Shown here: one piece after another, positions 1-47,188 of the stretch
Layout: each line of letters opens with the position of its first letter
How positions within the stretch are numbered: the stretch's first letter is position 1
Assembly: GCA_002691085.1 (NCBI GenBank)
Contig: NZGX01000046.1
Location: 2,364 to 49,551, forward strand
Origin: Rhodospirillaceae bacterium
Lineage (GTDB): Bacteria; Pseudomonadota; Alphaproteobacteria; Rhodospirillales; Rhodospirillaceae
Direction: 5' to 3'
DNA length: 47,188 nt
Notes under the pieces: model-generated
Databases searched by the model: none
What the model was told of the DNA's origin: nothing
The model's input: the letters and a program-made list of their open reading frames with translations, nothing else
Position numbers and translations under genes: made by a program

Positions 1-17
1 AGAAAGTATTTATTTGA

Positions 18-782
18 CTAAAAAATATAAGCCCAAGGAAAAACTAATTCTGAATCAATAGCTGAAAGAGTATGACCTATTGTATTATCATCATCAATAG
101 ACTTAACAATTAAGATTGCAAGATCTTCCCTATTAATAACGCCGAAAGCTTTAATGCTTTTGCTGAGATAACCTTTCATAGTTGCTTCTTCAGACCTTAG
201 ACCACCAGGCCTAATTATTGTATAGTCTAATAAACTCTCCCTTAGATAATTTTCAGCCTTTGTTTTGAGAGGTAATACATCTTTTAGTGTTCTCTGTACA
301 AGAAAAGGAATAGTATCATAACTATCTCCAGCACCAATTGTGGATACAAGTATTACTCTTGAAACACCTGCATTTTGGGCTGCCTCGAAAATGTTTTTAT
401 TTCCCAAGTAGTCAGGCTTTGGGTCACAACTAAAACAACCAATTGTACTCACAACCGCAGTAAAGTTTCCACTAGAAAAAGCTTTATCAACTGAGGCTTT
501 ATCAAGTGCATCACCAATAACAATACTAGCACCAACTGATCTTATATTTTCAGCATCTGAGGTAGGCCGAACAACTGCAGTAACTGCACCGCCACTATTT
601 AATATAATTTTTGCGACCTCAAGGCCCGTATTTCTTGTAGCACCAAAAATAATTACATTGTTTTTCCTATCAATTTCAAAGTTATTTGATAGTTCAAACT
701 CTGGATATATCTTTGGTTGAAATGAATATATTATTGCACCAAGAAGAAAAACAAATATAACCCCTAAAATTTTCCATTTCAT
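18..782 (-). CDS. Membrane-anchored NAD(P)H-binding NmrA/atypical-SDR family oxidoreductase
   Basis: 254-aa ORF. N-terminal hydrophobic helix (ILGVIFVFLLGAIIY) is followed by the Rossmann motif IIFGATRNTGLEV. The start overlaps the stop of the upstream gene (ATGA on the minus strand at 779-782). Confidence 0.7.
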   Translation of the reverse strand: MKWKILGVIFVFLLGAIIYSFQPKIYPEFELSNNFEIDRKNNVIIFGATRNTGLEVAKIILNSGGAVTAVVRPTSDAENIRSVGASIVIGDALDKASVDKAFSSGNFTAVVSTIGCFSCDPKPDYLGNKNIFEAAQNAGVSRVILVSTIGAGDSYDTIPFLVQRTLKDVLPLKTKAENYLRESLLDYTIIRPGGLRSEEATMKGYLSKSIKAFGVINREDLAILIVKSIDDDNTIGHTLSAIDSELVFPWAYIF

Positions 783-2446
783 AATTTAAGTGCCCCTGGA
801 TTCATTATTCCTTTTGAGTCAAATAAAGATTTAATTTTTTCTAGTGCATAAAGAGACTCGGGCTTCCTACTTTTATCATATCTATATAGCTTTCCTAATT
901 GCATAGAAACTGCGCCAAGCTCTATAAAAAGCTGAGTAAGTTCGTTTCGCATATCTTGCACAACTTCTCTTCCCTTTCCGTCATTCTTAAAAGATGGAAG
1001 GTTTTCTAAATGTTCCTTTCGCATTACAGTATCATACATTTGCAATCGTGAATCAGGCCAAAACCAAACAGGTTCGATTAGAAAACCATAGTTACCAACA
1101 GTAACAAGTAGAAATCCGTTTCTTATATTATGTTTTTCTTTGAGCGAATCATATTTATCGTAAATCTTAGTTATCTTATCTAATGCCTCAACAGCTTGAG
1201 AGTGAGGAACAATGCAATGAAGTGGTACCCACCTCTCTCCATTTGGGCCCAAAATAGAATCAGGCGGCAAAAATGGTTCAGCATGAACAATCTTGGTAAT
1301 AGATGCAGGAAGGGGTTTTCCGCCAAACTGCTCAGCCATAACTTTAGCAGTTTTTGTTTTATCTTTTACACCTCCCTTAGTAGAACCCTCTAATGAGAAA
1401 TGCATTCCGTAAAAAACATCATTCAAGTATCTTCTGCCTGCAAATGCAATCTTTATTCCATCTAAAACACCCAACTCACGTATCACTTTAAATAAAGTTT
1501 TTATATCTTTTAAAAAATTACTCTTTCCTTCACTTACTCTTGCTGATTGTTGGTTCTTATCAAAACCCATAGCTTCAGTTGCTAAGCCTTCTCTACTCAA
1601 TGCAGAAAGAGCATTTGCCATTTCTTCATAACTATCAAAAGCATAGGCTAAATGTGATCTATGTTTTGGACGTTTTATCAGGCGTAATGTTGCTACAGCC
1701 TTAATACCTAACGCCCCGGCGTCTGCAAGAAAAGGACCCATAAGATCAGGACCATAGTGCTTCATAAAAGGAAGTCCTTCGTTTTTTGCATGAGCACCTA
1801 CGGGTAAAATTGTTCCATCTGACAAAACTACATCCATACCAATTACTTGCTCTACAGCTGTTCCATAAAACCCAGAACCAAAGAAAACAGAGTTTTGAGA
1901 GAGTGCACCACCCACACATGATTTTTTACCTGATAGAGGCCCCCAATACGGCGTTCTTAAACCTTTCAGCTTTAAATGATCATTTAGCTCTGCCCAAGTA
2001 CAACCACATTCGACTGTGACATACATATCAGTTTCATTGATCTCTAAAATACTGTTCATCTTTTGCATGTCTACAGTTATTGATTTTTTCCTTGTGTGCA
2101 AATAACCATCTGTATAAGACATACCTCCACCGCGAGGAACAATAGCTATACCAAAATCACTACAAAGCTTTGTAGTTTTAGAAATTTGGTCTAAACTTTC
2201 TGGAGAAACTGCCACTATTGGAGTTTCAAAACTCCGAAATGTATCTTCAGCATAGAACCTTCTGGCATCTTCGTCTCTTGAAACATTTTCTTTTCCAAGA
2301 ATAGAAATTAGCTTGTCTATAAAGCCCTCATATTCTTCAAGTGACCATGCTTCCTTAGTAATGCTTGAAGGAATTTTTTCTAAATCATAACCGGGAACTT
2401 CATTAGAATGATAATGTTTTTCAAATTGTTCATCTTTAGGCATCAA
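779..2446 (-). CDS. FAD-linked oxidase (GlcD / FAD-binding PCMH-type dehydrogenase family)
   Basis: 555-aa ORF. The FAD-binding domain region (IVPRGGGMSYTDG) and the C-terminal FAD-oxidase tail ending in GIMNPG are typical of the family. Confidence 0.75.
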   Translation of the reverse strand: MMPKDEQFEKHYHSNEVPGYDLEKIPSSITKEAWSLEEYEGFIDKLISILGKENVSRDEDARRFYAEDTFRSFETPIVAVSPESLDQISKTTKLCSDFGIAIVPRGGGMSYTDGYLHTRKKSITVDMQKMNSILEINETDMYVTVECGCTWAELNDHLKLKGLRTPYWGPLSGKKSCVGGALSQNSVFFGSGFYGTAVEQVIGMDVVLSDGTILPVGAHAKNEGLPFMKHYGPDLMGPFLADAGALGIKAVATLRLIKRPKHRSHLAYAFDSYEEMANALSALSREGLATEAMGFDKNQQSARVSEGKSNFLKDIKTLFKVIRELGVLDGIKIAFAGRRYLNDVFYGMHFSLEGSTKGGVKDKTKTAKVMAEQFGGKPLPASITKIVHAEPFLPPDSILGPNGERWVPLHCIVPHSQAVEALDKITKIYDKYDSLKEKHNIRNGFLLVTVGNYGFLIEPVWFWPDSRLQMYDTVMRKEHLENLPSFKNDGKGREVVQDMRNELTQLFIELGAVSMQLGKLYRYDKSRKPESLYALEKIKSLFDSKGIMNPGALKL

Positions 2447-2481
2447 AAATTATCCCTGTTTTTTTAAATTTTTCTAAATTC

Positions 2482-3477
2482 TTAAGAGTTAACGTCAATT
2501 ACTACTCTTCCCCTAATTTTACCATTTACTATATGTTTTGCTATTTCTGGTAATCTATCAAAACTCTCGACAGAAGTCATACCCAAAAGAGTTTTTCTAT
2601 TAAGATCTACCTCTAACCTTTCCCATGCCTGAGTCCTCCTTTCAGAAGGACATGTATTTGAATTTATACCCAATAAACTTACCCCCCTTAATATAAAGGG
2701 TAAAACATTGGTTGGAAGATCTATACCAGCGGCATTACCACATGCTGTAACTACTCCTCCTTCCATAGTTTCAGAAATGATAGTGGAGAGTATTTTTGAG
2801 CCAACTGAGTCTACCGCCCCTGCCCATCTAGCTCTCTCAAGCGGCCTTGCATCTCTATTAAAACTATTTCTGTCAATAACCTCTTTAGCACCTAATGACC
2901 TTAGATAATCCTCCTCTTCGAGTCTTCCAGTACATGCCGAAACCTCATACCCAAGCTTAGCCAAGATGGCTACAGAGATAGAACCAACTCCTCCACTTGC
3001 ACCTGTTACTATTATCTTTCCTTTTTCTGGCGTAATACACATATCCTCTAGCGCTAAAATGCAAAGCATTGCAGTATAACCAGCTGTCCCAATTGCCATA
3101 ACTTCTTCCAAAGAAAAGCTTTCTGGGACTTTGGTTAAATAATCAGGATTAATTCTTTGTTTTTGAGAAAACCCTCCCCACTGAGTTTCTGACAAACCCC
3201 AACCATTCACTAAAACTCTATCTCCCTCAGAGAACTTATCAGATTTTGACTCTATAACTGTACCAGATAGGTCGACTCCACCAACCATTGGAAAGTTTCT
3301 AACAACCTTCCCTCCTTTACCTGTTAGAGCAAGTCCGTCTTTATAATTCACTGTAGAATAGGCAACATCAATTAAAACGGGATGGTCCGGAAGATCTTCT
3401 AAACCAATTAATTCGAATTTTGATTTATAATCACCATTTTCATTTGTAATCATTAAAGCCTTAAATTTCTCTGACAT
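2482..3477 (-). CDS. MDR-superfamily NADPH oxidoreductase of the YhdH/AcuI type (putative acrylyl-CoA reductase / quinone oxidoreductase)
   Basis: 331 aa. Motifs VAYSTVNYKDGLALTG, IGTAGYTAM and VTGASGGVGS match the YhdH/AcuI subfamily pattern. Confidence 0.8.
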   Translation of the reverse strand: MSEKFKALMITNENGDYKSKFELIGLEDLPDHPVLIDVAYSTVNYKDGLALTGKGGKVVRNFPMVGGVDLSGTVIESKSDKFSEGDRVLVNGWGLSETQWGGFSQKQRINPDYLTKVPESFSLEEVMAIGTAGYTAMLCILALEDMCITPEKGKIIVTGASGGVGSISVAILAKLGYEVSACTGRLEEEDYLRSLGAKEVIDRNSFNRDARPLERARWAGAVDSVGSKILSTIISETMEGGVVTACGNAAGIDLPTNVLPFILRGVSLLGINSNTCPSERRTQAWERLEVDLNRKTLLGMTSVESFDRLPEIAKHIVNGKIRGRVVIDVNS

Positions 3478-3558
3478 TTTAATTTCCTTGAAAACTATCG
3501 AAACTTCTGCACCTAAAATAGCCTAATAAAAAACAAAATTAAACATTTATGAGGTTTA

Positions 3559-4629
3559 TTATTTTTTAGCAACTTTAACAATTTTTTTAGTTAATGAGGG
3601 GATTGCTAGCTGGTCAATTTGGCTAGGGTTAACCCAGACAAAGTCTTTAGTTAGGGTTAATTTATCAAATTTATGCTTTGTAACCTTTGAACTAGCAATA
3701 ACTAGAGAAAGATTAAAATGACTAAACACATGCTTAATATTATCAAGCAAAATTGTCCATTTTGCTATAGGTAATTTTACTGGAGCATAATCTAAAGCTT
3801 TATCTAGTTTTTTTATATTTTTTTCCCAAGGAGTAGATGGAATTTCCATCATGCCCCCTAAAAGACCTTTTTCTTTTCTTTTTCGCATCAAAACATAACC
3901 ATCATTACGGGTAATCCAAAAACATATTCCCTTTCTGTGAGGTTTTGTTTTTTTTGGTTTTTTTACAGGTAAGTTTTGCTGAATACCTGCCTTTCTTGCT
4001 TGACAAGCTTCTTCCCATGGACATTCATTACACATGGGATTTCTTGGTAAACAAATTGTTGACCCTAAATCCATAATTGCTTGAGCGTAGTCTCCATACC
4101 TCTTCATGGGAGTAATCTCTATAGCCTTTTCTCTTATGTAGCTTTTTGATGATGGCAGAGGTTCAATGATGGCGAAGATTCTTGAAATTACCCTCTCAAC
4201 ATTACCGTCAATTGCAGTAGCCCTCTTATTAAATGCAATAGACAAGATTGCAGCCGCAGTATAGTCACCTATACCTGGAAGTAAAATTAGCTCTTTTTTA
4301 TGCTCAGGAAATTTTCCTAGATGTTCCTTGCTTATAATTTCTGCGGATTTATGTAAATTTCTTGCCCGAGCATAATAACCAAGCCCCGACCATTCTTTAA
4401 GAACATCATCAAGGTTTGCTTTTGATAAATCAAATAATGTTGGCCATCTTATGATAAACCTCTTAAAGTAATCCTTAACCACCGCAACTGTGGTTTGTTG
4501 CAGCATAATTTCACTTAACCATACAACATAAGGGTCTGGTTTTTTTCCATTTTTGTACCTCCACGGCAAATCTCTCCCATTATTGTCATACCAATTAAGT
4601 AGCTTTTCTGTATCAGGAATTATTGACAT
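3559..4629 (-). CDS. mutY: A/G-specific adenine DNA glycosylase MutY
   Basis: 356 aa. DLPWR and WLSEIMLQQT motifs, HhH-GPD region (LPGIGDYTAAAI), a 4-Cys FeS loop (CLPRNPMCNECPWEEAC), and a C-terminal NUDIX-like domain. Confidence 0.9.
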   Translation of the reverse strand: MSIIPDTEKLLNWYDNNGRDLPWRYKNGKKPDPYVVWLSEIMLQQTTVAVVKDYFKRFIIRWPTLFDLSKANLDDVLKEWSGLGYYARARNLHKSAEIISKEHLGKFPEHKKELILLPGIGDYTAAAILSIAFNKRATAIDGNVERVISRIFAIIEPLPSSKSYIREKAIEITPMKRYGDYAQAIMDLGSTICLPRNPMCNECPWEEACQARKAGIQQNLPVKKPKKTKPHRKGICFWITRNDGYVLMRKRKEKGLLGGMMEIPSTPWEKNIKKLDKALDYAPVKLPIAKWTILLDNIKHVFSHFNLSLVIASSKVTKHKFDKLTLTKDFVWVNPSQIDQLAIPSLTKKIVKVAKK

Positions 4630-4728
4630 ATTTAAAATTTGATAGCTTTATTTTGATAATATTTTTATTTACACTAAAGATTGCTTTGACGGTATTTTTT
4701 CTTAATTTCACCTATAATTATAGTCTTT

Positions 4729-5091
4729 ATGCATTCAAAAAGGTCAAGAAATCATAGTTTTTTCTCTATTGATGAAATTGCGAATAAACTAATTAAACCC
4801 AAAATAAGCAAAAATAAGCTTATAAACAGGGAATTGGCTAAGTTTTGGCCAGAGATTGTAGGAAAAGAAATATCAAATCAATCAATCCCCGAAAAACTTG
4901 TTATTAATAGAAGAAATAATGAGGGGATATTGTATCTAAGGGTAAATAGCGGTGCATCGGCAGTATTAATACAACCATGTACAAATCTAATCTTAGACAA
5001 AGTAAATGCTTTTCTAGGAAAAGAAAAAGTGAAATATTTAAAAGTAATTTTAGGAAATAAAACAAAACTTGACGAAAAAAATTACCCTTAA
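4729..5091 (+). CDS. DUF721-domain protein
   Basis: 120 aa. The W-x-EIVG core (FWPEIVGKEIS) followed by GILYLRVNSGASA resembles DUF721. Its position between mutY and dsbA/smc is a recurrent alphaproteobacterial arrangement. Confidence 0.6.
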   Translation: MHSKRSRNHSFFSIDEIANKLIKPKISKNKLINRELAKFWPEIVGKEISNQSIPEKLVINRRNNEGILYLRVNSGASAVLIQPCTNLILDKVNAFLGKEKVKYLKVILGNKTKLDEKNYP

Positions 5092-5202
5092 TAAGTTGAA
5101 TAATTAAAATATTAAATTAAGAAAGTGCATAGATAGCCTTGCACAAAGTATAATCAAAAATTAATATATTTTTTCAGTAACACTCAAATCAAGGAATAAA
5201 TT

Positions 5203-5856
5203 TTGGAAAACTTACAAAAAATTATTTTATTAGCAATAATAACCTCAATTTTACAGTTTACTCCAGAAACTTCATTAATTTCACAAGAGATATCTGGAGA
5301 AACGAGAGAAGATAATAAAGAGGGCGAAGAACTAGCTTATAAAGAAATAATATATGGTGACATAAATGCGCCTGTAACAATTTTTGAGTATGCTTCACTA
5401 ACATGTAATCATTGTGCAACTTTTCATACTACCGTACTTCCCAAATTAAAAACTAACTATATAGATAAATCCCTAGTAAAACTTGTTTATAGGGACTATC
5501 CGCTGGATGGGCTTGCAATGGCTGGAGCAATGTTGGCTAGATGTGCGCCAAAGGGGAGAGGTAAGGCTATGTTAAACTTACTATTTTCCCAACAAATGAA
5601 ATGGGTTACGTCCAATAACCCTATTGAACCTCTGAAAAAATATTCAAAATTTGCTGGTATGAACGAAAAACAAGTAGACACTTGTTTAAAAAATGAAGAA
5701 ATGCTTAATTCAGTAAGAAATGAGCAAGAAAAAGCAAATAATTTATACAAAATAAAATCAACACCTACATTTTTCATAGATGGAGTCAAAATTGAGGGTA
5801 ATATGGGCTTTGAATATATGTCTAAAATTATAGATGAGAAATTATCTAAAAATTAA
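5203..5856 (+). CDS. Periplasmic DsbA-family thiol:disulfide oxidoreductase
   Basis: 217 aa with a TTG start. Has a signal-like N-terminus, a thioredoxin-fold active site (CNHC), and a C-terminal STPTFFIDG motif. Confidence 0.8.
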   Translation: MENLQKIILLAIITSILQFTPETSLISQEISGETREDNKEGEELAYKEIIYGDINAPVTIFEYASLTCNHCATFHTTVLPKLKTNYIDKSLVKLVYRDYPLDGLAMAGAMLARCAPKGRGKAMLNLLFSQQMKWVTSNNPIEPLKKYSKFAGMNEKQVDTCLKNEEMLNSVRNEQEKANNLYKIKSTPTFFIDGVKIEGNMGFEYMSKIIDEKLSKN

Positions 5857-5919
5857 TATAAAGTTACCTTTAGATGAAAATATTCGTTCACTATATAATT
5901 ACCCCTTGGAGAAAATTAT

Positions 5920-8886
5920 TTGGCAAAAGTTGACAAGCTACGATTAGCAGGCTTTAAGTCTTTCACAGATCAAACTGATTTAGATATAGGCCCTGGTGTC
6001 ACTGGAATTGTGGGCCCTAACGGATGTGGTAAGTCCAATCTAGTTGATGCATTCAAATGGGTGATGGGAGAATCATCAGCAAAACAGATGCGCGGCGACG
6101 AAATGGATGAAATAATCTTTGGAGGAACAACTAACCGTCCCGCTCGTAATTTAGCAGAGGTAAGCTTAGTCCTTGATAATAATTCAAGATCAGTAAACGA
6201 CATGTTTAATGATACAAATGAATTAGAAATAACCAGGAGAATTGAGAGGGGAAAAGGGTCTGTTTATAACGTAAATGGAAGAGAGGTAAGAGCTAAAGAC
6301 ATTCAACTTCTTTTTGCCGATCTTGGATCAGGTGCAAAGTCTACAGCTCTTGTAAGTCAAGGTAAGATTGGAAGCTTAATAAATTCTAAACCCACTGAAA
6401 GAAGGCACCTCCTAGAAGAAGCAGCAAACATCACTGGGCTCCATAATCGTCGTCATGAAGCTGAGCTAAAAATTAAAGCAACTGAAGGTAATTTGGAAAG
6501 ACTTAATGATGTGATAGAAGCACTGGAGGGTCAATTAAAGAACCTAAAGAAACAAGCACGGCAAGCAGGCAGATATAAAACTATATCTTCATCTATTCGT
6601 TCAGCACAAGCTTTGGTATTCCTAATTCAACATGCAGGTGAAATAACTAAATTAGTGAATAATACCTCGGAATTGTCACACATAAAAAAAGACTTAGAAA
6701 AAAAAATGCAAGCAGTTTCATCTGCCTCAAACATTCATGTAGATGCTGAAAAAAATCTTTCCCCACTTCGTCAACAAGAAGTAGAAAAGAATGCTAAAGT
6801 ACAAAGATTACAACTTGGCATTAAGCAACTAGATGATGAGGTTAAAAGAATTGAGAATAGTAAGTACCAGTCACTAAAGAGATTAGATGATATCAATGAG
6901 GATATATCTAGAGAGAACAATAACATTAAAGATGCTCAAAATAGTATCCGAAAAATAAACGCTTCTCTTACTGAATTAAAATCTTTAATGGAAAAACAAG
7001 CTGACTCATTATCAGAATCGTCCAGGAATCTAGATTTAATAACGAAGACTGTAACAGAATTAGAAAATGCTCAAACTGTAGCTTTAGATAAAGATAATGA
7101 CCTTAGAGAAAAATTACAAAAAAAGAGAGAATATACAACTAAAATTGAAACTGAAATCTCTACTTTAAAAAATTTGCTTGAAGAAAACCAGGTGATCAAT
7201 GAATGGGAACCTGTTATTGAAAAAATAAATATAGAAACAGGTTACGAGTTAGCGCTAGAAGCTGCATTTAGTGAGGAGTTATATAGTTCAACTGATATTC
7301 AGAATCCAATTCATTGGTCAGATAATCCTGATATTAGAACCTTACAAGAGCTCCCTCATGGTTGTACTCCTCTATCGAGCTTTGTCAGTGTACCGGATAA
7401 ACTCAAGAGAAGACTCTCACAAGTTGGATATATAAATGATGATAATTTAGGGGATACCCTCCAAGCTTCACTTAAACCCGGACAAAGAATAGTTAACAGT
7501 GAAGGTTTCTTATGGAGATGGGATGGATTTACAAAAAAAGTTAGAACTGAGAGTAATGCAACAAAGAATATTAAGTACAAGAACCGTCTAAGCAAACTTT
7601 ATGAAATGCATAATGATAGTAAAAAAAATGAAAAATCCTTTATAGAGCAAAATACACCAAAAGAAGCATATGAGGATATAAGTGAAAAATTAAATAATAA
7701 TAGGAAGATACTAATTGAGGCAAAAACTGCTTTTGAGAATTACCATAATGTTAATGAAGATAGAAAAAGTCGAATTAATTCATTTGAAGAGGATCAAACA
7801 TCTTGGGGTTACAGACTAGAAAGCAGCAATACACAACTAAGACTTCTAGAAAGTAGGAAAGTGTCTGCATTACAAGAAATTGAGGAACTATCAGCTCAAC
7901 CAAAAATTATTGAAAACAAGAGATCCAAATTAATGGATGAATTAAAAGCTTCTGAAGCAGAAAAATCTGATGCAACAGACAATCTTGTTGAAGCAGAAAA
8001 AATTCTTCATGAAGCAACAAAGAATCTAAGAAAAGCCGATCAAGAAGCATCCACTTCAAGAGAGGCTCAAGTTAGGTCTGAAGCAAATATAGATCAAATA
8101 AATCAAAATATTCAAAACTTAGAAAAAACTATTAATGACGTAATTAAATGCACACCTGGAGATTTGAGACAAAATACTCGTCTTAAACAAGATGAAGAAC
8201 TACCTGATCTAGAAAAAGCAGAAAAATCACTACAAAGGCTTAATAACGAGAGAGAAAATATCGGAGCAGTAAATCTCCGAGCTGAACAAGAATACACAGA
8301 ACTAGATCAAGAGATTAGTAATCTTATAAATGAGAGAGAAGACCTCAATAAAGCAATTTTAAAACTTCGAGCTGGAATAACAAAACTAAATAAAGAGGGG
8401 CGGCAAAGACTTCTGCAATCATTCGAGTTAGTAAATAAAAACTTTAAAGAATTGTTTAGGAACTTATTTGGGGGAGGAAAAGCTGAATTATCAATGAGTG
8501 GTGATAGCGATCCACTTGAGGCAGGATTAGAAATTTATGCCAGTCCTCCAGGAAAAAAACTTCAGAACCTAGCTTTACTCTCAGGCGGTGAACAGGCACT
8601 AACAACTGTTGCATTATTATTTGCTGTTTTTAACGTAAACCCAGCACCCTTATGCATTTTGGATGAGGTAGATGCGCCGCTAGATGACACAAATGTGGAT
8701 AGGTTTTGTAATTTAATCTCTCGAATTTCTCAATCAACGGGAACCAAAATAATTATTGTAACTCATCATAGAATGACAATGGCCAGAGTAGATAGGCTTT
8801 TTGGCGTTACTATGGCAGAAAAAGGGGTTTCAAAACTCGTTTCCGTTAACTTAACTGAAGCAGAAAAACTAAGAGATATTGCTTAA
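5920..8886 (+). CDS. smc: Chromosome segregation protein SMC (short form, 988 aa)
   Basis: TTG start. N-terminal LAGFKSF plus Walker A (GPNGCGKSN), long heptad-rich coiled-coil arms, C-terminal signature LSGGEQALT and Walker B (LCILDEVDAPLDD). Confidence 0.9.
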   Translation: MAKVDKLRLAGFKSFTDQTDLDIGPGVTGIVGPNGCGKSNLVDAFKWVMGESSAKQMRGDEMDEIIFGGTTNRPARNLAEVSLVLDNNSRSVNDMFNDTNELEITRRIERGKGSVYNVNGREVRAKDIQLLFADLGSGAKSTALVSQGKIGSLINSKPTERRHLLEEAANITGLHNRRHEAELKIKATEGNLERLNDVIEALEGQLKNLKKQARQAGRYKTISSSIRSAQALVFLIQHAGEITKLVNNTSELSHIKKDLEKKMQAVSSASNIHVDAEKNLSPLRQQEVEKNAKVQRLQLGIKQLDDEVKRIENSKYQSLKRLDDINEDISRENNNIKDAQNSIRKINASLTELKSLMEKQADSLSESSRNLDLITKTVTELENAQTVALDKDNDLREKLQKKREYTTKIETEISTLKNLLEENQVINEWEPVIEKINIETGYELALEAAFSEELYSSTDIQNPIHWSDNPDIRTLQELPHGCTPLSSFVSVPDKLKRRLSQVGYINDDNLGDTLQASLKPGQRIVNSEGFLWRWDGFTKKVRTESNATKNIKYKNRLSKLYEMHNDSKKNEKSFIEQNTPKEAYEDISEKLNNNRKILIEAKTAFENYHNVNEDRKSRINSFEEDQTSWGYRLESSNTQLRLLESRKVSALQEIEELSAQPKIIENKRSKLMDELKASEAEKSDATDNLVEAEKILHEATKNLRKADQEASTSREAQVRSEANIDQINQNIQNLEKTINDVIKCTPGDLRQNTRLKQDEELPDLEKAEKSLQRLNNERENIGAVNLRAEQEYTELDQEISNLINEREDLNKAILKLRAGITKLNKEGRQRLLQSFELVNKNFKELFRNLFGGGKAELSMSGDSDPLEAGLEIYASPPGKKLQNLALLSGGEQALTTVALLFAVFNVNPAPLCILDEVDAPLDDTNVDRFCNLISRISQSTGTKIIIVTHHRMTMARVDRLFGVTMAEKGVSKLVSVNLTEAEKLRDIA

Positions 8887-8960
8887 TTCAATTAAATATA
8901 TTTATTTTATTGCATAATTATAATTTAATTTATGTTTAGAAAATATAAAACTTTTCCTGC

Positions 8961-8989
8961 TTGACAGCAGATCTCCCCATTCTTATTGT
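8961..8989 (+). promoter_or_regulatory. Candidate sigma70-type promoter of the atp (F0) operon
   Basis: TTGACA (8961-8966), a 17-nt spacer, then TATTGT (8984-8989), located about 17 nt upstream of the atpI ORF. Confidence 0.4.
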
Positions 8990-9005
8990 TCGCCACAAAT
9001 AGTAG

Positions 9006-9329
9006 ATGTTAACCTTAGTGGAAAAGATATCTATGACAAGTAAACTTCCTAATGATTTAAGAAATTTACAAGATAAATTGGAAAAAATAGAGATAGATGC
9101 AAGTGATAAAAATAACTCTGAAATACAAAAAAATATGGGTTATGGATTGCGCGTAGGTATAGAATTGGTTGTTGCAGTTGGGATGGGTGTATTAATTGGT
9201 ATTTTCTTTGACAAAATATTTAATACTAGCCCAATTTTAATGATTTTTTTCCTGTTTTTAGGTTTTGCCGCTGGTATTAACAATATTATGAAACAATTAA
9301 ATTCATTAAATAAAGATAGAAAAGGTTAG
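9006..9329 (+). CDS. atpI: ATP synthase protein I (AtpI/AtpZ-like small membrane protein)
   Basis: 107 aa with two hydrophobic helices (GIELVVAVGMGVLIGIFF; ILMIFFLFLGFAAGI), immediately upstream of atpB. The true start may be the internal ATG at 9033. Confidence 0.6.
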   Translation: MLTLVEKISMTSKLPNDLRNLQDKLEKIEIDASDKNNSEIQKNMGYGLRVGIELVVAVGMGVLIGIFFDKIFNTSPILMIFFLFLGFAAGINNIMKQLNSLNKDRKG

Positions 9330-9334
9330 AAAAT

Positions 9335-10069
9335 ATGGCATCAAGTGTACATGGTCCAATGGAACAATTCGAAATTAAACCTTTAATTGACCTGAACTTA
9401 GCTGGTTATGATATCTCTTTCACAAATTCATCTTTATTTATGACTCTTTCAGTGCTTATAGCTTTTACTTTTTATTGGTTTGCAACAAGGAAATCTGCTC
9501 TTGTCCCAGGAAGGCTTCAATTAATTGGAGAGTTAATATTTGACTTTACACTTTCAATGATTAAAGAAAATGTTGGAAAAGAAGGAATTAAATATTTCCC
9601 TTTTATTTTTACACTTTTCTTATTCATATTGCTTGGAAATGTACTTGGATTACTACCATATAGCTTTACTTTCACCTCACATATCATTGTAAATGCTGGT
9701 ATAGCTGTTTTTATTTTTATTGGAGTTACAATAATCGGCTTTTCCAGGCATGGCTTTCATTATCTTCGATTATTTTGCCCTGAAGGAACTCCAATCCCAG
9801 TAGCAATAGTACTAGTCCCTATTGAGATAATGTCTTATTTTATTAGACCAATAAGCCTAAGTCTAAGATTATTTGCAAATATGCTTGCGGGCCATGTACT
9901 ACTCAAGGTTTTAGCAGGCTTTGTTATTTCATTAGGTTTTATTGGAATTATACCTTTTCTTGCAGTTTCTGCTGTTACACTTCTTGAAATAATGGTAGCA
10001 CTTATTCAAGCTTACGTATTTGCTTTACTAACTACAATTTATCTCAATGATGCAGTAAATATGCATTGA
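9335..10069 (+). CDS. atpB: F0F1 ATP synthase subunit a
   Basis: 244 aa, polytopic. Carries the conserved LSLRLFANMLAGH motif with the essential Arg. Confidence 0.92.
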   Translation: MASSVHGPMEQFEIKPLIDLNLAGYDISFTNSSLFMTLSVLIAFTFYWFATRKSALVPGRLQLIGELIFDFTLSMIKENVGKEGIKYFPFIFTLFLFILLGNVLGLLPYSFTFTSHIIVNAGIAVFIFIGVTIIGFSRHGFHYLRLFCPEGTPIPVAIVLVPIEIMSYFIRPISLSLRLFANMLAGHVLLKVLAGFVISLGFIGIIPFLAVSAVTLLEIMVALIQAYVFALLTTIYLNDAVNMH

Positions 10070-10125
10070 ATTACATAATTTAAATTAAATATAAAGATCA
10101 ATTAAACTTTTGAAAGGATATAAAA

Positions 10126-10349
10126 ATGGAAATTGAAGCTGCTAAAATGATTGGTGCAGGACTTGCCGCAATTGCGTTATAGGTGGTGGTGTTGGGGTTG
10201 GAATAGTCTTTGGAAATTATATGACTGCTGCATCTCGGAACCCTTCTTTGAAAGATGAACTACGTACATATGCATTCTTAGGCTTTGCACTTTCAGAAGC
10301 TACCGCCTTATTTGCTTTAGTGATAGCGCTAATTGTACTTTTCACCTAA
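10126..10349 (+). pseudogene. atpE: F0F1 ATP synthase subunit c with an interrupted reading frame (1 nt missing; probably a sequence error)
   Basis: ATG at 10126 gives MEIEAAKMIGAGLAAIAL, then TAG at 10180-10182. The -1 frame continues GGGVGVGIVFGNYMTAASRNPSLKDELRTYAFLGFALSEATALFALVIALIVLFT and stops at 10347-10349. The total is 224 nt (75 codons minus 1 nt). The RNP loop and the carboxylate Glu in LSEAT are present. Not in the supplied ORF track. Confidence 0.85.
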
Positions 10350-10370
10350 TTTTTATAAAAATAGATTCTT

Positions 10371-10862
10371 ATGCCCCAATTTGACCCCACGACTTTTTCT
10401 TCGCAAATCTTTTGGCTGATAATAACCTTCTCAACTCTATATTTGATAGTTTGGAAATTTATTATACCAAAAGTAAATAATATACTTGAAAAAAGAGAAA
10501 GTGTAATAGCCCACGACCTTGATAGGGCAAAAGAATTAAGATCTGAAGCAGAAAAGATCTTAACTGATTATGAGGTCTCAATTTCTAGCGCGTTTGAAAA
10601 AAAAGAAAACGAAATCAAAAAAATAATAGATAGCTGCAAGGAAGAAGCTGAGATAAAAAATAAAGAATTAAATAAAGAACTTGACGAAAAGATTCTTAGT
10701 GCTGAGAAAAGAATATTGTTGGCGAAAACCGAGGCAATTAAAGATATTAATACTGTAGCAGTAGAAATTGCTGACGTCACTTCAACCTCATTAACTGGAA
10801 TAAATTTTGACAAAAGCACTATAGAAAATTTAGTTGAAAATATTACTAAGGGGAACAAATGA
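10371..10862 (+). CDS. atpF2: F0F1 ATP synthase subunit b'
   Basis: 163 aa. MPQFDPTTFSSQIFWL N-terminus is typical of alphaproteobacterial b'. One TM helix followed by a Lys/Glu-rich helix. Confidence 0.85.
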   Translation: MPQFDPTTFSSQIFWLIITFSTLYLIVWKFIIPKVNNILEKRESVIAHDLDRAKELRSEAEKILTDYEVSISSAFEKKENEIKKIIDSCKEEAEIKNKELNKELDEKILSAEKRILLAKTEAIKDINTVAVEIADVTSTSLTGINFDKSTIENLVENITKGNK

Positions 10863-11356
10863 TTTTTTCAGATCCTTCTTTTTGGGTTGGACTAGCTTTT
10901 ATAATTGTAATTTCTTTTCTTATGAAGAAATCTTGGTCTTCGATCGAGCATGGCCTAGATAGTAGAAGTAAAAAAATAAAAGAAAGAATAAATGAAGCAA
11001 AAGAATTAAGAGAAGAGGCACAATATTTACTTTCCGAATATAAAAGGAAACAACTGAATGCTCAAGCTGAGATAAGGACAATATCTGAAGAAACGGATAA
11101 AGAAATCAAGCAAATAAGAAAAAAAGCTAAAGATATTCTTGAGGTACATTTTGAAAGAAAAAAATTACAAGCCTCAGAGAGAATCCAGCAAAGTGAAAAG
11201 CAAGCAGTTGAGTTAATAAGGCAAAGATCAATAAATATTGCCCTTTTAGCCACAGAAAGGTTAATTAAAGAAAATCTAACTTCTGAACAAAAACATAAAC
11301 TAATAAATGATTCAATTAATGACTTACCAGGTGCACTTAATAAAAGCTACCAATAA
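10859..11356 (+). CDS. atpF: F0F1 ATP synthase subunit b
   Basis: 165 aa with one N-terminal TM helix and a long charged helix. Start overlaps the b' stop (ATGA at 10859-10862). Confidence 0.85.
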   Translation: MIFSDPSFWVGLAFIIVISFLMKKSWSSIEHGLDSRSKKIKERINEAKELREEAQYLLSEYKRKQLNAQAEIRTISEETDKEIKQIRKKAKDILEVHFERKKLQASERIQQSEKQAVELIRQRSINIALLATERLIKENLTSEQKHKLINDSINDLPGALNKSYQ

Positions 11357-11363
11357 ATAATTT

Positions 11364-12860
11364 CTACTCTGCAGCCTTTAAAACTGGATTAGGTGTCCAT
11401 CTCAATATTGGCTTTCTAGCCGCAAGTGTCTCATCCAGCCTTAGTCTCGGAGCATTCACAGGTGAATTTTCAAAAAACTCAGGTGTTTCTTTTTTCATTG
11501 CCTTTTTAGCCAATTTTATTACTGCATCAATCAATTCATCAAGTGATTGTCTGCTCTCAGTTTCTGTAGGTTCAAATAATAAAGCACCCTCAACTACAAG
11601 CGGGAAATACATGGTTGGTGGATGAAAACCCGAGTCAATCATTGCTTTCGCAAAATCAATCGTTCTTGTGCCAGTTCCATCAAGAAAACTTCCGTCAAAA
11701 AGTACTTCATGCATGCATGTACCATTATGAAATGGGGTTAGATATTTTGAAAGTCTCACTCGCAAATAATTTGCATTAAGAACAGCATCTCCAGAAACCT
11801 GAGATAAACCATCTGCTCCTAAACTCATGATATAAGATAAGGCCCTAACAAAGACTCCAAACTGTCCATGAAAACCCTTCATCCTCCCTATACTAAATTC
11901 TGATTGATTTGAACCAGAATGCTCAACCATAAATAAATTTTTATTTTTCTTAACTACAAATGGAACCGGCGCAAATGGAGCAAGGGATTCAGATAAAACA
12001 GTTGGCCCTGCTCCAGGACCTCCGCCTCCATGTGGTGTTGAAAAAGTCTTATGCAAGTTAATATGCATTGCATCCACACCAAGTTGCTTAAGGGTTAAGC
12101 GTCCAACAATTGCATTAAAATTTGCACCATCCATGTAAAAATATGCACCAGCGTTATGAACAGCATCTGAAATTCTCAGTGCATCTGTCTCAAAAAGACC
12201 ACAGGTATTTGGGTTTGTTATCATCACTGCGGCAATGTCATCACCCAGTCTATTATTCAATGCATCTAAGTCAACTCTCCCTTTACTATTGCAAGGTATT
12301 GACTCTACAGAATACCCACAAAGAGATGCAGATGCAGGATTTGTTCCGTGAGCAGACTCTGGAACTAGGACGACTTTTCTCTCATTCTCACCATTATGTT
12401 CATGTGCAGCTCTTATACACATTAATCCACACAATTCTCCATGTGCACCTGCTGCAGGAGACATTGCAACAGCTGGTAAACCAGTTAAATCTATCAACCA
12501 ATCAGATAATAAATTTATAGCCTTGTAGGCTCCCTGTATTGTTTTTTCAGGCTGAAAGGGGTGAATGTCCATAAACCCTTTAAGCCTAACCATTTTTTCA
12601 TTCAACCTTGGATTATGCTTCATTGTGCATGAACCTAGAGGATAAAGACCTGTATCTATTGAGTAATTTTGCCTAGATAATCTTGTATAGTGCCTTACCA
12701 CCTCAGGCTCAGATAAACTTGACAAACCTATAGGGTTAGATCTTTTTATACCGCCCAGGTTCTCAGATTCCCCAAGAGGAGAATCAAAATCAACTGCGCT
12801 GTTATCAGAAACAGGGTATTCGAAAATTAAAGGTTCTTCGTGAAGAAAATTGTTTTTCAT
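11364..12860 (-). CDS. gcvPB: Glycine dehydrogenase (decarboxylating) subunit 2
   Basis: 498 aa with the PLP-lysine motif NLHKTFSTPHGGGGPG. Last gene of the gcv operon. Confidence 0.93.
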   Translation of the reverse strand: MKNNFLHEEPLIFEYPVSDNSAVDFDSPLGESENLGGIKRSNPIGLSSLSEPEVVRHYTRLSRQNYSIDTGLYPLGSCTMKHNPRLNEKMVRLKGFMDIHPFQPEKTIQGAYKAINLLSDWLIDLTGLPAVAMSPAAGAHGELCGLMCIRAAHEHNGENERKVVLVPESAHGTNPASASLCGYSVESIPCNSKGRVDLDALNNRLGDDIAAVMITNPNTCGLFETDALRISDAVHNAGAYFYMDGANFNAIVGRLTLKQLGVDAMHINLHKTFSTPHGGGGPGAGPTVLSESLAPFAPVPFVVKKNKNLFMVEHSGSNQSEFSIGRMKGFHGQFGVFVRALSYIMSLGADGLSQVSGDAVLNANYLRVRLSKYLTPFHNGTCMHEVLFDGSFLDGTGTRTIDFAKAMIDSGFHPPTMYFPLVVEGALLFEPTETESRQSLDELIDAVIKLAKKAMKKETPEFFENSPVNAPRLRLDETLAARKPILRWTPNPVLKAAE

Positions 12861-12862
12861 AT

Positions 12863-14197
12863 CTATAGTACCTTATTTAGTGCATCAATAAATGAATCTA
12901 GGTGACTTTTGGTATTCATCTCAGTTGCAGTAACTAACATTAAATTACTTAAATGAGGATGCTCTGGATAAAACCTTGAGACAGGTATACCAGCTAAAAT
13001 GTTTAAATCCGTAAGTTCATCAATTACACTCCCTGCTGACCTTGGTAACTCGACGACAAATTCATTAAAGAAACTAGAATTTATAACTTTTATTTTAGGA
13101 ATATTGTTCAACCTTATTGATAGTTCTACAGCATTTTTATGATTTATATTGGCTAGTTCTAGGAAACCACTTTCTCCTAAAAGTGTAAGATGAACACTAA
13201 AAGCTAGAGCAATAAGACCCGAGTTTGTACAAATGTTAGATGTGGCTTTTTCTCTTCGGATATGCTGTTCCCTGGTAGACATGGTTAAAACAAATCCCCT
13301 CTTTCCATCTTTATCAAGTGTTTGACCACAAAGTCTTCCTGGCATTTGACGTACATATTTTTGTAATGATGCAAAAAAACCTAGGCCTGGACCTCCAAAA
13401 TTTGATGGCCCCGCAAGCGATTGTCCCTCACCCACAACTATATCTGCTCCCATTTCACCCGGTGACTTAATCAGTCCAAGAGAGACAGGTTCTGTGACAA
13501 CAACGATAAGAAGTACACCCTTATAACGACATTCATTTGCTATAGACGTGTAGTCTTGAATATTACCAAAAAAACTAGGATTCTGAATTACTAAGCATGA
13601 TAGGTTAGTATCTATTTGATTTAAAAGGTCCTCTTTACCAGATACGTAAGGATCTAGAACTTTAAAATCAAAACCTAAGTGTTTTAATTGTGTTTTAGAG
13701 ACATCAATATAATGAGGATGAAGACCACCAGATATTAAGACTTTTGATCTCTTATTTATCCTTGACGCCATAGAAATTGCTTCTGCACAGGCAGTAGCAC
13801 CATCATACATTGAAGCATTAGCAATTTCCATCCCAGTAATTAAAGCAACTTGAGTTTGAAATTCAAATATAACCTGCAAGGTACCTTGGCTTATTTCTGG
13901 TTGGTATGGAGTATATGAAGTTAAAAACTCCCCCCTTTGAATAATGTAGTCAAGCGATGCAGGTGAATAATGACAATAGTTTCCTGCACCCAAAAAAGAT
14001 GGTACCTGAGTATACGGTAAGTTTTCATTTGCAATTTGAGATAATTCTCTATCTACCTGAAGTTCACTTTTGTGTTTAGGAAGGTTTTGTGGTACCTCCG
14101 ACTTAGGGAGTTCATCAAATAAATTATCAATAGATTCTATTCCAATTGTATTAAGCATTGATTCTCTATCTTTATTACTTAGGGGTAAATATCTCAT
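12863..14197 (-). CDS. gcvPA: Glycine dehydrogenase (decarboxylating) subunit 1
   Basis: The track ORF starts at a TTG (14203). I prefer the ATG at 14197, which gives the canonical MRYLPLS N-terminus and has AAAGG 8 nt upstream. Contains a TPYQPEISQG motif. Confidence 0.92.
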   Translation of the reverse strand: MRYLPLSNKDRESMLNTIGIESIDNLFDELPKSEVPQNLPKHKSELQVDRELSQIANENLPYTQVPSFLGAGNYCHYSPASLDYIIQRGEFLTSYTPYQPEISQGTLQVIFEFQTQVALITGMEIANASMYDGATACAEAISMASRINKRSKVLISGGLHPHYIDVSKTQLKHLGFDFKVLDPYVSGKEDLLNQIDTNLSCLVIQNPSFFGNIQDYTSIANECRYKGVLLIVVVTEPVSLGLIKSPGEMGADIVVGEGQSLAGPSNFGGPGLGFFASLQKYVRQMPGRLCGQTLDKDGKRGFVLTMSTREQHIRREKATSNICTNSGLIALAFSVHLTLLGESGFLELANINHKNAVELSIRLNNIPKIKVINSSFFNEFVVELPRSAGSVIDELTDLNILAGIPVSRFYPEHPHLSNLMLVTATEMNTKSHLDSFIDALNKVL

Positions 14198-14210
14198 CCA
14201 CAATACCTTT

Positions 14211-14591
14211 CTATTCTGTAATTTTTTTTATATATTCTTCGTACTCACTGTGACTCAGTAAAGAATTTAATTCCTGTGACTCAATCTCAGAAATTTTAAA
14301 TAGCCAACCATCACCTTCAGGATTTAAATTTACTAAATCAGGACTACCCTCAACCGCATCATTACAAGTGATTACTTTTCCAGAAATTGGAGCATAAATT
14401 TCACTTGCAGCTTTTACTGATTCAATTACAGAAATTTCATCTCCTTGAGAATACACACTACCTAGACTAGGAAACTCAATAAAAACGATATCACCCAACT
14501 GCTTTTGTGCAAAATCTGTTATACCCACTGTTGCTGTGTCATCCCTAACGGTAACCCACTCATGTTCTTTCGTGTAAAAATATCCTTCCAT
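14211..14591 (-). CDS. gcvH: Glycine cleavage system protein H
   Basis: 126 aa with the lipoyl-lysine motif ESVKAASE and the N-terminal YTKEHEW motif. Confidence 0.93.
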   Translation of the reverse strand: MEGYFYTKEHEWVTVRDDTATVGITDFAQKQLGDIVFIEFPSLGSVYSQGDEISVIESVKAASEIYAPISGKVITCNDAVEGSPDLVNLNPEGDGWLFKISEIESQELNSLLSHSEYEEYIKKITE

Positions 14592-14594
14592 ATA

Positions 14595-15752
14595 TTAACC
14601 TCCCCTATAGTATTTATTAGAGACAAATGGAAGTTGAACAACCTCAGCTTCAACATTTTTGTCTCTTATCTCAACAAATAGCTTTGAATTTGGATTTGAA
14701 AATTCATTTGCAATTAATGCAACTGCAATCGAACAACCAATTGAAGGACTATAAGCGCCAGAAGTTATTTTCCCAATTTCCAAACCATCTAATGATTTCA
14801 CTGCCATCCCTGGACGTGCAATTGATTTTCCAAGCAACCTTAATCCAGTTCTGAATTTAGATGGCTTAGTTTTTAACTCATTTATAATTCGTGAACTGCC
14901 AAGAAAATTACCTTCTTTGATCCTTTTTTTACTCAAAGACCAAGATAAGTTTGCTTCTACAGGTGATGTATCATCATTTATATCATTACCATATAAACAT
15001 AGACCTGCTTCAAGCCTTAATGTATCACGCGCACCTAGCCCAATAGGCAAAGTTTCTTTATATTCTAATATTTTCTCAGCTAATTGCTTAACGTAATTAT
15101 TTTCTATGGAAATCTCAAAACCATCCTCACCTGTATAACCACATCTTGAAATAATAATCTCCTTATCATCTAAAGTATCTTTTTGACATTTCATAAAGGC
15201 CATTTTGGTAACTTGTGGGATTATTCTTTTCAAAACATTGGAAGATTCAGGGCCTTGGAGTGAAATAAGTGAAAGGTCGGGTCTCTCTCTTAATGTAGTG
15301 CCAGGGTTGAGGTGAGACCTTATAAATTGATAATCTTTATCCTTACAAGATGCGTTTACTATAATTCTATATAAAGGCTGGCCATTGGTAATCTTTAAAA
15401 GAGAAATCATAAGATCATCAACGATGCCTCCATTATCATTCAGGATTTGGGAATATCTTATTTGACCTATATTTAGACTTCTAAGATCAATTGGAATAAT
15501 TCTCTCTAATGCAGAAATTATATCACCCCCGTAGAGGTCTGCTTGACCCATGTGAGATACATCAAAAAGCCCACAAGAACTTCGGGTGTGAAAATGTTCA
15601 CTTATAATAGAAGTTTCATACTTCAAAGGCATTGAGTAGTTTGCAAAGGGAACAAGTTGAGCCATTAAACTTTTGTGTAAAGGCAACAATGATGTAGCTT
15701 TTAGTTTATATGACTCTCGAGGGTCTCCCAAGTGAAACTCCATTTTAGACAA
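14595..15752 (-). CDS. gcvT: Glycine cleavage system aminomethyltransferase T
   Basis: 385 aa. GLFDVSHMGQ motif and C-terminal barrel. The start is ambiguous between TTG at 15752 and ATG at 15743. Confidence 0.9.
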   Translation of the reverse strand: MSKMEFHLGDPRESYKLKATSLLPLHKSLMAQLVPFANYSMPLKYETSIISEHFHTRSSCGLFDVSHMGQADLYGGDIISALERIIPIDLRSLNIGQIRYSQILNDNGGIVDDLMISLLKITNGQPLYRIIVNASCKDKDYQFIRSHLNPGTTLRERPDLSLISLQGPESSNVLKRIIPQVTKMAFMKCQKDTLDDKEIIISRCGYTGEDGFEISIENNYVKQLAEKILEYKETLPIGLGARDTLRLEAGLCLYGNDINDDTSPVEANLSWSLSKKRIKEGNFLGSSRIINELKTKPSKFRTGLRLLGKSIARPGMAVKSLDGLEIGKITSGAYSPSIGCSIAVALIANEFSNPNSKLFVEIRDKNVEAEVVQLPFVSNKYYRGG

Positions 15753-15771
15753 TTAAAAAGGTATCCGAAAG

Positions 15772-15982
15772 GAATGCTATTCCTTACAGACGCCCTCCTC
15801 TGTCTAAAACCTGAGAGTTTGACCGGTGATATCTTACCAGCTTTCCCCTTCGGTGAAATACCCGTTTATAATGGGTAATTACTTTCCAGAGTCCCTTACC
15901 TTAGCGGTCCTGGTGCCTGAGAGATTCCGAGGGTAGTTGCTCCTTCGGCGTCTTATTTTAACTTAAAGACTCTTCCACTAAA
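15772..15982 (-). promoter_or_regulatory. Tandem glycine riboswitch (two aptamers plus expression platform) in the gcvT leader
   Basis: On the minus strand, aptamer 1 reads GGAAGAGTC...ACGCCGAAGGAGCAACTACCC...CTCTCAGGCACCAGGACCGC. Aptamer 2 reads CTCTGGAAAG...TCACCGAAGGGGAAAGC...ACTCTCAGGTTTTAGACAGAGGAG. These match the conserved glycine-aptamer cores. A hairpin AAGGAAT-AGC-ATTCCTT follows. Confidence 0.85.
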
Positions 15983-16042
15983 GACTAACGGATATAAATT
16001 CAATAAACCAGTTCATATAAAAAGGTCAATAAATAAATTTAT

Positions 16043-16585
16043 TTATTTTTGTAAGTTATATTTTAACTGATTATTATTTAACTGGAAACCAACATAAATA
16101 TCATATGCCGCCGCTGTCATTTTATCATCCAGGGGTATGAAAACCTTAATATTCTTCTCGCTAAGAGTTAAGGTTTCTGGGTGAGAATCCCTTATTAAAT
16201 GTTTTTTTACAAATACTTGTTTAGCCTCGTTACTCGGATAAAAACGTGGAATAGATACGAAATAATATAAATCCACTTCCCTGGAATCTTCTAGAGAGCC
16301 TTTAGTAAATAAGAAATCCACATCCATTTCAACCTCAACGCCTTTCTTATCAAACTGACAAGTCCCGTTAAATGAATATATTTCTGCCTTATAGGACAAA
16401 ACATCAGGGCTTTTAAGAGATTTAGACTGAACAAATTGTGACAAGCTTGCCGTATTTGTATCGATTCGGATAACAGGACATGGAGGAATTGGTCCTATAG
16501 CACATCCTGTAAAGATAAAAATTGAAACAAATAGAAAAAAAGCTTTTGATATTATATATTGGTACATAAGTTCATTAACCTGCAT
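16043..16585 (-). CDS. Hypothetical lipoprotein
   Basis: 180 aa. Hydrophobic leader ends in a lipobox-like IFTGC. I recognised no family. Confidence 0.45.
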   Translation of the reverse strand: MQVNELMYQYIISKAFFLFVSIFIFTGCAIGPIPPCPVIRIDTNTASLSQFVQSKSLKSPDVLSYKAEIYSFNGTCQFDKKGVEVEMDVDFLFTKGSLEDSREVDLYYFVSIPRFYPSNEAKQVFVKKHLIRDSHPETLTLSEKNIKVFIPLDDKMTAAAYDIYVGFQLNNNQLKYNLQK

Positions 16586-16673
16586 AATCTAATTATCCAC
16601 AATTATAAGTTTAAATCTTTATTTTTTTTAATATTATTCATAATAAAATTACACTTAAAAGAGAATAAACAAA

Positions 16674-17612
16674 ATGAATAAACAAAATATATCTATACTA
16701 CTTGCAAAACCTAGAGGCTTTTGCGCGGGAGTAGATAGGGCTATTACAGTTGTAGAAAAAGCTATCCAAAAGTATGGTCCTCCCATATATGTGAGACATG
16801 AGATAGTTCATAATGAACACGTTGTCAAAGAACTTGAAAAGAAAGGAGCTATTTTTGTTGAAGAGTTATCAAATATACCAACCGGCAAACCAGTAATCTT
16901 CTCAGCTCATGGAGTTCCAAAAAAAGTCCCTGAAGAAGCTAAAAAACTAGATCTTTCTTATATAGATGCTACATGTCCCCTTGTTTCAAAGGTTCACACT
17001 GAAGCAGTTAGACATTATAAAAAAGGTAGAAAAATTATTTTAATAGGCCACTCAGGACACCCAGAAGTAATAGGGACTATGGGACAAGTACCTGATAGCT
17101 CGATAATATTAATACAAAATGTTCAAGAGGCAAAAAACCTTAAATTAAGAGGAAATGAAGAATTGGCATACGTAACTCAAACAACTTTATCCTTGGACGA
17201 GACATCTGAAATTATAAATACTTTAAAAATTAAGTACCCAGAAATTATTGGACCATCTAAAAAAGATATTTGCTATGCTACAACAAACCGTCAAGAAGCA
17301 GTGAAACTAATTGCAAAGAAATGTGACTCACTAATTATTCTTGGCTCATCAAATTCTTCTAATGCAAAAAGACTAGTGGAAGTTGGCATAAAAGAAGGTT
17401 GTAAAAATTCTTTTTTAGTTAATAACAAGGATAATATCCCTTGGTCTAAATTAAAAAATATGAAAACACTTGGATTATCCTCAGGTGCATCTTCACCTGA
17501 GATACTTGTTGAAGAAGTCATTGATGATATGACAAAAAGGTATAATGTGAATCTTGAAGAGATAATTGTTGCGAATGAATCAATAACATTTAATCTGCCA
17601 AGAAATTTCTAA
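16674..17612 (+). CDS. ispH: 4-hydroxy-3-methylbut-2-enyl diphosphate reductase
   Basis: 312 aa with the PRGFCAGVDRAI motif and conserved Cys positions (CPLV, ICYAT). Confidence 0.93.
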   Translation: MNKQNISILLAKPRGFCAGVDRAITVVEKAIQKYGPPIYVRHEIVHNEHVVKELEKKGAIFVEELSNIPTGKPVIFSAHGVPKKVPEEAKKLDLSYIDATCPLVSKVHTEAVRHYKKGRKIILIGHSGHPEVIGTMGQVPDSSIILIQNVQEAKNLKLRGNEELAYVTQTTLSLDETSEIINTLKIKYPEIIGPSKKDICYATTNRQEAVKLIAKKCDSLIILGSSNSSNAKRLVEVGIKEGCKNSFLVNNKDNIPWSKLKNMKTLGLSSGASSPEILVEEVIDDMTKRYNVNLEEIIVANESITFNLPRNF

Positions 17613-18056
17613 ATGAAAGAAGAACCCAAGAAAGTTGAAATATACACAGATGGGGCATGTATTGGAAACCCTGGACCAGGGGGCTGGGGTGCTATAATAA
17701 TCAACGAAAATGGAGAAAGAGAAATATCTGGGAATTCAAGCTCCTCAACCAATAACAGAATGGAACTTGAAGCAGTTATACAAGGTCTAAAAGAAATTGA
17801 GCAAGGCTCAATAATTACTGTTTATACCGACAGTCAGTATGTTCAAAAAGGCATTACCGAATGGATATTTAACTGGAAAAAAAATTCATGGAAAACTTCT
17901 GCAAAAAAACCTGTTAAGAATTCTGACTTATGGATACTCCTAGACCAACTTAATGAGATACATGAAATTTCTTGGAGATGGGTTAAAGCGCACGCTGGAA
18001 ATTTTAATAATGAGAGAGCAGATAGGCTTGCAAGAACACAAGCAGAGAGTATATGA
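17613..18056 (+). CDS. rnhA: Ribonuclease HI
   Basis: 147 aa. Contains IYTDGACIGNPGPGGWG, NNRMEL, TDSQY and a C-terminal NERAD motif. ATG immediately follows the ispH TAA. Confidence 0.93.
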   Translation: MKEEPKKVEIYTDGACIGNPGPGGWGAIIINENGEREISGNSSSSTNNRMELEAVIQGLKEIEQGSIITVYTDSQYVQKGITEWIFNWKKNSWKTSAKKPVKNSDLWILLDQLNEIHEISWRWVKAHAGNFNNERADRLARTQAESI

Positions 18057-18640
18057 CTAAAGCTTTAGAGAAAAGAAAAATAGACTCAAGATTCTTAACG
18101 GGAAAAATGCTTATTGCGTCTCCTTCAATGTTAGACCAAAGATTTGATAAAAGTGTAATATACGTTTGTGAACATTCTTCAAATGGTGCAATGGGAATCA
18201 TAATTAACCAACCTATAAAAGAGATTCAGTTAACTCAGATATTTTCTCAAATGAATATAAAATCCATTGATAAAGAATTTAATAGAGACGTTTACTTTGG
18301 CGGCCCAGTAGAAACATCTAGAGGCTTTATTCTTCATTCTTCCGATTACCAGGTCCCTGAAACTATTCACCTTGATAATCAGGTTTCACTTAGCTCATCA
18401 ACAGAAATTCTTCAATCTATTGCAAAAGGGGTGGGGCCAGAAAACTATTTTATGGCTTTTGGCTATGCTGGATGGTCAAGCGGGCAACTAGACCAAGAAA
18501 TTAAAGAAAATTCTTGGCTTCACACGGAAGCAGATAATAGAATTCTCTGGCATTATGAAAACAAAGAAAAGTGGAACAAAGCCTTATATAAAATTGGAGT
18601 AAAACCGGGTTCATTTATAAATGAATCAGGAACAGCCTAA
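18053..18640 (+). CDS. YqgE/AlgH family protein (UPF0301)
   Basis: 195 aa. Contains F-x-KSVIYVCEHS-x-NGAMGIIIN, GGPV and GYAGWSSGQLDQE motifs. ATGA overlap with rnhA. Confidence 0.85.
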   Translation: MTKALEKRKIDSRFLTGKMLIASPSMLDQRFDKSVIYVCEHSSNGAMGIIINQPIKEIQLTQIFSQMNIKSIDKEFNRDVYFGGPVETSRGFILHSSDYQVPETIHLDNQVSLSSSTEILQSIAKGVGPENYFMAFGYAGWSSGQLDQEIKENSWLHTEADNRILWHYENKEKWNKALYKIGVKPGSFINESGTA

Positions 18641-18645
18641 AGAGT

Positions 18646-19404
18646 TTACTGAGCCGACCACCCTCCATCAACCTTAATACTTGTTCCTGTTATCATATTT
18701 GAAGCTTTTGAGGCTAAAAATAAAACCGCCCAAGAGACATCATCAACAGATGCAAGAGTACCTTTTGGTATCCTATTCAATACACTATCCTTAAATTCAA
18801 CATCTTCAAAGAAAGGCCTAGTCATTTCTGTTTCTATAAATGTTGGACTAACTGAGTTTACTCTAATTTTTTTACCAGCTAATTCAATAGCTAGAGATTT
18901 AGTAAACCCTTCAATCGCATGCTTAGATGAACAATAAACTGTCCTATTTTTATCCCCAACATGCCCCATCTGAGAAGAAATATTTATTATTGTTCCTTCT
19001 AAATCTTGAAGAATTAACTTTTTTACAATCAATCTAGTTAAAAAATATACAGACTTTAGGTTTAAATTTATTATTTTGTCAAAAACATCCTCTGTAACCT
19101 CATTTATAGGCATGGGTAAGTTTGTTCCTGCATTGTTAACCAGAATATTTGGCGTAGGAAAATCACTCAAAAATTTTTCGTATTTATTGAAATTATTTAA
19201 ATCACATTCTATTGAGTATACCTTTTTTCCATAAGAAGTTAATTCCTTGTACTTTTTGTCTGAAACTCCAGTTCTTGAAATAATAATTATATCTGCACCA
19301 GAGTCAGCAAGTAAATTTGCACAAGCATAACCAATTCCTTTATTACCCCCTGTAATTAAAGCAGTTTGCCCAGATAAGTTCATAAGGTTAGGTCTATTAG
19401 TCAT
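18646..19404 (-). CDS. Short-chain dehydrogenase/reductase (SDR)
   Basis: 252 aa with TGGNKGIG, NNAG and YCSSK motifs. Confidence 0.8.
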   Translation of the reverse strand: MTNRPNLMNLSGQTALITGGNKGIGYACANLLADSGADIIIISRTGVSDKKYKELTSYGKKVYSIECDLNNFNKYEKFLSDFPTPNILVNNAGTNLPMPINEVTEDVFDKIINLNLKSVYFLTRLIVKKLILQDLEGTIINISSQMGHVGDKNRTVYCSSKHAIEGFTKSLAIELAGKKIRVNSVSPTFIETEMTRPFFEDVEFKDSVLNRIPKGTLASVDDVSWAVLFLASKASNMITGTSIKVDGGWSAQ

Positions 19405-19411
19405 ACATTTA

Positions 19412-20347
19412 CTACCTCTTCATATGCTGTAATTTAAACTTTTTTATTTTCATTAGAAAATTATCCCTCCACCTTTGTTTATTCTTAAGCTTATTTTTTG
19501 GTAAAGCAGCCCTTCTCTCTCTTTCAACCTTTTGGATAATTTCCTGATCCCACTGAAGAGGTTTATCTCTTGATTTAGCAATCGAGAAATAAAGATCACC
19601 TAATCTGTTTGCATAATCTGATATTCCCTCTGGTGCATTAAGATCAATTGTCTCAAATGGCCCCATAAAACTCCACCTCATACCAAGCCCCTCAGAGATT
19701 GTCTTATCAATATCATCTAGAGATGCATAACCATCTCTATATAAAGCCCATGCCTCGTTAAGAAGTGCACCCTGCAACCTATTAAGAATAAACCCATCAA
19801 TCTCTTTATTTATTCTAATTGGTTTCTGTCCAACTTCATTCATAAGATTATAAGTAAAGTCAATTGACTCCTCAGAAGTCCATAAAGATGGAACAATCTC
19901 GACAAGAGGAATCAAATAGGGAGGGTTAACAGGATGAGCCACTATGAAACGATTTTTATAATACACATCCCTAGAAAAATTAGATGCAGTAATACCTGAT
20001 GAAGAACTTGCTATAACAATATCTGGAGTTACAATTTTATCCAAATGATTCATAAGCTCAGTCTTTAATTTTACCTCTTCAAAAATACTTTCTTGAACAT
20101 AAGAAACTCCCAGAACAGTTTCTTCTAAAGAGCTAGATACTTTTATTTTATCAATTATGTTACTACCTTCTTTAATAAGCCCATTAGACTCCAAGTCTAC
20201 CAGGCAATCTTCAACTGTCTTGATAAACGTTGACCTTTTACTCTTGTCTTCATCAAAAACATTAACTGAATATCCAGATCTAGCAAAAACAATTGCCCAT
20301 CCTGATCCTACAAAACCCGCACCAATTAATGCAACTTTAGAAAACAT
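19412..20347 (-). CDS. 3-hydroxyacyl-CoA dehydrogenase family protein (L-carnitine / L-gulonate 3-dehydrogenase-like)
   Basis: 311 aa with an N-terminal Rossmann motif (VALIGAGFVGSGWA) and the 3HCDH C-terminal domain pattern (RL-x-AL-x-NEA). Confidence 0.7.
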   Translation of the reverse strand: MFSKVALIGAGFVGSGWAIVFARSGYSVNVFDEDKSKRSTFIKTVEDCLVDLESNGLIKEGSNIIDKIKVSSSLEETVLGVSYVQESIFEEVKLKTELMNHLDKIVTPDIVIASSSSGITASNFSRDVYYKNRFIVAHPVNPPYLIPLVEIVPSLWTSEESIDFTYNLMNEVGQKPIRINKEIDGFILNRLQGALLNEAWALYRDGYASLDDIDKTISEGLGMRWSFMGPFETIDLNAPEGISDYANRLGDLYFSIAKSRDKPLQWDQEIIQKVERERRAALPKNKLKNKQRWRDNFLMKIKKFKLQHMKR

Positions 20348-20359
20348 AAGCTTAAAACC

Positions 20360-21646
20360 TCATCTATTGGAATAACGTTTTACTCTTAAATCACACTGTT
20401 TCTTATGACCAAAAAATTTTTCAATCTCACATAACCTTGAGCCATAAGAGCCAATTATTTTAGATGCCTCTTCAGTACACCTCTGGTAGGTACACGTTTT
20501 GATAAATTTACCAACCCAGAGACCGCCAGTAAATCTGGCAGACTTATTAGTTGGCAATGTGTGATTTGTTCCTATTACCTTATCTCCATATGCAACATTT
20601 GTTTCCTTACCTAAGAAAAGGGCACCATAATTTCTAAGGTTTTCTAACCACCAATCCAAATCATCTGCAAACACCTGAACGTGTTCTGAGGCTATACCGT
20701 TTGCGTGAGAAAGCATCTCATCATTATCACTACATAGGATTATTTCACCGTATTTAGACCATGCTTCTCCAGCAATTTCAGCTGTTTCTAAAATTTTAAG
20801 CTGCTTCTCAATTTCTAAAACTGTCTCGCTAATTACCCTTTGAGAGGTTGTTATAAGAATTGCAGGAGATGTAGGGCCGTGCTCTGCTTGCCCCAAGAGA
20901 TCAGTAGCTACCATCTCACCATCTGCGGTATCATCTGCAATGATTAATACCTCTGTTGGGCCAGCCAAAAGATCTATCCCTACCCTTCCATAAAGCTGCC
21001 TTTTTGCCTCAGCAACATAAGCATTGCCTGGTCCAACTATCATATCAACTTTCTGTATCTCTTTAGTGCCTAGCGCCATACCTGCGATAGCCTGAACACC
21101 GCCTATGAGGTATATCTCATCAACACCAGCAAAATGCATTGCTGCAATAGTGGCTGGATGGGGGTCTAGTCCATCTTGAGGGGGCGTTGAAGCGATAACT
21201 CTTCTACATCCAGCAACACGAGCTGTAATTATACTCATGTGAGCTGAAGCAACCATTGGATATCTCCCACCTGGTACATAACAACCGACGCTATCAATGG
21301 GTATATTTTTATGACCTAAAACAACCCCAGGAAAGGTCTCGACTTCAGTATCAGATATGCTCTTCATTTGAATTTCAGCAAAATTTCTAATCTGATCTTG
21401 AGCAAACTTAATATCTTTAAGAGTCTGCTCCTGGAGGCTATCAACACATTTAGCTATATCACTATCAGACATTCTAAAACTTGTACCTGTAAAATTATCA
21501 AATTTTTTTGCATACTTAATTAAAGCATGGTCTCCATTATTAGAGATATCATCTATAATGCCTGCAACTGTTTGGATTACATCCACTAAATTATTTGAAC
21601 TAGTACTATTATTTATATCATTTGCTCTTTTTATATATTCAACCAT
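20360..21646 (-). CDS. Histidinol dehydrogenase family protein (HisD or a HisD paralog)
   Basis: 428 aa. Contains GCYVPGG, GGVQAIAGMALGT, VGPGNAYVAEAK, AGPTEVLIIAD and LLGQAEHG motifs. There are no other his genes nearby. Confidence 0.8.
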   Translation of the reverse strand: MVEYIKRANDINNSTSSNNLVDVIQTVAGIIDDISNNGDHALIKYAKKFDNFTGTSFRMSDSDIAKCVDSLQEQTLKDIKFAQDQIRNFAEIQMKSISDTEVETFPGVVLGHKNIPIDSVGCYVPGGRYPMVASAHMSIITARVAGCRRVIASTPPQDGLDPHPATIAAMHFAGVDEIYLIGGVQAIAGMALGTKEIQKVDMIVGPGNAYVAEAKRQLYGRVGIDLLAGPTEVLIIADDTADGEMVATDLLGQAEHGPTSPAILITTSQRVISETVLEIEKQLKILETAEIAGEAWSKYGEIILCSDNDEMLSHANGIASEHVQVFADDLDWWLENLRNYGALFLGKETNVAYGDKVIGTNHTLPTNKSARFTGGLWVGKFIKTCTYQRCTEEASKIIGSYGSRLCEIEKFFGHKKQCDLRVKRYSNR

Positions 21647-21692
21647 ACTGCCTCTGAATTATGATTTATAATTAACTTATTTTTATAAAATA

Positions 21693-22952
21693 TTAACAGA
21701 AAATAGAATCAGCTATTTCAGAATAACCGGGAATATTACCAGAATCACCAACCACAGAAAGTGTAGGCTTTGAAGAAAAGACTTTTTGCGAAGCTCGCTC
21801 AATACTTTTTATACAAACATCATCTATCTTTGATAAGATTTCTTTATTTTCTAATAATTTTCCAAATAAAAGTACTTGCCTTGCATAATGAATACATCGC
21901 CCATCCACACTCTCTAGACTCATTAATAAAGAAGACTTTAATTGCGCCTTTGCCCTCTTAATTTCTTCTAATTTTAAATTAGAGGAAATAGCGCTAATTT
22001 CTTTACACAAAATTTTGATTAATTGATTAGAATTATCAGGAGTAGTCCCAGCATAAACTGATAAGAGTGATGAGTTGTCTTGTGCTGAAACTGAAGAGAA
22101 AACAGAGTAAGCTAGAGCATGCCTCTCTCTTACCTCCTGAAAAAGACGAGATGACATTCCCTCTCCAAGAATTACTGACAGTGCTGCTAAAGAATAAAAA
22201 TCTGGGTGATGAACATTATAGCCATTAAAACCCAGAGCTATTTGTAACTGTTCAATTTTTTTTGAAACTCTATTATTGCCTCCTATATATTCAACTGGGG
22301 CAACTTCAACACTTTTTCCTAATTTAGTTTCATGAAAGTATGACTCAAGCAGGTCAATAAAATCATCTTTTTCAAAGTTTCCTGAACAAGAAATAATAGT
22401 ATTAGAAGAAACATAAAATATTTCTAAATATTTCTTAAGGTCATGAACTTTAATTGACCTAACAGAATCTAAAGTTCCAAGAATAGGGTATCCTATCGCT
22501 TGGTTTGGGTAAGCAGTTGATTGAAGGTAATCGTAAACTATATCTTCTGGCGTATCAAATGATTGATGAATTTCTTGAATGACTACTTCTTTTTCCTTTA
22601 AAAACTCTGACTCATCTAATTGAGGGTTAAGAAAAATATCTGAAAGTATATCCACCGAAAGCCTTATGTCTCTTTTTAAAACCTTTGCATAAAAAGCGGT
22701 ATGGTCTCGACTAGTGTAAGCATTCAAATGGCCACCAATATCATCCATTTCCATTGCAATTTGATAAGCATTCCTATTTCTAGTACCCTTAAAGACCATA
22801 TGCTCTAATAAATGGGAGATACCATTTAGTTCTAGAGACTCATTTCGTGAACCAGAACCAATACAAACTGCCAATGCAACTGTATCTACTGCCTTATTAA
22901 TATCAGTTACTACTCTTAGTCCATTTGATAATACTGTCATTTCAGCAGACAT
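21693..22952 (-). CDS. M16 family zinc peptidase (pitrilysin / processing-peptidase-like)
   Basis: 419 aa with the inverted zincin motif HLLEHMVFKGT. Confidence 0.85.
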   Translation of the reverse strand: MSAEMTVLSNGLRVVTDINKAVDTVALAVCIGSGSRNESLELNGISHLLEHMVFKGTRNRNAYQIAMEMDDIGGHLNAYTSRDHTAFYAKVLKRDIRLSVDILSDIFLNPQLDESEFLKEKEVVIQEIHQSFDTPEDIVYDYLQSTAYPNQAIGYPILGTLDSVRSIKVHDLKKYLEIFYVSSNTIISCSGNFEKDDFIDLLESYFHETKLGKSVEVAPVEYIGGNNRVSKKIEQLQIALGFNGYNVHHPDFYSLAALSVILGEGMSSRLFQEVRERHALAYSVFSSVSAQDNSSLLSVYAGTTPDNSNQLIKILCKEISAISSNLKLEEIKRAKAQLKSSLLMSLESVDGRCIHYARQVLLFGKLLENKEILSKIDDVCIKSIERASQKVFSSKPTLSVVGDSGNIPGYSEIADSIFC

Positions 22953-22966
22953 ATTAATCTCTTTTT

Positions 22967-24361
22967 TTATAGACTAGCATTTGAATAAATATAGTCTTTT
23001 ACTAAATCTAGATTATTTGGAAGAACATTATAATCTTCCTTTAAATTATATAAATCTTTTATAGAGTCTGGCAAAGAAGGGCTTCTTCCAACGGCAGACT
23101 TAACTGCATCTGGAAATTTTGATGGATGTGCTGTCGAAAGTACTACTAATGGATCATCTAACATATTGGGGAAATTATCTATCGCACCCAATCCAACTGC
23201 AGTATGGGGATCTAAAATATATTGCGACTCATCGAAAGTTCTTTTCATGATAGATTTAGTTTCCTCGTCATCCAATTTATAAGCCTCAAAATTTGATTTT
23301 ATTTTTTTAAATATTTCAGGGTCAACTGTGAAACATTTTTTTTCGGAAAAATCTCTCATCAAGTTATTAATCTTAAGATGGTCACCTTTATAAACATCAT
23401 AAAGTAAACGCTCAAAATTAGATGAAACTTGAATATCCATTGCGGGACTAATTGTTGGAACTACATCTTTAATTATCATTGAACGATTAGAAAAAAACCT
23501 AGTTAATATATCATTATTATTTGATCCAATATAAAACTTACTTATAGGAAGACCTATTTTTTTTGAACAATATCCTGCAAACACATTACCAAAGTTTCCT
23601 GTTGGAACAGAAAAAGATACACTCTTATTTAGAGCCCCGATAGATAATACTGCATAGAAATAATATACAATTTGGAAAAGAATTCTTGCCCAGTTAATTG
23701 AATTAACAGCAGACAGATTAAGCTTTTCTCTAAAACTTTCATCTTTAAACATTAATTTAACCAGAGATTGACAGTCATCAAAAGTACCCTTTATGGCAAT
23801 ATTAAAAACATTGGGAGAATTAACTGTTGTCATCTGTCTTCTTTGAACTTCAGAAACACGGCCCTCGGGATGAAGAATAAAAATATTCATACCGGACCTA
23901 TTTGCACATGAGGAAATTGCTGCTGAACCAGTATCTCCCGAAGTAGCTCCTACAATATTTATATTTCTATTATTTTTTGATAATATATTTTCGAAAATGC
24001 TACCTATAACCTGAAGTGCATAATCTTTAAAGGATAGGGTAGGCCCATGGTATAGCTCCATAATCCAGATATTTTCTTTTAGCTGTCTGATAGGAGCAAC
24101 TTTTGAGTGATTAAAAGATTTATATGTTTCAATAATGATTTCTTGTAAGTTATTTTGAATTATTGAACCTTGAATAAATGGATAGATAATCTTTGTTGCT
24201 AATTCCCCATATGATAAACCCTTCATTTTTCGTATCTCTGAATCAGAAAAATAAGGCCATTCATTAGGGATATATAACCCACCATCATTTGCAAGGCCCG
24301 TCAATAAAACATCATCAAAGCCTAAATGCGGAGCGGATCCTCTTGTTGAACAATATTTCAA
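22967..24361 (-). CDS. thrC: Threonine synthase
   Basis: 464 aa with a TTG start. Canonical MKYCSTRG N-terminus and the PLP-lysine motif PTLSFKD. Confidence 0.9.
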   Translation of the reverse strand: MKYCSTRGSAPHLGFDDVLLTGLANDGGLYIPNEWPYFSDSEIRKMKGLSYGELATKIIYPFIQGSIIQNNLQEIIIETYKSFNHSKVAPIRQLKENIWIMELYHGPTLSFKDYALQVIGSIFENILSKNNRNINIVGATSGDTGSAAISSCANRSGMNIFILHPEGRVSEVQRRQMTTVNSPNVFNIAIKGTFDDCQSLVKLMFKDESFREKLNLSAVNSINWARILFQIVYYFYAVLSIGALNKSVSFSVPTGNFGNVFAGYCSKKIGLPISKFYIGSNNNDILTRFFSNRSMIIKDVVPTISPAMDIQVSSNFERLLYDVYKGDHLKINNLMRDFSEKKCFTVDPEIFKKIKSNFEAYKLDDEETKSIMKRTFDESQYILDPHTAVGLGAIDNFPNMLDDPLVVLSTAHPSKFPDAVKSAVGRSPSLPDSIKDLYNLKEDYNVLPNNLDLVKDYIYSNASL

Positions 24362-24433
24362 AAAAAACTCCTAGAAAATACCGAGATAAAATCTTTTATT
24401 AATAAAAAATATAACTTTATATTTAATCTTTAC

Positions 24434-25456
24434 CTATTTACAATACCTATTAAAAAAATCAACGTATGCTGAGACTATATTATCTTCTGAAAAGGTATTA
24501 TTCGCCTCCTCCCAACCATTCTCAACTATTTTCGTCTCTAATTCTTCTGAATTATTCAATGAGATAATTGAAGAAGCTATCGCATCTGCATCATCTTTAG
24601 GAACCAATATTCCATTTCTATTGTCTCCAATTAAAAAACCTGGCCCTTCAGTTTTAGTTGAAATCACAGGTGTTTTTGAGACCCAGCAATTGAGAACAAC
24701 GTTACCAAAAGGCTCTTCATGGGAAGTAATAAGACATACATCCGCAAGATTCAATAATGCATCCCTATCTTTACGCCACCCCAGAAAACGAACTCTCTTT
24801 TCTAAGTTGAGTTCCCTTGATAAAGAATTAAGCGATGGTTCTAGTGATCCCTCTCCAGCAATTAATAAAAAGGAATGAGGTATCTTTGAAACTGCACGAA
24901 TTGCCAAATCAATTCCCTTTCTTTCCTCTAACCTTGAAAGAACTAAAACGATTATAGAATCATTAGGAATATCAAAATCTTTCCTATTAAGAGGTGTAAA
25001 AGTATTAATAGGTGAAAAATTTGGGATATAGTGAACTTTATCAGATGGCCAGCCACTTTTAATACAATAATCAACTAGATGCGTTGTATTGCAGATAAGA
25101 CGGTCACAATGCCTAAAGTTTTTTAAATTATAGTATCCTCCCAACCTACCAATCTTAAGGCATGAATGATAGGGAATATAACTTGCACCCCTGCTCATCC
25201 AGCCCAAAATTATATCTGGATTAGTTTTATTAATTATTCTATTGACTTTTGTTCTAGATAAAATATCCCATATTTTACCTAGTCGTAATGTAGATACAGC
25301 ACAGCCTAGATTCATAAATAGACTTACCCTCTCTTCATAAGGCCGGGTTATTATATGCTGTTCAATCCCCCTCCTGCTTAAAGAGCTTACGAGATCCTCA
25401 CAAAACTTTTCCGCACCTCCATGTGGGTTACCACCAATTATGTGAATTAATTTCAT
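24434..25456 (-). CDS. GT4-family glycosyltransferase (LPS core/surface glycan)
   Basis: 340 aa with a GT-B fold pattern and an E-x7-E-like motif (SHEEPFGNVVLNCW). Confidence 0.8.
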   Translation of the reverse strand: MKLIHIIGGNPHGGAEKFCEDLVSSLSRRGIEQHIITRPYEERVSLFMNLGCAVSTLRLGKIWDILSRTKVNRIINKTNPDIILGWMSRGASYIPYHSCLKIGRLGGYYNLKNFRHCDRLICNTTHLVDYCIKSGWPSDKVHYIPNFSPINTFTPLNRKDFDIPNDSIIVLVLSRLEERKGIDLAIRAVSKIPHSFLLIAGEGSLEPSLNSLSRELNLEKRVRFLGWRKDRDALLNLADVCLITSHEEPFGNVVLNCWVSKTPVISTKTEGPGFLIGDNRNGILVPKDDADAIASSIISLNNSEELETKIVENGWEEANNTFSEDNIVSAYVDFFNRYCK

Positions 25457-25550
25457 TAATTAATCTCATATTATCTAAAAAAAATGTATCCTATACTAAT
25501 TAGCTGATGATACACTAGTAAATTAAATATAACTTTTATTCTATATTCTT

Positions 25551-26444
25551 ATGACAATAATAAGTATGAAAAAAAATATTCTATATTTTTTTCAAGCACA
25601 AATCACTTATGCTTTCCTATTTATGTTTAGCTTACTACCAATAAATCTAACATCTTATCTTGGTGGTATAATAGGAAGAGCTGTCGGGCCTTTATCCAAA
25701 GCTCATAAAATTGCACAAAATAATTTAATCATTGCCTTCCCTGAAATGTCGCCTAGAGAGCATAAAAAAATTCTTGCTGATTCGTGGGATAATTTTGGTC
25801 GAGTTATGACAGAATATGCCCACTTGAAAAAATTATCTCAGGAACAAGAAAAAGATAGGATACAAATTGAAGGACTTGAAAACCTTCAATACCTTAGCGC
25901 AAATAAAGAACCGTTTATTATTTTCTTTGGGCATCTTGGAAACTGGGAAATAAATGGCTTGTCCTCAATGCTAACAAATAAAACCTCATCCATTGTATAC
26001 CGCCCCCCCAATAACCACTTTATTGCACAAAAACTTTTACAGATAAGAAACCTTGACCAAGAAACACTAATACCAAAAGGAAATGAAGGGGCAATTAAAG
26101 CAATAAAAAGAATTAAAGAAAATGGTATTTTGTTGATGGCAATAGATCAAAAAATGAATAACGGCTTACCAATTAATTTTTTTGGGAAAGAAGCCATGAC
26201 AGGAGATGCAATAGCAAGAATTGCCCTGCGTTATAAATGCCCTATCTTACCACTTCGGTCTCAAAGGTTAAATGGCTGTAACTTTAAACTAACTTTTGAA
26301 CAGCCGTGGCTCTATGATACTTACAAAAAGGATAACCCTGAGAATATTCTTTTAAAAATTAATAAAACCCTTGAGCGCTGGATTAAAGATGAGCCAAATC
26401 AATGGCTATGGTTTCACAATCGCTGGCCTAAAATAAATATTTAG
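25551..26444 (+). CDS. Lipid A biosynthesis lauroyl/myristoyl acyltransferase (LpxL/HtrB family)
   Basis: 297 aa with an N-terminal TM helix and the catalytic H-x4-E style motif FFGHLGNWEI. Confidence 0.8.
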   Translation: MTIISMKKNILYFFQAQITYAFLFMFSLLPINLTSYLGGIIGRAVGPLSKAHKIAQNNLIIAFPEMSPREHKKILADSWDNFGRVMTEYAHLKKLSQEQEKDRIQIEGLENLQYLSANKEPFIIFFGHLGNWEINGLSSMLTNKTSSIVYRPPNNHFIAQKLLQIRNLDQETLIPKGNEGAIKAIKRIKENGILLMAIDQKMNNGLPINFFGKEAMTGDAIARIALRYKCPILPLRSQRLNGCNFKLTFEQPWLYDTYKKDNPENILLKINKTLERWIKDEPNQWLWFHNRWPKINI

Positions 26445-26445
26445 T

Positions 26446-27426
26446 ATGGAAGATCACTTCAATGAAAGATTATCTAACCCTTGTCCATTATGCGGTAGTA
26501 ATACCCTCAAGACAGTAAGTAATCTTGATAGAAAAGGAACCTTTTTGAGGACAGATATCTGCCTTTGCTGTGGTCATGTTTTTTCAAATCCACCACCAAC
26601 AGCTAGAGAGTTAGACTTATTCTATAATAAAAATTATCGTAAAGCCTATAAGGGCACTTCACATCCAAGGAAGAAGCATATTATACGGTCCGGGCAAAGA
26701 GCCATAGAAAGATATAACCAAATAAAACCATTCCTAAGAAATAACAGTAAGGTACTAGAAATAGGTTCAGGCTCAGGTGAATTTTTGTTTTTACTTAAAG
26801 AAAAAGGACATATTGTAAAAGGAATTGAACCAAATAGAGGCTTTGCAGAGTTTTCTAAGACAAATTATAATATTGATATTTTAATAAATAAATTTGAAAA
26901 CTTTTCTACAAATAGCACCAAATGGGATTTCATTTTTCTGTATCATGTCCTAGAGCACCTTTTGGACCCAATAGAATCACTGAAACACATATCAAAATTA
27001 CTTCATCAAAATGCTTTTCTAAATTTAGAAGTTCCAAATGTAGAATCTAAATACCATTCCCCAAAAAGACTTTTTCATTTTGCACACCTTCATAATTTTT
27101 CTTTAGATGGACTAATCTTTACTCTTAGCCAAGCTAATCTTGAGGCTATTGAAATAAAAAAGATGCCTAACACAGGACATATTAATGCAATATGTAAAGC
27201 AAAAAATTTAGAAGCTAAAAAACCTACAGTTATTGTGGCAAATAGAATTAACATGCACTTATTAAGCTATAATTCTTTAACTGATATACTTTCTCTTAGA
27301 CCCTATCGTCGTTTCTTTGATAATTTAAAAAGACCCTTTAGAGAATACTTAAAATTGATATTAATTGGTTATTCAAAAACACCTTCATCATTACTAAAAA
27401 CTTTATTCAAAAAAAACAATCTATAG
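26446..27426 (+). CDS. Class I SAM-dependent methyltransferase with an N-terminal 4-Cys zinc ribbon
   Basis: 326 aa. CPLCGS...CLCCGH pairs, then SAM motif I (VLEIGSGSGEF). Confidence 0.7.
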   Translation: MEDHFNERLSNPCPLCGSNTLKTVSNLDRKGTFLRTDICLCCGHVFSNPPPTARELDLFYNKNYRKAYKGTSHPRKKHIIRSGQRAIERYNQIKPFLRNNSKVLEIGSGSGEFLFLLKEKGHIVKGIEPNRGFAEFSKTNYNIDILINKFENFSTNSTKWDFIFLYHVLEHLLDPIESLKHISKLLHQNAFLNLEVPNVESKYHSPKRLFHFAHLHNFSLDGLIFTLSQANLEAIEIKKMPNTGHINAICKAKNLEAKKPTVIVANRINMHLLSYNSLTDILSLRPYRRFFDNLKRPFREYLKLILIGYSKTPSSLLKTLFKKNNL

Positions 27427-27462
27427 CTTAGTATTGATTTTCTCACAAATAAATTTAAAAAT

Positions 27463-27780
27463 TTATGCTGGAGGCGCAACTTTTAGAACTAAACCATCTA
27501 GTTTATCATCTATAAAAATTTGGCAGCTAAGGCGTGACTCAGACTCAACATAATATTGCTCATCTTCAAGAAGTTCGATTTCCTCATCAGACATCTCATT
27601 TATACGATCTCGCCATTCCTGATCAATATAAACATGGCACGTTGCACATGAACAACAGCCTCCACATATAGCTTCAATATCTAAGTCGTTATCCCTAATT
27701 ACCTCCATAAGTGAGTCACCAGCATCCGCATCTAGGTCATGCTTCTCACCATTACGATCAGTTACATAAATTTTTGGCAT
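27463..27780 (-). CDS. [2Fe-2S] ferredoxin, adrenodoxin/putidaredoxin type
   Basis: Cys pattern CGGCCSCATCHV plus a distal Cys in LSCQI. I use the ATG at 27780 (MPKIYVTDRNG), because the 18-codon upstream extension in the track has no family support. Confidence 0.85.
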   Translation of the reverse strand: MPKIYVTDRNGEKHDLDADAGDSLMEVIRDNDLDIEAICGGCCSCATCHVYIDQEWRDRINEMSDEEIELLEDEQYYVESESRLSCQIFIDDKLDGLVLKVAPPA

Positions 27781-27937
27781 AAAAACTCCATAAAGACACA
27801 AATTTGCACTGTTAATAATGACTACTAAATGCAAAAATAAATATAAAAAAATACTTTAAAAATAGATAGTCTTAATACAATGTAAAAAACAATAATTCAA
27901 TAATATAGAAACTATCTCAAAATAAAATGGAGTAGGT

Positions 27938-28297
27938 ATGGAAGAATCGGAAATCATAAAACTCGCAAATTCAAAAGCAAAAGGAAAGAGGCCATTTTTT
28001 TATAAAGATACTGCAGTTGAGAGAGTCCTCTCTGTAACTATGGCCATTGCTACGGAACTTGCAGTAACAAGAGACCGTCTTGATACTGTTGAAAGACTGT
28101 TAGAAAATGAAGTACCTGTTACAAAAAAAAGCATTGATTCTTATGCTCCGGATGATGAAATCCTCAAGGAAAGACAACAATGGCAAGCAAATTATATTTC
28201 TAGAATTTTGAGGATTTTTCAACAAGAGAATGAAGGGGTTGAAGACATAAGTGAAAAAAGCTCAGAAGAATTAGCAGATTTTAATTTAGATCAATAA
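27938..28297 (+). CDS. Hypothetical protein (helical, acidic C-terminus)
   Basis: 119-aa ORF with AGGT upstream. Transcribed divergently from the ferredoxin. I recognised no family. Confidence 0.4.
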   Translation: MEESEIIKLANSKAKGKRPFFYKDTAVERVLSVTMAIATELAVTRDRLDTVERLLENEVPVTKKSIDSYAPDDEILKERQQWQANYISRILRIFQQENEGVEDISEKSSEELADFNLDQ

Positions 28298-28310
28298 TAC
28301 AGTTGAACAC

Positions 28311-29102
28311 TTACCCAAGCTTATTAAGAATTCTTGCAGTTTCGTCTGGTGCAGTAATCATTAAATCATGACCAGTATCAATCAGCACATAACTCCAGGT
28401 ATCGTCATTTTCAATCAAATCTAGCACTGGATCGTTCTCACCATTTACTATTCTTGGGTTTTTTTTACATCTCACATAAATTTTCGGTATTCCTTCAATG
28501 CCATTGCCAATATATATAACCTTTTCTGTCAGGGTTGGTAAGGGATGTGGAACTAAGTTAGCCTTTAACCAATCGTAATTCTTGTGATTTTTAGGTACGC
28601 CCAAGAAGGTATCAATGTTTGGTAATTCCATTAAATAACCCTTGTTAGCTGCCTTCATTCTTTCCTCTCCAACAGCACTTGGAAGAAATGCCTTGCCATT
28701 AGTTGGCAGAACAGCATCAAGATAAACTAAATTTAAGAGCTTATCTGGGATTCTATCAGCAACTACACTTATAACGTGACCTGCATAAGAATGCCCGACC
28801 AAGATTACATTATCTAAGCTCTCATATCGAATAAGATTGATAATATCTTCGACATGTGTGGATAGATTGATATTTTTATTTGATAAATGAACTCTGTCTC
28901 CCAGACCAGTTAGAGAAGGGGTATAGACCACATGCCCCATAGAAATTAATTTCGATTTTACGAACTTCCAACACCATCCCCCATGCCACGCACCATGAAC
29001 AAGAACATATGTTTTCTTTTTTGGAACCATCTTACTTTGTGCAATCACCTGATTTATGAATAGAAAAGTTGGTAAAGCGCTAAAAAAACTTCGCCTAATC
29101 AT
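28311..29102 (-). CDS. Alpha/beta hydrolase (esterase-like), exported
   Basis: 263 aa with a signal-like N-terminus, an oxyanion HGAWHGGW motif and a nucleophile elbow (VGHSYAG). Confidence 0.75.
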   Translation of the reverse strand: MIRRSFFSALPTFLFINQVIAQSKMVPKKKTYVLVHGAWHGGWCWKFVKSKLISMGHVVYTPSLTGLGDRVHLSNKNINLSTHVEDIINLIRYESLDNVILVGHSYAGHVISVVADRIPDKLLNLVYLDAVLPTNGKAFLPSAVGEERMKAANKGYLMELPNIDTFLGVPKNHKNYDWLKANLVPHPLPTLTEKVIYIGNGIEGIPKIYVRCKKNPRIVNGENDPVLDLIENDDTWSYVLIDTGHDLMITAPDETARILNKLG

Positions 29103-29123
29103 TAAGCTTAATCCTCATTAGAA

Positions 29124-29879
29124 TTATAAGAACATATCTCCACCATTTGGACTAATGACTTGACCAATGTAATGCCTTGACTCATCACTTGCTAAAAAAA
29201 CATAACTTGGAATTATATCATCAACCTCAGCAAGCCTTCCAAGCGGTATTGCCTGACGAATACCCTCTAGAATATCATCAGGAACATCTTGAAGCATAGC
29301 AGTTCTTGTCGCTCCAGGAGCAACGGCATTAACATTAATTCCTTTTGGGGCTGCCTCTAAAGCAAGAGTTCTAGTAAATGTAACAATTGCACCTTTAGCT
29401 GCAGTATAATGAGCAAAGCCTGCAGCCCCTAAATAAGCTAGCTGAGAGGCTGTATTAATTATTTTACCCTGTCCTCTTTTATACATACCTGGTAATACAT
29501 ACTTACACGTGAGAAAGGTGCCTTTAAGGTGTACATCAATAACCCTATCCCATGTTTCAACCTCTATGTTTTCAACCGGAGCTGCGGCTGCAATGCCAGC
29601 ATTATTTACAAGTATGTCTATATTCTCAAATTTACCCTCTGATACTTTTATCATTTCCTTAACAGCTGAAGAGTCAGCTACATCGGCTTCAATAATTATA
29701 GATTTTACTTTATTTTTTTCTAATTCCTTTTTTAACTCCAACGCTTCTGCCTCTGAAGACGAATCTGGATAATTTATAATTACATTTGCGCCAAGAGAAG
29801 CAAAGGCTTTTGCTACCCCAGCACCTATACCTCTATTAGATCCAGTTATAAGGGCAGTCAAGCCATCAAGTTTACTCAT
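29124..29879 (-). CDS. SDR oxidoreductase (FabG-like)
   Basis: 251 aa with TGSNRGIG, NNAG and YTAAK motifs. Confidence 0.85.
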   Translation of the reverse strand: MSKLDGLTALITGSNRGIGAGVAKAFASLGANVIINYPDSSSEAEALELKKELEKNKVKSIIIEADVADSSAVKEMIKVSEGKFENIDILVNNAGIAAAAPVENIEVETWDRVIDVHLKGTFLTCKYVLPGMYKRGQGKIINTASQLAYLGAAGFAHYTAAKGAIVTFTRTLALEAAPKGINVNAVAPGATRTAMLQDVPDDILEGIRQAIPLGRLAEVDDIIPSYVFLASDESRHYIGQVISPNGGDMFL

Positions 29880-29897
29880 AAAACTTCCTCTCGTTTT

Positions 29898-30731
29898 TTA
29901 ATTTCTATTGTAATCGTAGACAACTTTTAAACCAGGCATCACCCAAGATGTTTGCCACCTGTATCCCCCAAGGACATGAGTGGGTGTCAAATCACCTAGT
30001 TCTTCATTGTCTGCATCGAGATTAAACTTTAATGAAGCCTTACCCTTAACAAAATCTTTTGCAGTACTTTTTTCAAGAATCATTTGCGTTAAGTCATGAA
30101 CTAAGGGCTTCCCTTTTGGTGGTATATTAAAATCTGGAATATGTCTTTCTGATAAAAGTGGGAAAGTACTTGTAAAAAATTTCATTTCTTCTGATGTTAT
30201 ATTCATCTCCGGGGTATAGCCGATATTAATAAGCTGCTCACCATTTCTTGAAACTGTTCTGGTAAACTCTGTCCCCAATTTTCCTGTCTGATTATGATTA
30301 ACATCTGCAAACAATGGGTGAACTCCATTATCTAAGAATGAGGCTTGCTTTGCGCATGTTCCTATCATCCAGCTTAAAATTACTAACCAATCCTTATCAC
30401 ACCATTGAAAAGCACTAATCAAGACCTCTTTATCGTTAAATAAACCAGGTACGGCAATAACACATACATTATATTGAGTGCGAGCAGGATTTTTTATATT
30501 TGATATTTCTTCCTCATTCTGAGGATAGCATTTAAGATTTGGCGTCCATAGAAAAACTTCACCCTTTCTATCTGGGTTGGGTTTTATCGGTAAAGGTAAA
30601 TAAGAATTGATAACATCTGGGTCAGATTTAAAATGAATCATAACCTGATCAGCAGCAAAAACCCAGGGAAGTGAAGGAAGTGCAGAAGCTCTCCCCTTCG
30701 GTGAAAAAGGTCTTGTAAATCCTTTTCTCAT
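29898..30731 (-). CDS. Acetoacetate decarboxylase (ADC) family protein
   Basis: 277 aa. N-terminal SPKG...LP-x-PW pattern and C-terminal VVYDY tail resemble the ADC fold family. Assigned from memory, not searched. Confidence 0.5.
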   Translation of the reverse strand: MRKGFTRPFSPKGRASALPSLPWVFAADQVMIHFKSDPDVINSYLPLPIKPNPDRKGEVFLWTPNLKCYPQNEEEISNIKNPARTQYNVCVIAVPGLFNDKEVLISAFQWCDKDWLVILSWMIGTCAKQASFLDNGVHPLFADVNHNQTGKLGTEFTRTVSRNGEQLINIGYTPEMNITSEEMKFFTSTFPLLSERHIPDFNIPPKGKPLVHDLTQMILEKSTAKDFVKGKASLKFNLDADNEELGDLTPTHVLGGYRWQTSWVMPGLKVVYDYNRN

Positions 30732-30756
30732 TAGCTAATAGTCCAAGAATAAAAAT

Positions 30757-31929
30757 TCATAAAGTAACAACCTTATTAACTTTTTGGTTTTCATTAAAAC
30801 GATCGATTTGCTGTTTTGTAGCTTCTTCATGACTTGCCTTAAAGTCTTTCTGAGAAGACCTAACCCATTCATTAGACTGCTCTCTTTGAGAATTGAGCTG
30901 CTTGAAGTAAGGAAACACATACCTGGCTACCATTTCATATGATTTTAATTTTAGATCAAATGGAGCCCAATTATGATCAGTTATTAAAAAAGAACCAAAA
31001 CCACCATTTGATGAATTCCATAAAGTTTCAATCTGTTTAATTACGTCATCAGGGGTTCCAATCGCAGCCATTCCACTTTCAATTAGATGCGAAACAGGGT
31101 CACTCCTCCTATCTTTTGGAACCATTGGTATAACAGCAACATCTTCAAAATACTGTATCCATTCTTCCAAGCCAAACTGAACATCTTCAATGGCCTTCTG
31201 TCGGGTTTCAGCAACATGCACCATACCAATCATCCTCCATGACCCTCGGTCCATTGAATGTCCATAATTTGATGCTGTATCACAGGCAATATCCCAATTA
31301 GTTCCCGCAACATTTAGTGCAGGCGCAGCTGTTGCACTCATTGACATTAAACCTGTTCCGTATTTTCCAGCAGCGCGTGGGCCAGATGGGGACATCATTG
31401 AAGCTGTTACAACTTCAATTTTCTCATTTGCATATGGCTTCATTTGCAACCTTGCTTCTTTGAGCTCATACCAATCTGTTTTATTGGTTACAACCTCGCC
31501 ATTAAATAATTTTAAAATATCTCCCAAAGATTCTTCCATCATATCTCTTTGTTTTTTCGTTTCTATTCCCATCATTTTAGCATCAGAAACCAGAGCTCCA
31601 GGACCAACTCCAAGCATGGCTCTTCCTTGGGTCATATGATGCAATTGTATAAACCTATCCGCGAAAATTAGTGGATGATGATATGGTAAAGAGGAGACAC
31701 CTGTACCTAATTTAATTCGTTTTGTTCGATAATGTGCTGCTAAAATCATCAACTCAGGAGATGAATATAATTCTGTACCGGCTGAATGATGTTCACCAAA
31801 CCAAGCTTCATCATATCCCCAAGAGTCCATACTCTCAACTAGTTGAATATCTCGCTCAATACATAAGCTTGGATTTTCCCTAATTGGGTGTATTGGCGGT
31901 ATAAAAGTTCCAAACTTAAGAGAATCCAT
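30757..31929 (-). CDS. LLM-class (luciferase-like) flavin-dependent monooxygenase
   Basis: 390 aa. The N-terminal motif FGTFIPP...GYDEAWFGEHHS is typical of the LimB-like LLM subgroup. Confidence 0.8.
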   Translation of the reverse strand: MDSLKFGTFIPPIHPIRENPSLCIERDIQLVESMDSWGYDEAWFGEHHSAGTELYSSPELMILAAHYRTKRIKLGTGVSSLPYHHPLIFADRFIQLHHMTQGRAMLGVGPGALVSDAKMMGIETKKQRDMMEESLGDILKLFNGEVVTNKTDWYELKEARLQMKPYANEKIEVVTASMMSPSGPRAAGKYGTGLMSMSATAAPALNVAGTNWDIACDTASNYGHSMDRGSWRMIGMVHVAETRQKAIEDVQFGLEEWIQYFEDVAVIPMVPKDRRSDPVSHLIESGMAAIGTPDDVIKQIETLWNSSNGGFGSFLITDHNWAPFDLKLKSYEMVARYVFPYFKQLNSQREQSNEWVRSSQKDFKASHEEATKQQIDRFNENQKVNKVVTL

Positions 31930-32102
31930 AGCATTATCCTCGATATTGGCATTCGAATTATTACTTGAACTATATCTGTAAATATTTAATTACAAAAAAT
32001 CTTATACAGTCTATTATTCTATTTACTTTTAATAAAGAAAAACTTGAAATAATAAATCTGAAAAGTAAATAATATTTTTTTTTAATAAGTATTAGGAGAG
32101 TA

Positions 32103-32393
32103 TTGATGCACAGACATACAGTCCTGTTTAATTTAAAAGATGCTAGTAATTCAGAAGATGTTATTAATAAACTTAGAGAACTTGAAAAGCTACCAACTGT
32201 TGAAGCAATGGTAATTGAGAAAAATATTGTTCCAATAGGCGAACATAGCCCTTATGAATGGTGCTTAATCGGAGACTTTGCAGACCTAGAAGCCAGAGAT
32301 TCGTATGAAAAACATGAAATACATGTTGATATAATAAAAGGTACTTTTTTACCAAACGTAAAGGACTTTATTATGTCAGATATTAACTTTTAG
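32103..32393 (+). CDS. Dabb (stress-responsive alpha/beta barrel) domain protein
   Basis: 96 aa with HTVLFNLK at the N-terminus and a Y-x-x-H-x-x-H region. AGGAGA RBS upstream. ATG at 32106 is the likelier start. Confidence 0.7.
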   Translation: MMHRHTVLFNLKDASNSEDVINKLRELEKLPTVEAMVIEKNIVPIGEHSPYEWCLIGDFADLEARDSYEKHEIHVDIIKGTFLPNVKDFIMSDINF

Positions 32394-33937
32394 TGCATTA
32401 CCCCGATCTATTTAAATATTTAAAATTAATTATATCATGCAAAATTGTAACGTTATTTTTTCTTGCATGTGTAATAATTAATGGATTAGCTGCCAAAGCT
32501 ATTGCCGAAATGAATACTTTAAGGATTGGAACTGTTGCTATCCCTCCATCTGTAGGGAATCCATATCGAAATACTGGACCGCCACACCTTTTCACATGGT
32601 CAGCAACTTTTGATGGACTAACAAGGTTTAATAAATACGGAGAATTAATACAGTGGCTTGCAATAAGTTGGGAAAATGTAGATAAACTAACATGGAGAAT
32701 TCATCTTAGAGATAAAGTAACCTTTTCTAATGGTGAAAAATTTACATCTGAAAGTGTAATTACATCAATTAATTATTTATTGAGTAGCAAATCTTCTAAA
32801 GAAGCAGTTGCAAGAGAATTTGATTACATCAGATCAGTAAGATCTATAAATGAATTAACCATAGAAATAACTACAAAGAGCGCAATTCCATTCCTTCCAA
32901 GAACGCTACCTATATTGCATATAGTAGAACCCAAATCATGGAAAAAACTTGGACCTGAAGGTTTCTCAAAAGAACCTGTAGGTACGGGGCCTTTTAAACT
33001 AATTTCTTATTCACCAGGTATATTAAAATATGAATCCTTTGACTCTTCATGGAGGGCACCCAATATATCTAAGTTAGAGCTGATTGCTGTTCCTGATTCT
33101 TTTTCAAGAGCACAAGGTGTGGCCTCAGGACAATTAGATATTGCAATTAGTATTGGGCCAGATGAAGCCAATTTAATAAAAAATAATGGTGGTAAAGCAT
33201 TGAGCTGGCCTTCTGCAAGTTTGTGGGCTATCAACTTCCATCATCAACAAAATGGACCGTTTGATAATATTCTGGTCAGAAAAGCTATAAACCTTGCAAT
33301 AGATAGATCATCACTGATTGATAATCTTCTTGAGGGGAAAACCTCAATTGCATCGCAACCCGCTCCAAGAATTGCTTTTGGTTATAATAATACTCTTGAA
33401 GAAATCCAGTATGACCCACTTAAAGCAAAAACATTACTTACTCAGGCAGGTTATCCAAATGGATTTAAATTTGTAGTCCAAGGCGTTTTAGGAGCTGGCG
33501 CAAACCATTCCGCAATGTATCAAAAAGTTTCTCAAGACCTTCTCAAGGTAGGAGTAACCATGGAAATACATCCAATTCCAATATCACAATTAATCAGAGG
33601 TGTGATGAAGGGTGAGTGGAAAGGAGATGCTTTTGGCTCAACCTATGCCACAGAACCAACTCTTGATGTGCTTCGACCACTAAGAAACCATTCTTGTTTG
33701 TGGTCACACCCATGGTATTGCAACCAGAAAATAATGCCAAAAATAAAAGATGCACTTAAAACCTTTGATATTAATAAAGCACTTAAACTTCGTCATGAAA
33801 TTATGAGCTTTTATAGGAATGAATGGGTTTCTTTATTTCTTTATGAAAGTGTACGATTTGCTGGTACGAAGGATTATGTGAATGGTTTTTCTGAAGAAAA
33901 TGGATTCATCAATTATGAGAAAATTTATTTTAAATGA
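32393..33937 (+). CDS. ABC transporter substrate-binding protein, family 5 (peptide/nickel/opine type)
   Basis: 514 aa with a GTG start overlapping the Dabb stop. Has a signal peptide and family-5 SBP length and pattern. There are no permease or ATPase genes in the window. Confidence 0.8.
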   Translation: MHYPDLFKYLKLIISCKIVTLFFLACVIINGLAAKAIAEMNTLRIGTVAIPPSVGNPYRNTGPPHLFTWSATFDGLTRFNKYGELIQWLAISWENVDKLTWRIHLRDKVTFSNGEKFTSESVITSINYLLSSKSSKEAVAREFDYIRSVRSINELTIEITTKSAIPFLPRTLPILHIVEPKSWKKLGPEGFSKEPVGTGPFKLISYSPGILKYESFDSSWRAPNISKLELIAVPDSFSRAQGVASGQLDIAISIGPDEANLIKNNGGKALSWPSASLWAINFHHQQNGPFDNILVRKAINLAIDRSSLIDNLLEGKTSIASQPAPRIAFGYNNTLEEIQYDPLKAKTLLTQAGYPNGFKFVVQGVLGAGANHSAMYQKVSQDLLKVGVTMEIHPIPISQLIRGVMKGEWKGDAFGSTYATEPTLDVLRPLRNHSCLWSHPWYCNQKIMPKIKDALKTFDINKALKLRHEIMSFYRNEWVSLFLYESVRFAGTKDYVNGFSEENGFINYEKIYFK

Positions 33938-33955
33938 TTATTAATATAAACAATC

Positions 33956-34660
33956 TTATATTATTTCTATTTCTTTCATTTTCTTTACCTTATCTTCCGC
34001 TCCTGAACGTTTATAATATGGAATAGACTTGTAAACTCTAGGCGGTATTTTACCGTCAAGAGGTCTATTTGCAGCCTCCCTTTCATTACCATGACCCTCC
34101 ACTTCAGAAACAATTGTCTCTGCATGTTCTTGAGGAACAACCACAACTCCGTCCTCATCACCTAGGATTAAATCACCTGGGCAAACAATGACTCCTCCAC
34201 AAACTATAGGAACATTAATCCAACCGGGTTGTTCCATTCCTCTTGAGACAGAAACTGTCCCCCTGCAGAATAATGGTATGCCTTCCCTTTTTCTAATAAC
34301 CTCACCAGTAAGGACGTAACCATCTGCAACGATACCTGCACCACCCATTTCTTTAAAACCACTTACCATAGTAGCACCCAAGCAGGCACCTTTTTCCTGA
34401 CCAGCGGCGTCAATCACAATAACATCACCTGGTTTTACATACTTACTTGACAATTGGGTCATCAACAAATCATCAGATTGCTCCGGCCTCACAGTTAAAG
34501 CTGGGCCACATATTCTCCATGATCTTTCGAGGGGCTTAATACCAGGGTCCATCACATACCTTGGGCCCACCCGGCCACCAACGATACAAAAATATAGACC
34601 CGATGCCCTTTTAAGAAGGTCAGGATCAGGACGGTCAAAATCTTGTATTATTTTATACAT
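33956..34660 (-). CDS. RraA-family protein (RraA / HMG-CHA aldolase-like), divergent active site
   Basis: 234 aa. Contains GPALTV, GDVIVID, LG-x-x-M and GIVADG motifs, with a C-terminal GDLILGDEDGVVVVP motif. Confidence 0.75.
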   Translation of the reverse strand: MYKIIQDFDRPDPDLLKRASGLYFCIVGGRVGPRYVMDPGIKPLERSWRICGPALTVRPEQSDDLLMTQLSSKYVKPGDVIVIDAAGQEKGACLGATMVSGFKEMGGAGIVADGYVLTGEVIRKREGIPLFCRGTVSVSRGMEQPGWINVPIVCGGVIVCPGDLILGDEDGVVVVPQEHAETIVSEVEGHGNEREAANRPLDGKIPPRVYKSIPYYKRSGAEDKVKKMKEIEII

Positions 34661-34697
34661 ATATATAATTATACATAAATTACTAAAAAATTAAATA

Positions 34698-35921
34698 TTA
34701 GCTTAACCTATCTGCATATCCTGCCATGGTCATTCTATAGCGAAAATTCGCTTCTATATTTTTGTTAAGGAATTCTAAATGAGGTATTTCCTCACTAAAT
34801 CGAGAACTAAAAGAAGTATCCGTATATAAACCATATTTATGATTCTCTTCCAATTGCTTATCAACGATAGGCTTTTCAGAAAATTCAAATTCTTTAAGAC
34901 AATTTATAACCAACTCAATATTATGCATATCCTGAGGCTCAGGAAGAAAATCAAGAAGTTTAGCTGCGCACCTTATACCAAAATTCATTCCCTGACCCCG
35001 TGCGGGATGAATCGTATGAGATGCATCCCCAATAAGAACAGTGTTACCTTTTACCCAACTATCTGCCTCTCTTCTAATTACTGGATAAAATCCTGCTACC
35101 TCCGTTTCAATGTTCATTAATTGCTCGGATCTTTTAGCAATTAAATTCCTTCTTTCCTCTAAAGAAGATTTCTTCCAAGTTGAAATATCTTCTTTTTCAA
35201 TCGCAAGCCCGATTTTCCATTGACCACCCATTCTTGGTATTCTACTTACACCACCCACTGGAGAAATATAATTTATAATTTCATTTCGCGGGTCCTTTAA
35301 CTCTCCCTTAGGACCAAATAACACTACAAAAGGTTTTGTATAATTGTATGACTTAGACACTTTAAACCCACACGCACTTCTAAACCTTGAAGATCTCCCA
35401 TCACAAGCAATAGTTAATTTAGGCTTGATAGTAATTTTTTCCTTTTTTTGGTTACTAACAATAACTTCCTTTACTCCGCCATGTGTTTCTTTTGCAATAA
35501 CTATTTTATCAAGAGATACTGGTCGCAAAAGTTTGTAATTATATTTAGATTCGTTTAACGCTAAATTCAAGGACACAGATGCAATTAACTCATGGTTTAG
35601 AATAATGAAATATGGAAAAGGTATTGGTAAATCATCAACAGATGAATGATGAATTAATTCACCATTACTATTAAACCACTTTGCGCCAAGTCTTTTTTCT
35701 GCACCAGCATCAAAGAAATATTTGAGAATATCCCACTTATCTAAAACCTCAACAACCCTTGGGCCCAGATGATCGCCTCTTGCAGTATCCAAATTACTTT
35801 TTGAATTTTCAATTTGGACAATTGAATATCCTTTTTTTCTAAGTCCTGCAGCAATAGTAGCACCTGCTATTCCTGCACCAACAATTAATATATCAGGTGA
35901 ATAGTTTTTCTCATTGCTCAC
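34698..35921 (-). CDS. FAD-dependent aromatic-ring-type monooxygenase (UbiH/PHBH family)
   Basis: 407 aa with DILIVGAGIAGA, a DG motif (CDGRSSRFR) and a GD motif (GDASHTIHPARGQGMN). Confidence 0.8.
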   Translation of the reverse strand: MSNEKNYSPDILIVGAGIAGATIAAGLRKKGYSIVQIENSKSNLDTARGDHLGPRVVEVLDKWDILKYFFDAGAEKRLGAKWFNSNGELIHHSSVDDLPIPFPYFIILNHELIASVSLNLALNESKYNYKLLRPVSLDKIVIAKETHGGVKEVIVSNQKKEKITIKPKLTIACDGRSSRFRSACGFKVSKSYNYTKPFVVLFGPKGELKDPRNEIINYISPVGGVSRIPRMGGQWKIGLAIEKEDISTWKKSSLEERRNLIAKRSEQLMNIETEVAGFYPVIRREADSWVKGNTVLIGDASHTIHPARGQGMNFGIRCAAKLLDFLPEPQDMHNIELVINCLKEFEFSEKPIVDKQLEENHKYGLYTDTSFSSRFSEEIPHLEFLNKNIEANFRYRMTMAGYADRLS

Positions 35922-35981
35922 AAATTATTTCTTTCATTAAATTTAGAAAATTATGAATTATTTTAATTTTTTTGAAAAACG

Positions 35982-36818
35982 CTAGTGCATTTCCTCTCCG
36001 CCTGAAACATTAATACTTTCGCCAGTAATGTATTCGGCGTAATCAGATGCCAAAAAAACACATGTATTTGCAGTATCGTTAACTTTACCAACTCTCCCTA
36101 ATGGTATTTTATTTTTTCTAAAAGATAACACACCCTCAATATCAGTACCCAAGACTTTTCCTCTTCTCTCATTCTGAACAGCACCTAGATCTGTTGTTAC
36201 ATGATTTGGACAAATAGCATTAACTGTTATACCATATTCTCCTAACTCCAATGCCGCGGTCCTTGTCAAACCTACTAAACCATGTTTTGAGGAAGTATAA
36301 TGAGCCAAAAATTGAGCAGGACTTTTTGCTGCCTGACTAGCAATATTAATTATTCTTCCACCATTGGCTTGTTCTATAAACCTTTTAGATACATGTTTTG
36401 TTACCAAAAAAGCCCCCCTTAAATTAACATTCAGAACTATATCCCATTCCTCAATTGTTAAATCTACAAGCGGCTTCATAATAAAGCCCACACCCGCATT
36501 ATTCACAACAATATCAATCTTCTGATAGCTTGTAATGATTTTATCAATTGCACCACAAACTGATTCCTCTGATGTTACATCACAAACCACTGAGTCAACT
36601 CGCTGATTTGTTTCAGAGCTAATAAGCTCTGCAACTTGTTTCATTTCATCTAAAGTCCCTATATGCTCGCTTGGTAAGAGGTTTTTTGTAGAAGTACCTA
36701 CATCAGTAATTATTACTTGAGCACCTTCTTCTGCAAACCTTCTTGCAATCCCTGCACCCAATCCTTTTTTTCTTCCTGCCCCCGTTATCATTGCTACTTT
36801 ATTAGTTAAAAATCCCAA
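35982..36818 (-). CDS. SDR oxidoreductase
   Basis: 278 aa with TGAGRKKGLG, NNAG and YTSSK motifs. Confidence 0.85.
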   Translation of the reverse strand: MGFLTNKVAMITGAGRKKGLGAGIARRFAEEGAQVIITDVGTSTKNLLPSEHIGTLDEMKQVAELISSETNQRVDSVVCDVTSEESVCGAIDKIITSYQKIDIVVNNAGVGFIMKPLVDLTIEEWDIVLNVNLRGAFLVTKHVSKRFIEQANGGRIINIASQAAKSPAQFLAHYTSSKHGLVGLTRTAALELGEYGITVNAICPNHVTTDLGAVQNERRGKVLGTDIEGVLSFRKNKIPLGRVGKVNDTANTCVFLASDYAEYITGESINVSGGEEMH

Positions 36819-36868
36819 TTCATCCTCCTGATATAAAATTATTATTTGATAAAATTATAAGATAAAAT

Positions 36869-37873
36869 TTAATCGCGCCTTGGGTCTTCAATTTCTTTTG
36901 GACTCCAAGGTAATTCAGAAATTTTTCTGGGAGTATAAGATCTCTCTAGCCTTATAAAATCATCATCTACTAAGTCATGGACCGTGGCACTAATAGCATC
37001 TAAAAGGTGATTTTCTTTTGTAACACCAATGATCGGGTTTGCACCTTTATGAATTAACCAAGATATCCCAACCTCGGCTGGTTTTATATTGTACTTTTTT
37101 GCAATAAAAACAACATCATCTAAAACTGGATCGTAAGTATCTCCATAGAGTATATTTTGTACATTTTCATCCTCAGAGCCTCTCTCAGTTTTGGCAGATT
37201 TACTGCCTGCCCTTGCAATTCTTCCCCTTGCAAGGGGGCTCCATGGAATAAGACCCATGCCTTGGTCTTTAATAAAAGGAATTAAGTCTCGCTCATCTTC
37301 TCTATGTAAAAGATTGTAATGATTCTGCATGCAAACAAACCCTTGCCATCCCTGTTCCTTAGCAACTATCTGAGCTTTTGCTAATTGCCAGCAACGCATA
37401 TTTGAAGCCCCAATATAGCGCGCCTTTCCAGATTTTATAACTTGGTGCAACGCATCCATAGTCTCTTCTATTGGGGTCTTTGTATCCCACCTATGGACTT
37501 GATATAAATCAATGCGCTCAACATTTAACCTCTTTAATGAACCATCGATAGAGCTTAAAATATTTTGTTTAGTTAAACCAATTAGATTTGGTGTCTCTGG
37601 GGAAGGATAAAACATTTTTGTAGAAACAATTATTTGATCTCTAAGATTATTCTCCTTTAAGAATCTACCTAAAATCTCTTCACTCTTTCCGCTAGAATAG
37701 ACATTAGCTGTATCAAAAAAATTAATACCCAGATCAAAAGCTTTTTTCATCAACCTCATAGATTGATCACTGCCAACAACCCATTCTCTCCAATTTGGTG
37801 AACCAAAACTCATACACCCTAAGATCACTTTAGAGACTTCCAGTTCAGTATCTCCTAAGAAATTATATTTCAT
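36869..37873 (-). CDS. Aldo/keto reductase
   Basis: 334 aa with LGCMSFG, FDTANVYS, DLYQVHRWD and IGASN motifs. Confidence 0.9.
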   Translation of the reverse strand: MKYNFLGDTELEVSKVILGCMSFGSPNWREWVVGSDQSMRLMKKAFDLGINFFDTANVYSSGKSEEILGRFLKENNLRDQIIVSTKMFYPSPETPNLIGLTKQNILSSIDGSLKRLNVERIDLYQVHRWDTKTPIEETMDALHQVIKSGKARYIGASNMRCWQLAKAQIVAKEQGWQGFVCMQNHYNLLHREDERDLIPFIKDQGMGLIPWSPLARGRIARAGSKSAKTERGSEDENVQNILYGDTYDPVLDDVVFIAKKYNIKPAEVGISWLIHKGANPIIGVTKENHLLDAISATVHDLVDDDFIRLERSYTPRKISELPWSPKEIEDPRRD

Positions 37874-37904
37874 TGAGTTAGTCTCACCTTAGTAATTAAA
37901 AATT

Positions 37905-38669
37905 TCAGAGATCCAAGTATCTCTCTTGCCAGCCATTTATAAGAGGATGTTTTTGGTCAGGGCTAGAATTATCTTTTAAGCCAATAGCATTCATCATTGA
38001 CCAAGCAAGACACATATTTGAAGTAAATACAATAATATTTCTCTCTTTCATAATTTTTTCAACAACACTTAAGCTTGGCATACCTGTTCCTGTCAAAAAC
38101 AATGCATCGACGTTACTTAAGTCAACTTTATACAATGTTTCCAATGCATCTTTAGAAGTTAACTCATAAATAGCTCTTGTATCATCAGAAGAAATTTTAA
38201 TTCTTGTTGCACTTTTTACATCCAAGCCCCTACTAACCCAATAATCTTTGCACATATCAACTGACCACTGTGGGTAAGGAGCACCTATAGCAATTTTAGA
38301 AATTTGCAAAAAATTCATTGCCTGTTCAATCGCTAAACCTGCAGAAATAACTGGATATCCTTTTTCATTAGATAAAAGATCTAAGGCTTTATCTTCCTCA
38401 TCCCTTCCAACGAGATAAGTAGCCGCAGTACAGGCAAAGCCACAAACATCCAACTTAAGGGTATCATATGTTAATAGAGTTTTACCTAGGCTATTAAAAT
38501 ACTCCAAATACCTCTCTTTAGGGTCTTTTCTTTTACTAACGAGACGAGAGGTAATTATAGAAACTTTTCTTGGAAAAAGTGCATACATCTCTGGTTCAAC
38601 TGTTGGGTTTGCTTGTGGAACAGAAACCCCCACCCTACCTAACGAACCATAGTCCCTTTTTACTGACAT
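37905..38669 (-). CDS. Asp/Glu/hydantoin racemase superfamily protein (maleate isomerase / arylmalonate decarboxylase-like)
   Basis: 254 aa. GRVGVSVPQANPTVEPE N-terminus and a first catalytic-Cys motif (GFACTAAT). The second motif reads LTGTGMP, with no Cys. Confidence 0.65.
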   Translation of the reverse strand: MSVKRDYGSLGRVGVSVPQANPTVEPEMYALFPRKVSIITSRLVSKRKDPKERYLEYFNSLGKTLLTYDTLKLDVCGFACTAATYLVGRDEEDKALDLLSNEKGYPVISAGLAIEQAMNFLQISKIAIGAPYPQWSVDMCKDYWVSRGLDVKSATRIKISSDDTRAIYELTSKDALETLYKVDLSNVDALFLTGTGMPSLSVVEKIMKERNIIVFTSNMCLAWSMMNAIGLKDNSSPDQKHPLINGWQERYLDL

Positions 38670-38693
38670 ATTTATAATCCTCCAACCTGCATC

Positions 38694-39866
38694 TTATTCA
38701 TTATCAACACCATTTAGAATTAAATTTATAAAGTATGCATCATCCCATGCAAAATTTATCTCACCTGACCTATATATGCTTAATCTTTCTGAAGGAATAA
38801 AATAGAGTCTTTGCCCTCCTCTCCCTTCAATAAAAAAAACATCTTCTTTTAAATAAGGAGAGGACACTGGAATAATTCTCCCTGAAGGCTTACTAAGTAA
38901 TCTTCCTCCAGAAAACGGAGAACCTCTCCAAATATGCATCGCAAAATTTGGATTCGTATTAGAACCTCTCAACATAATATTAATCCATTTTTCTGAAATC
39001 ACCTGAACACCATCAAGCTTTCCATTGTTAGCAAGCATTGATCCTATGCGAATCCAGTCCATTGCTTTTGTCTGGATACAGCAGAAAACTCTTGCGTCTC
39101 CTCCCTTTCTATCAAGTCTTACTTGAGCAAAGCTCCCTGAAAGAGGTTTCCATAAATTTTCTCTTAAGAATTCTGAGTATCTTCTCCCAGATGATTTAGT
39201 CAGTACAGAATGTAAAGCCTGGCTATTAATATGATTAAAATCAAAAGAAGATCCTGGTTCAAATGCATATCCGATATCCTCCACAAGACTAAAAATATTT
39301 TCTCCAAAAAAAAGCCTTTGACCAAGGGAGAAGGGACTTTTGTTATATTCTATCTGCTTGAGACCTGAAGTCATGTAAAGAAGATTACCAATAGTTATTT
39401 CTTGCCTCTTATCACCTTTCCATTCAGGAATATAATCAGATACTCGAGTATCAATTGATGGAATTAAATTTTTATCTAAAGCAATTACTGTAGCAATACC
39501 CAAAATACCCTTATGCATTGACTGTGAATCGATAATAGTATTCCGGTTATATCCCTCCTTATAATATTCCAGCTCCAAAGATTCATTACGAGAGATTAAT
39601 AAGGCTAAACTATTAAATGACTTTGCATATTCTACGGCAGACTCCAAAGTATCATCACTAATTGTCCTATTATCAGATTTTGTAATTGATAAAGGTATTA
39701 ATTCCCTATTTTCAATAACTTCAATTGGAGAATACCACTGCCAAGAAGTAAGCACCTCACTATCATCTGGCTGTTTAAACCACCTTAGCCAAAAAGTATG
39801 ATCAATATAGAGATAAAAGCTAAGTGGAATAACAACAAAAAAGGGGATAAGGTATTTTTTAATCAA
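38694..39866 (-). CDS. Membrane-anchored serine hydrolase (beta-lactamase / class C esterase family)
   Basis: 390 aa with an N-terminal TM helix, an S-x-x-K motif (SMHK) and an LLYMTSGL motif. Confidence 0.7.
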   Translation of the reverse strand: MIKKYLIPFFVVIPLSFYLYIDHTFWLRWFKQPDDSEVLTSWQWYSPIEVIENRELIPLSITKSDNRTISDDTLESAVEYAKSFNSLALLISRNESLELEYYKEGYNRNTIIDSQSMHKGILGIATVIALDKNLIPSIDTRVSDYIPEWKGDKRQEITIGNLLYMTSGLKQIEYNKSPFSLGQRLFFGENIFSLVEDIGYAFEPGSSFDFNHINSQALHSVLTKSSGRRYSEFLRENLWKPLSGSFAQVRLDRKGGDARVFCCIQTKAMDWIRIGSMLANNGKLDGVQVISEKWINIMLRGSNTNPNFAMHIWRGSPFSGGRLLSKPSGRIIPVSSPYLKEDVFFIEGRGGQRLYFIPSERLSIYRSGEINFAWDDAYFINLILNGVDNE

Positions 39867-39933
39867 GTCATTGCTCCTATAATAATCTAATAATTGTGAA
39901 TAAAAATCATTAACGGTTGTAATAGTCTATCAA

Positions 39934-41055
39934 ATGGAAACACACCTCATGAAAAAAAAATCTATTATTATTATATCTGCATCAATAATTATAAATGCTA
40001 TTGTATTTTCTAACTCAAATGCTCAGTTTTTTGGTGCACCTGAAAAGCATTTTGATGAATACGAAAAACCACCCAAGCCTGATTATAGCAAAGAGTCAAG
40101 TTGGGCGGCTCTTCCAGATCGACAAGATGCTGCTGATGTGTTCCCTGAAAACTCTTTATATAAAGAAAATCAACCTTCTGCAAAAGTTGATGTATTTTAT
40201 ATTCACCCTACAACCTACCGAAATGCAAAAAATTGGAACCAAGATATTAACCTAGAAGAGGTTAATACCTGGACTGATTTAAGCCGTGTTTCTCGTCAAG
40301 GCAGTATTTTTAATGCATGCTGTAAAGTATTTGCACCAAGATACAGACAGGCCGCATTCGGAGCAACATCATCAAAGGAAAGTGGAAAGCTTGCATATGA
40401 CTTCGCCTACCAAGACGTACTAAGTGCATGGAAATATTACATTAATAACTTCAACCATAACCGTCCATTTATAATTGTTGGCCACAGTCAGGGGGCACTT
40501 CATGCCTTCAACTTAATTAAGGAAGAAATTGATAAGTCAAAATATTTTAAAAATATGGTTGCTGCATACATTATTGGTATACCTGTGTTAAAAGGACAGA
40601 TTGAGTTATCAATGAAGAATACTTCAATATGTAAAAAAATATCTGACATAAACTGTATAGTCTCTTGGAATACTTTCACCATGGGTTCTGATGCTTCAAT
40701 TTATAAGAAAATGGCAGTATCTCGTCTCGGTGAAGGACTTGAAGCAAAAGCAGACAAGGGCCTAGTATGCTGGAATCCAACGTCAAATTATATTGATTTA
40801 AACAAAATAAAACCAAACATATCCAATTTGGGGCCTATACCAACAGTTAAAAAAGGTGGAGAACTTCCTGATTTAGCTGAAAAAATCAAAGCTAAATGTG
40901 ATGATGGTATTTTATTTGCCTCTCCACCAAATTCTAAAGAATTTGATTTATTTACCCTTCCAGGAGGAAGTCTTCATATGCACGATATGGAGCTTTTCTA
41001 TGAAAATATAAGAATAAACTCTATTCTGAGATCAAAATACTACACTGTAAATTAA
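39934..41055 (+). CDS. Exported DUF3089-like alpha/beta hydrolase
   Basis: 373 aa with a signal peptide, VDVFYIHPTTY, and a nucleophile elbow (GHSQGA). Confidence 0.6.
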   Translation: METHLMKKKSIIIISASIIINAIVFSNSNAQFFGAPEKHFDEYEKPPKPDYSKESSWAALPDRQDAADVFPENSLYKENQPSAKVDVFYIHPTTYRNAKNWNQDINLEEVNTWTDLSRVSRQGSIFNACCKVFAPRYRQAAFGATSSKESGKLAYDFAYQDVLSAWKYYINNFNHNRPFIIVGHSQGALHAFNLIKEEIDKSKYFKNMVAAYIIGIPVLKGQIELSMKNTSICKKISDINCIVSWNTFTMGSDASIYKKMAVSRLGEGLEAKADKGLVCWNPTSNYIDLNKIKPNISNLGPIPTVKKGGELPDLAEKIKAKCDDGILFASPPNSKEFDLFTLPGGSLHMHDMELFYENIRINSILRSKYYTVN

Positions 41056-41198
41056 ATTATTTACTTACAAAGGGTTAGAGAGTGCCAAAAATAATTATTT
41101 ATTAAGAATTATATTGAGAAAGCTTCCTCTTTAGTGAATTTTAATGTAAAAAATCTATATAAATAAAGAAATAAGACAAAAAGTTTAGTTAACTTATT

Positions 41199-41246
41199 CC
41201 GTCCTCAGGGGTAGATAGAATTATCAAGGACGGTCTTGTTTTGAGG
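41199..41246 (+). promoter_or_regulatory. GC-rich hairpin plus T-tract and possible anti-SD pairing in the leader of the redox operon
   Basis: CCGTCCT (41199-41205) pairs with AGGACGG (41227-41233) across a 21-nt loop and is followed by TCTTGTTTT. CCTCA (41203-41207) is complementary to TGAGG (41242-41246), which lies within the GAGGGG RBS upstream of the ATG at 41252. Confidence 0.25.
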
Positions 41247-41251
41247 GGAAA

Positions 41252-43687
41252 ATGATGGCAGAAATTTTTAAAGTTGCCATTGTAGGATCAGGACCGGCTG
41301 GATCAAGTGCCGCAGCTAGGGCAGCCAAGCTAGGCATGAGCCATATATTGATTGAGAGACAAGATCATATATCTGATACAATTTTTAAGTATCAGAAAGG
41401 TAAATTTGTCATGGCAACTCCTGATTTTTTGCCTCTTCGCTCTGATTTAAATTTTCAAGCCGGTAAAAGAGAAGAAATATTAGACGTTTGGGATAACGGG
41501 CTAGAGGATTGTAAGGTAAACGTAAAATTTGACACCGAAGTAACAAGTATAAAAAAAGAAAAAAATTTTACTATAACCTATGCAGATGGAAAAACTTGTG
41601 AAGCGGAAAACGTAATTCTATCAATCGGCCTTCAGGGAAATATAAATAAATTACCATGTGAAGGGGCTGAACTTCCCTTAGTACAATATCAACTGGACGA
41701 CCCAGAAGAATATGAAGCTGAAACTATTGTTATTATAGGTGCAGGAGATGCAGCAATTGAGAACGCTGTTGCTTTATCAAAACAAAATACTGTTATTATA
41801 GTCAACAGAAGAGCTGAATTTGCTAGAGCAAAACAAGGCAACCTATCTTTGATAAGTGAGGCAATCGAAAAAGGTAATGTCGAAGCCTACTATGAAGCCT
41901 CCCCAGTTAAAGTTGAAAAAGATTCGATTACCTTAAAAACAGCTGATGGTGAAGCACGTGTACCATGTAATCGGATTATTGCAAGATTAGGAGCATCTGC
42001 CCCAAGACGTTTTGTTGAATCATGTGGGGTTGATTTTCCAGATAAAGAAGAATTAAAAAAAGACCCAAAAAAAAGACCTGACCCTAGAGTACTTCCTGAA
42101 GTTAGTGCTCAATACGAGTCAAATGTACCCGGTCTTTTTATTATTGGGGCCCTTGGTGGATACCCACTAATTAAACAAGCAATGAACCAGGGTTATGAGG
42201 TTGTTGAATATATTGGGGGAAACAAAATTCCTCCGGCGGATGAACCTCTTCTTGTTGAAAAATTCTCTGTCTTAAATAATCAAAATGTAGATGATGTATT
42301 AGAAACAATAAGAAAAAATATTCCTATCTTTGAAAAACTCAATACACTTCTTTTAAGAGAAGCAATACTAGAATCAAATGTTCACGCTTTTAAAAAAGAC
42401 GATACCATTTTTAAGCGTAATGATTACTCCAATACCTTTTATACAATATATGTTGGAGAGGTTGGTATTCTCGTTGATCCAAATGACCCTTCACAAGTCG
42501 TAACACTTAATCAAGGAAACTTTTTTGGCGAAATGGGACTTATCTCAGGCAGAAGACGTGCTGCAACTGTAAAAGCAATATCTGATTGCATAGTTTTTGA
42601 GACCCCAAGAAGGACAATGCTAAAGCTAATTCAATCAGTTGAAAGCGTAAAAGATAATTTAGATAAAGTCTCAATGCTTCGCCAAATTCAAACACACCTC
42701 ACCCCAGGTGTTGATGCTAGTGATTTACAAGAATTAATTGAGACAGCAGAAATAGAAAATTTTTCTGCAGGAGATGTCATTTTTAACCAAGGCGATGAAG
42801 GTGATCATATGCACCTTATCCGATCAGGATCATGTACAGTTTCTGTCAAAGTCGGAGGTAAAGACATTGTACTCAGTTATGTCCCTTCAGGTAATTATAT
42901 TGGAGAAATGGCTTTACTGTCCGACCAACCAAGATCAGCAACTGTCAAAGCTGCTCATAATACCCAAACTATAAGATTAACCGGAAAAGCCTTCAAAGAT
43001 GTTTTGAAAAAAAATAGTAGTATAAAAAATAGTGTTGAAAAGAAGTTTAAAGAAAGAATTAATCAAAATGAAAAAATGGAGGGACAACCCGAGGCAGGAA
43101 ATATTATTCAATTCCTAATAGAGCAAGGCGTTGGTGAAGGAACAGATGTTTTACTGATTGATGAAACTTTATGTATTCATTGTGATAATTGTGAAAAAGC
43201 CTGTGCAGAAACACATGGTGGTTTATCTAGATTAAATAGAGAGGCTGGTCCTTCTTATGCCTCTATACATGTACCGACTTCATGCAGACATTGCGAGCAT
43301 CCTCATTGTATGGCTGACTGTCCTCCCGATGCCATACATAGAGCACCAGATGGAGAGGTCTTCATAGATGATAGTTGTATTGGATGTGGGAATTGTGAAA
43401 GGAATTGTCCATATGGGGTAATTCAATTGGCCGCCCCCCCACCAGAAAGATTTAATTTATTCTCATGGCTGTTGTTTAATAAAGGGCCGCCCCCAGGGGA
43501 TTTAAGAAAATCAACAGATTATAAAAACAAAAAAAAGAAAGATGAAAATCAAATTAAACAAGCCGTTAAGTGTGATATGTGTAAAGATATTGAAGGAGGA
43601 GCATCCTGTGTTAGGGCTTGCCCAACTGGAGCTGCTGCCCGAGTAAGCCCTGAGGAATTCATGTCCATAACAAGCCTTACAAGCTAG
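41252..43687 (+). CDS. Fusion protein: FAD/NAD(P)H pyridine-nucleotide oxidoreductase + 2 cyclic-nucleotide-binding domains + four-cluster [4Fe-4S] ferredoxin module (DmsB/NrfC-like)
   Basis: 811 aa. Contains FAD-binding GSGPAGSSAA and NAD(P)-binding IGAGDAAIENA with VNRR, but no TrxR-type CxxC. The two cNMP phosphate-binding cassettes are FFGEMGLISGRRRAATVKA and YIGEMALLSDQPRSATVKA. The four Cys groups are CIHCDNCEKAC, CRHCEHPHCMADCP, CIGCGNCERNCP and CDMCKD-x6-CVRACP. Confidence 0.85.
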   Translation: MMAEIFKVAIVGSGPAGSSAAARAAKLGMSHILIERQDHISDTIFKYQKGKFVMATPDFLPLRSDLNFQAGKREEILDVWDNGLEDCKVNVKFDTEVTSIKKEKNFTITYADGKTCEAENVILSIGLQGNINKLPCEGAELPLVQYQLDDPEEYEAETIVIIGAGDAAIENAVALSKQNTVIIVNRRAEFARAKQGNLSLISEAIEKGNVEAYYEASPVKVEKDSITLKTADGEARVPCNRIIARLGASAPRRFVESCGVDFPDKEELKKDPKKRPDPRVLPEVSAQYESNVPGLFIIGALGGYPLIKQAMNQGYEVVEYIGGNKIPPADEPLLVEKFSVLNNQNVDDVLETIRKNIPIFEKLNTLLLREAILESNVHAFKKDDTIFKRNDYSNTFYTIYVGEVGILVDPNDPSQVVTLNQGNFFGEMGLISGRRRAATVKAISDCIVFETPRRTMLKLIQSVESVKDNLDKVSMLRQIQTHLTPGVDASDLQELIETAEIENFSAGDVIFNQGDEGDHMHLIRSGSCTVSVKVGGKDIVLSYVPSGNYIGEMALLSDQPRSATVKAAHNTQTIRLTGKAFKDVLKKNSSIKNSVEKKFKERINQNEKMEGQPEAGNIIQFLIEQGVGEGTDVLLIDETLCIHCDNCEKACAETHGGLSRLNREAGPSYASIHVPTSCRHCEHPHCMADCPPDAIHRAPDGEVFIDDSCIGCGNCERNCPYGVIQLAAPPPERFNLFSWLLFNKGPPPGDLRKSTDYKNKKKKDENQIKQAVKCDMCKDIEGGASCVRACPTGAAARVSPEEFMSITSLTS

Positions 43688-43696
43688 GAATAAACA

Positions 43697-44518
43697 GTGC
43701 ATGAATCCCTCCTAATTTATAAAAAATTTAAATACCTTAAATTGACTCTCACCACTGTCATTTTATGTATCGTTTTATATTTGTATCACTCGCCTATTGG
43801 AAGCCCTAATGGGGGAACATGGTTAGGGTATACACTTGGCACACTCGCTGCTTTGATAATGTTTTGGCTAGCATGGTTTGGTGCAAGAAAAAGATCCTAC
43901 AATAAATCAAAAGGGAATCTTGAGGAGTGGGCCTCTGCTCATGTGTATCTGGGTTTAGCTCTAGTAGTAATATCTACTTTACATAGTGGTTTTCAGTTTG
44001 GATTAAATATCCACACGATTTTATATTTCTTAATGATGATAGTAATAATTAGTGGGATTATAGGAGTTTATTTCTATCTAAAATTTCCAAGCCTTATAAC
44101 AAAAAATAGAAATGGTCTGACGACAGAAATGATGTTAACTCAAATTACTGAGATAGATGAAGATATAAGAGAGCTATCAATGTCTCTCGATGATTTTACT
44201 GTTGATTTAATGACAAAAGCAATTGAGGAAACAGTTATTGGAAAAAGTTTTATTATTAAACTTAAAGGAGTTGACCCAGATTGCCATACCTCCTTAGCAA
44301 GAAAACATCTAAGAGAGAAAAAATTTTCTGGAAACAATAAGATTAGAGAGCAGCTTTTATCCAAACTAACTAGAAAAGAGAAAATCTTAGATCAACTGAG
44401 AAATGATCTTAAAATGAGATCTCTTTTACAAATCTGGCTATACATACATGTGCCTTTCACATTTGCTGCACTGGCAGCATTGATAATACATATTTTTTCT
44501 GTTTTTTATTATTGGTAG
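43697..44518 (+). CDS. 5-TM membrane protein with two H-x13-H pairs (putative di-heme b-type transmembrane electron carrier)
   Basis: 273 aa. GTG start with AGGA 6 nt upstream. H82/H96 lie in predicted TM3 (HVYLGLALVVISTLH) and H251/H265 in TM5 (HVPFTFAALAALIIH). A hydrophilic insert of about 110 aa separates TM4 and TM5. Confidence 0.6.
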   Translation: MHESLLIYKKFKYLKLTLTTVILCIVLYLYHSPIGSPNGGTWLGYTLGTLAALIMFWLAWFGARKRSYNKSKGNLEEWASAHVYLGLALVVISTLHSGFQFGLNIHTILYFLMMIVIISGIIGVYFYLKFPSLITKNRNGLTTEMMLTQITEIDEDIRELSMSLDDFTVDLMTKAIEETVIGKSFIIKLKGVDPDCHTSLARKHLREKKFSGNNKIREQLLSKLTRKEKILDQLRNDLKMRSLLQIWLYIHVPFTFAALAALIIHIFSVFYYW

Positions 44519-44524
44519 AATAAA

Positions 44525-46285
44525 TTGAAAATACTTTTTTCACATATCACTAGAAAAAAACGCGGGGGTATTGCAACACGCAATGAGTATGCTGAAGCCG
44601 ATACAATCACGATTGGTAGAAGTACAAGTTGCGAATTAAGTCTTTTAGATCCAAGAGTTCATCTAGAACATGCAAAAGTTGTAAAAAAACTAGATACTTA
44701 TGAAGTGATTGCAGCAGAATATACGCTCATAGAGGTTAATGGGGAACTTGTTGATAAAATAACTTTAAAAACTGGAGATACTTTCCTAGTTGGTCCATAC
44801 AAAATTATTTTTGAAAGTCCTTCTAGTGACGCAGATCTTAAATTATCAATTGAACTTACTAAAAATCTAAGAAACCAGGTCAGTGATCTAATCTCTAGAT
44901 CTAATATTGACTCATCAAACTTTGGTATATCTAAAAGAACATGGTCATGGTCACTTTTCTCAATAATTACTGCACTGTTTCTTATGATTCCTCTCTTAGT
45001 AATAAATTCTTCAAAAGAGAATTTAAGTAGTCTTGACCCAGAGGATCTTAATAAAAGCTCAACAAGCCTAGTTAGCGTTTGGAGTACAGGTGAAATATCA
45101 TCTCCACATAATTTTTTTGCACATGATTGTGAAGTATGTCATGAGAAACCTTTTGTTCCAGTACAAAATAATTCTTGTGCTAAATGCCATGATGATATCC
45201 AACATCATGCAGATACAAAACTTTTCCCAAGTGCGAGTCTGAGTGACTTAAGCTGTCAATCTTGTCATAAAGAACACCAAGGTAAAATAACCGTTGTAAA
45301 GAATAACCAAGATTTTTGTGCAAGTTGCCATGACGCAATCCAAGACGAACCAAATTCTCTACTTCGTAATGTTTCAGATTTTGGGAAAAATCATCCGCAA
45401 TTTAATCCTACTGTAATAATTGATAAAGATAAAAATACAAATAGAAGCCTTTCAATTGGGGGAGATCCCAAACCCATTGAATTCTCCGGGTTGCTTTTTA
45501 ATCACGCCGTTCACCTCAGAGAAACTGGTGTAAGGCATCCTAATGATGGAATAATTGACCTAGAGTGTAAAGATTGTCATGTTTCTGATAGCGGTGGAGT
45601 TTCAATGTTACCAATTTCATTTAAAGAACATTGTAACAGTTGTCACAAACTTTATTTCGACTCATCCCTTCCTGAAAGAGAATTATACCACGGAGATACA
45701 AAAGAACTCTTTATTCAAGTTGAGAATGTTTATAACTCTATTGCATTTCAAGGGGGTTATATAGGGAAAGATGCGCCGAATGTAATCAGGCGACGCGCAG
45801 GCCAGACTCTTAGCCAAACTGAGCGTGTTGAAGCAGCAGAATGGGCAAAAAGAAAAAAAGAACAAGTTCTTGATGGTCGTTTTGGAAAGGATAGGTGTGC
45901 TGAATGTCATCTCATTAAAAACAATGAGGAAAGATGGACAATACAATCAGTAAATATCACAGATAGCTGGTTTCCTAAAGCAAATTTCACCCATGAGAGT
46001 CATGAAGATATGGAATGTATTAGTTGCCATGAAGCAAACAGGTCAGAGCAAGCCACAGATGTAATTCAACCTTCTATAGAAATTTGTCAAAGCTGTCATG
46101 GTGGTGAAAATGCTAGGTCTAAAATTCCATCAACATGTGTGACATGTCATGGTTTTCACTTTGAACATATGTCACCAATCTATCCAATTAATGAGGTCAA
46201 AGTTAAAGAAACGACAATACTCTCAAGCCTTTCAGAGAAGAATCTAGCTTTATTTAACAAAAGAGAAAATAATGAAATACCATAA
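44525..46285 (+). CDS. FHA-domain / single-TM / decaheme c-type cytochrome (cytochrome c3/c7-like)
   Basis: 586 aa with a TTG start. FHA pattern: ITIGRS...HLEHAKV...VNGELV...GDTFLVGPYKIIF. TM helix WSLFSIITALFLMIPLLVI at about aa 141-160. Ten CxxCH motifs between 45128 and 46150: CEVCH, CAKCH, CQSCH, CASCH, CKDCH, CNSCH, CAECH, CISCH, CQSCH, CVTCH. Confidence 0.85.
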   Translation: MKILFSHITRKKRGGIATRNEYAEADTITIGRSTSCELSLLDPRVHLEHAKVVKKLDTYEVIAAEYTLIEVNGELVDKITLKTGDTFLVGPYKIIFESPSSDADLKLSIELTKNLRNQVSDLISRSNIDSSNFGISKRTWSWSLFSIITALFLMIPLLVINSSKENLSSLDPEDLNKSSTSLVSVWSTGEISSPHNFFAHDCEVCHEKPFVPVQNNSCAKCHDDIQHHADTKLFPSASLSDLSCQSCHKEHQGKITVVKNNQDFCASCHDAIQDEPNSLLRNVSDFGKNHPQFNPTVIIDKDKNTNRSLSIGGDPKPIEFSGLLFNHAVHLRETGVRHPNDGIIDLECKDCHVSDSGGVSMLPISFKEHCNSCHKLYFDSSLPERELYHGDTKELFIQVENVYNSIAFQGGYIGKDAPNVIRRRAGQTLSQTERVEAAEWAKRKKEQVLDGRFGKDRCAECHLIKNNEERWTIQSVNITDSWFPKANFTHESHEDMECISCHEANRSEQATDVIQPSIEICQSCHGGENARSKIPSTCVTCHGFHFEHMSPIYPINEVKVKETTILSSLSEKNLALFNKRENNEIP

Positions 46286-46697
46286 GTTTTTTTTAATGAG
46301 TCTTATAATAATTTTAACCTTCACTAAAACTGTAATTAGTGAGACAGTAATATTAGAAAGTGAAGCAAAGTTTTTAGGAAAATTAAGCTCTAAAGACCTT
46401 GAGAGTCAATTTTCAATTAATGTAAAACTCAATGGGGATATTCCACTTGCAACATATGTATCAGCGCGTTTTCAAAATAATCAGCCAAAACAAAGATTAG
46501 CCAATAGTTTATGGATAGATTGGAATGAGAGAGTCGAAACTTTACAGAATAACGGTTTTGCGCCAACTGAAAATGACATGCTAATATTCGATATTTTTGA
46601 GGAGAAGCTTGATTATACTTTCCTACCAATAATTATAACTATCTCATACTTAGGCCATGATAGTTTAAAATCAGGATATTATATAATAGACCAATGA
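46272..46697 (+). CDS. Small exported hypothetical protein
   Basis: 141 aa with a signal peptide (FFLMSLIIILTFTKTVISE). Its start overlaps the cytochrome gene by 14 nt and its stop overlaps the next start (ATGA). Confidence 0.5.
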   Translation: MKYHKFFLMSLIIILTFTKTVISETVILESEAKFLGKLSSKDLESQFSINVKLNGDIPLATYVSARFQNNQPKQRLANSLWIDWNERVETLQNNGFAPTENDMLIFDIFEEKLDYTFLPIIITISYLGHDSLKSGYYIIDQ

Positions 46698-47188
46698 AAA
46701 TACTTTTTTATATTGCCTTTATTTTCTTTACTGTTTTTTATTCAGAAAAAGCTCTTTCTGAATTCCTAAGCATTTCTGATGTTAATCGTATTGTTGGGCA
46801 AGCAAAAGGTGAGGCATCTGCATTAGGTATTAATAATGCTGTAATTGCAATCTCAGACAGAGTTGGCAATATTCTTGCAGTCTATGCAATGAATCCTGAT
46901 GATATACCCAATATTACAATTACTTCAGGAAGAGGTATAGCAATAGGCAATGGACTGGAGAGCCTCTCATTACCAATCACTCCATTGGCCGCAATTTCAA
47001 AAGCAATTACGGGCGCCTATCTCTCTTCTTCAGGTAATGCATTCACTACAAGAACAGCCAGTCAAATTGTTCAAGAATTTTTTAATCCTGGGGAAAAAGG
47101 ACAGCCGGCTGGGCCCCTATTTGGTGTGCAGTTTAGTCAGTTAGCCTGCTCAGATCTAATGAGGTTTGGAGAAAACATTGGCATTGGT
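46694..47188 (+). CDS. Exported GlcG/HbpS-like (DUF336) domain protein, 3' partial (runs off the window)
   Basis: I translated 165 open codons by hand from the ATG at 46694 to the window end. Not in the ORF track because it is open-ended. Has a signal-like N-terminus. LSISDVNRIVGQAKGEASALGINNAVIAISDRVGNILAVY and AISKAITGAY resemble the GlcG/HbpS heme-binding fold family (from memory). Confidence 0.45.
   Translation, partial: MKILFYIAFIFFTVFYSEKALSEFLSISDVNRIVGQAKGEASALGINNAVIAISDRVGNILAVYAMNPDDIPNITITSGRGIAIGNGLESLSLPITPLAAISKAITGAYLSSSGNAFTTRTASQIVQEFFNPGEKGQPAGPLFGVQFSQLACSDLMRFGENIGIG

Follow-up and report, generated by a model that had tools for sequence, protein, structure and literature searches.

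On balance, we favour the reading that the genes closing the window (the whole 47,188-nucleotide stretch of Rhodospirillaceae bacterium DNA analysed here) encode an NADPH-driven electron conduit that is modulated by cyclic nucleotides (cNMP) and runs outward. In this reading, their products would make up the inner-membrane half of a redox system that spans the envelope and draws electrons outward from NADPH in the cytoplasm.

A gene cluster cut by the window end

ORF calling placed five tightly spaced ORFs, all on the plus strand, at the end of the window (41252-47188; Table 1). From g1 to g5, gaps of 9 nt and 6 nt are followed by overlaps of 14 nt and of ATGA; for g2 and g3, alignment with homologs at the N-terminus supports the start codons chosen. 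A preliminary description of this DNA had proposed a five-gene operon. The packing, gaps and overlaps are as it stated, but the five-gene extent does not stand, because the window stops within g5, so that the operon is cut rather than complete, and because the cluster extends in relatives for ~8 kb past the point matching the window end.

Table 1. Features of the gene cluster at the end of the window
Feature	Position	Strand	Description
g1	41252..43687	+	811 aa, cytoplasmic flavo-FeS protein
g1 FAD/NAD(P)H (two-dinucleotide-binding) domain	41267..42193	+	Pyr_redox_2 over aa 6-314
g1 four-cluster ferredoxin domain	43151..43651	+	Pfam, PDB match, Cys conservation
g2	43697..44518	+	273 aa, GTG start, 5-TM inner-membrane protein, candidate di-heme cytochrome b
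g3	44525..46285	+	586 aa, TTG start, bitopic decaheme cytochrome c
g3 FHA-fold domain	44525-44857 (aa 1-111)	+	Cytoplasmic; Pfam, AF2, Foldseek
g3 TM helix	44933-45022 (aa ~137-166)	+	Single; SKR precedes helix
g3 periplasmic heme domain	45107-46159 (aa 195-545)	+	10 CxxCH and 10 further invariant His
g4	46272..46697	+	141 aa, small exported protein
g5, 5′ part	46694..47188	+	165 codons, open at window end; exported HbpS-like/DUF336 protein

The product of g4, which has an N-terminal hydrophobic signal-like segment and no family match, is conserved among the alphaproteobacterial loci only, with 37 ORFs across the locus set. The N-terminal part of g5 is 72% identical to its counterpart in the syntenic locus L001; this protein is ~620 aa long in relatives, and the full-length L001 protein is HbpS-like (74.9 bits over three stretches). 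The electron path had been thought to end at g3 and two exported proteins. In relatives, however, the cluster goes on through the full HbpS-like protein to an outer-membrane barrel candidate (g6), a second decaheme protein, of 1283 aa and with an LVIVD propeller (g7), and a c554-like tetraheme protein. The HbpS-like protein, the barrel candidate and the decaheme-LVIVD protein form the outer genes in L001 and in 54 of the 58 loci with enough downstream sequence, and the tetraheme gene adjoins g7 in 34 related loci. The decaheme-LVIVD propeller protein is highly conserved, and its heme region is remotely similar to ExtM (73 bits, E 1e-20).

Domain anatomy of the three core proteins

The domain anatomy that had been proposed for the core proteins was confirmed by Pfam and by motifs. 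In g1, for which neither a signal peptide nor a TM segment was found, a FAD/NAD(P)H domain (aa 6-314), tandem cNMP-binding domains (CNBs; ~350-610) and a HycB-like four-[4Fe-4S] ferredoxin domain (634-800) follow one another. Pfam returned Pyr_redox_3 (98 bits), Pyr_redox_2 (83 bits), Fer4 dicluster models and cNMP_binding (PF00027, 133.9 bits summed over two domains). Among PDB sequences, the flavin domain matched YpdA/Bdr (7a7b, E 2e-16), the tandem CNBs matched PKA-R (4mx3, E 1e-23) and aa 634-799 matched HycB of formate hydrogenlyase (7z0s_B, E 5e-18). Across 65 homologs, the dinucleotide motifs G12-x-G14-x-x-G17 and G163-x-G165-D166 are invariant, and the G-E...R of the phosphate-binding cassette is kept in both CNBs (G426/E427/R436 and G551/E552/R561, 92-100%). 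Also invariant (n=65 sequences) are the 16 cysteines C641/644/647/651, C678/681/686/690, C709/712/715/719 and C774/777/786/790, which make up the four Cys4 motifs required of a four-cluster ferredoxin of the HycB/NrfC/DmsB type. Homologs further conserve an NRRxEFxRxK motif, which we take to resemble the NADPH 2′-phosphate motif of TrxR. Identification of g1 as a TrxR/YpdA (Bdr) protein was rejected, given scores of 115 against 339.9 (TIGR04018) and 53 against 343 (TIGR01292) and no CxxC conserved within aa 1-330 in the 65 homologs. An in-frame fusion of g1 with g2 occurs in one database protein, though read-through or a sequencing artefact may account for it, and in locus L082 g1 is split, with a 376-aa piece that carries the cNMP and Fer4 domains only.

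The membrane protein g2 contains two H-x13-H pairs, H82/H96 and H251/H265, which together with H106 are invariant or present in 77 of 78 sequences. A cytoplasmic helical insert of ~105 aa separates TM4 from TM5, and the AF2 model is all-helical (pLDDT 84.5). The N-terminus and loops 2-3 and 4-5 are rich in K/R, whereas loops 1-2 and 3-4 and the C-terminus are free of them, a bias consistent with an N-in, C-out topology in which both H-x13-H helices run from inside to outside. Because these helices are thus parallel, one ligand pair would lie at each membrane face, and we propose H82 and H251 as heme ligands on the cytoplasmic side and H96 and H265 on the periplasmic side. g2 is a candidate di-heme cytochrome b, the one indication of heme binding being the histidine pattern. 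The spacing of its histidines had been likened to that in NOX/ferric-reductase domains and cytochrome b. The histidines bear this out, in that two pairs with the 13-residue (12-14) spacing of NOX/FRE (PF01794) lie on parallel TM helices, but the profiles do not: assignment to the NOX/FRE ferric-reductase domain was rejected, since g2 has no PF01794 match and just 1 of 51 homologs has one (E 0.003). The affinity to prokaryotic cytochrome b561 (Ni_hydr_CYTB, PF01292) is weak, with 25.1 bits for g2 against the Pfam gathering cut-off of 30.1 and matches at E<=0.01 for 36 of 51 homologs (best 2.4e-7). No PDB sequence match was found for g2, and a Foldseek search with its AF2 model gave no PDB fold at TM>0.5, NOX structures included.

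In g3, Pfam identified an FHA domain (28 bits; cut-off 20.7) and cytochrome c7/c3 models. The FHA region is well modelled by AF2 (pLDDT ~89) and matches GarA/OdhI in Foldseek (TM 0.72-0.80); the AF2 model of the heme domain is poor (pLDDT <50). All ten CxxCH motifs are invariant in 16 homologs, and ten are likewise present in 78 of 79 locus-derived homologs; together with the g2 histidines, these are the ligands whose conservation the earlier reading had relied upon. Since c-type heme is attached in the periplasm, the heme domain must be periplasmic, and both the loop charges of g2 and the SKR ahead of the g3 helix fit the predicted orientation. Three candidate identities for g3 were rejected. 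First, for the MtrA/DmsE decaheme family (TIGR03508) it scored 24 bits against a cut-off of 192.2. Second, its best NCBIfam match, TmcA, reached 38.7 bits where the cut-off is 114. Third, it gave no napC_nirT match at E<=0.1, whereas a NapC/NirT/CymA quinol dehydrogenase would be expected to give one.

The FHA domain had been regarded as a signalling input, which now appears weak. Of 79 homologs, 65 retain Arg32, but the Ser that contacts pThr is absent (VSRRHA in GarA corresponds to VHLEHA in g3), and L, A, R, P or H takes its place in the family. Because the canonical phosphothreonine-binding Ser is missing, the domain is probably a docking module, and binding to g1 or to the g2 insert is a likelier task for it than the reading of phosphorylation. 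This bears on the idea that the complex is a sensor, informing the cytoplasm through its cNMP and FHA domains of redox conditions in the periplasm or outside the cell, without carrying bulk electron flux. Two signalling-type domains are indeed embedded within redox proteins, and the cluster includes an HbpS-like protein, a kind tied to redox sensing in Streptomyces. However, the degenerate pThr site speaks against such a role, no cluster protein has an output domain (kinase, cyclase or DNA-binding), and the total of 24 c hemes, 2 b hemes and 4 FeS clusters in relatives would be excessive, so that we regard a sensor as very improbable.

Could g2 instead be a cytochrome b that oxidises quinol (or reduces quinone) and supplies g3 in the manner of CymA/NapC/NarI-type anchors, with g1 as a regulatory or auxiliary protein rather than the electron source? 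The nearest profile family of g2 is PF01292, whose members are quinone-reactive cytochromes b, and near its periplasmic face g2 has a further invariant histidine, H106, along with conserved polar residues. On the other hand, g1 joins an invariant four-cluster ferredoxin wire to an NAD(P)H flavoprotein and is encoded immediately upstream, which is hard to reconcile with an accessory role. The 105-aa cytoplasmic insert of g2 and the FHA domain that g3 has in the cytoplasm look like a platform on which a cytoplasmic partner could dock. We therefore consider a quinol-linked role quite unlikely.

Conservation and relation to known systems

As the preliminary description would lead one to expect, the three core genes co-occur: of 61 loci, 52 have g1, g2 and g3 side by side and in this order, and 60 contain g1. 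All of their predicted cofactor ligands are conserved in homologs down to 25-30% identity. The same trio is found with two different outer modules, which argues that g1-g3 is a self-contained unit. The cluster is widespread in marine bacteria, its hosts being mostly aerobic marine heterotroph lineages. Profile searches against characterised respiratory complexes (Pfam and NCBIfam) gave no match at the equivalog level to a curated complex. The claim that the module is without characterised precedent thus stands in that it is uncharacterised, but it is already described: modules that match the core g1-g3 in their described make-up are reported in two preprints (ptd in 2023 and Ferrigenium in 2026), and the cluster in the window is a variant of that kind.

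The first is the putative porin-cytochrome cluster ptdABCDEFG (Elbon et al., bioRxiv 2023, 10.1101/2023.11.21.568154), in which PtdC is a FAD/NAD(P) oxidoreductase, PtdE a cNMP-binding FeS protein, PtdF a ferric-reductase-like TM protein and PtdG a periplasmic decaheme protein. By composition and by the homologs found in ptd-type loci, PtdC/E correspond to g1, PtdF to g2 and PtdG to g3. Loci of ptd composition (tetraheme, pentaheme and porin) hold true g1-g3 homologs in Ferrovibrio (L085; 57% identity for g1, 35% for g2 and 31% for g3) and in three other cases (L030, L035 and L058). The c554-like tetraheme, which would fall past the window end, is common to ptd and the window-type relatives. 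In contrast, where ptd has the NrfA-like pentaheme PtdA and the porin PtdB, the window type has the HbpS-like protein, another barrel candidate and the 1283-aa decaheme-LVIVD protein; blastp revealed no similarity of the pentaheme to g7 or of the porin to g6. The window type also adds g4, and its g1 is fused in one polypeptide whereas PtdC and PtdE are separate. The ptd paper counts two FeS clusters (10.1101/2023.11.21.568154), whereas four motifs are present in the sequence.

The second is the NHC module of Ferrigenium straubiae, in which a [4Fe-4S] protein of the cytosol is combined with a 5-TM protein and with a nonaheme cytochrome that has one TM helix and a cytosolic FHA domain (10.64898/2026.01.22.701106). 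As described, it has the same three-part layout as g1-g3, with a nonaheme in place of the decaheme g3, and flavin or cNMP domains are not mentioned there. In the TM protein its authors recognised no redox motif, and they favoured inward flow from Fe(II) oxidation to quinone (10.64898/2026.01.22.701106).

Among characterised systems, the Tmc, Hmc and DsrMKJOP complexes of sulfate reducers and the NarGHI/FdnGHI anchors follow the same logic, combining a multiheme c in the periplasm with a di-heme b in the membrane and an FeS subunit that is cytoplasmic or peripheral. In NarH-NarI and FdnH-FdnI, a four-cluster ferredoxin is wired to a di-heme b. Nevertheless, these systems are without the flavoprotein, the cNMP/FHA domains and the NAD(P)H link, and the CCG/Hdr-like subunit is missing here. 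NOX/FRE and MsrQ-Fre likewise pass electrons from NAD(P)H through flavin and two stacked b hemes (H-x13-H on two helices) to an extracytoplasmic acceptor, but with an FNR-like flavin domain, whereas here the domain is of the Pyr_redox type on a separate polypeptide and an FeS wire is intercalated; moreover, NOX/FRE has 6 TM helices as against 5 in g2. Decahemes and an outer-membrane barrel candidate, as in MtrCAB/porin-cytochrome conduits and Geobacter ext, also occur in window-type relatives, although g7 is far under the ExtM cut-off of 800. In Mtr and Ext, CymA, ImcH, CbcL or a bc-type complex delivers electrons from the quinol pool, whereas the source proposed here is a cytoplasmic NADPH flavoprotein.

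Direction of electron flow

What the sequences show directly is domain content, ligand conservation, gene linkage and topology signals; the cofactor loading, subunit contacts, flow direction, cNMP control and acceptor that we infer for the outward conduit would be as follows. NADPH would reduce the FAD of g1, and electrons would travel through its four [4Fe-4S] clusters, enter the two membrane-stacked b hemes of g2, at H82/H251 (cytoplasm) and then H96/H265 (periplasm), and then arrive, on the periplasmic side, at the ten bis-His c hemes of g3, which is anchored in the membrane. This flux would be tuned by cAMP or cGMP through the tandem cNMP domains, which g1 carries between its flavin module and its FeS module. 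Past the window, electrons would reach the c554-like tetraheme and/or the decaheme-LVIVD-propeller protein, and the latter, whose gene lies beside those for the HbpS-like protein and the barrel candidate, would hand them on to an acceptor in the periplasm or outside the cell.

The inside-negative membrane potential favours outward electron movement. Because outward flow from NADPH dissipates energy, its benefit must be other than respiration. We also considered the opposite course, in which a periplasmic or extracellular donor, such as Fe(II) via outer-membrane cytochromes, would pass electrons through g3, g2 and the FeS/FAD modules of g1 to NAD(P)+ or the quinone pool. The cofactors are all reversible in principle, one locus (L040) comes from a biocathode MAG, Marinobacter species (L068 and L069) have the cluster, and an inward role has been proposed for the homologous-looking module of the lithoautotrophic Fe(II) oxidiser Ferrigenium (10.64898/2026.01.22.701106). 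However, electrons would have to move against the membrane potential, donors at the level of Fe(II) could reduce NAD(P)+ only in a strongly uphill reaction, the cluster has no energy-coupling subunit, and the hosts are mainly aerobic marine heterotrophs. Inward flow thus appears unlikely.

What would an outward conduit mean for its hosts? We speculate, with considerable doubt, that the full cluster is a whole-envelope bacterial counterpart of NADPH oxidase/ferric reductase, gated by cNMP and independent of the quinone pool, with which aerobic marine heterotrophs spend NADPH on an extracellular substrate. Candidate reactions are the reduction of O2 to superoxide, of ligand-bound Fe(III), of Mn oxides and of iodate. 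If this were true, the cluster would provide a molecular basis for the widespread, enzymatically unassigned production of extracellular reductant and superoxide by marine bacteria.

Organization of the gene cluster

ORF calling confirmed the coordinates and junctions that the preliminary description had assigned to five co-directional genes, which encode a flavo-FeS-cNMP protein (g1), a membrane protein (g2), an FHA-decaheme cytochrome (g3) and two exported proteins (g4 and g5). The junctions g1/g2, g2/g3, g3/g4 and g4/g5 measure +9, +6, −14 and −4 nt, a Shine-Dalgarno-like GAGGGGA precedes g1, and alignment with the N-termini of homologs supports the non-ATG start codons assigned to g2 and g3. 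The G+C content of the window is 32-37%. A profile search found no family match for g4, and the part of g5 within the window is the N-terminal piece of an exported HbpS-like/DUF336 protein of ~620 aa at full length.

Features of the window and of related loci (L001, syntenic reference relative)
Feature	Sequence	Coordinates	Strand	Remarks
g1	window	41252-43687	+	811 aa
g2	window	43697-44518	+	273 aa; non-ATG start
g3	window	44525-46285	+	586 aa; non-ATG start
g4	window	46272-46697	+	141 aa
g5	window	46694 to window end	+	first 165 residues; open at window end
Upstream block	window	36869-41055		five genes, aldo-keto reductase to DUF3089
Upstream block	L001	967-6502		syntenic with window
g5	L001			full length, downstream
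g6	L001			611 aa, downstream
g7	L001	15895-19746		1283 aa, secreted; ten CxxCH, LVIVD propeller
Crp/Fnr-family gene	L001	20547-21353		between g7 and tetraheme gene
Tetraheme gene	L001			c554-like, nearby
Split g1	L082	135-1265		376 aa
PtdA-like pentaheme	L035	14217-16082
CxxCH ORF	window	27463-27834	-	123 aa; one CxxCH
Tandem glycine riboswitch	window	15798-15987	-	two RF00504 aptamers
ORF after riboswitch	window	14595-15752		385 aa; co-directional
ORF after riboswitch	window	14211-14591		126 aa; co-directional
ORF after riboswitch	window	12863-14203		446 aa; same run
ORF after riboswitch	window	11364-12860		498 aa; same run

The window end cuts the operon, and in L001 the cluster goes on past g5. 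Upstream, the two loci are syntenic over genes for an aldo-keto reductase, a beta-lactamase-like protein, Amdase, a second beta-lactamase-like protein and a DUF3089 protein, although the cluster proteins of L001 are just 47-73% identical to those of the window. Synteny with so divergent a relative argues that the cluster occupies a stable chromosomal position, with no obvious mobile element. A hairpin upstream of g1 (41200-41235) was dropped as a regulatory element because its stability does not exceed that of shuffled sequence (z = 0.33); this upstream region is 96% identical to that of the nearest relative, so its conservation is uninformative. Promoter and terminator scans gave background levels only, and an Rfam search of the cluster region returned no match.

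Elsewhere in the window, the sole other ORF with a CxxCH motif may encode a monoheme cytochrome c. The Rfam aptamers of the tandem glycine riboswitch score 63.7 and 36.7 bits, and the four ORFs that follow it fit, by their sizes alone, a putative glycine-cleavage operon.

Gene order within and beyond the part covered by the window was examined in 80 species-representative genome loci. First, among 61 informative loci, 52 have g1 and g2 immediately 5′ of g3, and 60 have g1 somewhere in the locus. Second, g5, g6 and g7 come next in 54/58 informative loci. Third, a tetraheme gene adjoins g7 in 34 loci. The g6 protein, an outer-membrane barrel candidate, has an outer-membrane-type C-terminus and weak matches to alginate-export and Desulfovibrio porin models. 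The decaheme-LVIVD protein g7 is the best-conserved component, above g1-g3, being 61-88% identical to the L001 protein across Alpha- and Gammaproteobacteria, with a mean column identity of 65% and hundreds of invariant columns (L001 protein and 53 homologs). This unusual conservation suggests that g7 resembles an enzyme more than a passive wire, with a catalytic and not purely conductive role. In its heme region g7 has a remote relative in Geobacter ExtM, and a PDB sequence search with g7 gave no match. The Crp/Fnr-family protein encoded nearby in L001 carries an N-terminal Cys cluster (C..CxxCx6C) and is a possible candidate for an oxygen-responsive regulator of the cluster.

Redox components of the inner module

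Pfam models assign Pyr_redox_2/3 to aa 6-314 of g1, along with two cNMP_binding domains and ferredoxin dicluster models; the nearest solved relatives of these parts are YpdA/Bdr (7a7b), the tandem CNB domains of the PKA regulatory subunit and formate hydrogenlyase HycB (7z0s_B), respectively. Among 65 near-full-length homologs, both dinucleotide glycine motifs and 16/16 cysteines of the four ferredoxin motifs (CxxCxxCxxxC, CxxCx4CxxxCP, CxxCxxCxxxCP and CxxCx8CxxxCP) are invariant, and each CNB domain retains the G-E...R of the phosphate-binding cassette. No conserved CxxC disulfide occurs across these 65 homologs, which excludes g1 from the disulfide reductases of the thioredoxin-reductase type; membership in the TrxR/YpdA group was rejected on profile scores, and g1 approaches no NCBIfam equivalog cut-off. 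The protein does have a conserved NRRxEFxRxK stretch, which resembles the NADPH 2′-phosphate motif of TrxR.

Several variant arrangements of g1 were observed. In the 1110-aa database protein P0185, a g1 homolog (Pyr_redox, two cNMP domains, Fer4) is fused in frame to a C-terminal g2 homolog by read-through of the usual short intergenic gap, which is consistent with direct g1-g2 contact but may be a sequencing or gene-calling artefact. The split g1 of L082, whose contig begins just before it, comprises the cNMP and ferredoxin part only and precedes homologs of g2, g3, g5, g6 and g7. In five loci (L050, L053, L054, L061 and L062), the g1 homolog follows g7 instead of preceding g2, still within the cluster.

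Hydropathy and an AF2 model (pLDDT 84.5) give g2 five TM helices and a ~105-aa helical insert between TM4 and TM5. Of 78 homologs, all have H96, H106, H251 and H265, and 77 have H82. Lys and Arg are abundant in the N-terminus and in loops 2-3 and 4-5 but nearly absent from loops 1-2 and 3-4 and from the C-terminus, from which we predict an N-in, C-out topology, in which TM3 and TM5 would each run from inside to outside. One His pair (H82 and H251) would then lie near the cytoplasm and the other (H96 and H265) near the periplasm, as expected of a predicted two-heme transmembrane wire. The window protein reaches 25.1 bits against Ni_hydr_CYTB (cut-off 30.1), and 51 homologs include 36 matching this model (E<=0.01), 11 matching DUF4405 and one matching Ferric_reduct; NOX membership was rejected on profile scores. 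A PDB search with the g2 profile found no sequence match, and Foldseek of the model returned generic helical bundles only (TM<0.5). A quinol-linked role for g2 is a rival to the NADPH-fed path proposed below.

In g3, ten CxxCH motifs and ten further histidines are invariant among 16 homologs, and the ten motifs also occur in 78 of 79 locus-derived homologs, a pattern that fits ten bis-His hemes. The AF2 model is confident for the FHA sandwich (aa 1-111) and the TM helix (aa 137-166) but unusable for the heme domain. The FHA domain matches those of GarA/OdhI (Foldseek TM 0.72-0.80). The pThr-pocket Ser of GarA (VSRRHA) aligns to VHLEHA in g3, and the position is L/A/R/P/H across the family; we therefore read the domain as a docking module, not a phospho-reader. 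A PDB sequence search gave marginal c7 and FHA matches only. Assignments to MtrA/DmsE or TmcA (scores far below profile cut-offs) and to NapC/CymA (no NapC/NirT profile match) were rejected.

Relation to described systems and distribution

Elbon et al. (bioRxiv 10.1101/2023.11.21.568154) named a ptdABCDEFG cluster without assigning a function: PtdA is a pentaheme, PtdB a porin, PtdC an FAD/NAD(P) oxidoreductase, PtdD a tetraheme, PtdE a cNMP-binding FeS protein, PtdF a ferric-reductase-like TM protein and PtdG a periplasmic decaheme. The split g1 of L082 fits the description of PtdE. Loci of ptd composition (e.g., L030, L035 and L058) hold true g1-g3 homologs, as in Ferrovibrio sp. L085 (57%, 35% and 31% identity for g1, g2 and g3), which indicates a portable inner-membrane module. 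In Ferrigenium, an FHA-nonaheme cytochrome gene adjoins genes for 5-TM and [4Fe-4S] proteins; this module was expressed in all conditions tested, and its authors recognised no redox motif in the membrane protein (bioRxiv 10.64898/2026.01.22.701106). The proposed equivalence to the two published systems draws on gene composition together with the homologs in loci of ptd type. The g1-g2-g3 module pairs with two or more outer modules that are unrelated to each other, or with a tetraheme only (L044). The HbpS/barrel/decaheme-LVIVD variant is absent from both preprints, and literature searches on LVIVD or HbpS proteins together with multiheme cytochromes turned up no relevant work on g5-g7. The cluster is a variant of a named but uncharacterised system.

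Hosts are mainly marine Alphaproteobacteria MAGs; the nearest host is SAG AG-426-B21 (g3 90% identical). Streamlined, AT-rich planktonic bacteria, in which one would not expect multiheme machinery, are among the carriers. The g2 family has 322 representatives (E<=1e-30) or 1538 (E<=1e-10) among 50%-identity clusters; the PtdA-like pentaheme family, labelled just 'multiheme c-type cytochrome' by NCBI, has >3,282 clusters at 90% identity (E<=1e-10) and is 65-78% identical across distant lineages. These sizes indicate that the system is common in ocean bacteria. A full cluster also occurs in MAG Biocath_Alpha_33 (L040, CAMYID010000023.1), apparently from a biocathode community, a source that may point to interaction with electrodes or minerals.

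Proposed electron route

How might these components work together? The simplest path employing every invariant ligand would lead from NADPH through FAD and four [4Fe-4S] clusters to a heme b on the cytoplasmic side, and then through a heme b on the periplasmic side and ten c hemes to the downstream cytochromes. Inward electron flow through g1-g3 is a rival reading; membrane potential would favour the outward direction. Because outward flow would dissipate energy instead of conserving it, a non-respiratory role is indicated; candidates are reductive nutrient acquisition, detoxification, and the making or scavenging of reactive species. The position of the CNB pair between the flavin and FeS modules makes allosteric gating plausible. 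A purely sensory role for the cluster is a further rival to the path as a whole. The signal-gated, five-gene NAD(P)H-to-periplasm conduit first proposed is partly supported, and should widen to the whole cluster.

The hypothesis can be put to a direct test, since there are cultured carriers: Oceanibacterium hippocampi CECT 7691, Marinobacter salexigens, Marinobacter sp. S6332 and several further lineages of Gammaproteobacteria. If the proposed route is correct, cytoplasmic NADPH would be wired directly to periplasmic, possibly extracellular, hemes by a path that skips the quinone pool and is controlled by a second messenger. Such a widespread and mechanistically unusual system may bear on iron acquisition, extracellular superoxide, metal and nitrogen-oxide transformations, and bioelectrochemistry.

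Follow-up and report, generated by a model that had tools for sequence, protein, structure and literature searches.

The locus described here raises the question of why a flavoprotein, two cyclic-nucleotide (cNMP)-binding (CNB) domains and a ferredoxin with four iron-sulfur clusters are joined in one polypeptide (g1), and of which way electrons might pass through it. We analysed it within a window of 47,188 nucleotides, the whole stretch of DNA under study; the features are summarized in Table 1. The three-module architecture that had been predicted for g1 is supported by Pfam, NCBIfam, profile matches to solved structures and Foldseek, which confirm the domain order: a CxxC-less flavoprotein of thioredoxin-reductase (TrxR) fold comes first, a pair of cNMP-binding domains follows, and four [4Fe-4S] motifs with 16 Cys in all complete the protein. 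Two doubts voiced with the original prediction, that profiles might fail to recognize the domains and that separate genes might have been merged, are both dispelled: profiles back every domain, and the fusion is kept in hundreds of species. An assembly join or frameshift merging two or three genes might be suspected from the shorter forms that occur elsewhere, CNB-CNB-FeS alone and flavoprotein-CNB-CNB alone. However, more than 120 independent full-length homologues of 790–820 amino acids (59–96% identity, 99–100% coverage) were found in NCBI, JGI, ENA and Logan, complete genomes among them, and an 811-amino-acid relative 96% identical to g1 occurs in other samples. The fusion is real, because full-length relatives are present in at least 577 GTDB species of Alpha-, Beta- and Gammaproteobacteria, and we reject an artefact, whose probability is negligible.

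Table 1. Features of the g1 locus, with positions in the window.
Feature	Position	Strand	Description
5' leader of g1	41199..41248	+	Hairpin CCGTCCT/AGGACGG 41199-41233, then RBS GAGGGG 41243-41248; read from sequence
g1	41252..43687	+	811-aa flavoprotein / 2x cNMP-binding / 4x[4Fe-4S] fusion; ORF list, profiles
TrxR-fold FAD/NAD(P)H module	41252..42256	+	aa 1-335 of g1, no CxxC; Pyr_redox_2/3
FAD motif GSGPAG	41285-41302	+	aa 12-17; regular expression
NAD(P)H motif GAGDAA	41738-41755	+	aa 163-168; regular expression
NRRAEFARAK	41804-41833	+	Within the FAD/NAD(P)H module
cNMP-binding domain 1	42299..42661	+	aa ~350-470; Pfam cNMP_binding
Phosphate-binding cassette 1	42524-42568	+	FGEMGLISGRRRAAT, aa 425-439
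cNMP-binding domain 2	42704..43051	+	aa ~485-600; Pfam cNMP_binding, best stretch 502-588
Phosphate-binding cassette 2	42899-42943	+	IGEMALLSDQPRSAT; YIGEMALLSDQPRSAT at aa 549-564 by motif search
Four-cluster ferredoxin module	43145..43666	+	aa 632-805, 16 Cys; Fer4_11, HycB match
Cys motif 1 CIHCDNCEKAC			aa 641-651 of g1; regular expression
Cys motif 2 CRHCEHPHCMADC(P)			aa 678-691 of g1; regular expression
Cys motif 3 CIGCGNCERNC(P)			aa 709-720 of g1; regular expression
Cys motif 4 CDMCKDIEGGASCVRAC(P)			aa 774-791 of g1; regular expression
g2	43697..44518	+	273 aa, 5-TM, ~100-aa cytoplasmic helical insert; putative di-haem b
g3	44525..46285	+	586 aa; Pfam FHA, Cytochrome_C7, Cytochrom_c3_2
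g3 FHA domain, cytoplasmic	44597-44815	+	aa ~25-97; Pfam
g3 TM helix, single	44942-45010	+	aa ~140-162
g3 periplasmic decahaem cytochrome c	aa 202-542	+	10 CXXCH
g4	46272..46697	+	141-aa secreted protein, no family match; overlaps g3 stop by 14 nt
g5, 5' part only	46694..47188	+	Secreted GlcG/HbpS-like protein; extends past window

The ribosome-binding site leaves a gap of just 3 nt before ATG 41252 but one of 6 nt before a second ATG, and the true start of g1 may thus be one codon downstream, at 41255. A promoter and terminator scan over positions 40900–47188 gave no enrichment compared with shuffled sequence. The protein has no signal peptide and is hence cytoplasmic. Residue conservation was counted over 44 full-length homologues. 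Across these, the 16 Cys are without exception invariant, as are the dinucleotide motifs and the core residues of the two cassettes, a conservation far above chance.

Pfam recognizes amino acids 6–314 of g1 as Pyr_redox_3 (E 8e-28) and Pyr_redox_2 (E 4e-23). As anticipated, this module has a TrxR fold devoid of the redox-active disulfide: a regular expression finds no CxxC anywhere upstream of residue 641, and the best Foldseek match is Bdr/YpdA (7a7b_A, TM 0.79), followed by TrxR-type ferredoxin-NADP+ reductases (FNRs). The invariant residues include G12, G14, G17, G163, G165 and D166, and also N185, R186, E189, F190, R192 and K194. The RR pair, from which a preference for NADPH had been suggested, is part of N185-R186-R187 and lies 17 residues past GxGxxA, and R187 is kept in only 30 of the 44 homologues, unlike the invariant R186 and R192. 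Assignment to the thioredoxin-disulfide reductases (TrxB, TIGR01292) is rejected, given the lack of CxxC before residue 641 and a score of 53 bits against a cutoff of 343, as is assignment to the YpdA/Bdr bacillithiol-disulfide reductases (TIGR04018; NCBIfam 115 bits, cutoff 340). The conserved Cys of the Bdr GxGPCG motif corresponds to A16 in g1, a position occupied by A (24), G (19) or S (1) in the homologues, and we reject a Bdr/YpdA-like thiol chemistry because this Cys is not conserved. With its TrxR fold, FAD and NAD(P)H sites and absence of the disulfide, g1 has the features of a TrxR-type FNR. These enzymes (Bacillus subtilis YumC 3lzw, C. tepidum 3ab1, B. cereus FNR1/2) and Bdr/YpdA (7a7b) share with g1 the two-domain architecture of TrxR, with sites for FAD and NADPH but no CxxC (Foldseek E ~1e-20 to 1e-24, identity 17–22%). 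Such enzymes exchange electrons between NADPH and partner proteins with FeS clusters or flavins; for the TrxR-type FNRs, the partners are FeS proteins. In g1 the FeS acceptor is fused in cis, and two cNMP domains sit between it and the flavoprotein.

The two stretches matched by Pfam cNMP_binding (E 2e-39) resemble the regulatory subunit of PKA and PKG, which also carry two consecutive CNB domains; the g1 tandem aligns with the PKA subunit as one stretch (e.g. 3of1_A, 4mx3_A) and has canonical cassettes in both domains. Unlike these proteins, g1 lacks a kinase-inhibitor or docking segment, and it has a redox enzyme as output where others have a kinase, channel or transcription factor. In CNB1, F425, G426, E427, R436, A438 and T439 are invariant; in CNB2, G551, E552, P560 and T564 are, and R561 is present in 43 of the 44 homologues. 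The phosphate-binding Arg and the Gly-Glu pair are thus kept in both sites, and by sequence both cassettes carry the Gly-Glu and Arg-x-Ala of ligand-competent PF00027 domains. The Ala of RRRAAT in cassette 1 had been taken for the loss of a phosphate-contacting Ser/Thr, making the two sites unequal. This was wrong: cassette 1 aligns with PRAAT in the cAMP-bound PKA regulatory subunit 5j3u, and position 437 varies among the homologues (T 34, S 5, A 4, N 1). Judged from this alignment, the Ala is a PKA-type residue. Only about 30 residues separate CNB2 from the first Cys motif, and Pfam finds no DNA-binding helix–turn–helix (HTH) family in g1, in agreement with the view that the protein does not act on transcription; a CRP/FNR-like transcription factor is rejected because of this lack of an HTH. 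A census of the ORF directly upstream of g1 in 72 loci revealed no conserved cyclase, phosphodiesterase or kinase; the only recurring ORF there encodes a c554-like tetrahaem protein (13/72).

The C-terminal module belongs, as proposed, to the four-cluster HycB/DmsB/NrfC superfamily: its best solved match, HycB (7z0s_B; amino acids 634–799, E 5e-18), covers all four motifs, Fer4_11 scores 39.0 bits (Pfam cutoff 26.2) and several further Fer4 families match. The AF2 model is weak here, with pLDDT below 50 across much of amino acids 676–782. A conserved hydrophobic insert, FNLFSWLLF..GPPPG (amino acids 733–749), lies between motifs 3 and 4. HycB, HydN, FdnH, DmsB and NrfC have four Cys groups with spacing identical to that of g1; g1 is nevertheless no equivalog of DmsB (51.9 bits, cutoff 214), NrfC (38/378), HydN (45.8/260), ArrB (48.5/450) or TtrB, lying far below the NCBIfam cutoffs. 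A membrane subunit serves as docking site for modules of the HycB/FdnH/DmsB type, and the FdnI/HyaC family PF01292 is the one to which g2 bears a weak resemblance; in g1, however, the module is cytoplasmic and fused to its own electron donor.

The prediction that the next gene encodes a membrane partner of g1 holds: of 76 loci, 61 have g2 directly behind g1, and in one relative (locus L095) the two form one ORF. The g2 protein (AF2 pLDDT 84.5) has two His pairs on two parallel TM helices, H82-x13-H96 on TM3 and H251-x13-H265 on TM5. None of the 61 close homologues has lost any of these four His, nor have homologues of 24–39% identity, and the two invariant H-x13-H pairs suggest that g2 is probably a di-haem cytochrome b of a distant type rather than a DmsC/NrfD-type subunit. 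PF01292 scores 25.1 bits on g2, under the cutoff of 30.1, with sub-threshold matches in 38 of 42 g2 members. Foldseek detects no match of g2 in the PDB (best E 0.44), including the NOX, STEAP and MsrQ folds, and a profile search of PDB sequences returned coiled-coil noise only.

Together with g3, which comes next in 56 of 69 loci and keeps its 10 CXXCH in 56 of 57 homologues, g2 belongs to a conserved operon whose first gene is g1. The window contains both partners, the 5-TM protein with four His and the FHA-anchored decahaem cytochrome. Intergenic spacing from g1 to g5 is 9, 6, −14 and −4 nt. The triad persists at 42–46% identity and can stand alone; one full-length relative of g1 (35% identity, L084) occurs without g2 and g3. 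In two independent assemblies (L096 and L097), two FHA domains are fused to g1, and the natural g1–g2 and FHA–g1 fusions support a physical coupling of g1, g2 and g3, as read from gene structure. Further downstream, g4 is seen only in alphaproteobacterial versions of the locus, and g5, which is about 600–660 amino acids long in relatives and was traced by tblastn to g5 of Oceanibacterium and Nisaea, has three HbpS-like domains in loci L048 and L011. Among solved structures, weak GlcG-like matches were found for g5 only and none for g6 or g7.

Full-length collinear similarity places g1 in a family of flavoprotein-fused CNB-CNB-4x[4Fe-4S] proteins; the same four-part architecture is found in 40 of 150 representatives (50% level). 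The sensors had been described as inserted between a dehydrogenase and its FeS wire. This has to be revised: by sequence comparison, the family shares an invariant core of CNB-CNB-4x[4Fe-4S] and g2, to which a flavoprotein is added as a lineage-specific, proteobacterial feature. The CNB-FeS core also occurs in Nitrospinae, Planctomycetota, Acidobacteriota and anammox bacteria. NCBI catalogues the family as 'cyclic nucleotide-binding domain-containing protein', and g1 is a new member of this as yet uncharacterised family. Two preprints flag the module as expressed but of unknown function (bioRxiv 10.1101/2023.11.21.568154; 10.64898/2026.01.22.701106). The first describes a ptdABCDEFG cluster in Alphaproteobacteria of marine ODZs and in other phyla, with a function 'completely unknown'. 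Compared by description, PtdE, PtdF and PtdG match g1, g2 and g3 one to one, UniRef gives g2 of Oceanibacterium the name used for PtdF ('Ferric reductase like transmembrane component'), and the phyla of Table S7 in that preprint carry CNB-CNB-FeS family members. Unlike g1, PtdE is described without a flavoprotein domain or mention of four clusters, and the cluster lists a separate FAD/NAD(P) oxidoreductase, PtdC. PtdA–D (pentahaem, porin, tetrahaem) are missing from the window, where the partners are g4–g7. Accessions of the g1 cluster come from the same Saanich Inlet MAG series as Table S7, none being identical (e.g. MBT5131324, QTD51415), and the neighbourhoods of g1 in these MAGs are g1–g7, not ptdA–D (all comparisons with bioRxiv 10.1101/2023.11.21.568154). 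From the matching descriptions, g1 is a probable PtdE-type protein. The second preprint reports an 'NHC' cluster of Ferrigenium straubiae with a cytosolic [4Fe-4S] protein and an unannotated 5-TM protein (bioRxiv 10.64898/2026.01.22.701106, section 6.3.2). Its multihaem cytochrome c is membrane-anchored with a cytosolic FHA domain, like g3, but has nine haems rather than ten; flavoprotein and cNMP domains are not mentioned, and its authors saw no redox motif in the TM protein, whereas g2 has four invariant His.

On balance, we favour a model in which g1 is the cytoplasmic electron-input subunit of a transmembrane conduit formed by g1, g2 and g3, a cNMP-regulated NAD(P)H dehydrogenase. NAD(P)H would reduce the FAD of the TrxR-type module, from which electrons would pass to the four [4Fe-4S] clusters of the HycB/FdnH-like module, across the membrane through two bis-His haems b of g2, and on to the ten periplasmic c-haems of g3. 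The final acceptors would be lineage-specific, here g4–g7, which include a secreted GlcG/HbpS-like protein, a protein of about 600 amino acids and a 10-haem LVIVD protein. For the FHA domain of g3 we propose a docking role, and input modules would be interchangeable across the family. The PKA-R-like tandem may make electron input dependent on cAMP or cGMP, so that a short-circuit draining NAD(P)H would be on only upon signal; such cyclic-nucleotide gating of electron flow through g1 is plausible. The outward direction is argued solely from redox potentials and the membrane potential. Against the model speak the lack of a conserved cyclase, phosphodiesterase or kinase in the upstream census, the relative L084 that does without g2 and g3, and the failure of g2 to reach the PF01292 cutoff or to match any solved structure; the inward flow favoured for Ferrigenium is taken up below. 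Compared with Fdh-N, the predicted polarity is inverted, with FeS on the cytoplasmic side and a periplasmic haem c acceptor. The Tmc and Hmc complexes of sulfate reducers are built alike, with an FeS protein in the cytoplasm, a cytochrome b in the membrane and a multihaem cytochrome c in the periplasm, and g3 matches TmcA weakly (NCBIfam); however, their cytoplasmic subunit is of the HdrD/DsrK type, with no flavin, NAD(P)H site or cNMP domains. A path from NAD(P)H through flavin and two haems b to the periplasm is documented for MsrQ/Fre (PMC12525009) and for bacterial NOX (PMC5676040, PMC11031084). These systems, with two bis-His haems b stacked across the membrane and an outer acceptor, share the logic of g1–g2–g3, but the parts are not homologous: the dehydrogenase is FNR-like in NOX and MsrQ/Fre and TrxR-like with an FeS wire in g1, and the acceptor here is a decahaem cytochrome. 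The NAD(P)H input, the four clusters rather than two and the two haems b in an unannotated membrane subunit are, like the FHA docking and the interchangeable inputs, proposals of this analysis.

The same complex could also run backwards, periplasmic or extracellular donors feeding the multihaem cytochromes and g2 so that g1 reduces NAD(P)+ for biosynthesis. Inward flow, from Fe(II) oxidases to quinone, is what the authors propose for the related FeS/5-TM/FHA-multihaem module of the Fe(II) oxidizer Ferrigenium (bioRxiv 10.64898/2026.01.22.701106), and the flavoprotein relatives of g1 include reversible ferredoxin-NADP+ reductases. We consider this direction quite unlikely, as inward electrons would oppose the membrane potential and, for most donors, the redox potential, and no energy-coupling subunit is present. 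Moreover, the flavoprotein form is carried mainly by organoheterotrophs among the Proteobacteria, such as Sphingobium and Lysobacterales, and in one relative (L085) the gene next after the triad encodes a cytochrome c peroxidase, an electron sink. Cultured, genetically accessible carriers include Sphingobium herbicidovorans, Nisaea acidiphila and Oceanibacterium hippocampi.

Another way of reading the genes makes g1–g2 a new NAD(P)H:quinone oxidoreductase with g2 as quinone reductase, and g3 a quinol dehydrogenase of its own, similar to NapC/CymA. Quinones are partners of FdnI/HyaC-type cytochromes b, characterised PF01292 members carry quinone sites, and the sub-threshold matches of g2 to PF01292 are consistent; a CymA/NrfH-like anchoring of the cytochrome was pointed out for Ferrigenium (bioRxiv 10.64898/2026.01.22.701106). 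A fifth His of g2, H106, is invariant in close homologues, but it is lost in distant ones, where the four haem-ligand His stay, and no quinone-site motif was found in g2. In one lineage a g3-type FHA is fused straight to g1, which favours one assembly of three parts, and we regard two separate quinone-linked enzymes as unlikely. A role of g1 as chiefly a sensor appears very improbable; in this reading it would be a cNMP receptor that reports redox state by way of its clusters and flavin, or the converse, and would modulate g2, g3 or further targets with no bulk flux. Although a signalling system would typically contain tandem cNMP domains and an FHA partner, and the cNMP tandem, not the flavoprotein, is in the invariant family core, the four-cluster wire and the NAD(P)H and FAD sites are all invariant in g1, and with a putative di-haem membrane protein and a decahaem cytochrome as partners the redox hardware exceeds the needs of a sensor.

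Bacterial cyclic nucleotides are known to act chiefly on transcription factors, a few enzymes and channels being further targets. We tentatively suggest that in g1–g2–g3 a cyclic nucleotide could directly gate electron transfer, which would make it the first such complex: cAMP or cGMP would switch on, or off, an NAD(P)H-driven, NOX-like electron export through a new di-haem b fold in g2 to multihaem cytochromes of the periplasm and possibly of the cell exterior. The module is widespread in marine and soil Proteobacteria (at least 577 species). If this proposal is true, many of them would place extracellular electron transfer, detoxification in the periplasm or superoxide production outside the cell under second-messenger control, and a transmembrane electron wire under direct allosteric control would add a new regulatory principle to respiration-like processes.

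The 811-aa protein encoded by g1 combines a flavoprotein module, two cyclic nucleotide-binding (cNMP-binding, CNB) domains and a tail for four [4Fe-4S] clusters, and this fusion is real. A regular-expression check recovered every motif listed in the original prediction: the dinucleotide motifs GSGPAG (aa 12–17) and GAGDAA (aa 163–168, then N185-R186-R187), the phosphate-binding cassettes (aa 425–439 and 549–564), and 16 Cys in four cluster motifs (641–651, 678–690, 709–719 and 774–790), with no CxxC upstream of residue 641. All three modules are backed by Pfam (Pyr_redox_3, 8e-28; cNMP_binding, 2e-39 over two stretches; Fer4_11, above threshold). When the PDB was searched by sequence, Bdr/YpdA aligned to aa 9–264, PKA regulatory subunits and PKG aligned to aa ~350–600 as one tandem, and HycB (7z0s_B) to aa 634–799 (E 5e-18). 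The original prediction had envisaged that the profiles might fail, or that an assembly join or frameshift might link separate genes. Neither is the case, since full-length homologues are widespread and their key residues invariant: more than 120 of them (790–820 aa, 59–96% identity, 99–100% coverage) were found in NCBI, JGI, ENA and Logan, complete genomes included, and an alignment of 44 sequences shows no variation at any of the 16 Cys, in the glycine motifs for FAD and NAD(P)H, in the core of either cassette or at N185, R186, E189, F190, R192 and K194. That the fusion is an artefact has virtually no probability. When one genome of each GTDB species was scanned with a pattern, at least 577 species proved to carry relatives, among them Alphaproteobacteria (Rhodospirillaceae-labelled MAGs, SAR116, Oceanibacterium, Nisaea, Zavarzinia), Gammaproteobacteria (Lysobacterales, e.g. 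Rudaea, Tahibacter, Arenimonas, Dokdonella) and Betaproteobacteria; Sphingobium chromids carry a copy at 46% identity. The ribosome-binding site GAGGGG, preceded by a hairpin, lies only 3 nt from the ATG at 41252 and 6 nt from a second ATG, so that the actual start could be 41255.

Features in and around the g1 gene cluster and elsewhere in the window
Feature	Position	Strand	Size	Description
Glycine-cleavage genes	11364-15752			downstream of riboswitch
Glycine riboswitch	15798-15987	-		tandem, two RF00504 aptamers (63.7 and 36.7 bits)
DUF3089 gene	39934-41055	+		signal peptide; Pfam E 7e-59
Hairpin before g1	41199-41248	+		7-bp stem CCGTCCT/AGGACGG, 21-nt loop, T-rich tail, then GAGGGG
g1	41252-43687	+	811 aa	flavoprotein/CNB-CNB/4x[4Fe-4S] ORF
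g1 conserved stretch	41375-41425			aa 42-58, DTI(F/Y)KYQ..K.VM.TPD
g1 C239	41966-41968			flavoprotein module, 43/44 sequences
g1 C258	42023-42025			flavoprotein module, 41/44 sequences
g1 FeS insert	43448-43498			aa 733-749, FNLFSWLLF..GPPPG
g2			273 aa	membrane protein
g3			586 aa	FHA domain, one TM helix, 10 CXXCH
g3 FHA domain	44597-44815
g4			141 aa	secreted
g5	46694-47188 (start; rest beyond window)			GlcG/HbpS-like

In the AlphaFold2 model of g1 (mean pLDDT 73.5), the flavoprotein and cNMP domains are good and the FeS tail is poor. The PDB structure nearest to the flavoprotein model is Bdr/YpdA (TM 0.79), followed by thioredoxin reductase (TrxR)-type ferredoxin/flavodoxin-NADP+ reductases that lack a CxxC (Bacillus, Chlorobaculum, Rhodopseudomonas) and then by true TrxRs. 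The module is not a TrxR, as it lacks the CxxC and reaches 53 bits where the cutoff is 343, nor is it a Bdr, as the Cys of GxGPCG is replaced by Ala/Gly and the score is 115 against a cutoff of 340. Its best functional analogue is an NADPH:FeS-protein reductase with the FeS acceptor fused in cis. The invariance of R186 and R192 makes a preference for NADPH plausible, but does not establish it, because R187 is found in just 30 of the 44 sequences. Despite the missing CxxC, C239 and C258 are near-invariant. Conservation across the family peaks at aa 42–58, a part of the model with low confidence.

Both cassettes keep the Gly-Glu and the Arg, invariant family-wide, which in known cNMP receptors bind ribose and phosphate. 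The proposal that the RRRAAT of the first cassette carries an unusual Ala, making the two sites unequal, was mistaken: PRAAT of the cAMP-bound Toxoplasma PKA regulatory subunit (5j3u) aligns to this segment. Because position 437 varies across the family (T in 34 sequences, S in 5, A in 4, N in 1), the Ala is merely a PKA-like variant at a variable position. No helix–turn–helix was found after the second cNMP domain, so g1 is not a CRP-type regulator.

The membrane partner g2 is confidently modelled (pLDDT 84.5) with five TM helices and a helical insert of ~100 aa; no solved structural relative was found by a fold search of the PDB (best E 0.44) or by profile. Four His, H82-x13-H96 on TM3 and H251-x13-H265 on TM5, are invariant in 61 close homologues and kept in homologues at just 24–39% identity, which is not true of H31 and H106. 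The positive-inside rule predicts that TM3 and TM5 are parallel, so that one haem would be held by H82 and H251 on the cytoplasmic side and another by H96 and H265 on the periplasmic side, making g2 a putative classic two-haem transmembrane wire. In addition, 38 of 42 g2 members match PF01292 (the FdnI/HyaC cytochrome b family) below threshold. The His pairs and these matches support docking of the FeS module on the product of the next gene, as originally predicted, but this partner is probably a distant di-haem cytochrome b rather than a subunit of DmsC/NrfD type. Between FeS motifs 3 and 4, g1 has a conserved hydrophobic, Pro/Gly-rich insert (invariant W739, G745, P748 and G749), a candidate docking element for the membrane or g2.

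Natural fusions provide independent evidence that parts of the g1-g2-g3 triad are likely to be physically coupled. In the MAG GCA_039908105.1 (locus L095), g1 and g2 form a single continuous 1110-aa ORF, followed by g3. In two independent assemblies (loci L096 and L097), two FHA domains of canonical sequence (GR...SRLHA) stand at the N-terminus of the g1 homologue P0137, followed by g2, g3, g5 and g6. In g3 itself, the FHA domain retains Gly-Arg and Asn-Gly and has a His in place of the canonical Ser of S-x-x-H; this Ser is usually missing in g3 homologues, with Ala at the position in 32 of 56. The domain may be a g1-docking domain rather than a phosphothreonine reader.

The full architecture is present in 40 of 150 representatives at the 50% level; another 21 lack the flavoprotein (CNB-CNB-FeS) and 7 lack the FeS tail (flavoprotein-CNB-CNB), some of the shorter ones being fragments. 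The short forms without flavoprotein retain the four Cys motifs and have as neighbours small cytochromes c and g2-like proteins that possess the four His. A profile built on them drew three versions: one of ~460–516 aa in Nitrospinae and Ca. Anammoxibacter, one of ~716–775 aa in Planctomycetota and Acidobacteriota that carries additional 2Fe-2S and NuoG-like FeS domains, and in Proteobacteria the flavoprotein form of ~800 aa. CNB-CNB-4x[4Fe-4S] plus g2 is therefore the invariant core, with an exchangeable electron-input module. The cNMP tandem is part of this core, and was not placed into an existing pair of dehydrogenase and wire.

The four genes 3' of g1 follow at gaps of 9, 6, −14 and −4 nt. 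In a census of 81 related loci, counted where flanks sufficed, g2 lies directly downstream of g1 in 61 of 76, with g3 downstream in 56/69 and g5 in 31/46; in some Betaproteobacteria g3 and g5–g7 lie upstream of g1 instead. Relatives have as g5 a secreted, triple HbpS/GlcG-like protein (L048, L011 and L087 examined), as g6 a ~600-aa secreted protein without annotation, possibly a porin, and as g7 a protein of ~1275 aa with 10 CXXCH and LVIVD repeats. The triad is still together at 42–46% identity. It is free-standing in L090 and L091, followed by a c554-like tetrahaem cytochrome in L020, L025 and L092, and followed in L085 (6060–7636) by a cytochrome c peroxidase (CCP_MauG) and a cupredoxin; the c554-like protein (~440–465 aa) also adjoins it in L048 and L011. 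This alternation of periplasmic partners suggests that the triad supplies electrons generically, to periplasmic clients that can be exchanged. Immediately upstream of g1, the c554-like cytochrome is the sole recurrent family (13 of 72 loci), and no conserved cyclase, phosphodiesterase or kinase was found in these 72 loci. The DUF3089 gene that adjoins g1 here is conserved beside g1 in no other locus. In Sphingobium herbicidovorans pMSHV (NZ_CP020539.1, L086) the triad lies between two metallophosphoesterase genes, which might be linked to the cNMP signal, since the cAMP phosphodiesterase CpdA belongs to their superfamily; an EAL-domain gene lies close by. Window positions 1–41000 are ordinary low-GC (32–38%) chromosomal housekeeping DNA (by ORF appearance SMC, ATP synthase F0 subunits, glycine cleavage system, ispH, RNase H), with no cyclase and no further multihaem cytochrome, as no other ORF there has more than one CXXCH; the glycine riboswitch stands upstream of the glycine-cleavage genes in an ordinary arrangement.

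We favour, somewhat above even chances, a model in which the triad is an outward conduit from NAD(P)H to g3 under cNMP control. Electrons would pass from NAD(P)H to FAD and the four [4Fe-4S] clusters within g1, then to the two haems b of g2 and the ten haems c of g3, and on to periplasmic or outer partners that differ between lineages; input would be controlled by cNMP binding. Reverse flow, delivering electrons to NAD(P)+ through the same chain, is quite unlikely: redox potentials and membrane potential favour the outward direction, as does the electron-sink partner in one relative (L085). That g1-g2 acts as an NAD(P)H:quinone reductase is unlikely, and a mainly sensory role of g1 is improbable. 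Left unregulated, an outward conduit would run down both NAD(P)H and the membrane potential, and this would be a reason for a second messenger to control it tightly. FdnH/FdnI and the Tmc/Hmc complexes are analogues of the triad with related parts. NOX and MsrQ/Fre follow the same logic with non-homologous parts (PMC5676040, PMC11031084, PMC12525009).

The sequence-level discovery of this architecture is not new. RefSeq and IMG already annotate it, generically; a ptdABCDEFG cluster was named in ODZ Alphaproteobacteria in a 2024 preprint (bioRxiv 10.1101/2023.11.21.568154), and in a 2026 Ferrigenium preprint a [4Fe-4S] protein appears together with a 5-TM protein and an FHA-anchored nonahaem, called novel and of unknown function (bioRxiv 10.64898/2026.01.22.701106). 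Our equation of g1 with PtdE rests on matching descriptions; the FNLFSWLLF insert may account for the PSORTb 'cytoplasmic membrane' call on PtdE. No biochemistry, structure or genetics of the family was found in the literature searched, and g1 is a genuine architecture within a widespread, catalogued, functionally uncharacterised family. To our knowledge, cNMP-gated transmembrane electron transfer has so far been demonstrated nowhere, and it can be tested directly in cultured carriers; both points give g1 its interest.

What the first reader, a model, noticed from the sequence alone, without database searches (positions are those of the whole stretch)
43697..44518. Unannotatable 5-TM protein carrying two exact H-x13-H pairs in TM3 and TM5
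HVYLGLALVVISTLH (H82/H96; codons at 43940 and 43982) and HVPFTFAALAALIIH (H251/H265; codons at 44447 and 44489) each place two His residues 14 positions apart in a hydrophobic helix. This is the geometry used for bis-His ligation of two hemes b across a membrane in ferric-reductase/NOX domains and cytochrome b. The placement on TM3 and TM5 also mirrors NOX-type domains. Here the protein is free-standing, has a roughly 110-aa charged insert between TM4 and TM5, and sits between an FeS flavoprotein and a multiheme cytochrome. That would make it a split NOX-like arrangement.
Basis: partly seen in the sequence, partly recalled or inferred. Interest (0 to 1): 0.7.

Follow-up and report, generated by a model that had tools for sequence, protein, structure and literature searches.

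The report
Predicted two-haem inner-membrane electron relay
This gene encodes a five-helix inner-membrane protein whose four invariant histidines most likely hold two haems that pass electrons across the membrane, from a cytoplasmic NAD(P)H/iron-sulfur enzyme to a periplasmic ten-haem cytochrome; the family and this reading were already proposed from sequence in 2017 (the PCC3/PCC4 'IMP', later 'PtdF'), but nobody has tested it biochemically.

Summary
ORF 43697-44518 (+) encodes a 273-aa protein with five TM helices, H82/H96 on TM3, H251/H265 on TM5, and a 117-aa charged helical insert. Across 248 homologs (down to 31% identity) the four His are 97.6-100% conserved. So are Gly pairs on TM2 and TM4, and a fifth His (H106). 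Coevolution analysis gives a TM2-3-4-5 bundle with TM3 and TM5 diagonal and the His pairs at matching depths.

In 82 related loci the gene sits in a fixed cluster. Upstream is a TrxR-like flavoprotein with two cNMP domains and four 4Fe-4S motifs. Downstream is an FHA-anchored decahaem, usually followed by an HbpS-like protein, a porin-like protein and a large multihaem cytochrome. Natural flavoprotein-IMP fusions exist.

The idea is not new. He et al. 2017 described this exact signature (5 TM, SGXXG on TM4, two WX3HX13H motifs) for PCC3/PCC4 inner-membrane proteins and proposed two b haems. A 2024 preprint names the triad PtdE/F/G.

Membership in FRD/NOX is not supported: five TM instead of six, no Pfam or Foldseek match, and a non-FNR dehydrogenase. 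"NOX-like" holds only as a functional analogy.

Verdict: a member of a described but experimentally untested family; moderate interest.

The parts
41252..43687 (+). PtdE-like cytoplasmic electron-input protein (811 aa). Residues 1-335: TrxR/YpdA-type FAD/NAD(P)H domain without a CxxC motif. Residues about 350-610: two cNMP-binding domains. Residues 626-811: four-cluster ferredoxin domain with 16 Cys in four motifs starting at C641, C678, C709 and C774.
   Evidence: Pfam and NCBIfam hits. Best PDB relatives are YpdA/Bdr 7a7b (5e-17) for the N-terminal domain and HycB 7z0s_B (3.8e-18), ArrB, PsrB, NarH and FdnH for the C-terminal domain. Cys motifs. Found next to the membrane protein in 77-79 of 82 related loci.
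43697..44518 (+). The finding: a 273-aa inner-membrane protein (PCC4-IMP / PtdF type), predicted di-haem cytochrome b. It starts 10 nt after the flavoprotein stop codon.
43916..43987 (+). TM3 (residues 74-97) carrying W78-x3-H82-x13-H96. H82 is near the cytoplasmic face and H96 near the periplasmic face.
   Evidence: Motif. H82 and H96 are 100% conserved, W78 96%, and G86 99.6% on the same helical face.
44009..44080 (+). TM4 (residues 105-128) with the S119-G-x-x-G123 motif. It is preceded by the invariant periplasmic N104 and H106 (H106 codon at 44012).
   Evidence: G120 100%, G123 99.2%, H106 98.8%, N104 97.2%. SGXXG is the motif given by He et al. 2017.
44081..44431 (+). Cytoplasmic 117-aa charged helical insert (residues 129-245), predicted to fold as a helical bundle onto the cytoplasmic extension of TM5. 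Inferred to be the docking platform for the FeS domain and/or the FHA domain.
   Evidence: AF2 helices 143-161, 166-177, 185-190, 197-207 and 214 onward, with pLDDT 84-94. Insert-TM5 coevolving pairs such as I157-L220, R202-L221 and I150-L234. Charge counts. The docking role is inference.
44432..44509 (+). TM5 (residues 246-271) carrying W247-x3-H251-x13-H265. H251 is near the cytoplasmic face and H265 near the periplasmic face.
   Evidence: Motif. H251 and H265 are 97.6% conserved, with the exceptions mostly gaps.
43820..43894 (+). TM2 (residues 42-66) with invariant G44/G48 near the periplasmic side and R64-K65-R66 at the cytoplasmic end.
   Evidence: G44 98.4%, G48 99.6%, R66 99.2%. TM2 coevolves with both TM3 and TM5.
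44525..46285 (+). PtdG-like decahaem cytochrome c (586 aa): cytoplasmic FHA domain (residues about 24-98), one TM helix (residues 140-161), and a periplasmic domain with 10 CxxCH motifs (residues 202-542).
   Evidence: Directly downstream in 79 of 82 loci, with the FHA domain detected in 72 of 82.
46272..46697 (+). Small 141-aa protein with an N-terminal hydrophobic signal-like segment. It overlaps the decahaem stop codon. A counterpart was found in 27 of 82 related loci.
   Evidence: No Pfam family matched.
46694..47188 (+). Start of an exported HbpS-like (PF03928) protein of about 620-660 aa, cut off by the end of the window. In related loci it is followed by a porin-like protein and a large multihaem cytochrome.
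   Evidence: tblastn gives 66% identity to the 624-aa protein of L002. That protein matches PF03928 at 2.5e-20. Synteny.

Best explanation
The ORF encodes the inner-membrane subunit (PCC4 'IMP' / PtdF type) of a multi-gene electron conduit. It is a five-helix protein in which TM2-TM5 form a four-helix bundle. TM3 and TM5 sit diagonally, and each supplies two His.

H82 and H251 would ligate a haem b near the cytoplasmic face. H96 and H265 would ligate a second haem b near the periplasmic face, about 14 residues (roughly 21 A) away.

Proposed electron path: NAD(P)H, then FAD (TrxR-type domain of the upstream protein), then four [4Fe-4S] clusters (its HycB/DmsB-like C-terminal domain, docked on the cytoplasmic face or insert), then inner haem b, then outer haem b, then the decahaem cytochrome anchored alongside. 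In complete clusters the path continues to a porin-like protein and a large multihaem cytochrome at the outer membrane.

The two cNMP-binding domains on the flavoprotein and the cytoplasmic FHA domain on the decahaem would gate the flow.

Status of each step:
- Shown here: the sequence features, their conservation, the bundle topology from coevolution, the gene linkage and the fusion.
- Inferred: haem binding, the order of carriers, the outward direction, and independence from quinone.
For: 1. Conservation over 248 homologs down to 31% identity: H82 100%, H96 100%, H251 97.6%, H265 97.6%; G44, G48, G86, G120 and G123 at least 98%; R66 99%.
2. mfDCA on 320 sequences (Meff 239). The top couplings are TM2-TM3, TM3-TM4, TM4-TM5 and TM5-TM2 in consistent antiparallel registers. 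The only TM3-TM5 couplings in the top 60 (S93-L262, T94-L262) involve L262, which lies on the His-bearing face of TM5, and fall between the two His levels. The registers place H82 level with about residue 250 and H96 level with about residue 264.
3. Positive-inside topology (N-terminus 4 K/R, TM2-3 loop 5 K/R, periplasmic loops 0) puts H82/H251 inside and H96/H265 outside. This is the NOX2 and SpNOX arrangement.
4. Sub-threshold but consistent hits to two-haem cytochrome b families: PF01292 in 46 of 47 members (best 2.4e-7), DUF4405 in 21 of 47, PF01794 in 9 of 47.
5. Synteny in 82 loci: Fer4 domain 79, flavoprotein 77, decahaem 79, always same strand and order at fixed offsets. Gaps are largely explained by contig ends or by the flavoprotein sitting at the operon end in L063 and L076; L068 lacks the upstream genes on the sequence held.
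6. P0171 is a natural flavoprotein-FeS-IMP fusion. He et al. report another in Oceanospirillum beijerinckii.
7. The FeS domain is of the four-cluster type that wires catalytic subunits to membrane anchors (HycB, PsrB, NarH, FdnH). The flavin domain is YpdA/TrxR-type-FNR-like and has no CxxC.
8. Independent literature reached the same di-haem reading.
Against: - There is no biochemical evidence for haem in any family member.
- Neither AF2 model (full length, or insert-deleted with pTM 0.80) finds a significant structural relative among solved di-haem proteins. NarI and cytochrome b561 appear only at E > 2 with TM-scores of 0.39-0.43.
- No Pfam family reaches its threshold for the query.
- Direction and quinone independence rest on thermodynamic reasoning and gene linkage only.
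- He et al. favoured a quinone-coupled, inward (Fe(II)-oxidising) model. Related IMPs in PCC3 and in PCC4 subgroup I lack the Fe-S gene.
Confidence: 0.65

Rival explanations
1. Quinone-coupled cytochrome b. The protein exchanges electrons with the membrane quinone pool, as FdnI, HyaC, NarI or cytochrome b of bc1 do. It would act as a quinol:decahaem oxidoreductase, or as a quinone reductase fed by the decahaem (Fe(II)/Mn(II) oxidation) or by the FeS protein. This is the model drawn by He et al. 2017.
For: The best Pfam similarity is to PF01292, whose characterised members react with quinones (the quinone reactivity is my own knowledge). He et al. proposed it. Related IMPs in PCC3 and PCC4 subgroup I lack an Fe-S partner gene, so they need another redox partner.
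Against: In this family the flavoprotein/four-cluster gene is in the cluster wherever the contig allows it to be seen, usually 10 nt upstream and sometimes fused. That points to a dedicated cytoplasmic partner. No quinone-site motif was identified. This rival is not exclusive of the best explanation, since a three-way junction is possible.
Confidence: 0.2
2. True but very divergent member of the FRD/NOX superfamily: a homologous 'split NOX' that lost TM6 and swapped its dehydrogenase.
For: The His placement (TM3 and TM5, 2+2, x13 spacing) and the topology match NOX2 and SpNOX. PF01794 gives weak hits in 9 of 47 members. UniRef labels P0075 'Ferric reductase like transmembrane component'.
Against: There are five TM helices, not six. 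PF01794 hits are weaker than PF01292 hits. hhalign against MsrQ, as a single sequence and as an alignment, found nothing, though the MsrQ profile had low diversity. No FRD, NOX or STEAP structure is among the 50 best Foldseek hits for either model. The dehydrogenase is not FNR-type.
Confidence: 0.15
3. Non-redox membrane scaffold or anchor that only holds the decahaem and the FeS protein together, as suggested for the Ferrigenium homologue. Alternatively, the His residues bind a metal ion rather than haem.
For: The Ferrigenium preprint found no redox motif in InterPro and proposed a binding-platform role. No solved-structure relative was found here.
Against: Four intramembrane His at exact x13 spacing, preceded by conserved Trp and flanked by invariant Gly on the neighbouring helices, stay invariant to 31% identity. 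This is the established bis-His di-haem signature and is hard to explain for a scaffold. Without a membrane-spanning cofactor, the FeS clusters and the c haems on opposite sides of the membrane could not exchange electrons.
Confidence: 0.05

Closest known systems
Inner-membrane proteins (IMP) of the putative porin-cytochrome clusters PCC3/PCC4 (He et al. 2017, Front Microbiol 8:1584, PMC5566968)
   Same: Five TM helices, SGXXG on TM4, and two WX3HX13H motifs on TM3 and TM5. All are present here: W78/H82/H96, S119-G123, W247/H251/H265. PCC4 subgroup II has a PF13247 Fe-S gene directly upstream and a 10-haem cytochrome, and occurs in marine Alpha-, Gamma- and Zetaproteobacteria. The window matches this.
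   Different: That paper did not describe the flavin, cNMP or FHA modules. It drew a quinone-coupled, inward (metal-oxidising) model. A direct sequence comparison with their IMPs could not be made because their sequences are not held. The family is a prediction only, with no experiments.
PtdE/PtdF/PtdG of the ptdABCDEFG operon (bioRxiv 10.1101/2023.11.21.568154, marine ODZ Alphaproteobacteria UBA11136)
   Same: The triad is the same: a cNMP-binding 4Fe-4S protein, a 'transmembrane ferric reductase-like' protein, and a periplasmic decahaem. A porin and further multihaem cytochromes lie in the same cluster. Locus L078 reproduces the A-G gene order.
   Different: In the window and most relatives the order is E-F-G-(small)-HbpS-like-porin-MHC. 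The tetrahaem gene is not adjacent in the window. The last cytochrome usually has 10 CxxCH and an LVIVD region rather than 5. The equivalence is inferred from composition, not from sequence alignment.
Ferric reductase domain superfamily (NOX, FRE, SpNOX, MsrQ/YedZ, STEAP; Pfam PF01794)
   Same: Two b haems are held by two His on TM3 and two on TM5, with the inner haem from the first His of each pair. The N-terminus is cytoplasmic, and a TM2-TM5 bundle encloses the haems. Electrons come from cytoplasmic NAD(P)H through a flavin and go to an acceptor outside.
   Different: FRD domains have six TM helices; this protein has five. NOX TM5 spacing is x12. No significant sequence or fold match was found. 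The NOX dehydrogenase is a fused FNR-type FAD/NADPH module. Here it is a separate TrxR-type flavoprotein with four FeS clusters and cNMP domains. The acceptor here is a multihaem cytochrome, not O2 or Fe(III) directly.
Prokaryotic cytochrome b561 / Ni-hydrogenase and formate-dehydrogenase cytochrome b (Pfam PF01292: FdnI, HyaC, CybB), with the FdnH-FdnI pairing
   Same: This is the best, though sub-threshold, Pfam similarity. A four-cluster ferredoxin-type subunit delivers electrons to a di-haem membrane cytochrome b, as FdnH does to FdnI. FdnH is among the PDB relatives of the FeS domain.
   Different: PF01292 proteins have four TM helices with His on TM1, TM2 and two on TM4 (my own knowledge). 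They react with quinone. In Fdn-N the FeS subunit is periplasmic. Here the FeS domain is cytoplasmic, because it is C-terminal to a signal-less flavoprotein.
FHA-nonahaem 'NHC' cluster of Ferrigenium straubiae (bioRxiv 10.64898/2026.01.22.701106)
   Same: The same triad: a [4Fe-4S] protein, a five-TM protein, and an FHA-anchored multihaem cytochrome. It was expressed under all conditions tested.
   Different: The authors found no redox motif in the five-TM protein and treated it as a possible scaffold. Their cytochrome has nine haems. The organism is a betaproteobacterial Fe(II) oxidiser.

Membership tests
PCC3/PCC4 inner-membrane protein (He et al. 2017) | Five predicted TM helices | tested here: met
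   Hydropathy and AF2 helices.
PCC3/PCC4 inner-membrane protein (He et al. 2017) | Two WX3HX13H motifs, one on TM3 and one on TM5 | tested here: met
   WASAHVYLGLALVVISTLH at residue 78 and WLYIHVPFTFAALAALIIH at residue 247. W78 is 96% and W247 95.6% conserved.
PCC3/PCC4 inner-membrane protein (He et al. 2017) | SGXXG motif on TM4 | tested here: met
   S119-G-I-I-G123. G120 is 100% and G123 99.2% conserved.
PCC3/PCC4 inner-membrane protein (He et al. 2017) | Encoded in a cluster with multihaem cytochromes and a porin. For PCC4 subgroup II, a PF13247 Fe-S gene lies upstream and a 10-haem cytochrome is present. | tested here: met
   PF13247 hit at 1e-9 in the upstream protein and 10 CxxCH in the downstream protein. 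A porin-like protein of about 600 aa with no Cys, and a further MHC, are present in 54-56 of 82 related loci. The window ends before these genes.
PCC3/PCC4 inner-membrane protein (He et al. 2017) | Sequence homology to the published PCC4 IMPs | not testable with these tools
   The published IMG sequences are not held, and the supplement text did not contain them.
Ptd operon, PtdF (bioRxiv 10.1101/2023.11.21.568154) | Membrane 'ferric reductase-like' protein between a cNMP/4Fe-4S protein (PtdE) and a decahaem (PtdG) | tested here: met
   The L078 gene order matches A-G.
Ferric reductase domain superfamily (PF01794; NOX/FRE/MsrQ/STEAP) | Four canonical haem-ligating His, two on TM3 and two on TM5 | tested here: met
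   Definition taken from PMC3591440.
Ferric reductase domain superfamily (PF01794; NOX/FRE/MsrQ/STEAP) | Six TM helices | tested here: not met
   Five helices are predicted, and the C-terminus ends 2-3 residues after TM5.
Ferric reductase domain superfamily (PF01794; NOX/FRE/MsrQ/STEAP) | Match to the PF01794 profile or to family members | tested here: not met
   The query does not hit PF01794. Only 9 of 47 relatives do, at E >= 0.0029. hhalign against E. coli MsrQ and an MsrQ alignment gave probability below 1%, though that alignment had low diversity (Neff 1.4).
Ferric reductase domain superfamily (PF01794; NOX/FRE/MsrQ/STEAP) | Fold similarity to solved FRD structures | tested here: not met
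   Foldseek against PDB with the full-length and insert-deleted models gave no hit at E < 0.1. No NOX, DUOX, STEAP or SpNOX chain is in the 50 best hits. Foldseek is weak on all-helical membrane bundles, so this counts as 'not shown' rather than 'excluded'.
NADPH oxidase (NOX) enzymes | FNR-type FAD/NADPH dehydrogenase module (PF08022/PF08030) fused to or partnered with the TM domain | tested here: not met
   The partner is Pyr_redox_2/3, YpdA/TrxR-like, with 2 cNMP domains and four 4Fe-4S motifs.
Prokaryotic cytochrome b561 / Ni_hydr_CYTB (PF01292) | Score above Pfam's gathering threshold | tested here: not met
   25.1 bits against a cut-off of 30.1. There are sub-threshold hits in 46 of 47 relatives (best E 2.4e-7), and some relatives carry a precomputed PF01292 label. 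hhalign against E. coli YodB found nothing.
Any di-haem cytochrome b | Binds two haems b by bis-His ligation | not testable with these tools
   This needs purified protein or a ligand-aware structure.

The most novel reading that the evidence does not exclude
The PtdE-F-G module may be a quinone-independent, NAD(P)H-driven transmembrane electron exporter. That would make it a bacterial functional analogue of eukaryotic NOX/FRE, assembled from unrelated parts: a TrxR-type flavoprotein, a four-cluster ferredoxin, a five-TM di-haem b protein and a decahaem. Its output would be switched by cyclic nucleotides (two cNMP domains) and by phospho-threonine signalling (the FHA domain on the cytochrome's cytoplasmic tail).

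The module occurs in at least 591 species, including abundant marine Alphaproteobacteria such as SAR116 and Rhodospirillaceae. It could therefore underlie extracellular metal reduction, or the unexplained extracellular superoxide production of marine heterotrophs.
Probability: 0.3. Interest if true: 0.75.

Novelty: new member of a known kind. Interest (0 to 1): 0.4.

Why it matters
How electrons cross the inner membrane in the widespread but uncharacterised PCC3/PCC4/Ptd multihaem clusters is an open question. This family is the only candidate for the membrane-spanning step.

The cluster occurs in at least 591 species genomes of 185,579 scanned. It is transcribed in ocean oxygen-deficient zones and in Fe(II)-oxidising cultures.

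If the flavoprotein-FeS protein really feeds the di-haem protein directly, this is a regulated route that links cytoplasmic NAD(P)H to extracellular acceptors without passing through quinones. That would change how redox budgets, metal cycling and possibly extracellular reactive-oxygen production are assigned in marine bacteria.

What this analysis adds to the literature:
- Conservation statistics over 248 sequences.
- Bundle topology derived from coevolution.
- Identification of the input module as TrxR-type FAD plus four clusters, rather than the two clusters reported for PtdE.
- A natural flavoprotein-FeS-IMP fusion.
- A fifth invariant His (H106).
- A negative result for FRD/NOX membership.

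Tried and rejected
1. Sequence search of the PDB with the single protein and with a 47-sequence profile gave only coiled-coil noise, such as ATP synthase b at E 0.12.
2. Foldseek of the full-length AF2 model against PDB gave nothing significant. The top hits are long helical sensor bundles such as TorS and McpS.
A spliced query with full-length homologs was accepted (pLDDT 84.7, pTM 0.80). Foldseek again found nothing at E < 0.1, with NarI and cytochrome b561 only at E > 2.
4. hhalign of the family profile against single E. coli MsrQ and YodB sequences found nothing.
It returned only enterobacterial sequences at 84-100% identity. The resulting profile had Neff 1.4 and hhalign found nothing. 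This was a poor use of the search, so the third search was not spent on PF01292 for the same reason.
6. AF2 model coordinates are not exposed, so His-His distances could not be measured. mfDCA was used as a substitute.
7. Supplement text of He et al. 2017 and of the Ptd preprint did not give sequences or organism lists that would allow a direct identity check.
8. H31 and C196 looked conserved among close relatives but fall to 56-59% in the wider set. They were rejected as essential residues.
9. Inward electron flow to NAD(P)+ was considered and judged unlikely by inference. It is uphill in redox potential for Fe(II)-type donors, and it moves negative charge into the negative cell interior.
Full report
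**Observation.** The ORF at 43697-44518 (+) starts with GTG 10 nt after the stop codon of the upstream gene and encodes 273 aa. His codons are at 43940, 43982, 44447 and 44489 (H82, H96, H251, H265). These are the only His pairs 14 residues apart in the protein. Hydropathy and an AlphaFold2 model (47-sequence alignment, mean pLDDT 84.6) agree on five TM helices at about 5-31, 42-66, 74-97, 105-128 and 246-271. A 117-aa helical, charged insert (22 K/R, 18 D/E) lies between TM4 and TM5. Lys/Arg counts (N-terminus 4, TM2-3 loop 5, periplasmic loops 0) put the N-terminus, the RKR loop and the insert in the cytoplasm. H82 and H251 therefore lie near the inner face, and H96 and H265 near the outer face.

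**Conservation.** The family is large. There are 1416 hits at 90% clustering, 3498 representatives at 50% clustering, and at least 591 species genomes. These are mostly Alphaproteobacteria (Rhodospirillaceae, SAR116, Oceanibacterium, Zavarzinia, Sphingomonadales), with some Gamma- and Betaproteobacteria. Almost all are annotated 'hypothetical'. In 248 near-full-length members (31-98% identity to the query), H82 and H96 are 100% conserved and H251 and H265 97.6%, with the exceptions mostly gaps. Also conserved at 97% or more are G39, G44, Y45, G48, L58, R66, S80, G86, N104, H106, G120, G123, P131 and P253. H82, G86, L89 and H96 fall on one helical face. The Gly pairs sit on the two helices that do not carry His: G44/G48 at the periplasmic end of TM2 and G120/G123 at the cytoplasmic end of TM4. 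That is where porphyrin rings held between TM3 and TM5 would need room. This last point is inference, by analogy with cytochrome b.

**Geometry without coordinates.** The structure tool does not expose coordinates, so I ran mean-field DCA on 320 sequences (Meff 239). The strongest long-range couplings are TM2-TM3 (F61-A79, A51-I92), TM2-TM5 (A59-T255, M55-A258), TM4-TM5 (I115-F254, I105-I264) and TM3-TM4 (L87-I121, V90-I117). Each set has a consistent antiparallel register. This describes a closed four-helix bundle TM2-3-4-5 with TM3 and TM5 diagonal. The only TM3-TM5 couplings in the top 60 are S93-L262 and T94-L262. L262 lies on the His-bearing face of TM5, and the pairs fall between the two His levels. 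Averaging the registers through TM2 and through TM4 places H82 level with about residue 250 and H96 level with about residue 264, which matches H251 and H265. This is the arrangement solved for SpNOX, where TMs 2-5 enclose two haems ligated by His pairs on TM3 and TM5. It supports the geometry but does not prove haem binding. Insert-TM5 couplings also show that the insert is a folded domain packed on the cytoplasmic extension of TM5.

**Surroundings.** The upstream gene (41252-43687) encodes an 811-aa protein with no signal peptide. It has three parts:
- A YpdA/TrxR-type FAD/NAD(P)H domain without a CxxC motif. Best PDB match is 7a7b at 5e-17, and TrxR-type ferredoxin-NADP reductases also match.
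- Two cNMP-binding domains.
- A C-terminal domain with 16 Cys in four 4Fe-4S motifs. Its closest solved relatives are HycB (7z0s_B, 3.8e-18), HDCR HycB3/4, ArrB, PsrB, NarH and FdnH. These are the four-cluster relay subunits that wire enzymes to membrane anchors.

The downstream gene (44525-46285) encodes a protein with a cytoplasmic FHA domain, one TM helix (residues 140-161) and ten CxxCH motifs. After it come a small exported protein (46272-46697) and the start of an HbpS-like exported protein, which is cut off by the end of the window.

**Linkage.** In 82 related loci, tblastn finds the Fer4 domain in 79, the flavin and cNMP parts in 77, the decahaem in 79 and its FHA domain in 72. They are always on the same strand and in the same order at nearly fixed offsets. 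Most absences are contig ends. In two Hyphomicrobiales-like loci the flavoprotein has moved to the end of the same operon, and L068 lacks the upstream genes on the sequence held. Most loci continue with:
- an HbpS-like protein of about 650 aa;
- a protein of about 600 aa with no Cys, a signal peptide and a C-terminal aromatic residue, which looks like a porin;
- a multihaem cytochrome of 1150-1340 aa with 10 CxxCH motifs and an LVIVD region.

Some loci also have a divergent tetrahaem gene. One 50%-cluster representative (P0171, 1110 aa) is a continuous flavoprotein-cNMP-FeS-IMP fusion with all the motifs intact.

**Prior descriptions.** He et al. 2017 (PMC5566968) defined two putative porin-cytochrome clusters, PCC3 and PCC4. 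They noted a conserved inner-membrane protein with five TM helices, SGXXG on TM4 and two WX3HX13H motifs on TM3 and TM5. They compared it with the ferric reductase domain and with cytochrome b, and proposed two b haems. PCC4 has 4-, 5- and 10-haem cytochromes. Its marine subgroup II has a PF13247 Fe-S gene just upstream of the IMP, sometimes annotated as one gene with it. The window protein has exactly this signature: W78-x3-H82-x13-H96, S119-G-x-x-G123 and W247-x3-H251-x13-H265.

A 2024 preprint (10.1101/2023.11.21.568154) named the same type of cluster ptdABCDEFG. PtdE is a cNMP protein with 4Fe-4S clusters, PtdF a 'transmembrane ferric reductase-like protein' and PtdG a decahaem. The function is described as 'completely unknown'. 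Locus L078 shows that gene order. A 2026 preprint on Ferrigenium straubiae found the same triad, highlighted the FHA-multihaem combination as unprecedented, saw no redox motif in the five-TM protein and suggested a scaffold role. I found no biochemical study.

**Family membership.** Pfam gives only sub-threshold matches, all to two-haem cytochrome b families:
- PF01292: 25.1 bits against a cut-off of 30.1 for the query; 46 of 47 relatives hit it, best E 2.4e-7.
- DUF4405: 21 of 47 relatives.
- PF01794: 9 of 47 relatives, best E 0.003.

That these families form one Pfam clan is my recollection, not a test made here. Searches of PDB sequences, hhalign against E. coli MsrQ and YodB, and Foldseek with two models all found nothing significant. 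For the TM-only model (pTM 0.80), NarI and cytochrome b561 appear at E > 2 with TM-scores of 0.43 and 0.39. No NOX, STEAP or FRD chain is among the 50 best hits.

Against the published FRD definition (six TM helices; four His on TM3 and TM5; an FNR-type dehydrogenase in NOX and FRE), the protein meets the His criterion. It fails on helix number, profile match, fold match and dehydrogenase type. I therefore file it with the PCC4-IMP/PtdF family. It works like an FRD or cytochrome b, but it is not shown to be a member of either.

**Mechanism.** The best-supported reading is a transmembrane di-haem relay. Electrons pass from NAD(P)H to FAD, through four 4Fe-4S clusters, to the inner haem (H82/H251), to the outer haem (H96/H265), then to the decahaem and on to the outer-membrane components.

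The sequence signature, its conservation, the bundle topology, the obligate gene linkage and the fusion are shown here. Haem binding, carrier order, direction and quinone independence are inferred.

I favour outward flow for two reasons. NAD(P)H is the lowest-potential couple in the chain. Moving electrons from the negative to the positive side of the membrane goes with the membrane potential, whereas the reverse would be uphill on both counts.

Such a reductant-spending, potential-dissipating path would need tight control. That fits the two cNMP domains and the FHA domain, but this too is inference.

The main rival is a quinone-coupled cytochrome b, as drawn by He et al. It cannot be excluded and may coexist with the main model.

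**Verdict.** It repeats a published prediction, and the NOX relationship is an analogy. The remaining value lies in the untested biochemistry of a very widespread module, and in its unusual regulatory domains.

Noticed in passing
window 44006-44014 (N104, H106): A fifth invariant His (H106, 98.8%) and N104 (97%) lie in the periplasmic TM3-TM4 turn 'HSGFQFGxNxHT'. They are outside the two H-x13-H pairs. They may contact the outer-haem propionates, dock the decahaem, or act as an extra ligand. Unexplained.
   Followed up: partly
window 44525-46285: The decahaem cytochrome c has a cytoplasmic N-terminal FHA (phospho-threonine-binding) domain before its single TM helix. The FHA domain is present in 72 of 82 related loci. 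A 2026 preprint calls this combination unprecedented. It implies Ser/Thr-kinase control of an electron conduit.
   Followed up: partly
window 41252-43687: The upstream protein combines a TrxR/YpdA-like FAD/NAD(P)H domain (no CxxC), two cNMP-binding domains, and 16 Cys in four 4Fe-4S motifs. The Ptd preprint reports two clusters. In locus L002 the same protein is split into a 542-aa and a 267-aa gene.
   Followed up: partly
P0171 (1110 aa; not in the window): This is a natural single-polypeptide fusion of the flavoprotein, cNMP, FeS module with the complete five-TM protein, and all His motifs are intact. Whether it is a true fusion or a gene-calling read-through was not checked at the DNA level.
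   Followed up: partly
window 46272-46697 and 46694-47188: A small 141-aa protein with a signal-like N-terminus and no known family overlaps the decahaem stop codon. It is followed, with a 4-nt overlap, by the start of a secreted protein with repeated HbpS-like (PF03928) domains, which is cut off by the window end. Both belong to the same operon in related genomes.
   Followed up: partly
loci L003, L015, L020, L032, L066 (about +6.7 kb from the IMP): The last cytochrome of the cluster is 1150-1340 aa with 10 CxxCH motifs plus an LVIVD (beta-propeller) region, and has a faint MtrC/MtrF-domain hit. The preceding protein of about 600 aa has no Cys, has a signal peptide, and ends in ...LILTY like an outer-membrane barrel.
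   Followed up: partly
window 36869-41055: The genes upstream of the cluster (aldo-keto reductase, Amdase-like, beta-lactamase-like, DUF3089) are in the same order as in the Rhodospirillaceae MAG loci L002 and L003. With 34.6% G+C and housekeeping genes elsewhere in the window (SMC, glycine cleavage P, threonine synthase, histidinol dehydrogenase), the window looks like chromosome from a low-GC marine alphaproteobacterium.
   Followed up: no
window 44282-44290 (C196, T198): The 'DPxCxT' motif in the cytoplasmic insert is nearly invariant among relatives above 44% identity but only 59-64% conserved in the wider family. It may be a lineage-specific regulatory or docking site; T198 could be a phospho-site for the FHA domain, which is speculation.
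   Followed up: no

Follow-up and report, generated by a model that had tools for sequence, protein, structure and literature searches.

A 'Forkhead-associated protein' with ten CXXCH motifs has been described from Gallionellaceae (PMC10734462), and a membrane-associated nonahaem cytochrome with a cytosolic forkhead-associated (FHA) domain, NHC, from Ferrigenium straubiae, in which the NHC cluster was expressed under every condition tested (bioRxiv 10.64898/2026.01.22.701106). The ptdABCDEFG cluster has been reported from Alphaproteobacteria UBA11136 and others, and from marine Alpha- and Gammaproteobacteria; in it PtdE (cNMP-binding plus 4Fe-4S), PtdF (a ferric-reductase-like membrane protein) and PtdG (a decahaem cytochrome) are adjacent (bioRxiv 10.1101/2023.11.21.568154). 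That preprint calls PtdG 'periplasmic', mentions neither an FHA domain nor a transmembrane (TM) anchor, counts two FeS clusters and has a separate FAD protein, PtdC (bioRxiv 10.1101/2023.11.21.568154). Related clusters have been read as electron-transfer complexes of unknown function (bioRxiv 10.1101/2023.11.21.568154; 10.64898/2026.01.22.701106).

We analyzed a stretch of 47,188 nucleotides from a Rhodospirillaceae bacterium (contig NZGX01000046.1), hereafter the window, which encodes a 586-aa protein of the PtdG/NHC type at 44525..46285 on the + strand, with an FHA domain, one TM helix and a decahaem c domain. Together with an 811-aa and a 273-aa protein encoded upstream, it forms a trio that, judged by their descriptions, fits PtdG, PtdE and PtdF, respectively. 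The 586-aa protein shares with NHC and the Gallionellaceae protein a cytosolic FHA domain, one TM helix, multiple haems outside and the lack of a signal peptide, and it shares with NHC a five-TM protein and a [4Fe-4S] protein as neighbors. NHC differs in having nine haem motifs rather than ten, in its betaproteobacterial Fe(II)-oxidizing host and in its flanking genes, nirK and an SHP-like gene. Judged from descriptions and not from sequences, the NHC and Gallionellaceae proteins are presumably homologs of the 586-aa protein.

An earlier note on this DNA had called the fusion of an FHA domain to a decaheme cytochrome unusual, which did not hold up. The FHA-decahaem family comprises 1839 cluster representatives (50% identity) at E<=1e-30, and relatives occur in 107 species genomes. 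A second word-indexed protein search, run with the alignment, returned no new relatives, its candidates being swamped by generic haem words. The fusion is widespread and has already been noted in the literature.

Gene structure and topology

In the ORF call the gene starts at a TTG codon, 6 nt past the stop of the 273-aa gene. This start, proposed earlier, is borne out by its surroundings: the in-frame codons just 5' of it are TAG-AAT-AAA, of which the TAG terminates the 273-aa gene, an internal Met first occurs at aa 154, and homologs start at the same position, with MKxL..TRK. Pfam, hydropathy, the AF2 model and a motif count together confirm the FHA domain, the one TM helix and the ten CxxCH motifs.

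Because 74 of 74 near-full-length homologs are single ORFs with exactly ten CxxCH motifs, we conclude that this is a single gene and not two genes run together by an error. Such an artifact, an FHA gene and a cytochrome gene joined in sequencing or assembly, has a negligible probability, has nothing in its favor and is already refuted. The identical 586-aa protein is found on five independent contigs and as NCBI MAI06560.1, the 74 homologs come from two proteobacterial classes and keep the order of the parts, and more than 150 representatives align unbroken from profile position 1 to about 560. We also rejected the idea that read-through joins the 273-aa and 586-aa ORFs, which lie in the same frame with only TAG-AAT-AAA between them, because the predicted periplasmic C-terminus of the five-TM protein would misplace the FHA domain and because the shared frame is absent from Marinobacter.

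The single TM helix is encoded at 44948..45004 on the + strand (aa 142-160; AF2 helix 137-166). It gives a Kyte-Doolittle peak of 2.41, the sole such peak in the protein, and R138 and P156 are invariant in the alignment columns. An N-terminal signal peptide was looked for and none was found. The earlier prediction of one TM helix near aa 141-160 without a signal peptide therefore stands. The predicted N-in topology, with the haems outside, is likewise supported by the lack of a signal peptide, the presence of just one TM helix and the invariant R138 on its N-terminal flank, and also because c-type haem attachment occurs outside the cytoplasm.

The FHA-like domain

The cytoplasmic FHA-fold domain is encoded at 44525..44857 on the + strand (aa 1-111). 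PF00498 matches aa 28-90 with 28.0 bits against a cut-off of 20.7 (E=2.9e-6) and matches 47 of 66 homologs at E<=0.001. The AF2 model of aa 1-111 has a pLDDT of 85-91 and 11 strands, and its best 50 Foldseek matches in the PDB are all FHA domains, at probability 1.00. Matches include GarA, OdhI, Ki67 and the FHA domain of Rv0020c, with a target-normalized TM-score of 0.72-0.80 for GarA/OdhI. The Pfam score and the Foldseek matches thus bear out the FHA assignment made in the earlier note.

We compared the residues of the phosphopeptide pocket with those of GarA. G31-R32 align with the GR of its beta3-4 loop, and in the 66 homologs the Gly is kept in all 66 and the Arg in 55 (83%). The GarA sequence V-S-R-R-H-A aligns with V45-H46-L47-E48-H49-A50, which puts His46 at the canonical Ser position and confirms the suggestion that the phosphate-binding Ser has been replaced. 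Among the homologs this position is Leu in 25, Ala in 10, Arg in 8, Pro in 5, a gap in 5 and Met in 4, with Ser outside these six commonest states, and the canonical Arg position that follows is Leu in 54 of 66. The G-S-x-N-G-T motif of the GarA beta6-7 loop is lost as well, aligning with A64-E65-Y66-T67-L68-I69; across homologs its Asn is replaced by Ala, Gly, Ser or Leu and its Thr by Ile, Val, Leu or Phe. The earlier note had taken both a GR and an NG signature to be kept. The GR is indeed kept, but N72-G73 aligns with a second, structural vNG/vNr motif and not with the functional beta6-7 loop. In one gammaproteobacterial clade the FHA Arg is also lost and the loop is shortened. Mean pairwise identity is 31% in the FHA domain versus 41-51% in the haem domain.

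By these alignments, the FHA pocket is degenerate family-wide, lacking the phosphate-binding Ser and the beta6-7 Asn and Thr. The retention of R32 leaves room for an acidic or phosphorylated ligand. A non-phosphorylated partner, as had been suggested, is plausible given the loss of the phosphate-binding Ser. We infer that the domain most likely docks independently of phosphorylation and tethers the haem subunit to the cytoplasmic parts of the module, and a contact with the 811-aa protein or with the loop of the 273-aa protein would be consistent with their strict synteny.

The FHA domain could instead be a true phosphothreonine reader. A Ser/Thr kinase would then phosphorylate some partner, if not one of the two upstream-encoded proteins (811 or 273 aa), and recognition by the FHA domain would switch electron flow on or off. 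The nearest sequence and fold matches (GarA, OdhI) are phosphopeptide-binding bacterial FHA domains, the Gly-Arg of the phosphate loop is kept in 55 of 66 homologs, and two Marinobacter genomes carry a Pkinase gene 15 nt 5' of the cluster. Those two are, however, the only loci of 80 that a Ser/Thr kinase adjoins, and we rejected the kinase as a conserved neighbor; tblastn of the window with the Marinobacter kinase gave no match. Moreover, the Ser, the next Arg and the beta6-7 Ser, Asn and Thr are absent family-wide, Marinobacter included, and the clade with the lost Arg and shortened loop also argues against phosphothreonine reading, which we regard as quite unlikely. On our reading, the family offers a clean natural example of an FHA domain in which phosphothreonine reading has been lost family-wide.

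A docking role has a parallel in SctD (YscD/PrgH/EscD) of type III secretion systems, which is laid out likewise, with an FHA fold at its cytoplasmic N-terminus, a single TM helix and an extensive periplasmic domain. The SctD FHA domain lacks the phosphothreonine-binding residues and provides a surface on which cytoplasmic partners dock. At E<=0.001, PF16697 (Yop-YscD_cpl) matches 40 of the 66 members of the FHA-decahaem family; the Marinobacter homolog scores 40.7 bits, above the curated cut-off, and the 586-aa protein 22.9 bits, below the cut-off of 33.2. The two differ in that the periplasmic part of the 586-aa protein is a haem wire, whereas that of SctD consists of ring-building domains, and no secretion genes lie near the 586-aa gene.

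The decahaem domain

The predicted periplasmic decahaem domain is encoded at 45080..46159 on the + strand (aa 186-545). Its CxxCH motifs begin at aa 202, 218, 244, 265, 348, 370, 458, 498, 521 and 538, exactly reproducing the ten motifs previously placed at nt 45128-46150; shuffling the same residues gave a mean of 0.04 CxxCH motifs and a maximum of 1. All ten motifs, whose conservation had been left to check, are invariant in 66-74 homologs (the 66 homologs spanning 25-90% identity), as are ten distal His residues, H195, 228, 251, 290, 327, 330, 389, 490, 493 and 545. Together, the ten CxxCH motifs and the ten invariant His residues point to ten bis-His haems.

The domain divides into a c3-like tetrahaem at aa 195-270, a c7-like unit that begins at FNHAVH, a helical insert at aa 392-450 and, at the C-terminal end, a c7-like trihaem at aa 487-542. 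The F-x-H-x-x-H pattern of c7/c3-type haems, noticed earlier, is present at FNHAVH (aa 325-330; F325/H327/H330) and FTHESH (aa 488-493; F488/H490/H493), and both are conserved. In the multihaem HMM search that had been recommended, Cytochrome_C7, Cytochrom_c3_2, Cytochrom_CIII and Paired_CXXCH_1 all score above their Pfam cut-offs (PF14522, 46.9 versus 24.8 bits; PF14537, 43.4 versus 25; PF02085, 31.3 versus 22.9). Profile matches in the PDB are GSU1996 (3ov0) and, as a local match only, chain 6r2q_A, which we take to be MtrA despite its table label of cystathionine beta-synthase. The AF2 model of the haem domain is of low confidence, with pLDDT <50 across much of aa 163-320.

Membership in several described families was rejected. 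No match to NapC/NirT (PF03264), the quinol dehydrogenase family of CymA and NrfH, in which a tetrahaem domain comes right after an N-terminal TM helix, was found at E<=1, and NrfH appears in the PDB profile search at E=0.034 over 30 residues only. The MtrA/DmsE decahaem model (TIGR03508) gives 24.0 bits against a cut-off of 192.2, and tetrahaem TmcA, though the best NCBIfam match, gives 38.7 bits against a cut-off of 114.

Upstream partners

The 811-aa protein (41252..43687, + strand) is, by Pfam matches and Cys motifs, a cytoplasmic flavo-iron-sulfur protein without a TM segment or signal peptide. It has an FAD/NAD(P)H two-dinucleotide-binding domain from aa 1 to about 330 (Pyr_redox_2/3), two cNMP_binding domains at aa about 360-610 and a ferredoxin domain (Fer4 families) with four Cys clusters at aa about 634-800. 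In 60 homologs 16 Cys are invariant and make up four CxxCxxCxxxC-type [4Fe-4S] motifs, and the flavin domain of the same homologs has no conserved CxxC. A motif of the 811-aa protein, GAGDAA...NRRAEFARA, resembles the NADPH site of thioredoxin reductase. The four 4-Cys motifs also liken the protein to DmsB, NarH and FdnH, to which NCBIfam gives partial matches; these are four-cluster proteins that dock on membrane cytochromes b.

The 273-aa protein (43697..44518, + strand) is an integral membrane protein of five TM helices, with a helical insert of ~120 aa on the cytoplasmic side (aa about 128-247). H82, H96, H106, H251 and H265 are invariant in 76 homologs; H82/H96 on TM3 and H251/H265 on TM5 are each 14 residues apart, and the two helices run parallel. 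PF01292 (Ni_hydr_CYTB) matches weakly in 41 of 45 family members and reaches 25.1 bits in the window protein, below the cut-off of 30.1, and Ferric_reduct matches weakly in only 1 of 45; the UniRef label of the Oceanibacterium homolog is Ferric reductase like transmembrane component. The AF2 model (mean pLDDT 84.8) found no significant fold in Foldseek, where the top match, to TorS four-helix bundles, had an E-value of 0.38, and a PDB profile search returned coiled-coil noise only. A ferric-reductase, NarI or FdnI fold was thus left unconfirmed by both searches. From its His pattern, the 273-aa protein is predicted to be a di-haem b electron-transfer subunit.

These two proteins recall known arrangements. 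NOX/FRE enzymes bind two b haems through pairs of His residues spaced about 13-14 residues apart in two of their TM helices, and in them, as may be the case here, electrons pass from NAD(P)H through a flavin and the two b haems to an outside acceptor. In NarHI and FdnHI a four-cluster ferredoxin is docked on a dihaem cytochrome b, which resembles the pairing of a four-cluster protein with a predicted dihaem b subunit in the window. However, neither system has a significant sequence or fold match to the 811-aa and 273-aa proteins, and the parts in the window are separate polypeptides with a ten-haem c wire in addition.

The 273-aa protein could also act as a quinol oxidase or quinone reductase, with the FHA-decahaem protein linking the quinone pool to periplasmic partners. 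Such a module would work like CymA, NrfH or Geobacter CbcL, in the last of which a dihaem b domain is joined to a multihaem c domain, and the 811-aa protein would either provide a second input or do no more than regulate. The 273-aa protein weakly resembles PF01292, to which quinone-reactive cytochromes b such as FdnI and HyaC belong. The authors of the Ferrigenium study, drawing a parallel to CymA and NrfH, favor a link of the FHA-nonahaem protein to the quinone pool (bioRxiv 10.64898/2026.01.22.701106). We nonetheless consider a quinone-coupled module unlikely, because the 586-aa protein lacks a NapC/NirT match, no quinone site is recognizable in the sequence, and the strictly co-conserved flavo/four-cluster FeS protein would be needless in a simple quinol dehydrogenase. 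The 273-aa protein may even so have a quinone site.

Gene order and downstream partners

The 273-aa gene lies directly upstream of the decahaem gene in 75 of 80 loci, at a distance of 6-40 nt. The 811-aa gene is present in nearly every cluster locus that extends that far; it mostly sits immediately 5' of the 273-aa gene but, in one freshwater clade, follows the LVIVD gene. In the window the 811-aa and 273-aa genes are 9 nt apart and the 273-aa and 586-aa genes 6 nt, the 586-aa gene overlaps the following 141-aa gene by 14 nt, and the latter overlaps the HbpS-like gene by 4 nt.

The 141-aa protein (46272..46697, + strand), called from its ORF and N-terminal hydrophobic segment, is predicted to be secreted or membrane-tethered and has no Pfam or NCBIfam match. 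It is recognizable in alphaproteobacterial clusters only, with tblastn matches in 34 loci. The next gene, whose ATG overlaps the stop of the 141-aa gene (ATGA), encodes a secreted protein of 623 aa with HbpS-like (GlcG/haem-binding) repeats; the 5' part of this gene lies at 46694..47188 on the + strand, cut by the window end. We read the full gene, which has PF03928 matches, on contigs L081-L083, which encode the identical decahaem protein, and an HbpS-like gene follows the decahaem gene in 66-68 of 80 loci.

On contigs with the identical decahaem protein the order continues as 141-aa, HbpS-like, 587-aa and LVIVD-decahaem genes. The 587/596-aa protein, which has a C-terminal Tyr or Phe in 59 of 59 homologs and a weak Alginate_exp match, is a probable outer-membrane beta-barrel. 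The 1275-aa protein has ten CxxCH motifs plus LVIVD repeats (beta-propeller). PDB sequence searches with the 596-aa and 1275-aa proteins found nothing. Within the window there are no other multihaem ORFs, and the sole further CxxCH is one in the ORF at 27463-27834.

A proposed electron-transfer module

The 586-aa gene family probably moves electrons across the cell envelope. We propose, with an even chance of being right, that the trio is a three-protein inner-membrane redox module that acts as a nucleotide-gated transmembrane electron conduit, with the FHA domain as a phospho-independent dock. In such a module the 811-aa protein would pass electrons from NAD(P)H through FAD to its four [4Fe-4S] clusters, with the two cNMP domains gating the flow; the 273-aa protein would move them through the membrane by way of two b haems bound to the His pairs of TM3 and TM5; and the 586-aa protein would receive them on a periplasmic wire of ten bis-His c haems. 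That wire would feed the HbpS-like periplasmic protein, the probable outer-membrane barrel and the second decahaem protein with its LVIVD beta-propeller, so that the whole set might form a trans-envelope conduit to, or from, a surface substrate. The FHA domain, lacking its phosphothreonine pocket, would clamp the haem subunit to the flavo-FeS protein, the 120-aa loop of the five-TM protein or both, in a manner akin to the cytoplasmic FHA-like domain of SctD/YscD. The binding of b haems, the subunit contacts, the partner of the FHA domain, the direction of the electrons and the terminal substrate are all presumed in this model.

The arrangement of a membrane-anchored periplasmic multihaem c protein with a membrane cytochrome b likens the module to the inner-membrane electron gates CymA/NrfH and Geobacter CbcL and ImcH and to the transmembrane redox complexes Tmc and Hmc of sulfate reducers, and Tmc and Hmc further resemble it in having a cytoplasmic FeS protein in the complex. 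To our knowledge, none of them has FHA, flavin/NAD(P)H or cNMP domains. If correct, the model would describe a widespread way in which proteobacteria connect the NAD(P)H of the cytoplasm with the periplasm and the cell surface. Absent from the classical Mtr, Pcc, CymA and CbcL systems would be its cyclic-nucleotide-gated flavin/four-cluster FeS input, its new five-helix His-rich membrane subunit and its re-use of an FHA fold as the structural anchor of a cytochrome.

A more specific form of the proposal, possible but on the doubtful side, is a quinone-independent, cNMP-gated NADPH dehydrogenase that would send electrons over two b and twenty c haems to the cell surface, with a phospho-blind FHA clamp. 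This would amount to a bacterial equivalent of NOX/ferric reductase, assembled from FeS and multihaem components and hosted by free-living marine bacteria, and might serve reductive iron or haem acquisition or the reduction of extracellular substrates in oligotrophic seawater. As a test of the iron-uptake idea, we scanned upstream of 41252 for an E. coli-type Fur box; the best score, 11/19, does not exceed background, and such a scan is not informative for Alphaproteobacteria.

Electrons might also flow inward, from an external or periplasmic donor such as Fe(II), reduced sulfur or nitrogen species or a cathode, through the decahaem and b haems to the FeS/FAD protein and the reduction of NAD(P)+. 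FeS and flavin chemistry is reversible, and related clusters occur in Fe(II)-oxidizing Gallionellaceae and in a biocathode MAG. We nevertheless find this direction improbable: the transfer from bis-His c haems to NAD(P)+ (about -320 mV) would be uphill and against the membrane potential, the cluster has no recognizable energy-coupling subunit, and many carriers appear, judged by their taxon names, to be marine heterotrophs.

Finally, FHA and cNMP-binding domains are typical signaling modules, and the haem domain could sense periplasmic redox state, with the FHA domain relaying it to cytoplasmic signaling and no bulk transport taking place. Ten bis-His haems, a four-cluster FeS protein, a flavin, a second decahaem and a probable barrel look like a wire, however, and no kinase, GGDEF or DNA-binding output domain is conserved in the cluster, which makes a pure sensor very improbable.

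The trio also occurs with other partners. In two loci with Ptd-like partners (L034 and L057), its homologs are 38-39%, 46-47% and 54-55% identical to the window proteins and are accompanied by a pentahaem protein (a weak match to c552, 5ze8), an 839-aa protein and a tetrahaem protein. The window trio differs from the Ptd cluster in that it adjoins no pentahaem PtdA, no 839-aa PtdB-like protein (PtdB being a porin) and no tetrahaem PtdD, and is followed instead by the 141-aa protein, the HbpS-like protein, the probable outer-membrane barrel and the LVIVD decahaem. The same trio with a different periplasmic and outer-membrane set in L034 and L057 fits a modular electron-supply unit, and its being plugged into at least two partner sets suggests a general-purpose module.

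Carriers of the family include uncultured, abundant marine Alphaproteobacteria such as TMED87 and, among cultured bacteria, Marinobacter salexigens and Oceanibacterium hippocampi.

Architecture and spread of the decahaem family

The ORF at 44525-46285 on the forward strand is real and encodes a 586-aa protein. Directly 5' of its TTG codon, in frame, is TAG-AAT-AAA, of which the TAG is the stop codon of the preceding gene, and the first internal methionine is residue 154. Because homologs share the same start position (MKxL..TRK, with ATG, GTG or TTG as start codon), the TTG start proposed in an earlier note on this DNA, with no in-frame ATG nearby, is sound. That note had described the product as a cytoplasmic FHA domain joined through a single transmembrane helix to ten CxxCH haem motifs, and we found exactly this architecture. 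Pfam places the FHA domain at aa 28-90 (28.0 bits against a cut-off of 20.7), aa 142-160 form the sole hydrophobic segment, and the ten motifs lie at aa 202, 218, 244, 265, 348, 370, 458, 498, 521 and 538 (nt 45128-46150), with residue shuffles of the protein giving a mean of 0.04 motifs and a maximum of one. The protein also passes the Pfam cut-offs for c7-, c3- and paired-CXXCH-type haem domains.

Searched with a profile, 1.84 billion representatives yielded 1839 proteins at E<=1e-30, and a scan for a single motif in one genome per species found relatives in 107 species, so calling the fusion unusual had been an overstatement. Carriers are mostly marine and freshwater Alphaproteobacteria and further include Marinobacter, Agarilytica, Oceanicoccus, Paraglaciecola, Lysobacterales and the cultured Oceanibacterium hippocampi; the window itself has a G+C content of 34.7%. 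Most of the 150 best of the 1839 proteins align without a break to profile positions 1 to about 560 and therefore include the FHA domain. The earlier note had allowed that the ORF might really be two genes split by a sequence error, but we regard an assembly artefact as practically impossible: in addition to these unbroken matches, each of the 74 near-full-length homologs from 80 gene loci has exactly ten CxxCH motifs, an identical decahaem protein is encoded on other contigs, and NCBI holds both the window protein (MAI06560.1, "hypothetical protein", Alphaproteobacteria bacterium TMED87) and near-identical copies named "cytochrome c3 family protein".

In an alignment of 66 sequences with 25-90% identity to the window protein, all 30 CxxCH motif residues are invariant, as are ten further histidines (H195, 228, 251, 290, 327, 330, 389, 490, 493 and 545). 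At one distal ligand per haem, this points to ten bis-His haems. The F-x-H-x-x-H pattern, a c7 signature that had been noticed before any database search, is conserved at both sites (FNHAVH at 325-330 and FTHESH at 488-493). The C-terminal haem unit matches Cytochrome_C7, the GSU1996 nanowire domains and chain 6r2q_A, which we take to be MtrA, though the match table labels that chain cystathionine beta-synthase. No signal peptide was found in the protein, an invariant R138 precedes the helix, a net acidic stretch follows it, and c-type haem attachment takes place outside the cytoplasm; the topology is thus N-in, as predicted.

The FHA domain has a degenerate phosphothreonine pocket

An AlphaFold2 model built from 16 sequences had a pLDDT of 85-91 over aa 1-111, which form eleven strands; aa 137-166 are helical. 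The haem domain was modeled poorly, as expected with the haems absent and the alignment shallow. The 50 best Foldseek matches in the PDB were FHA domains only (GarA, OdhI, Ki67, Rv0020c, DgcB and others), with a probability of 1.00 and target-normalised TM-scores up to 0.80, and a profile search of the PDB agreed (best FHA matches at E ~1e-7). Thus, by both profile and structure, the FHA assignment holds.

Residue alignment with GarA shows that G31-R32 is the canonical Gly-Arg and that the canonical V-S-R-R-H-A corresponds to V45-H46-L47-E48-H49-A50, so that the phosphate-binding serine is lost, in line with the earlier reading of H-L-E-H in place of S-R-x-H. That reading had also listed GR and NG as retained signatures. 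The GR stands, but N72-G73 falls on the second, structural "vN(G/r)" motif, and the window protein has A64-E65-Y66-T67-L68-I69 where the functional beta6-7 loop of GarA reads G-S-x-N-G-T, a loop that is thus lost. Across 66 homologs, the canonical serine position is occupied by Leu (25), Ala (10), Arg (8), Pro (5), a gap (5) or Met (4), with Ser outside the top six; the position after it is Leu in 54, and the canonical asparagine position holds Ala, Gly, Ser or Leu. We conclude that the whole family combines an FHA fold with a degenerate phosphothreonine pocket. Of the two halves of the protein, the FHA domain has also diverged further, with a mean pairwise identity of 31% versus 41-51% for the haem domains.

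A true phosphothreonine switch therefore seems doubtful to us. The only points in its favor are the Gly-Arg arginine, retained in 55 of the 66 homologs, and a kinase gene that lies beside the cluster in 2 of the 80 loci, both from Marinobacter. In one gammaproteobacterial clade, this arginine and part of the loop are gone. The first interpretation was partly right, and its suggestion of a non-phosphorylated partner for the FHA domain is plausible. PF16697, the cytoplasmic FHA domain of SctD/YscD, matches 40 of the 66 members, with the window protein under its cut-off; like SctD/YscD, the decahaem protein combines a cytoplasmic FHA domain, one transmembrane helix and a large periplasmic domain.

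A conserved operon encodes a flavo-FeS protein and a five-helix membrane protein

The decahaem gene is the third gene of a tightly packed operon on the forward strand. Genes for an 811-aa flavo-FeS protein (41252-43687) and a 273-aa membrane protein (43697-44518) precede it, with gaps of 9 nt and 6 nt, and it overlaps by 14 nt the gene for a 141-aa protein, which in turn overlaps by 4 nt a gene cut by the window end. This order is kept in nearly all 80 loci. In the freshwater alphaproteobacterial MAG loci L049, L052, L053, L060 and L061, the cluster is retained in permuted order, with the flavo-FeS gene after a downstream LVIVD-decahaem gene and not upstream of the membrane protein gene. At 44516-44527, the 273-aa and 586-aa genes share a reading frame, with only TAG-AAT-AAA between them and then TTG. 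Translational coupling is suggested by their spacing of 6-9 nt, which most loci preserve; in Marinobacter the two genes are not in the same frame.

The 811-aa protein comprises an FAD/NAD(P)H pyridine-nucleotide oxidoreductase domain, two cNMP-binding domains, the second of which has the canonical G-E…P-R-S-A-T-V-x-A cassette, and one ferredoxin domain. Among 60 homologs, 16 cysteines in four CxxCxxCxxxC-type motifs are invariant, and no conserved redox CxxC was found in the flavin domain; the protein has neither a transmembrane helix nor a signal peptide. Partial NCBIfam matches are to DmsB, NarH, FdnH and HybA, four-cluster ferredoxins that dock on membrane cytochromes b. At its NAD(P)H site the 811-aa protein has the sequence GAGDAA…NRRAEFARA. 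The NRRAEFARAK motif (41801-41830, aa 184-193), which follows the second Rossmann GAGDAA, presumably resembles the HRRDxFRA 2'-phosphate site of thioredoxin reductase, and hints at NADPH rather than NADH as the cofactor.

The 273-aa protein crosses the membrane with five helices and carries a helical insert of about 120 aa on the cytoplasmic side (AlphaFold2 pLDDT 84.8). Five histidines are invariant across 76 sequences: H82 and H96 on TM3, H251 and H265 on TM5, and H106 at the outer end of TM4. Within each pair the histidines are 14 residues apart, the classic spacing for two stacked b haems. Weak PF01292 matches occur in 41 of 45 family members, and one member is called "ferric reductase like" in UniRef. 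Since no solved structure matches this protein by fold or by sequence, we infer its binding of two b haems from these histidines.

Downstream partners differ between loci

The 141-aa protein (46272-46697, forward strand) has an N-terminal hydrophobic segment, received no family assignment and is recognizable in alphaproteobacterial clusters only (34 loci). The gene cut by the window end (46694-47188, forward strand) is complete on two contigs that encode an identical decahaem protein (L081, 6156-8027; L082, 2935-4806). Its product, secreted and about 623 aa long, contains two or three repeats of the HbpS-like type (GlcG, haem-binding/degrading), and an HbpS-like gene follows the decahaem gene in 66-68 of the 80 loci. 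The contigs with the identical protein continue with products of 141 aa, 623 aa (HbpS-like), 587 aa and then at least 781 aa, and longer loci encode proteins of about 625 aa (HbpS-like), 596 aa and 1275 aa, each with a signal peptide.

The 587-596-aa protein (L082, 4848-6611; L003, 12036-13826) has no Pfam family and no PDB relative. Its C-terminal residue is Tyr or Phe in all 59 homologs (…FNLILTY) and it has a weak Alginate_exp match, both of which fit an outer-membrane beta-barrel; it is probably such a barrel, in which case the downstream half of the cluster would be a porin-cytochrome pair. The last protein (L003, 13835-17662; L067, 13670-17452; L082, 6621-8963, partial) is a secreted decahaem of about 1260-1275 aa in which ten CxxCH motifs occur together with LVIVD beta-propeller repeats and an N-terminal region that is MtrC-like. 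It has no sequence relative in the PDB. At 61% identity between Marinobacter and an alphaproteobacterial MAG, it is more strongly conserved than any other protein of the cluster, and it may represent the system's catalytic or surface end.

A minority of loci, such as L034 (9691-15574) and L057 (9708-15510), have the flavo-FeS, membrane and FHA-decahaem genes with another partner set on the opposite strand: a protein of 839 aa that carries two Cds6_C NTF2-like domains, a pentahaem of 621-627 aa that weakly matches Thermochromatium c552 (5ze8), and a tetrahaem of 455-464 aa containing a c554-like domain. The trio therefore behaves like a module plugged into different periplasmic and outer-membrane sets.

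A possible transmembrane electron conduit

With moderate confidence, we propose that the trio and its partners form a transmembrane electron conduit in which the FHA domain serves for docking independently of phosphorylation. The FAD of the 811-aa protein would take electrons from NAD(P)H, and these would then cross four cytoplasmic [4Fe-4S] clusters, two b haems in the membrane and ten periplasmic c haems, passing onward to the HbpS-like protein, the barrel and the LVIVD decahaem. A quinol-coupled module, like CymA or CbcL, is an unlikely alternative, and the same wire run inward from an external donor is less likely still. The two cNMP domains would gate the proposed conduit; we think it very improbable that the assembly is instead a redox sensor. 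Docking would be the most economical role for the FHA domain, since it lies on the same side of the membrane as the flavo-FeS protein and the 120-aa loop of the 273-aa protein, its pocket is lost, and the protein has the SctD/YscD layout. The analysis establishes the architecture, the conserved ligands, the degenerate pocket and the synteny; we infer function throughout this family, including subunit contacts, b haems, direction of flow and substrate.

Relation to described clusters

The family has been flagged in the literature. A Gallionellaceae pangenome records for 27 genomes, without comment, a "Forkhead-associated protein" that has ten CXXCH (PMC10734462). A 2023-24 preprint (bioRxiv 10.1101/2023.11.21.568154) names a ptdABCDEFG cluster in Alphaproteobacteria of oxygen-deficient zones and calls its function "completely unknown"; PtdE is described as a cNMP-binding protein containing 4Fe-4S clusters, PtdF as a membrane protein that resembles ferric reductase, and PtdG as a "periplasmic deca-heme protein" whose FHA domain and anchor go unmentioned. 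In Ferrigenium straubiae, a May 2026 preprint (bioRxiv 10.64898/2026.01.22.701106) describes a membrane-associated nonahaem with a cytosolic FHA domain, adjoining a five-helix protein and a [4Fe-4S] protein; it calls the FHA and multihaem combination previously unreported and leaves function open. Our literature search found no later work on the Gallionellaceae, Ptd or Ferrigenium proteins.

Matched by description and neighborhood, the L034/L057 type fits the Ptd cluster, and the decahaem gene belongs to a large family that is named (PtdG/NHC type) and not characterised. The window cluster is a variant with a different partner set: in the literature searched, we found no description of a cluster with HbpS-like, barrel and LVIVD-decahaem partners. 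The family occurs widely, has a distinctive structure and could be tested in hosts that are in culture.

Flanking genes

The genes that precede position 41252 are of an ordinary metabolic kind, among them those for DUF3089 and aldo-keto reductase proteins and for a member of the beta-lactamase family. The DUF3089 gene (39934-41055, forward strand; 373 aa, with a signal-like N-terminus) is directly upstream of the cluster, and also stands upstream in L006, L008 and L009 (45-47% identity). In the Marinobacter loci L067 (1046-4545) and L068, 15 nt separate the flavo-FeS gene from the upstream gene for the Ser/Thr protein kinase (476 aa), which a caspase-domain/Sel1-repeat gene precedes; the Marinobacter FHA domain also lacks the canonical Ser and Asn. 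The sole other CxxCH in the window is in a 123-aa ORF on the reverse strand (27463-27834), which may encode a monohaem cytochrome c.
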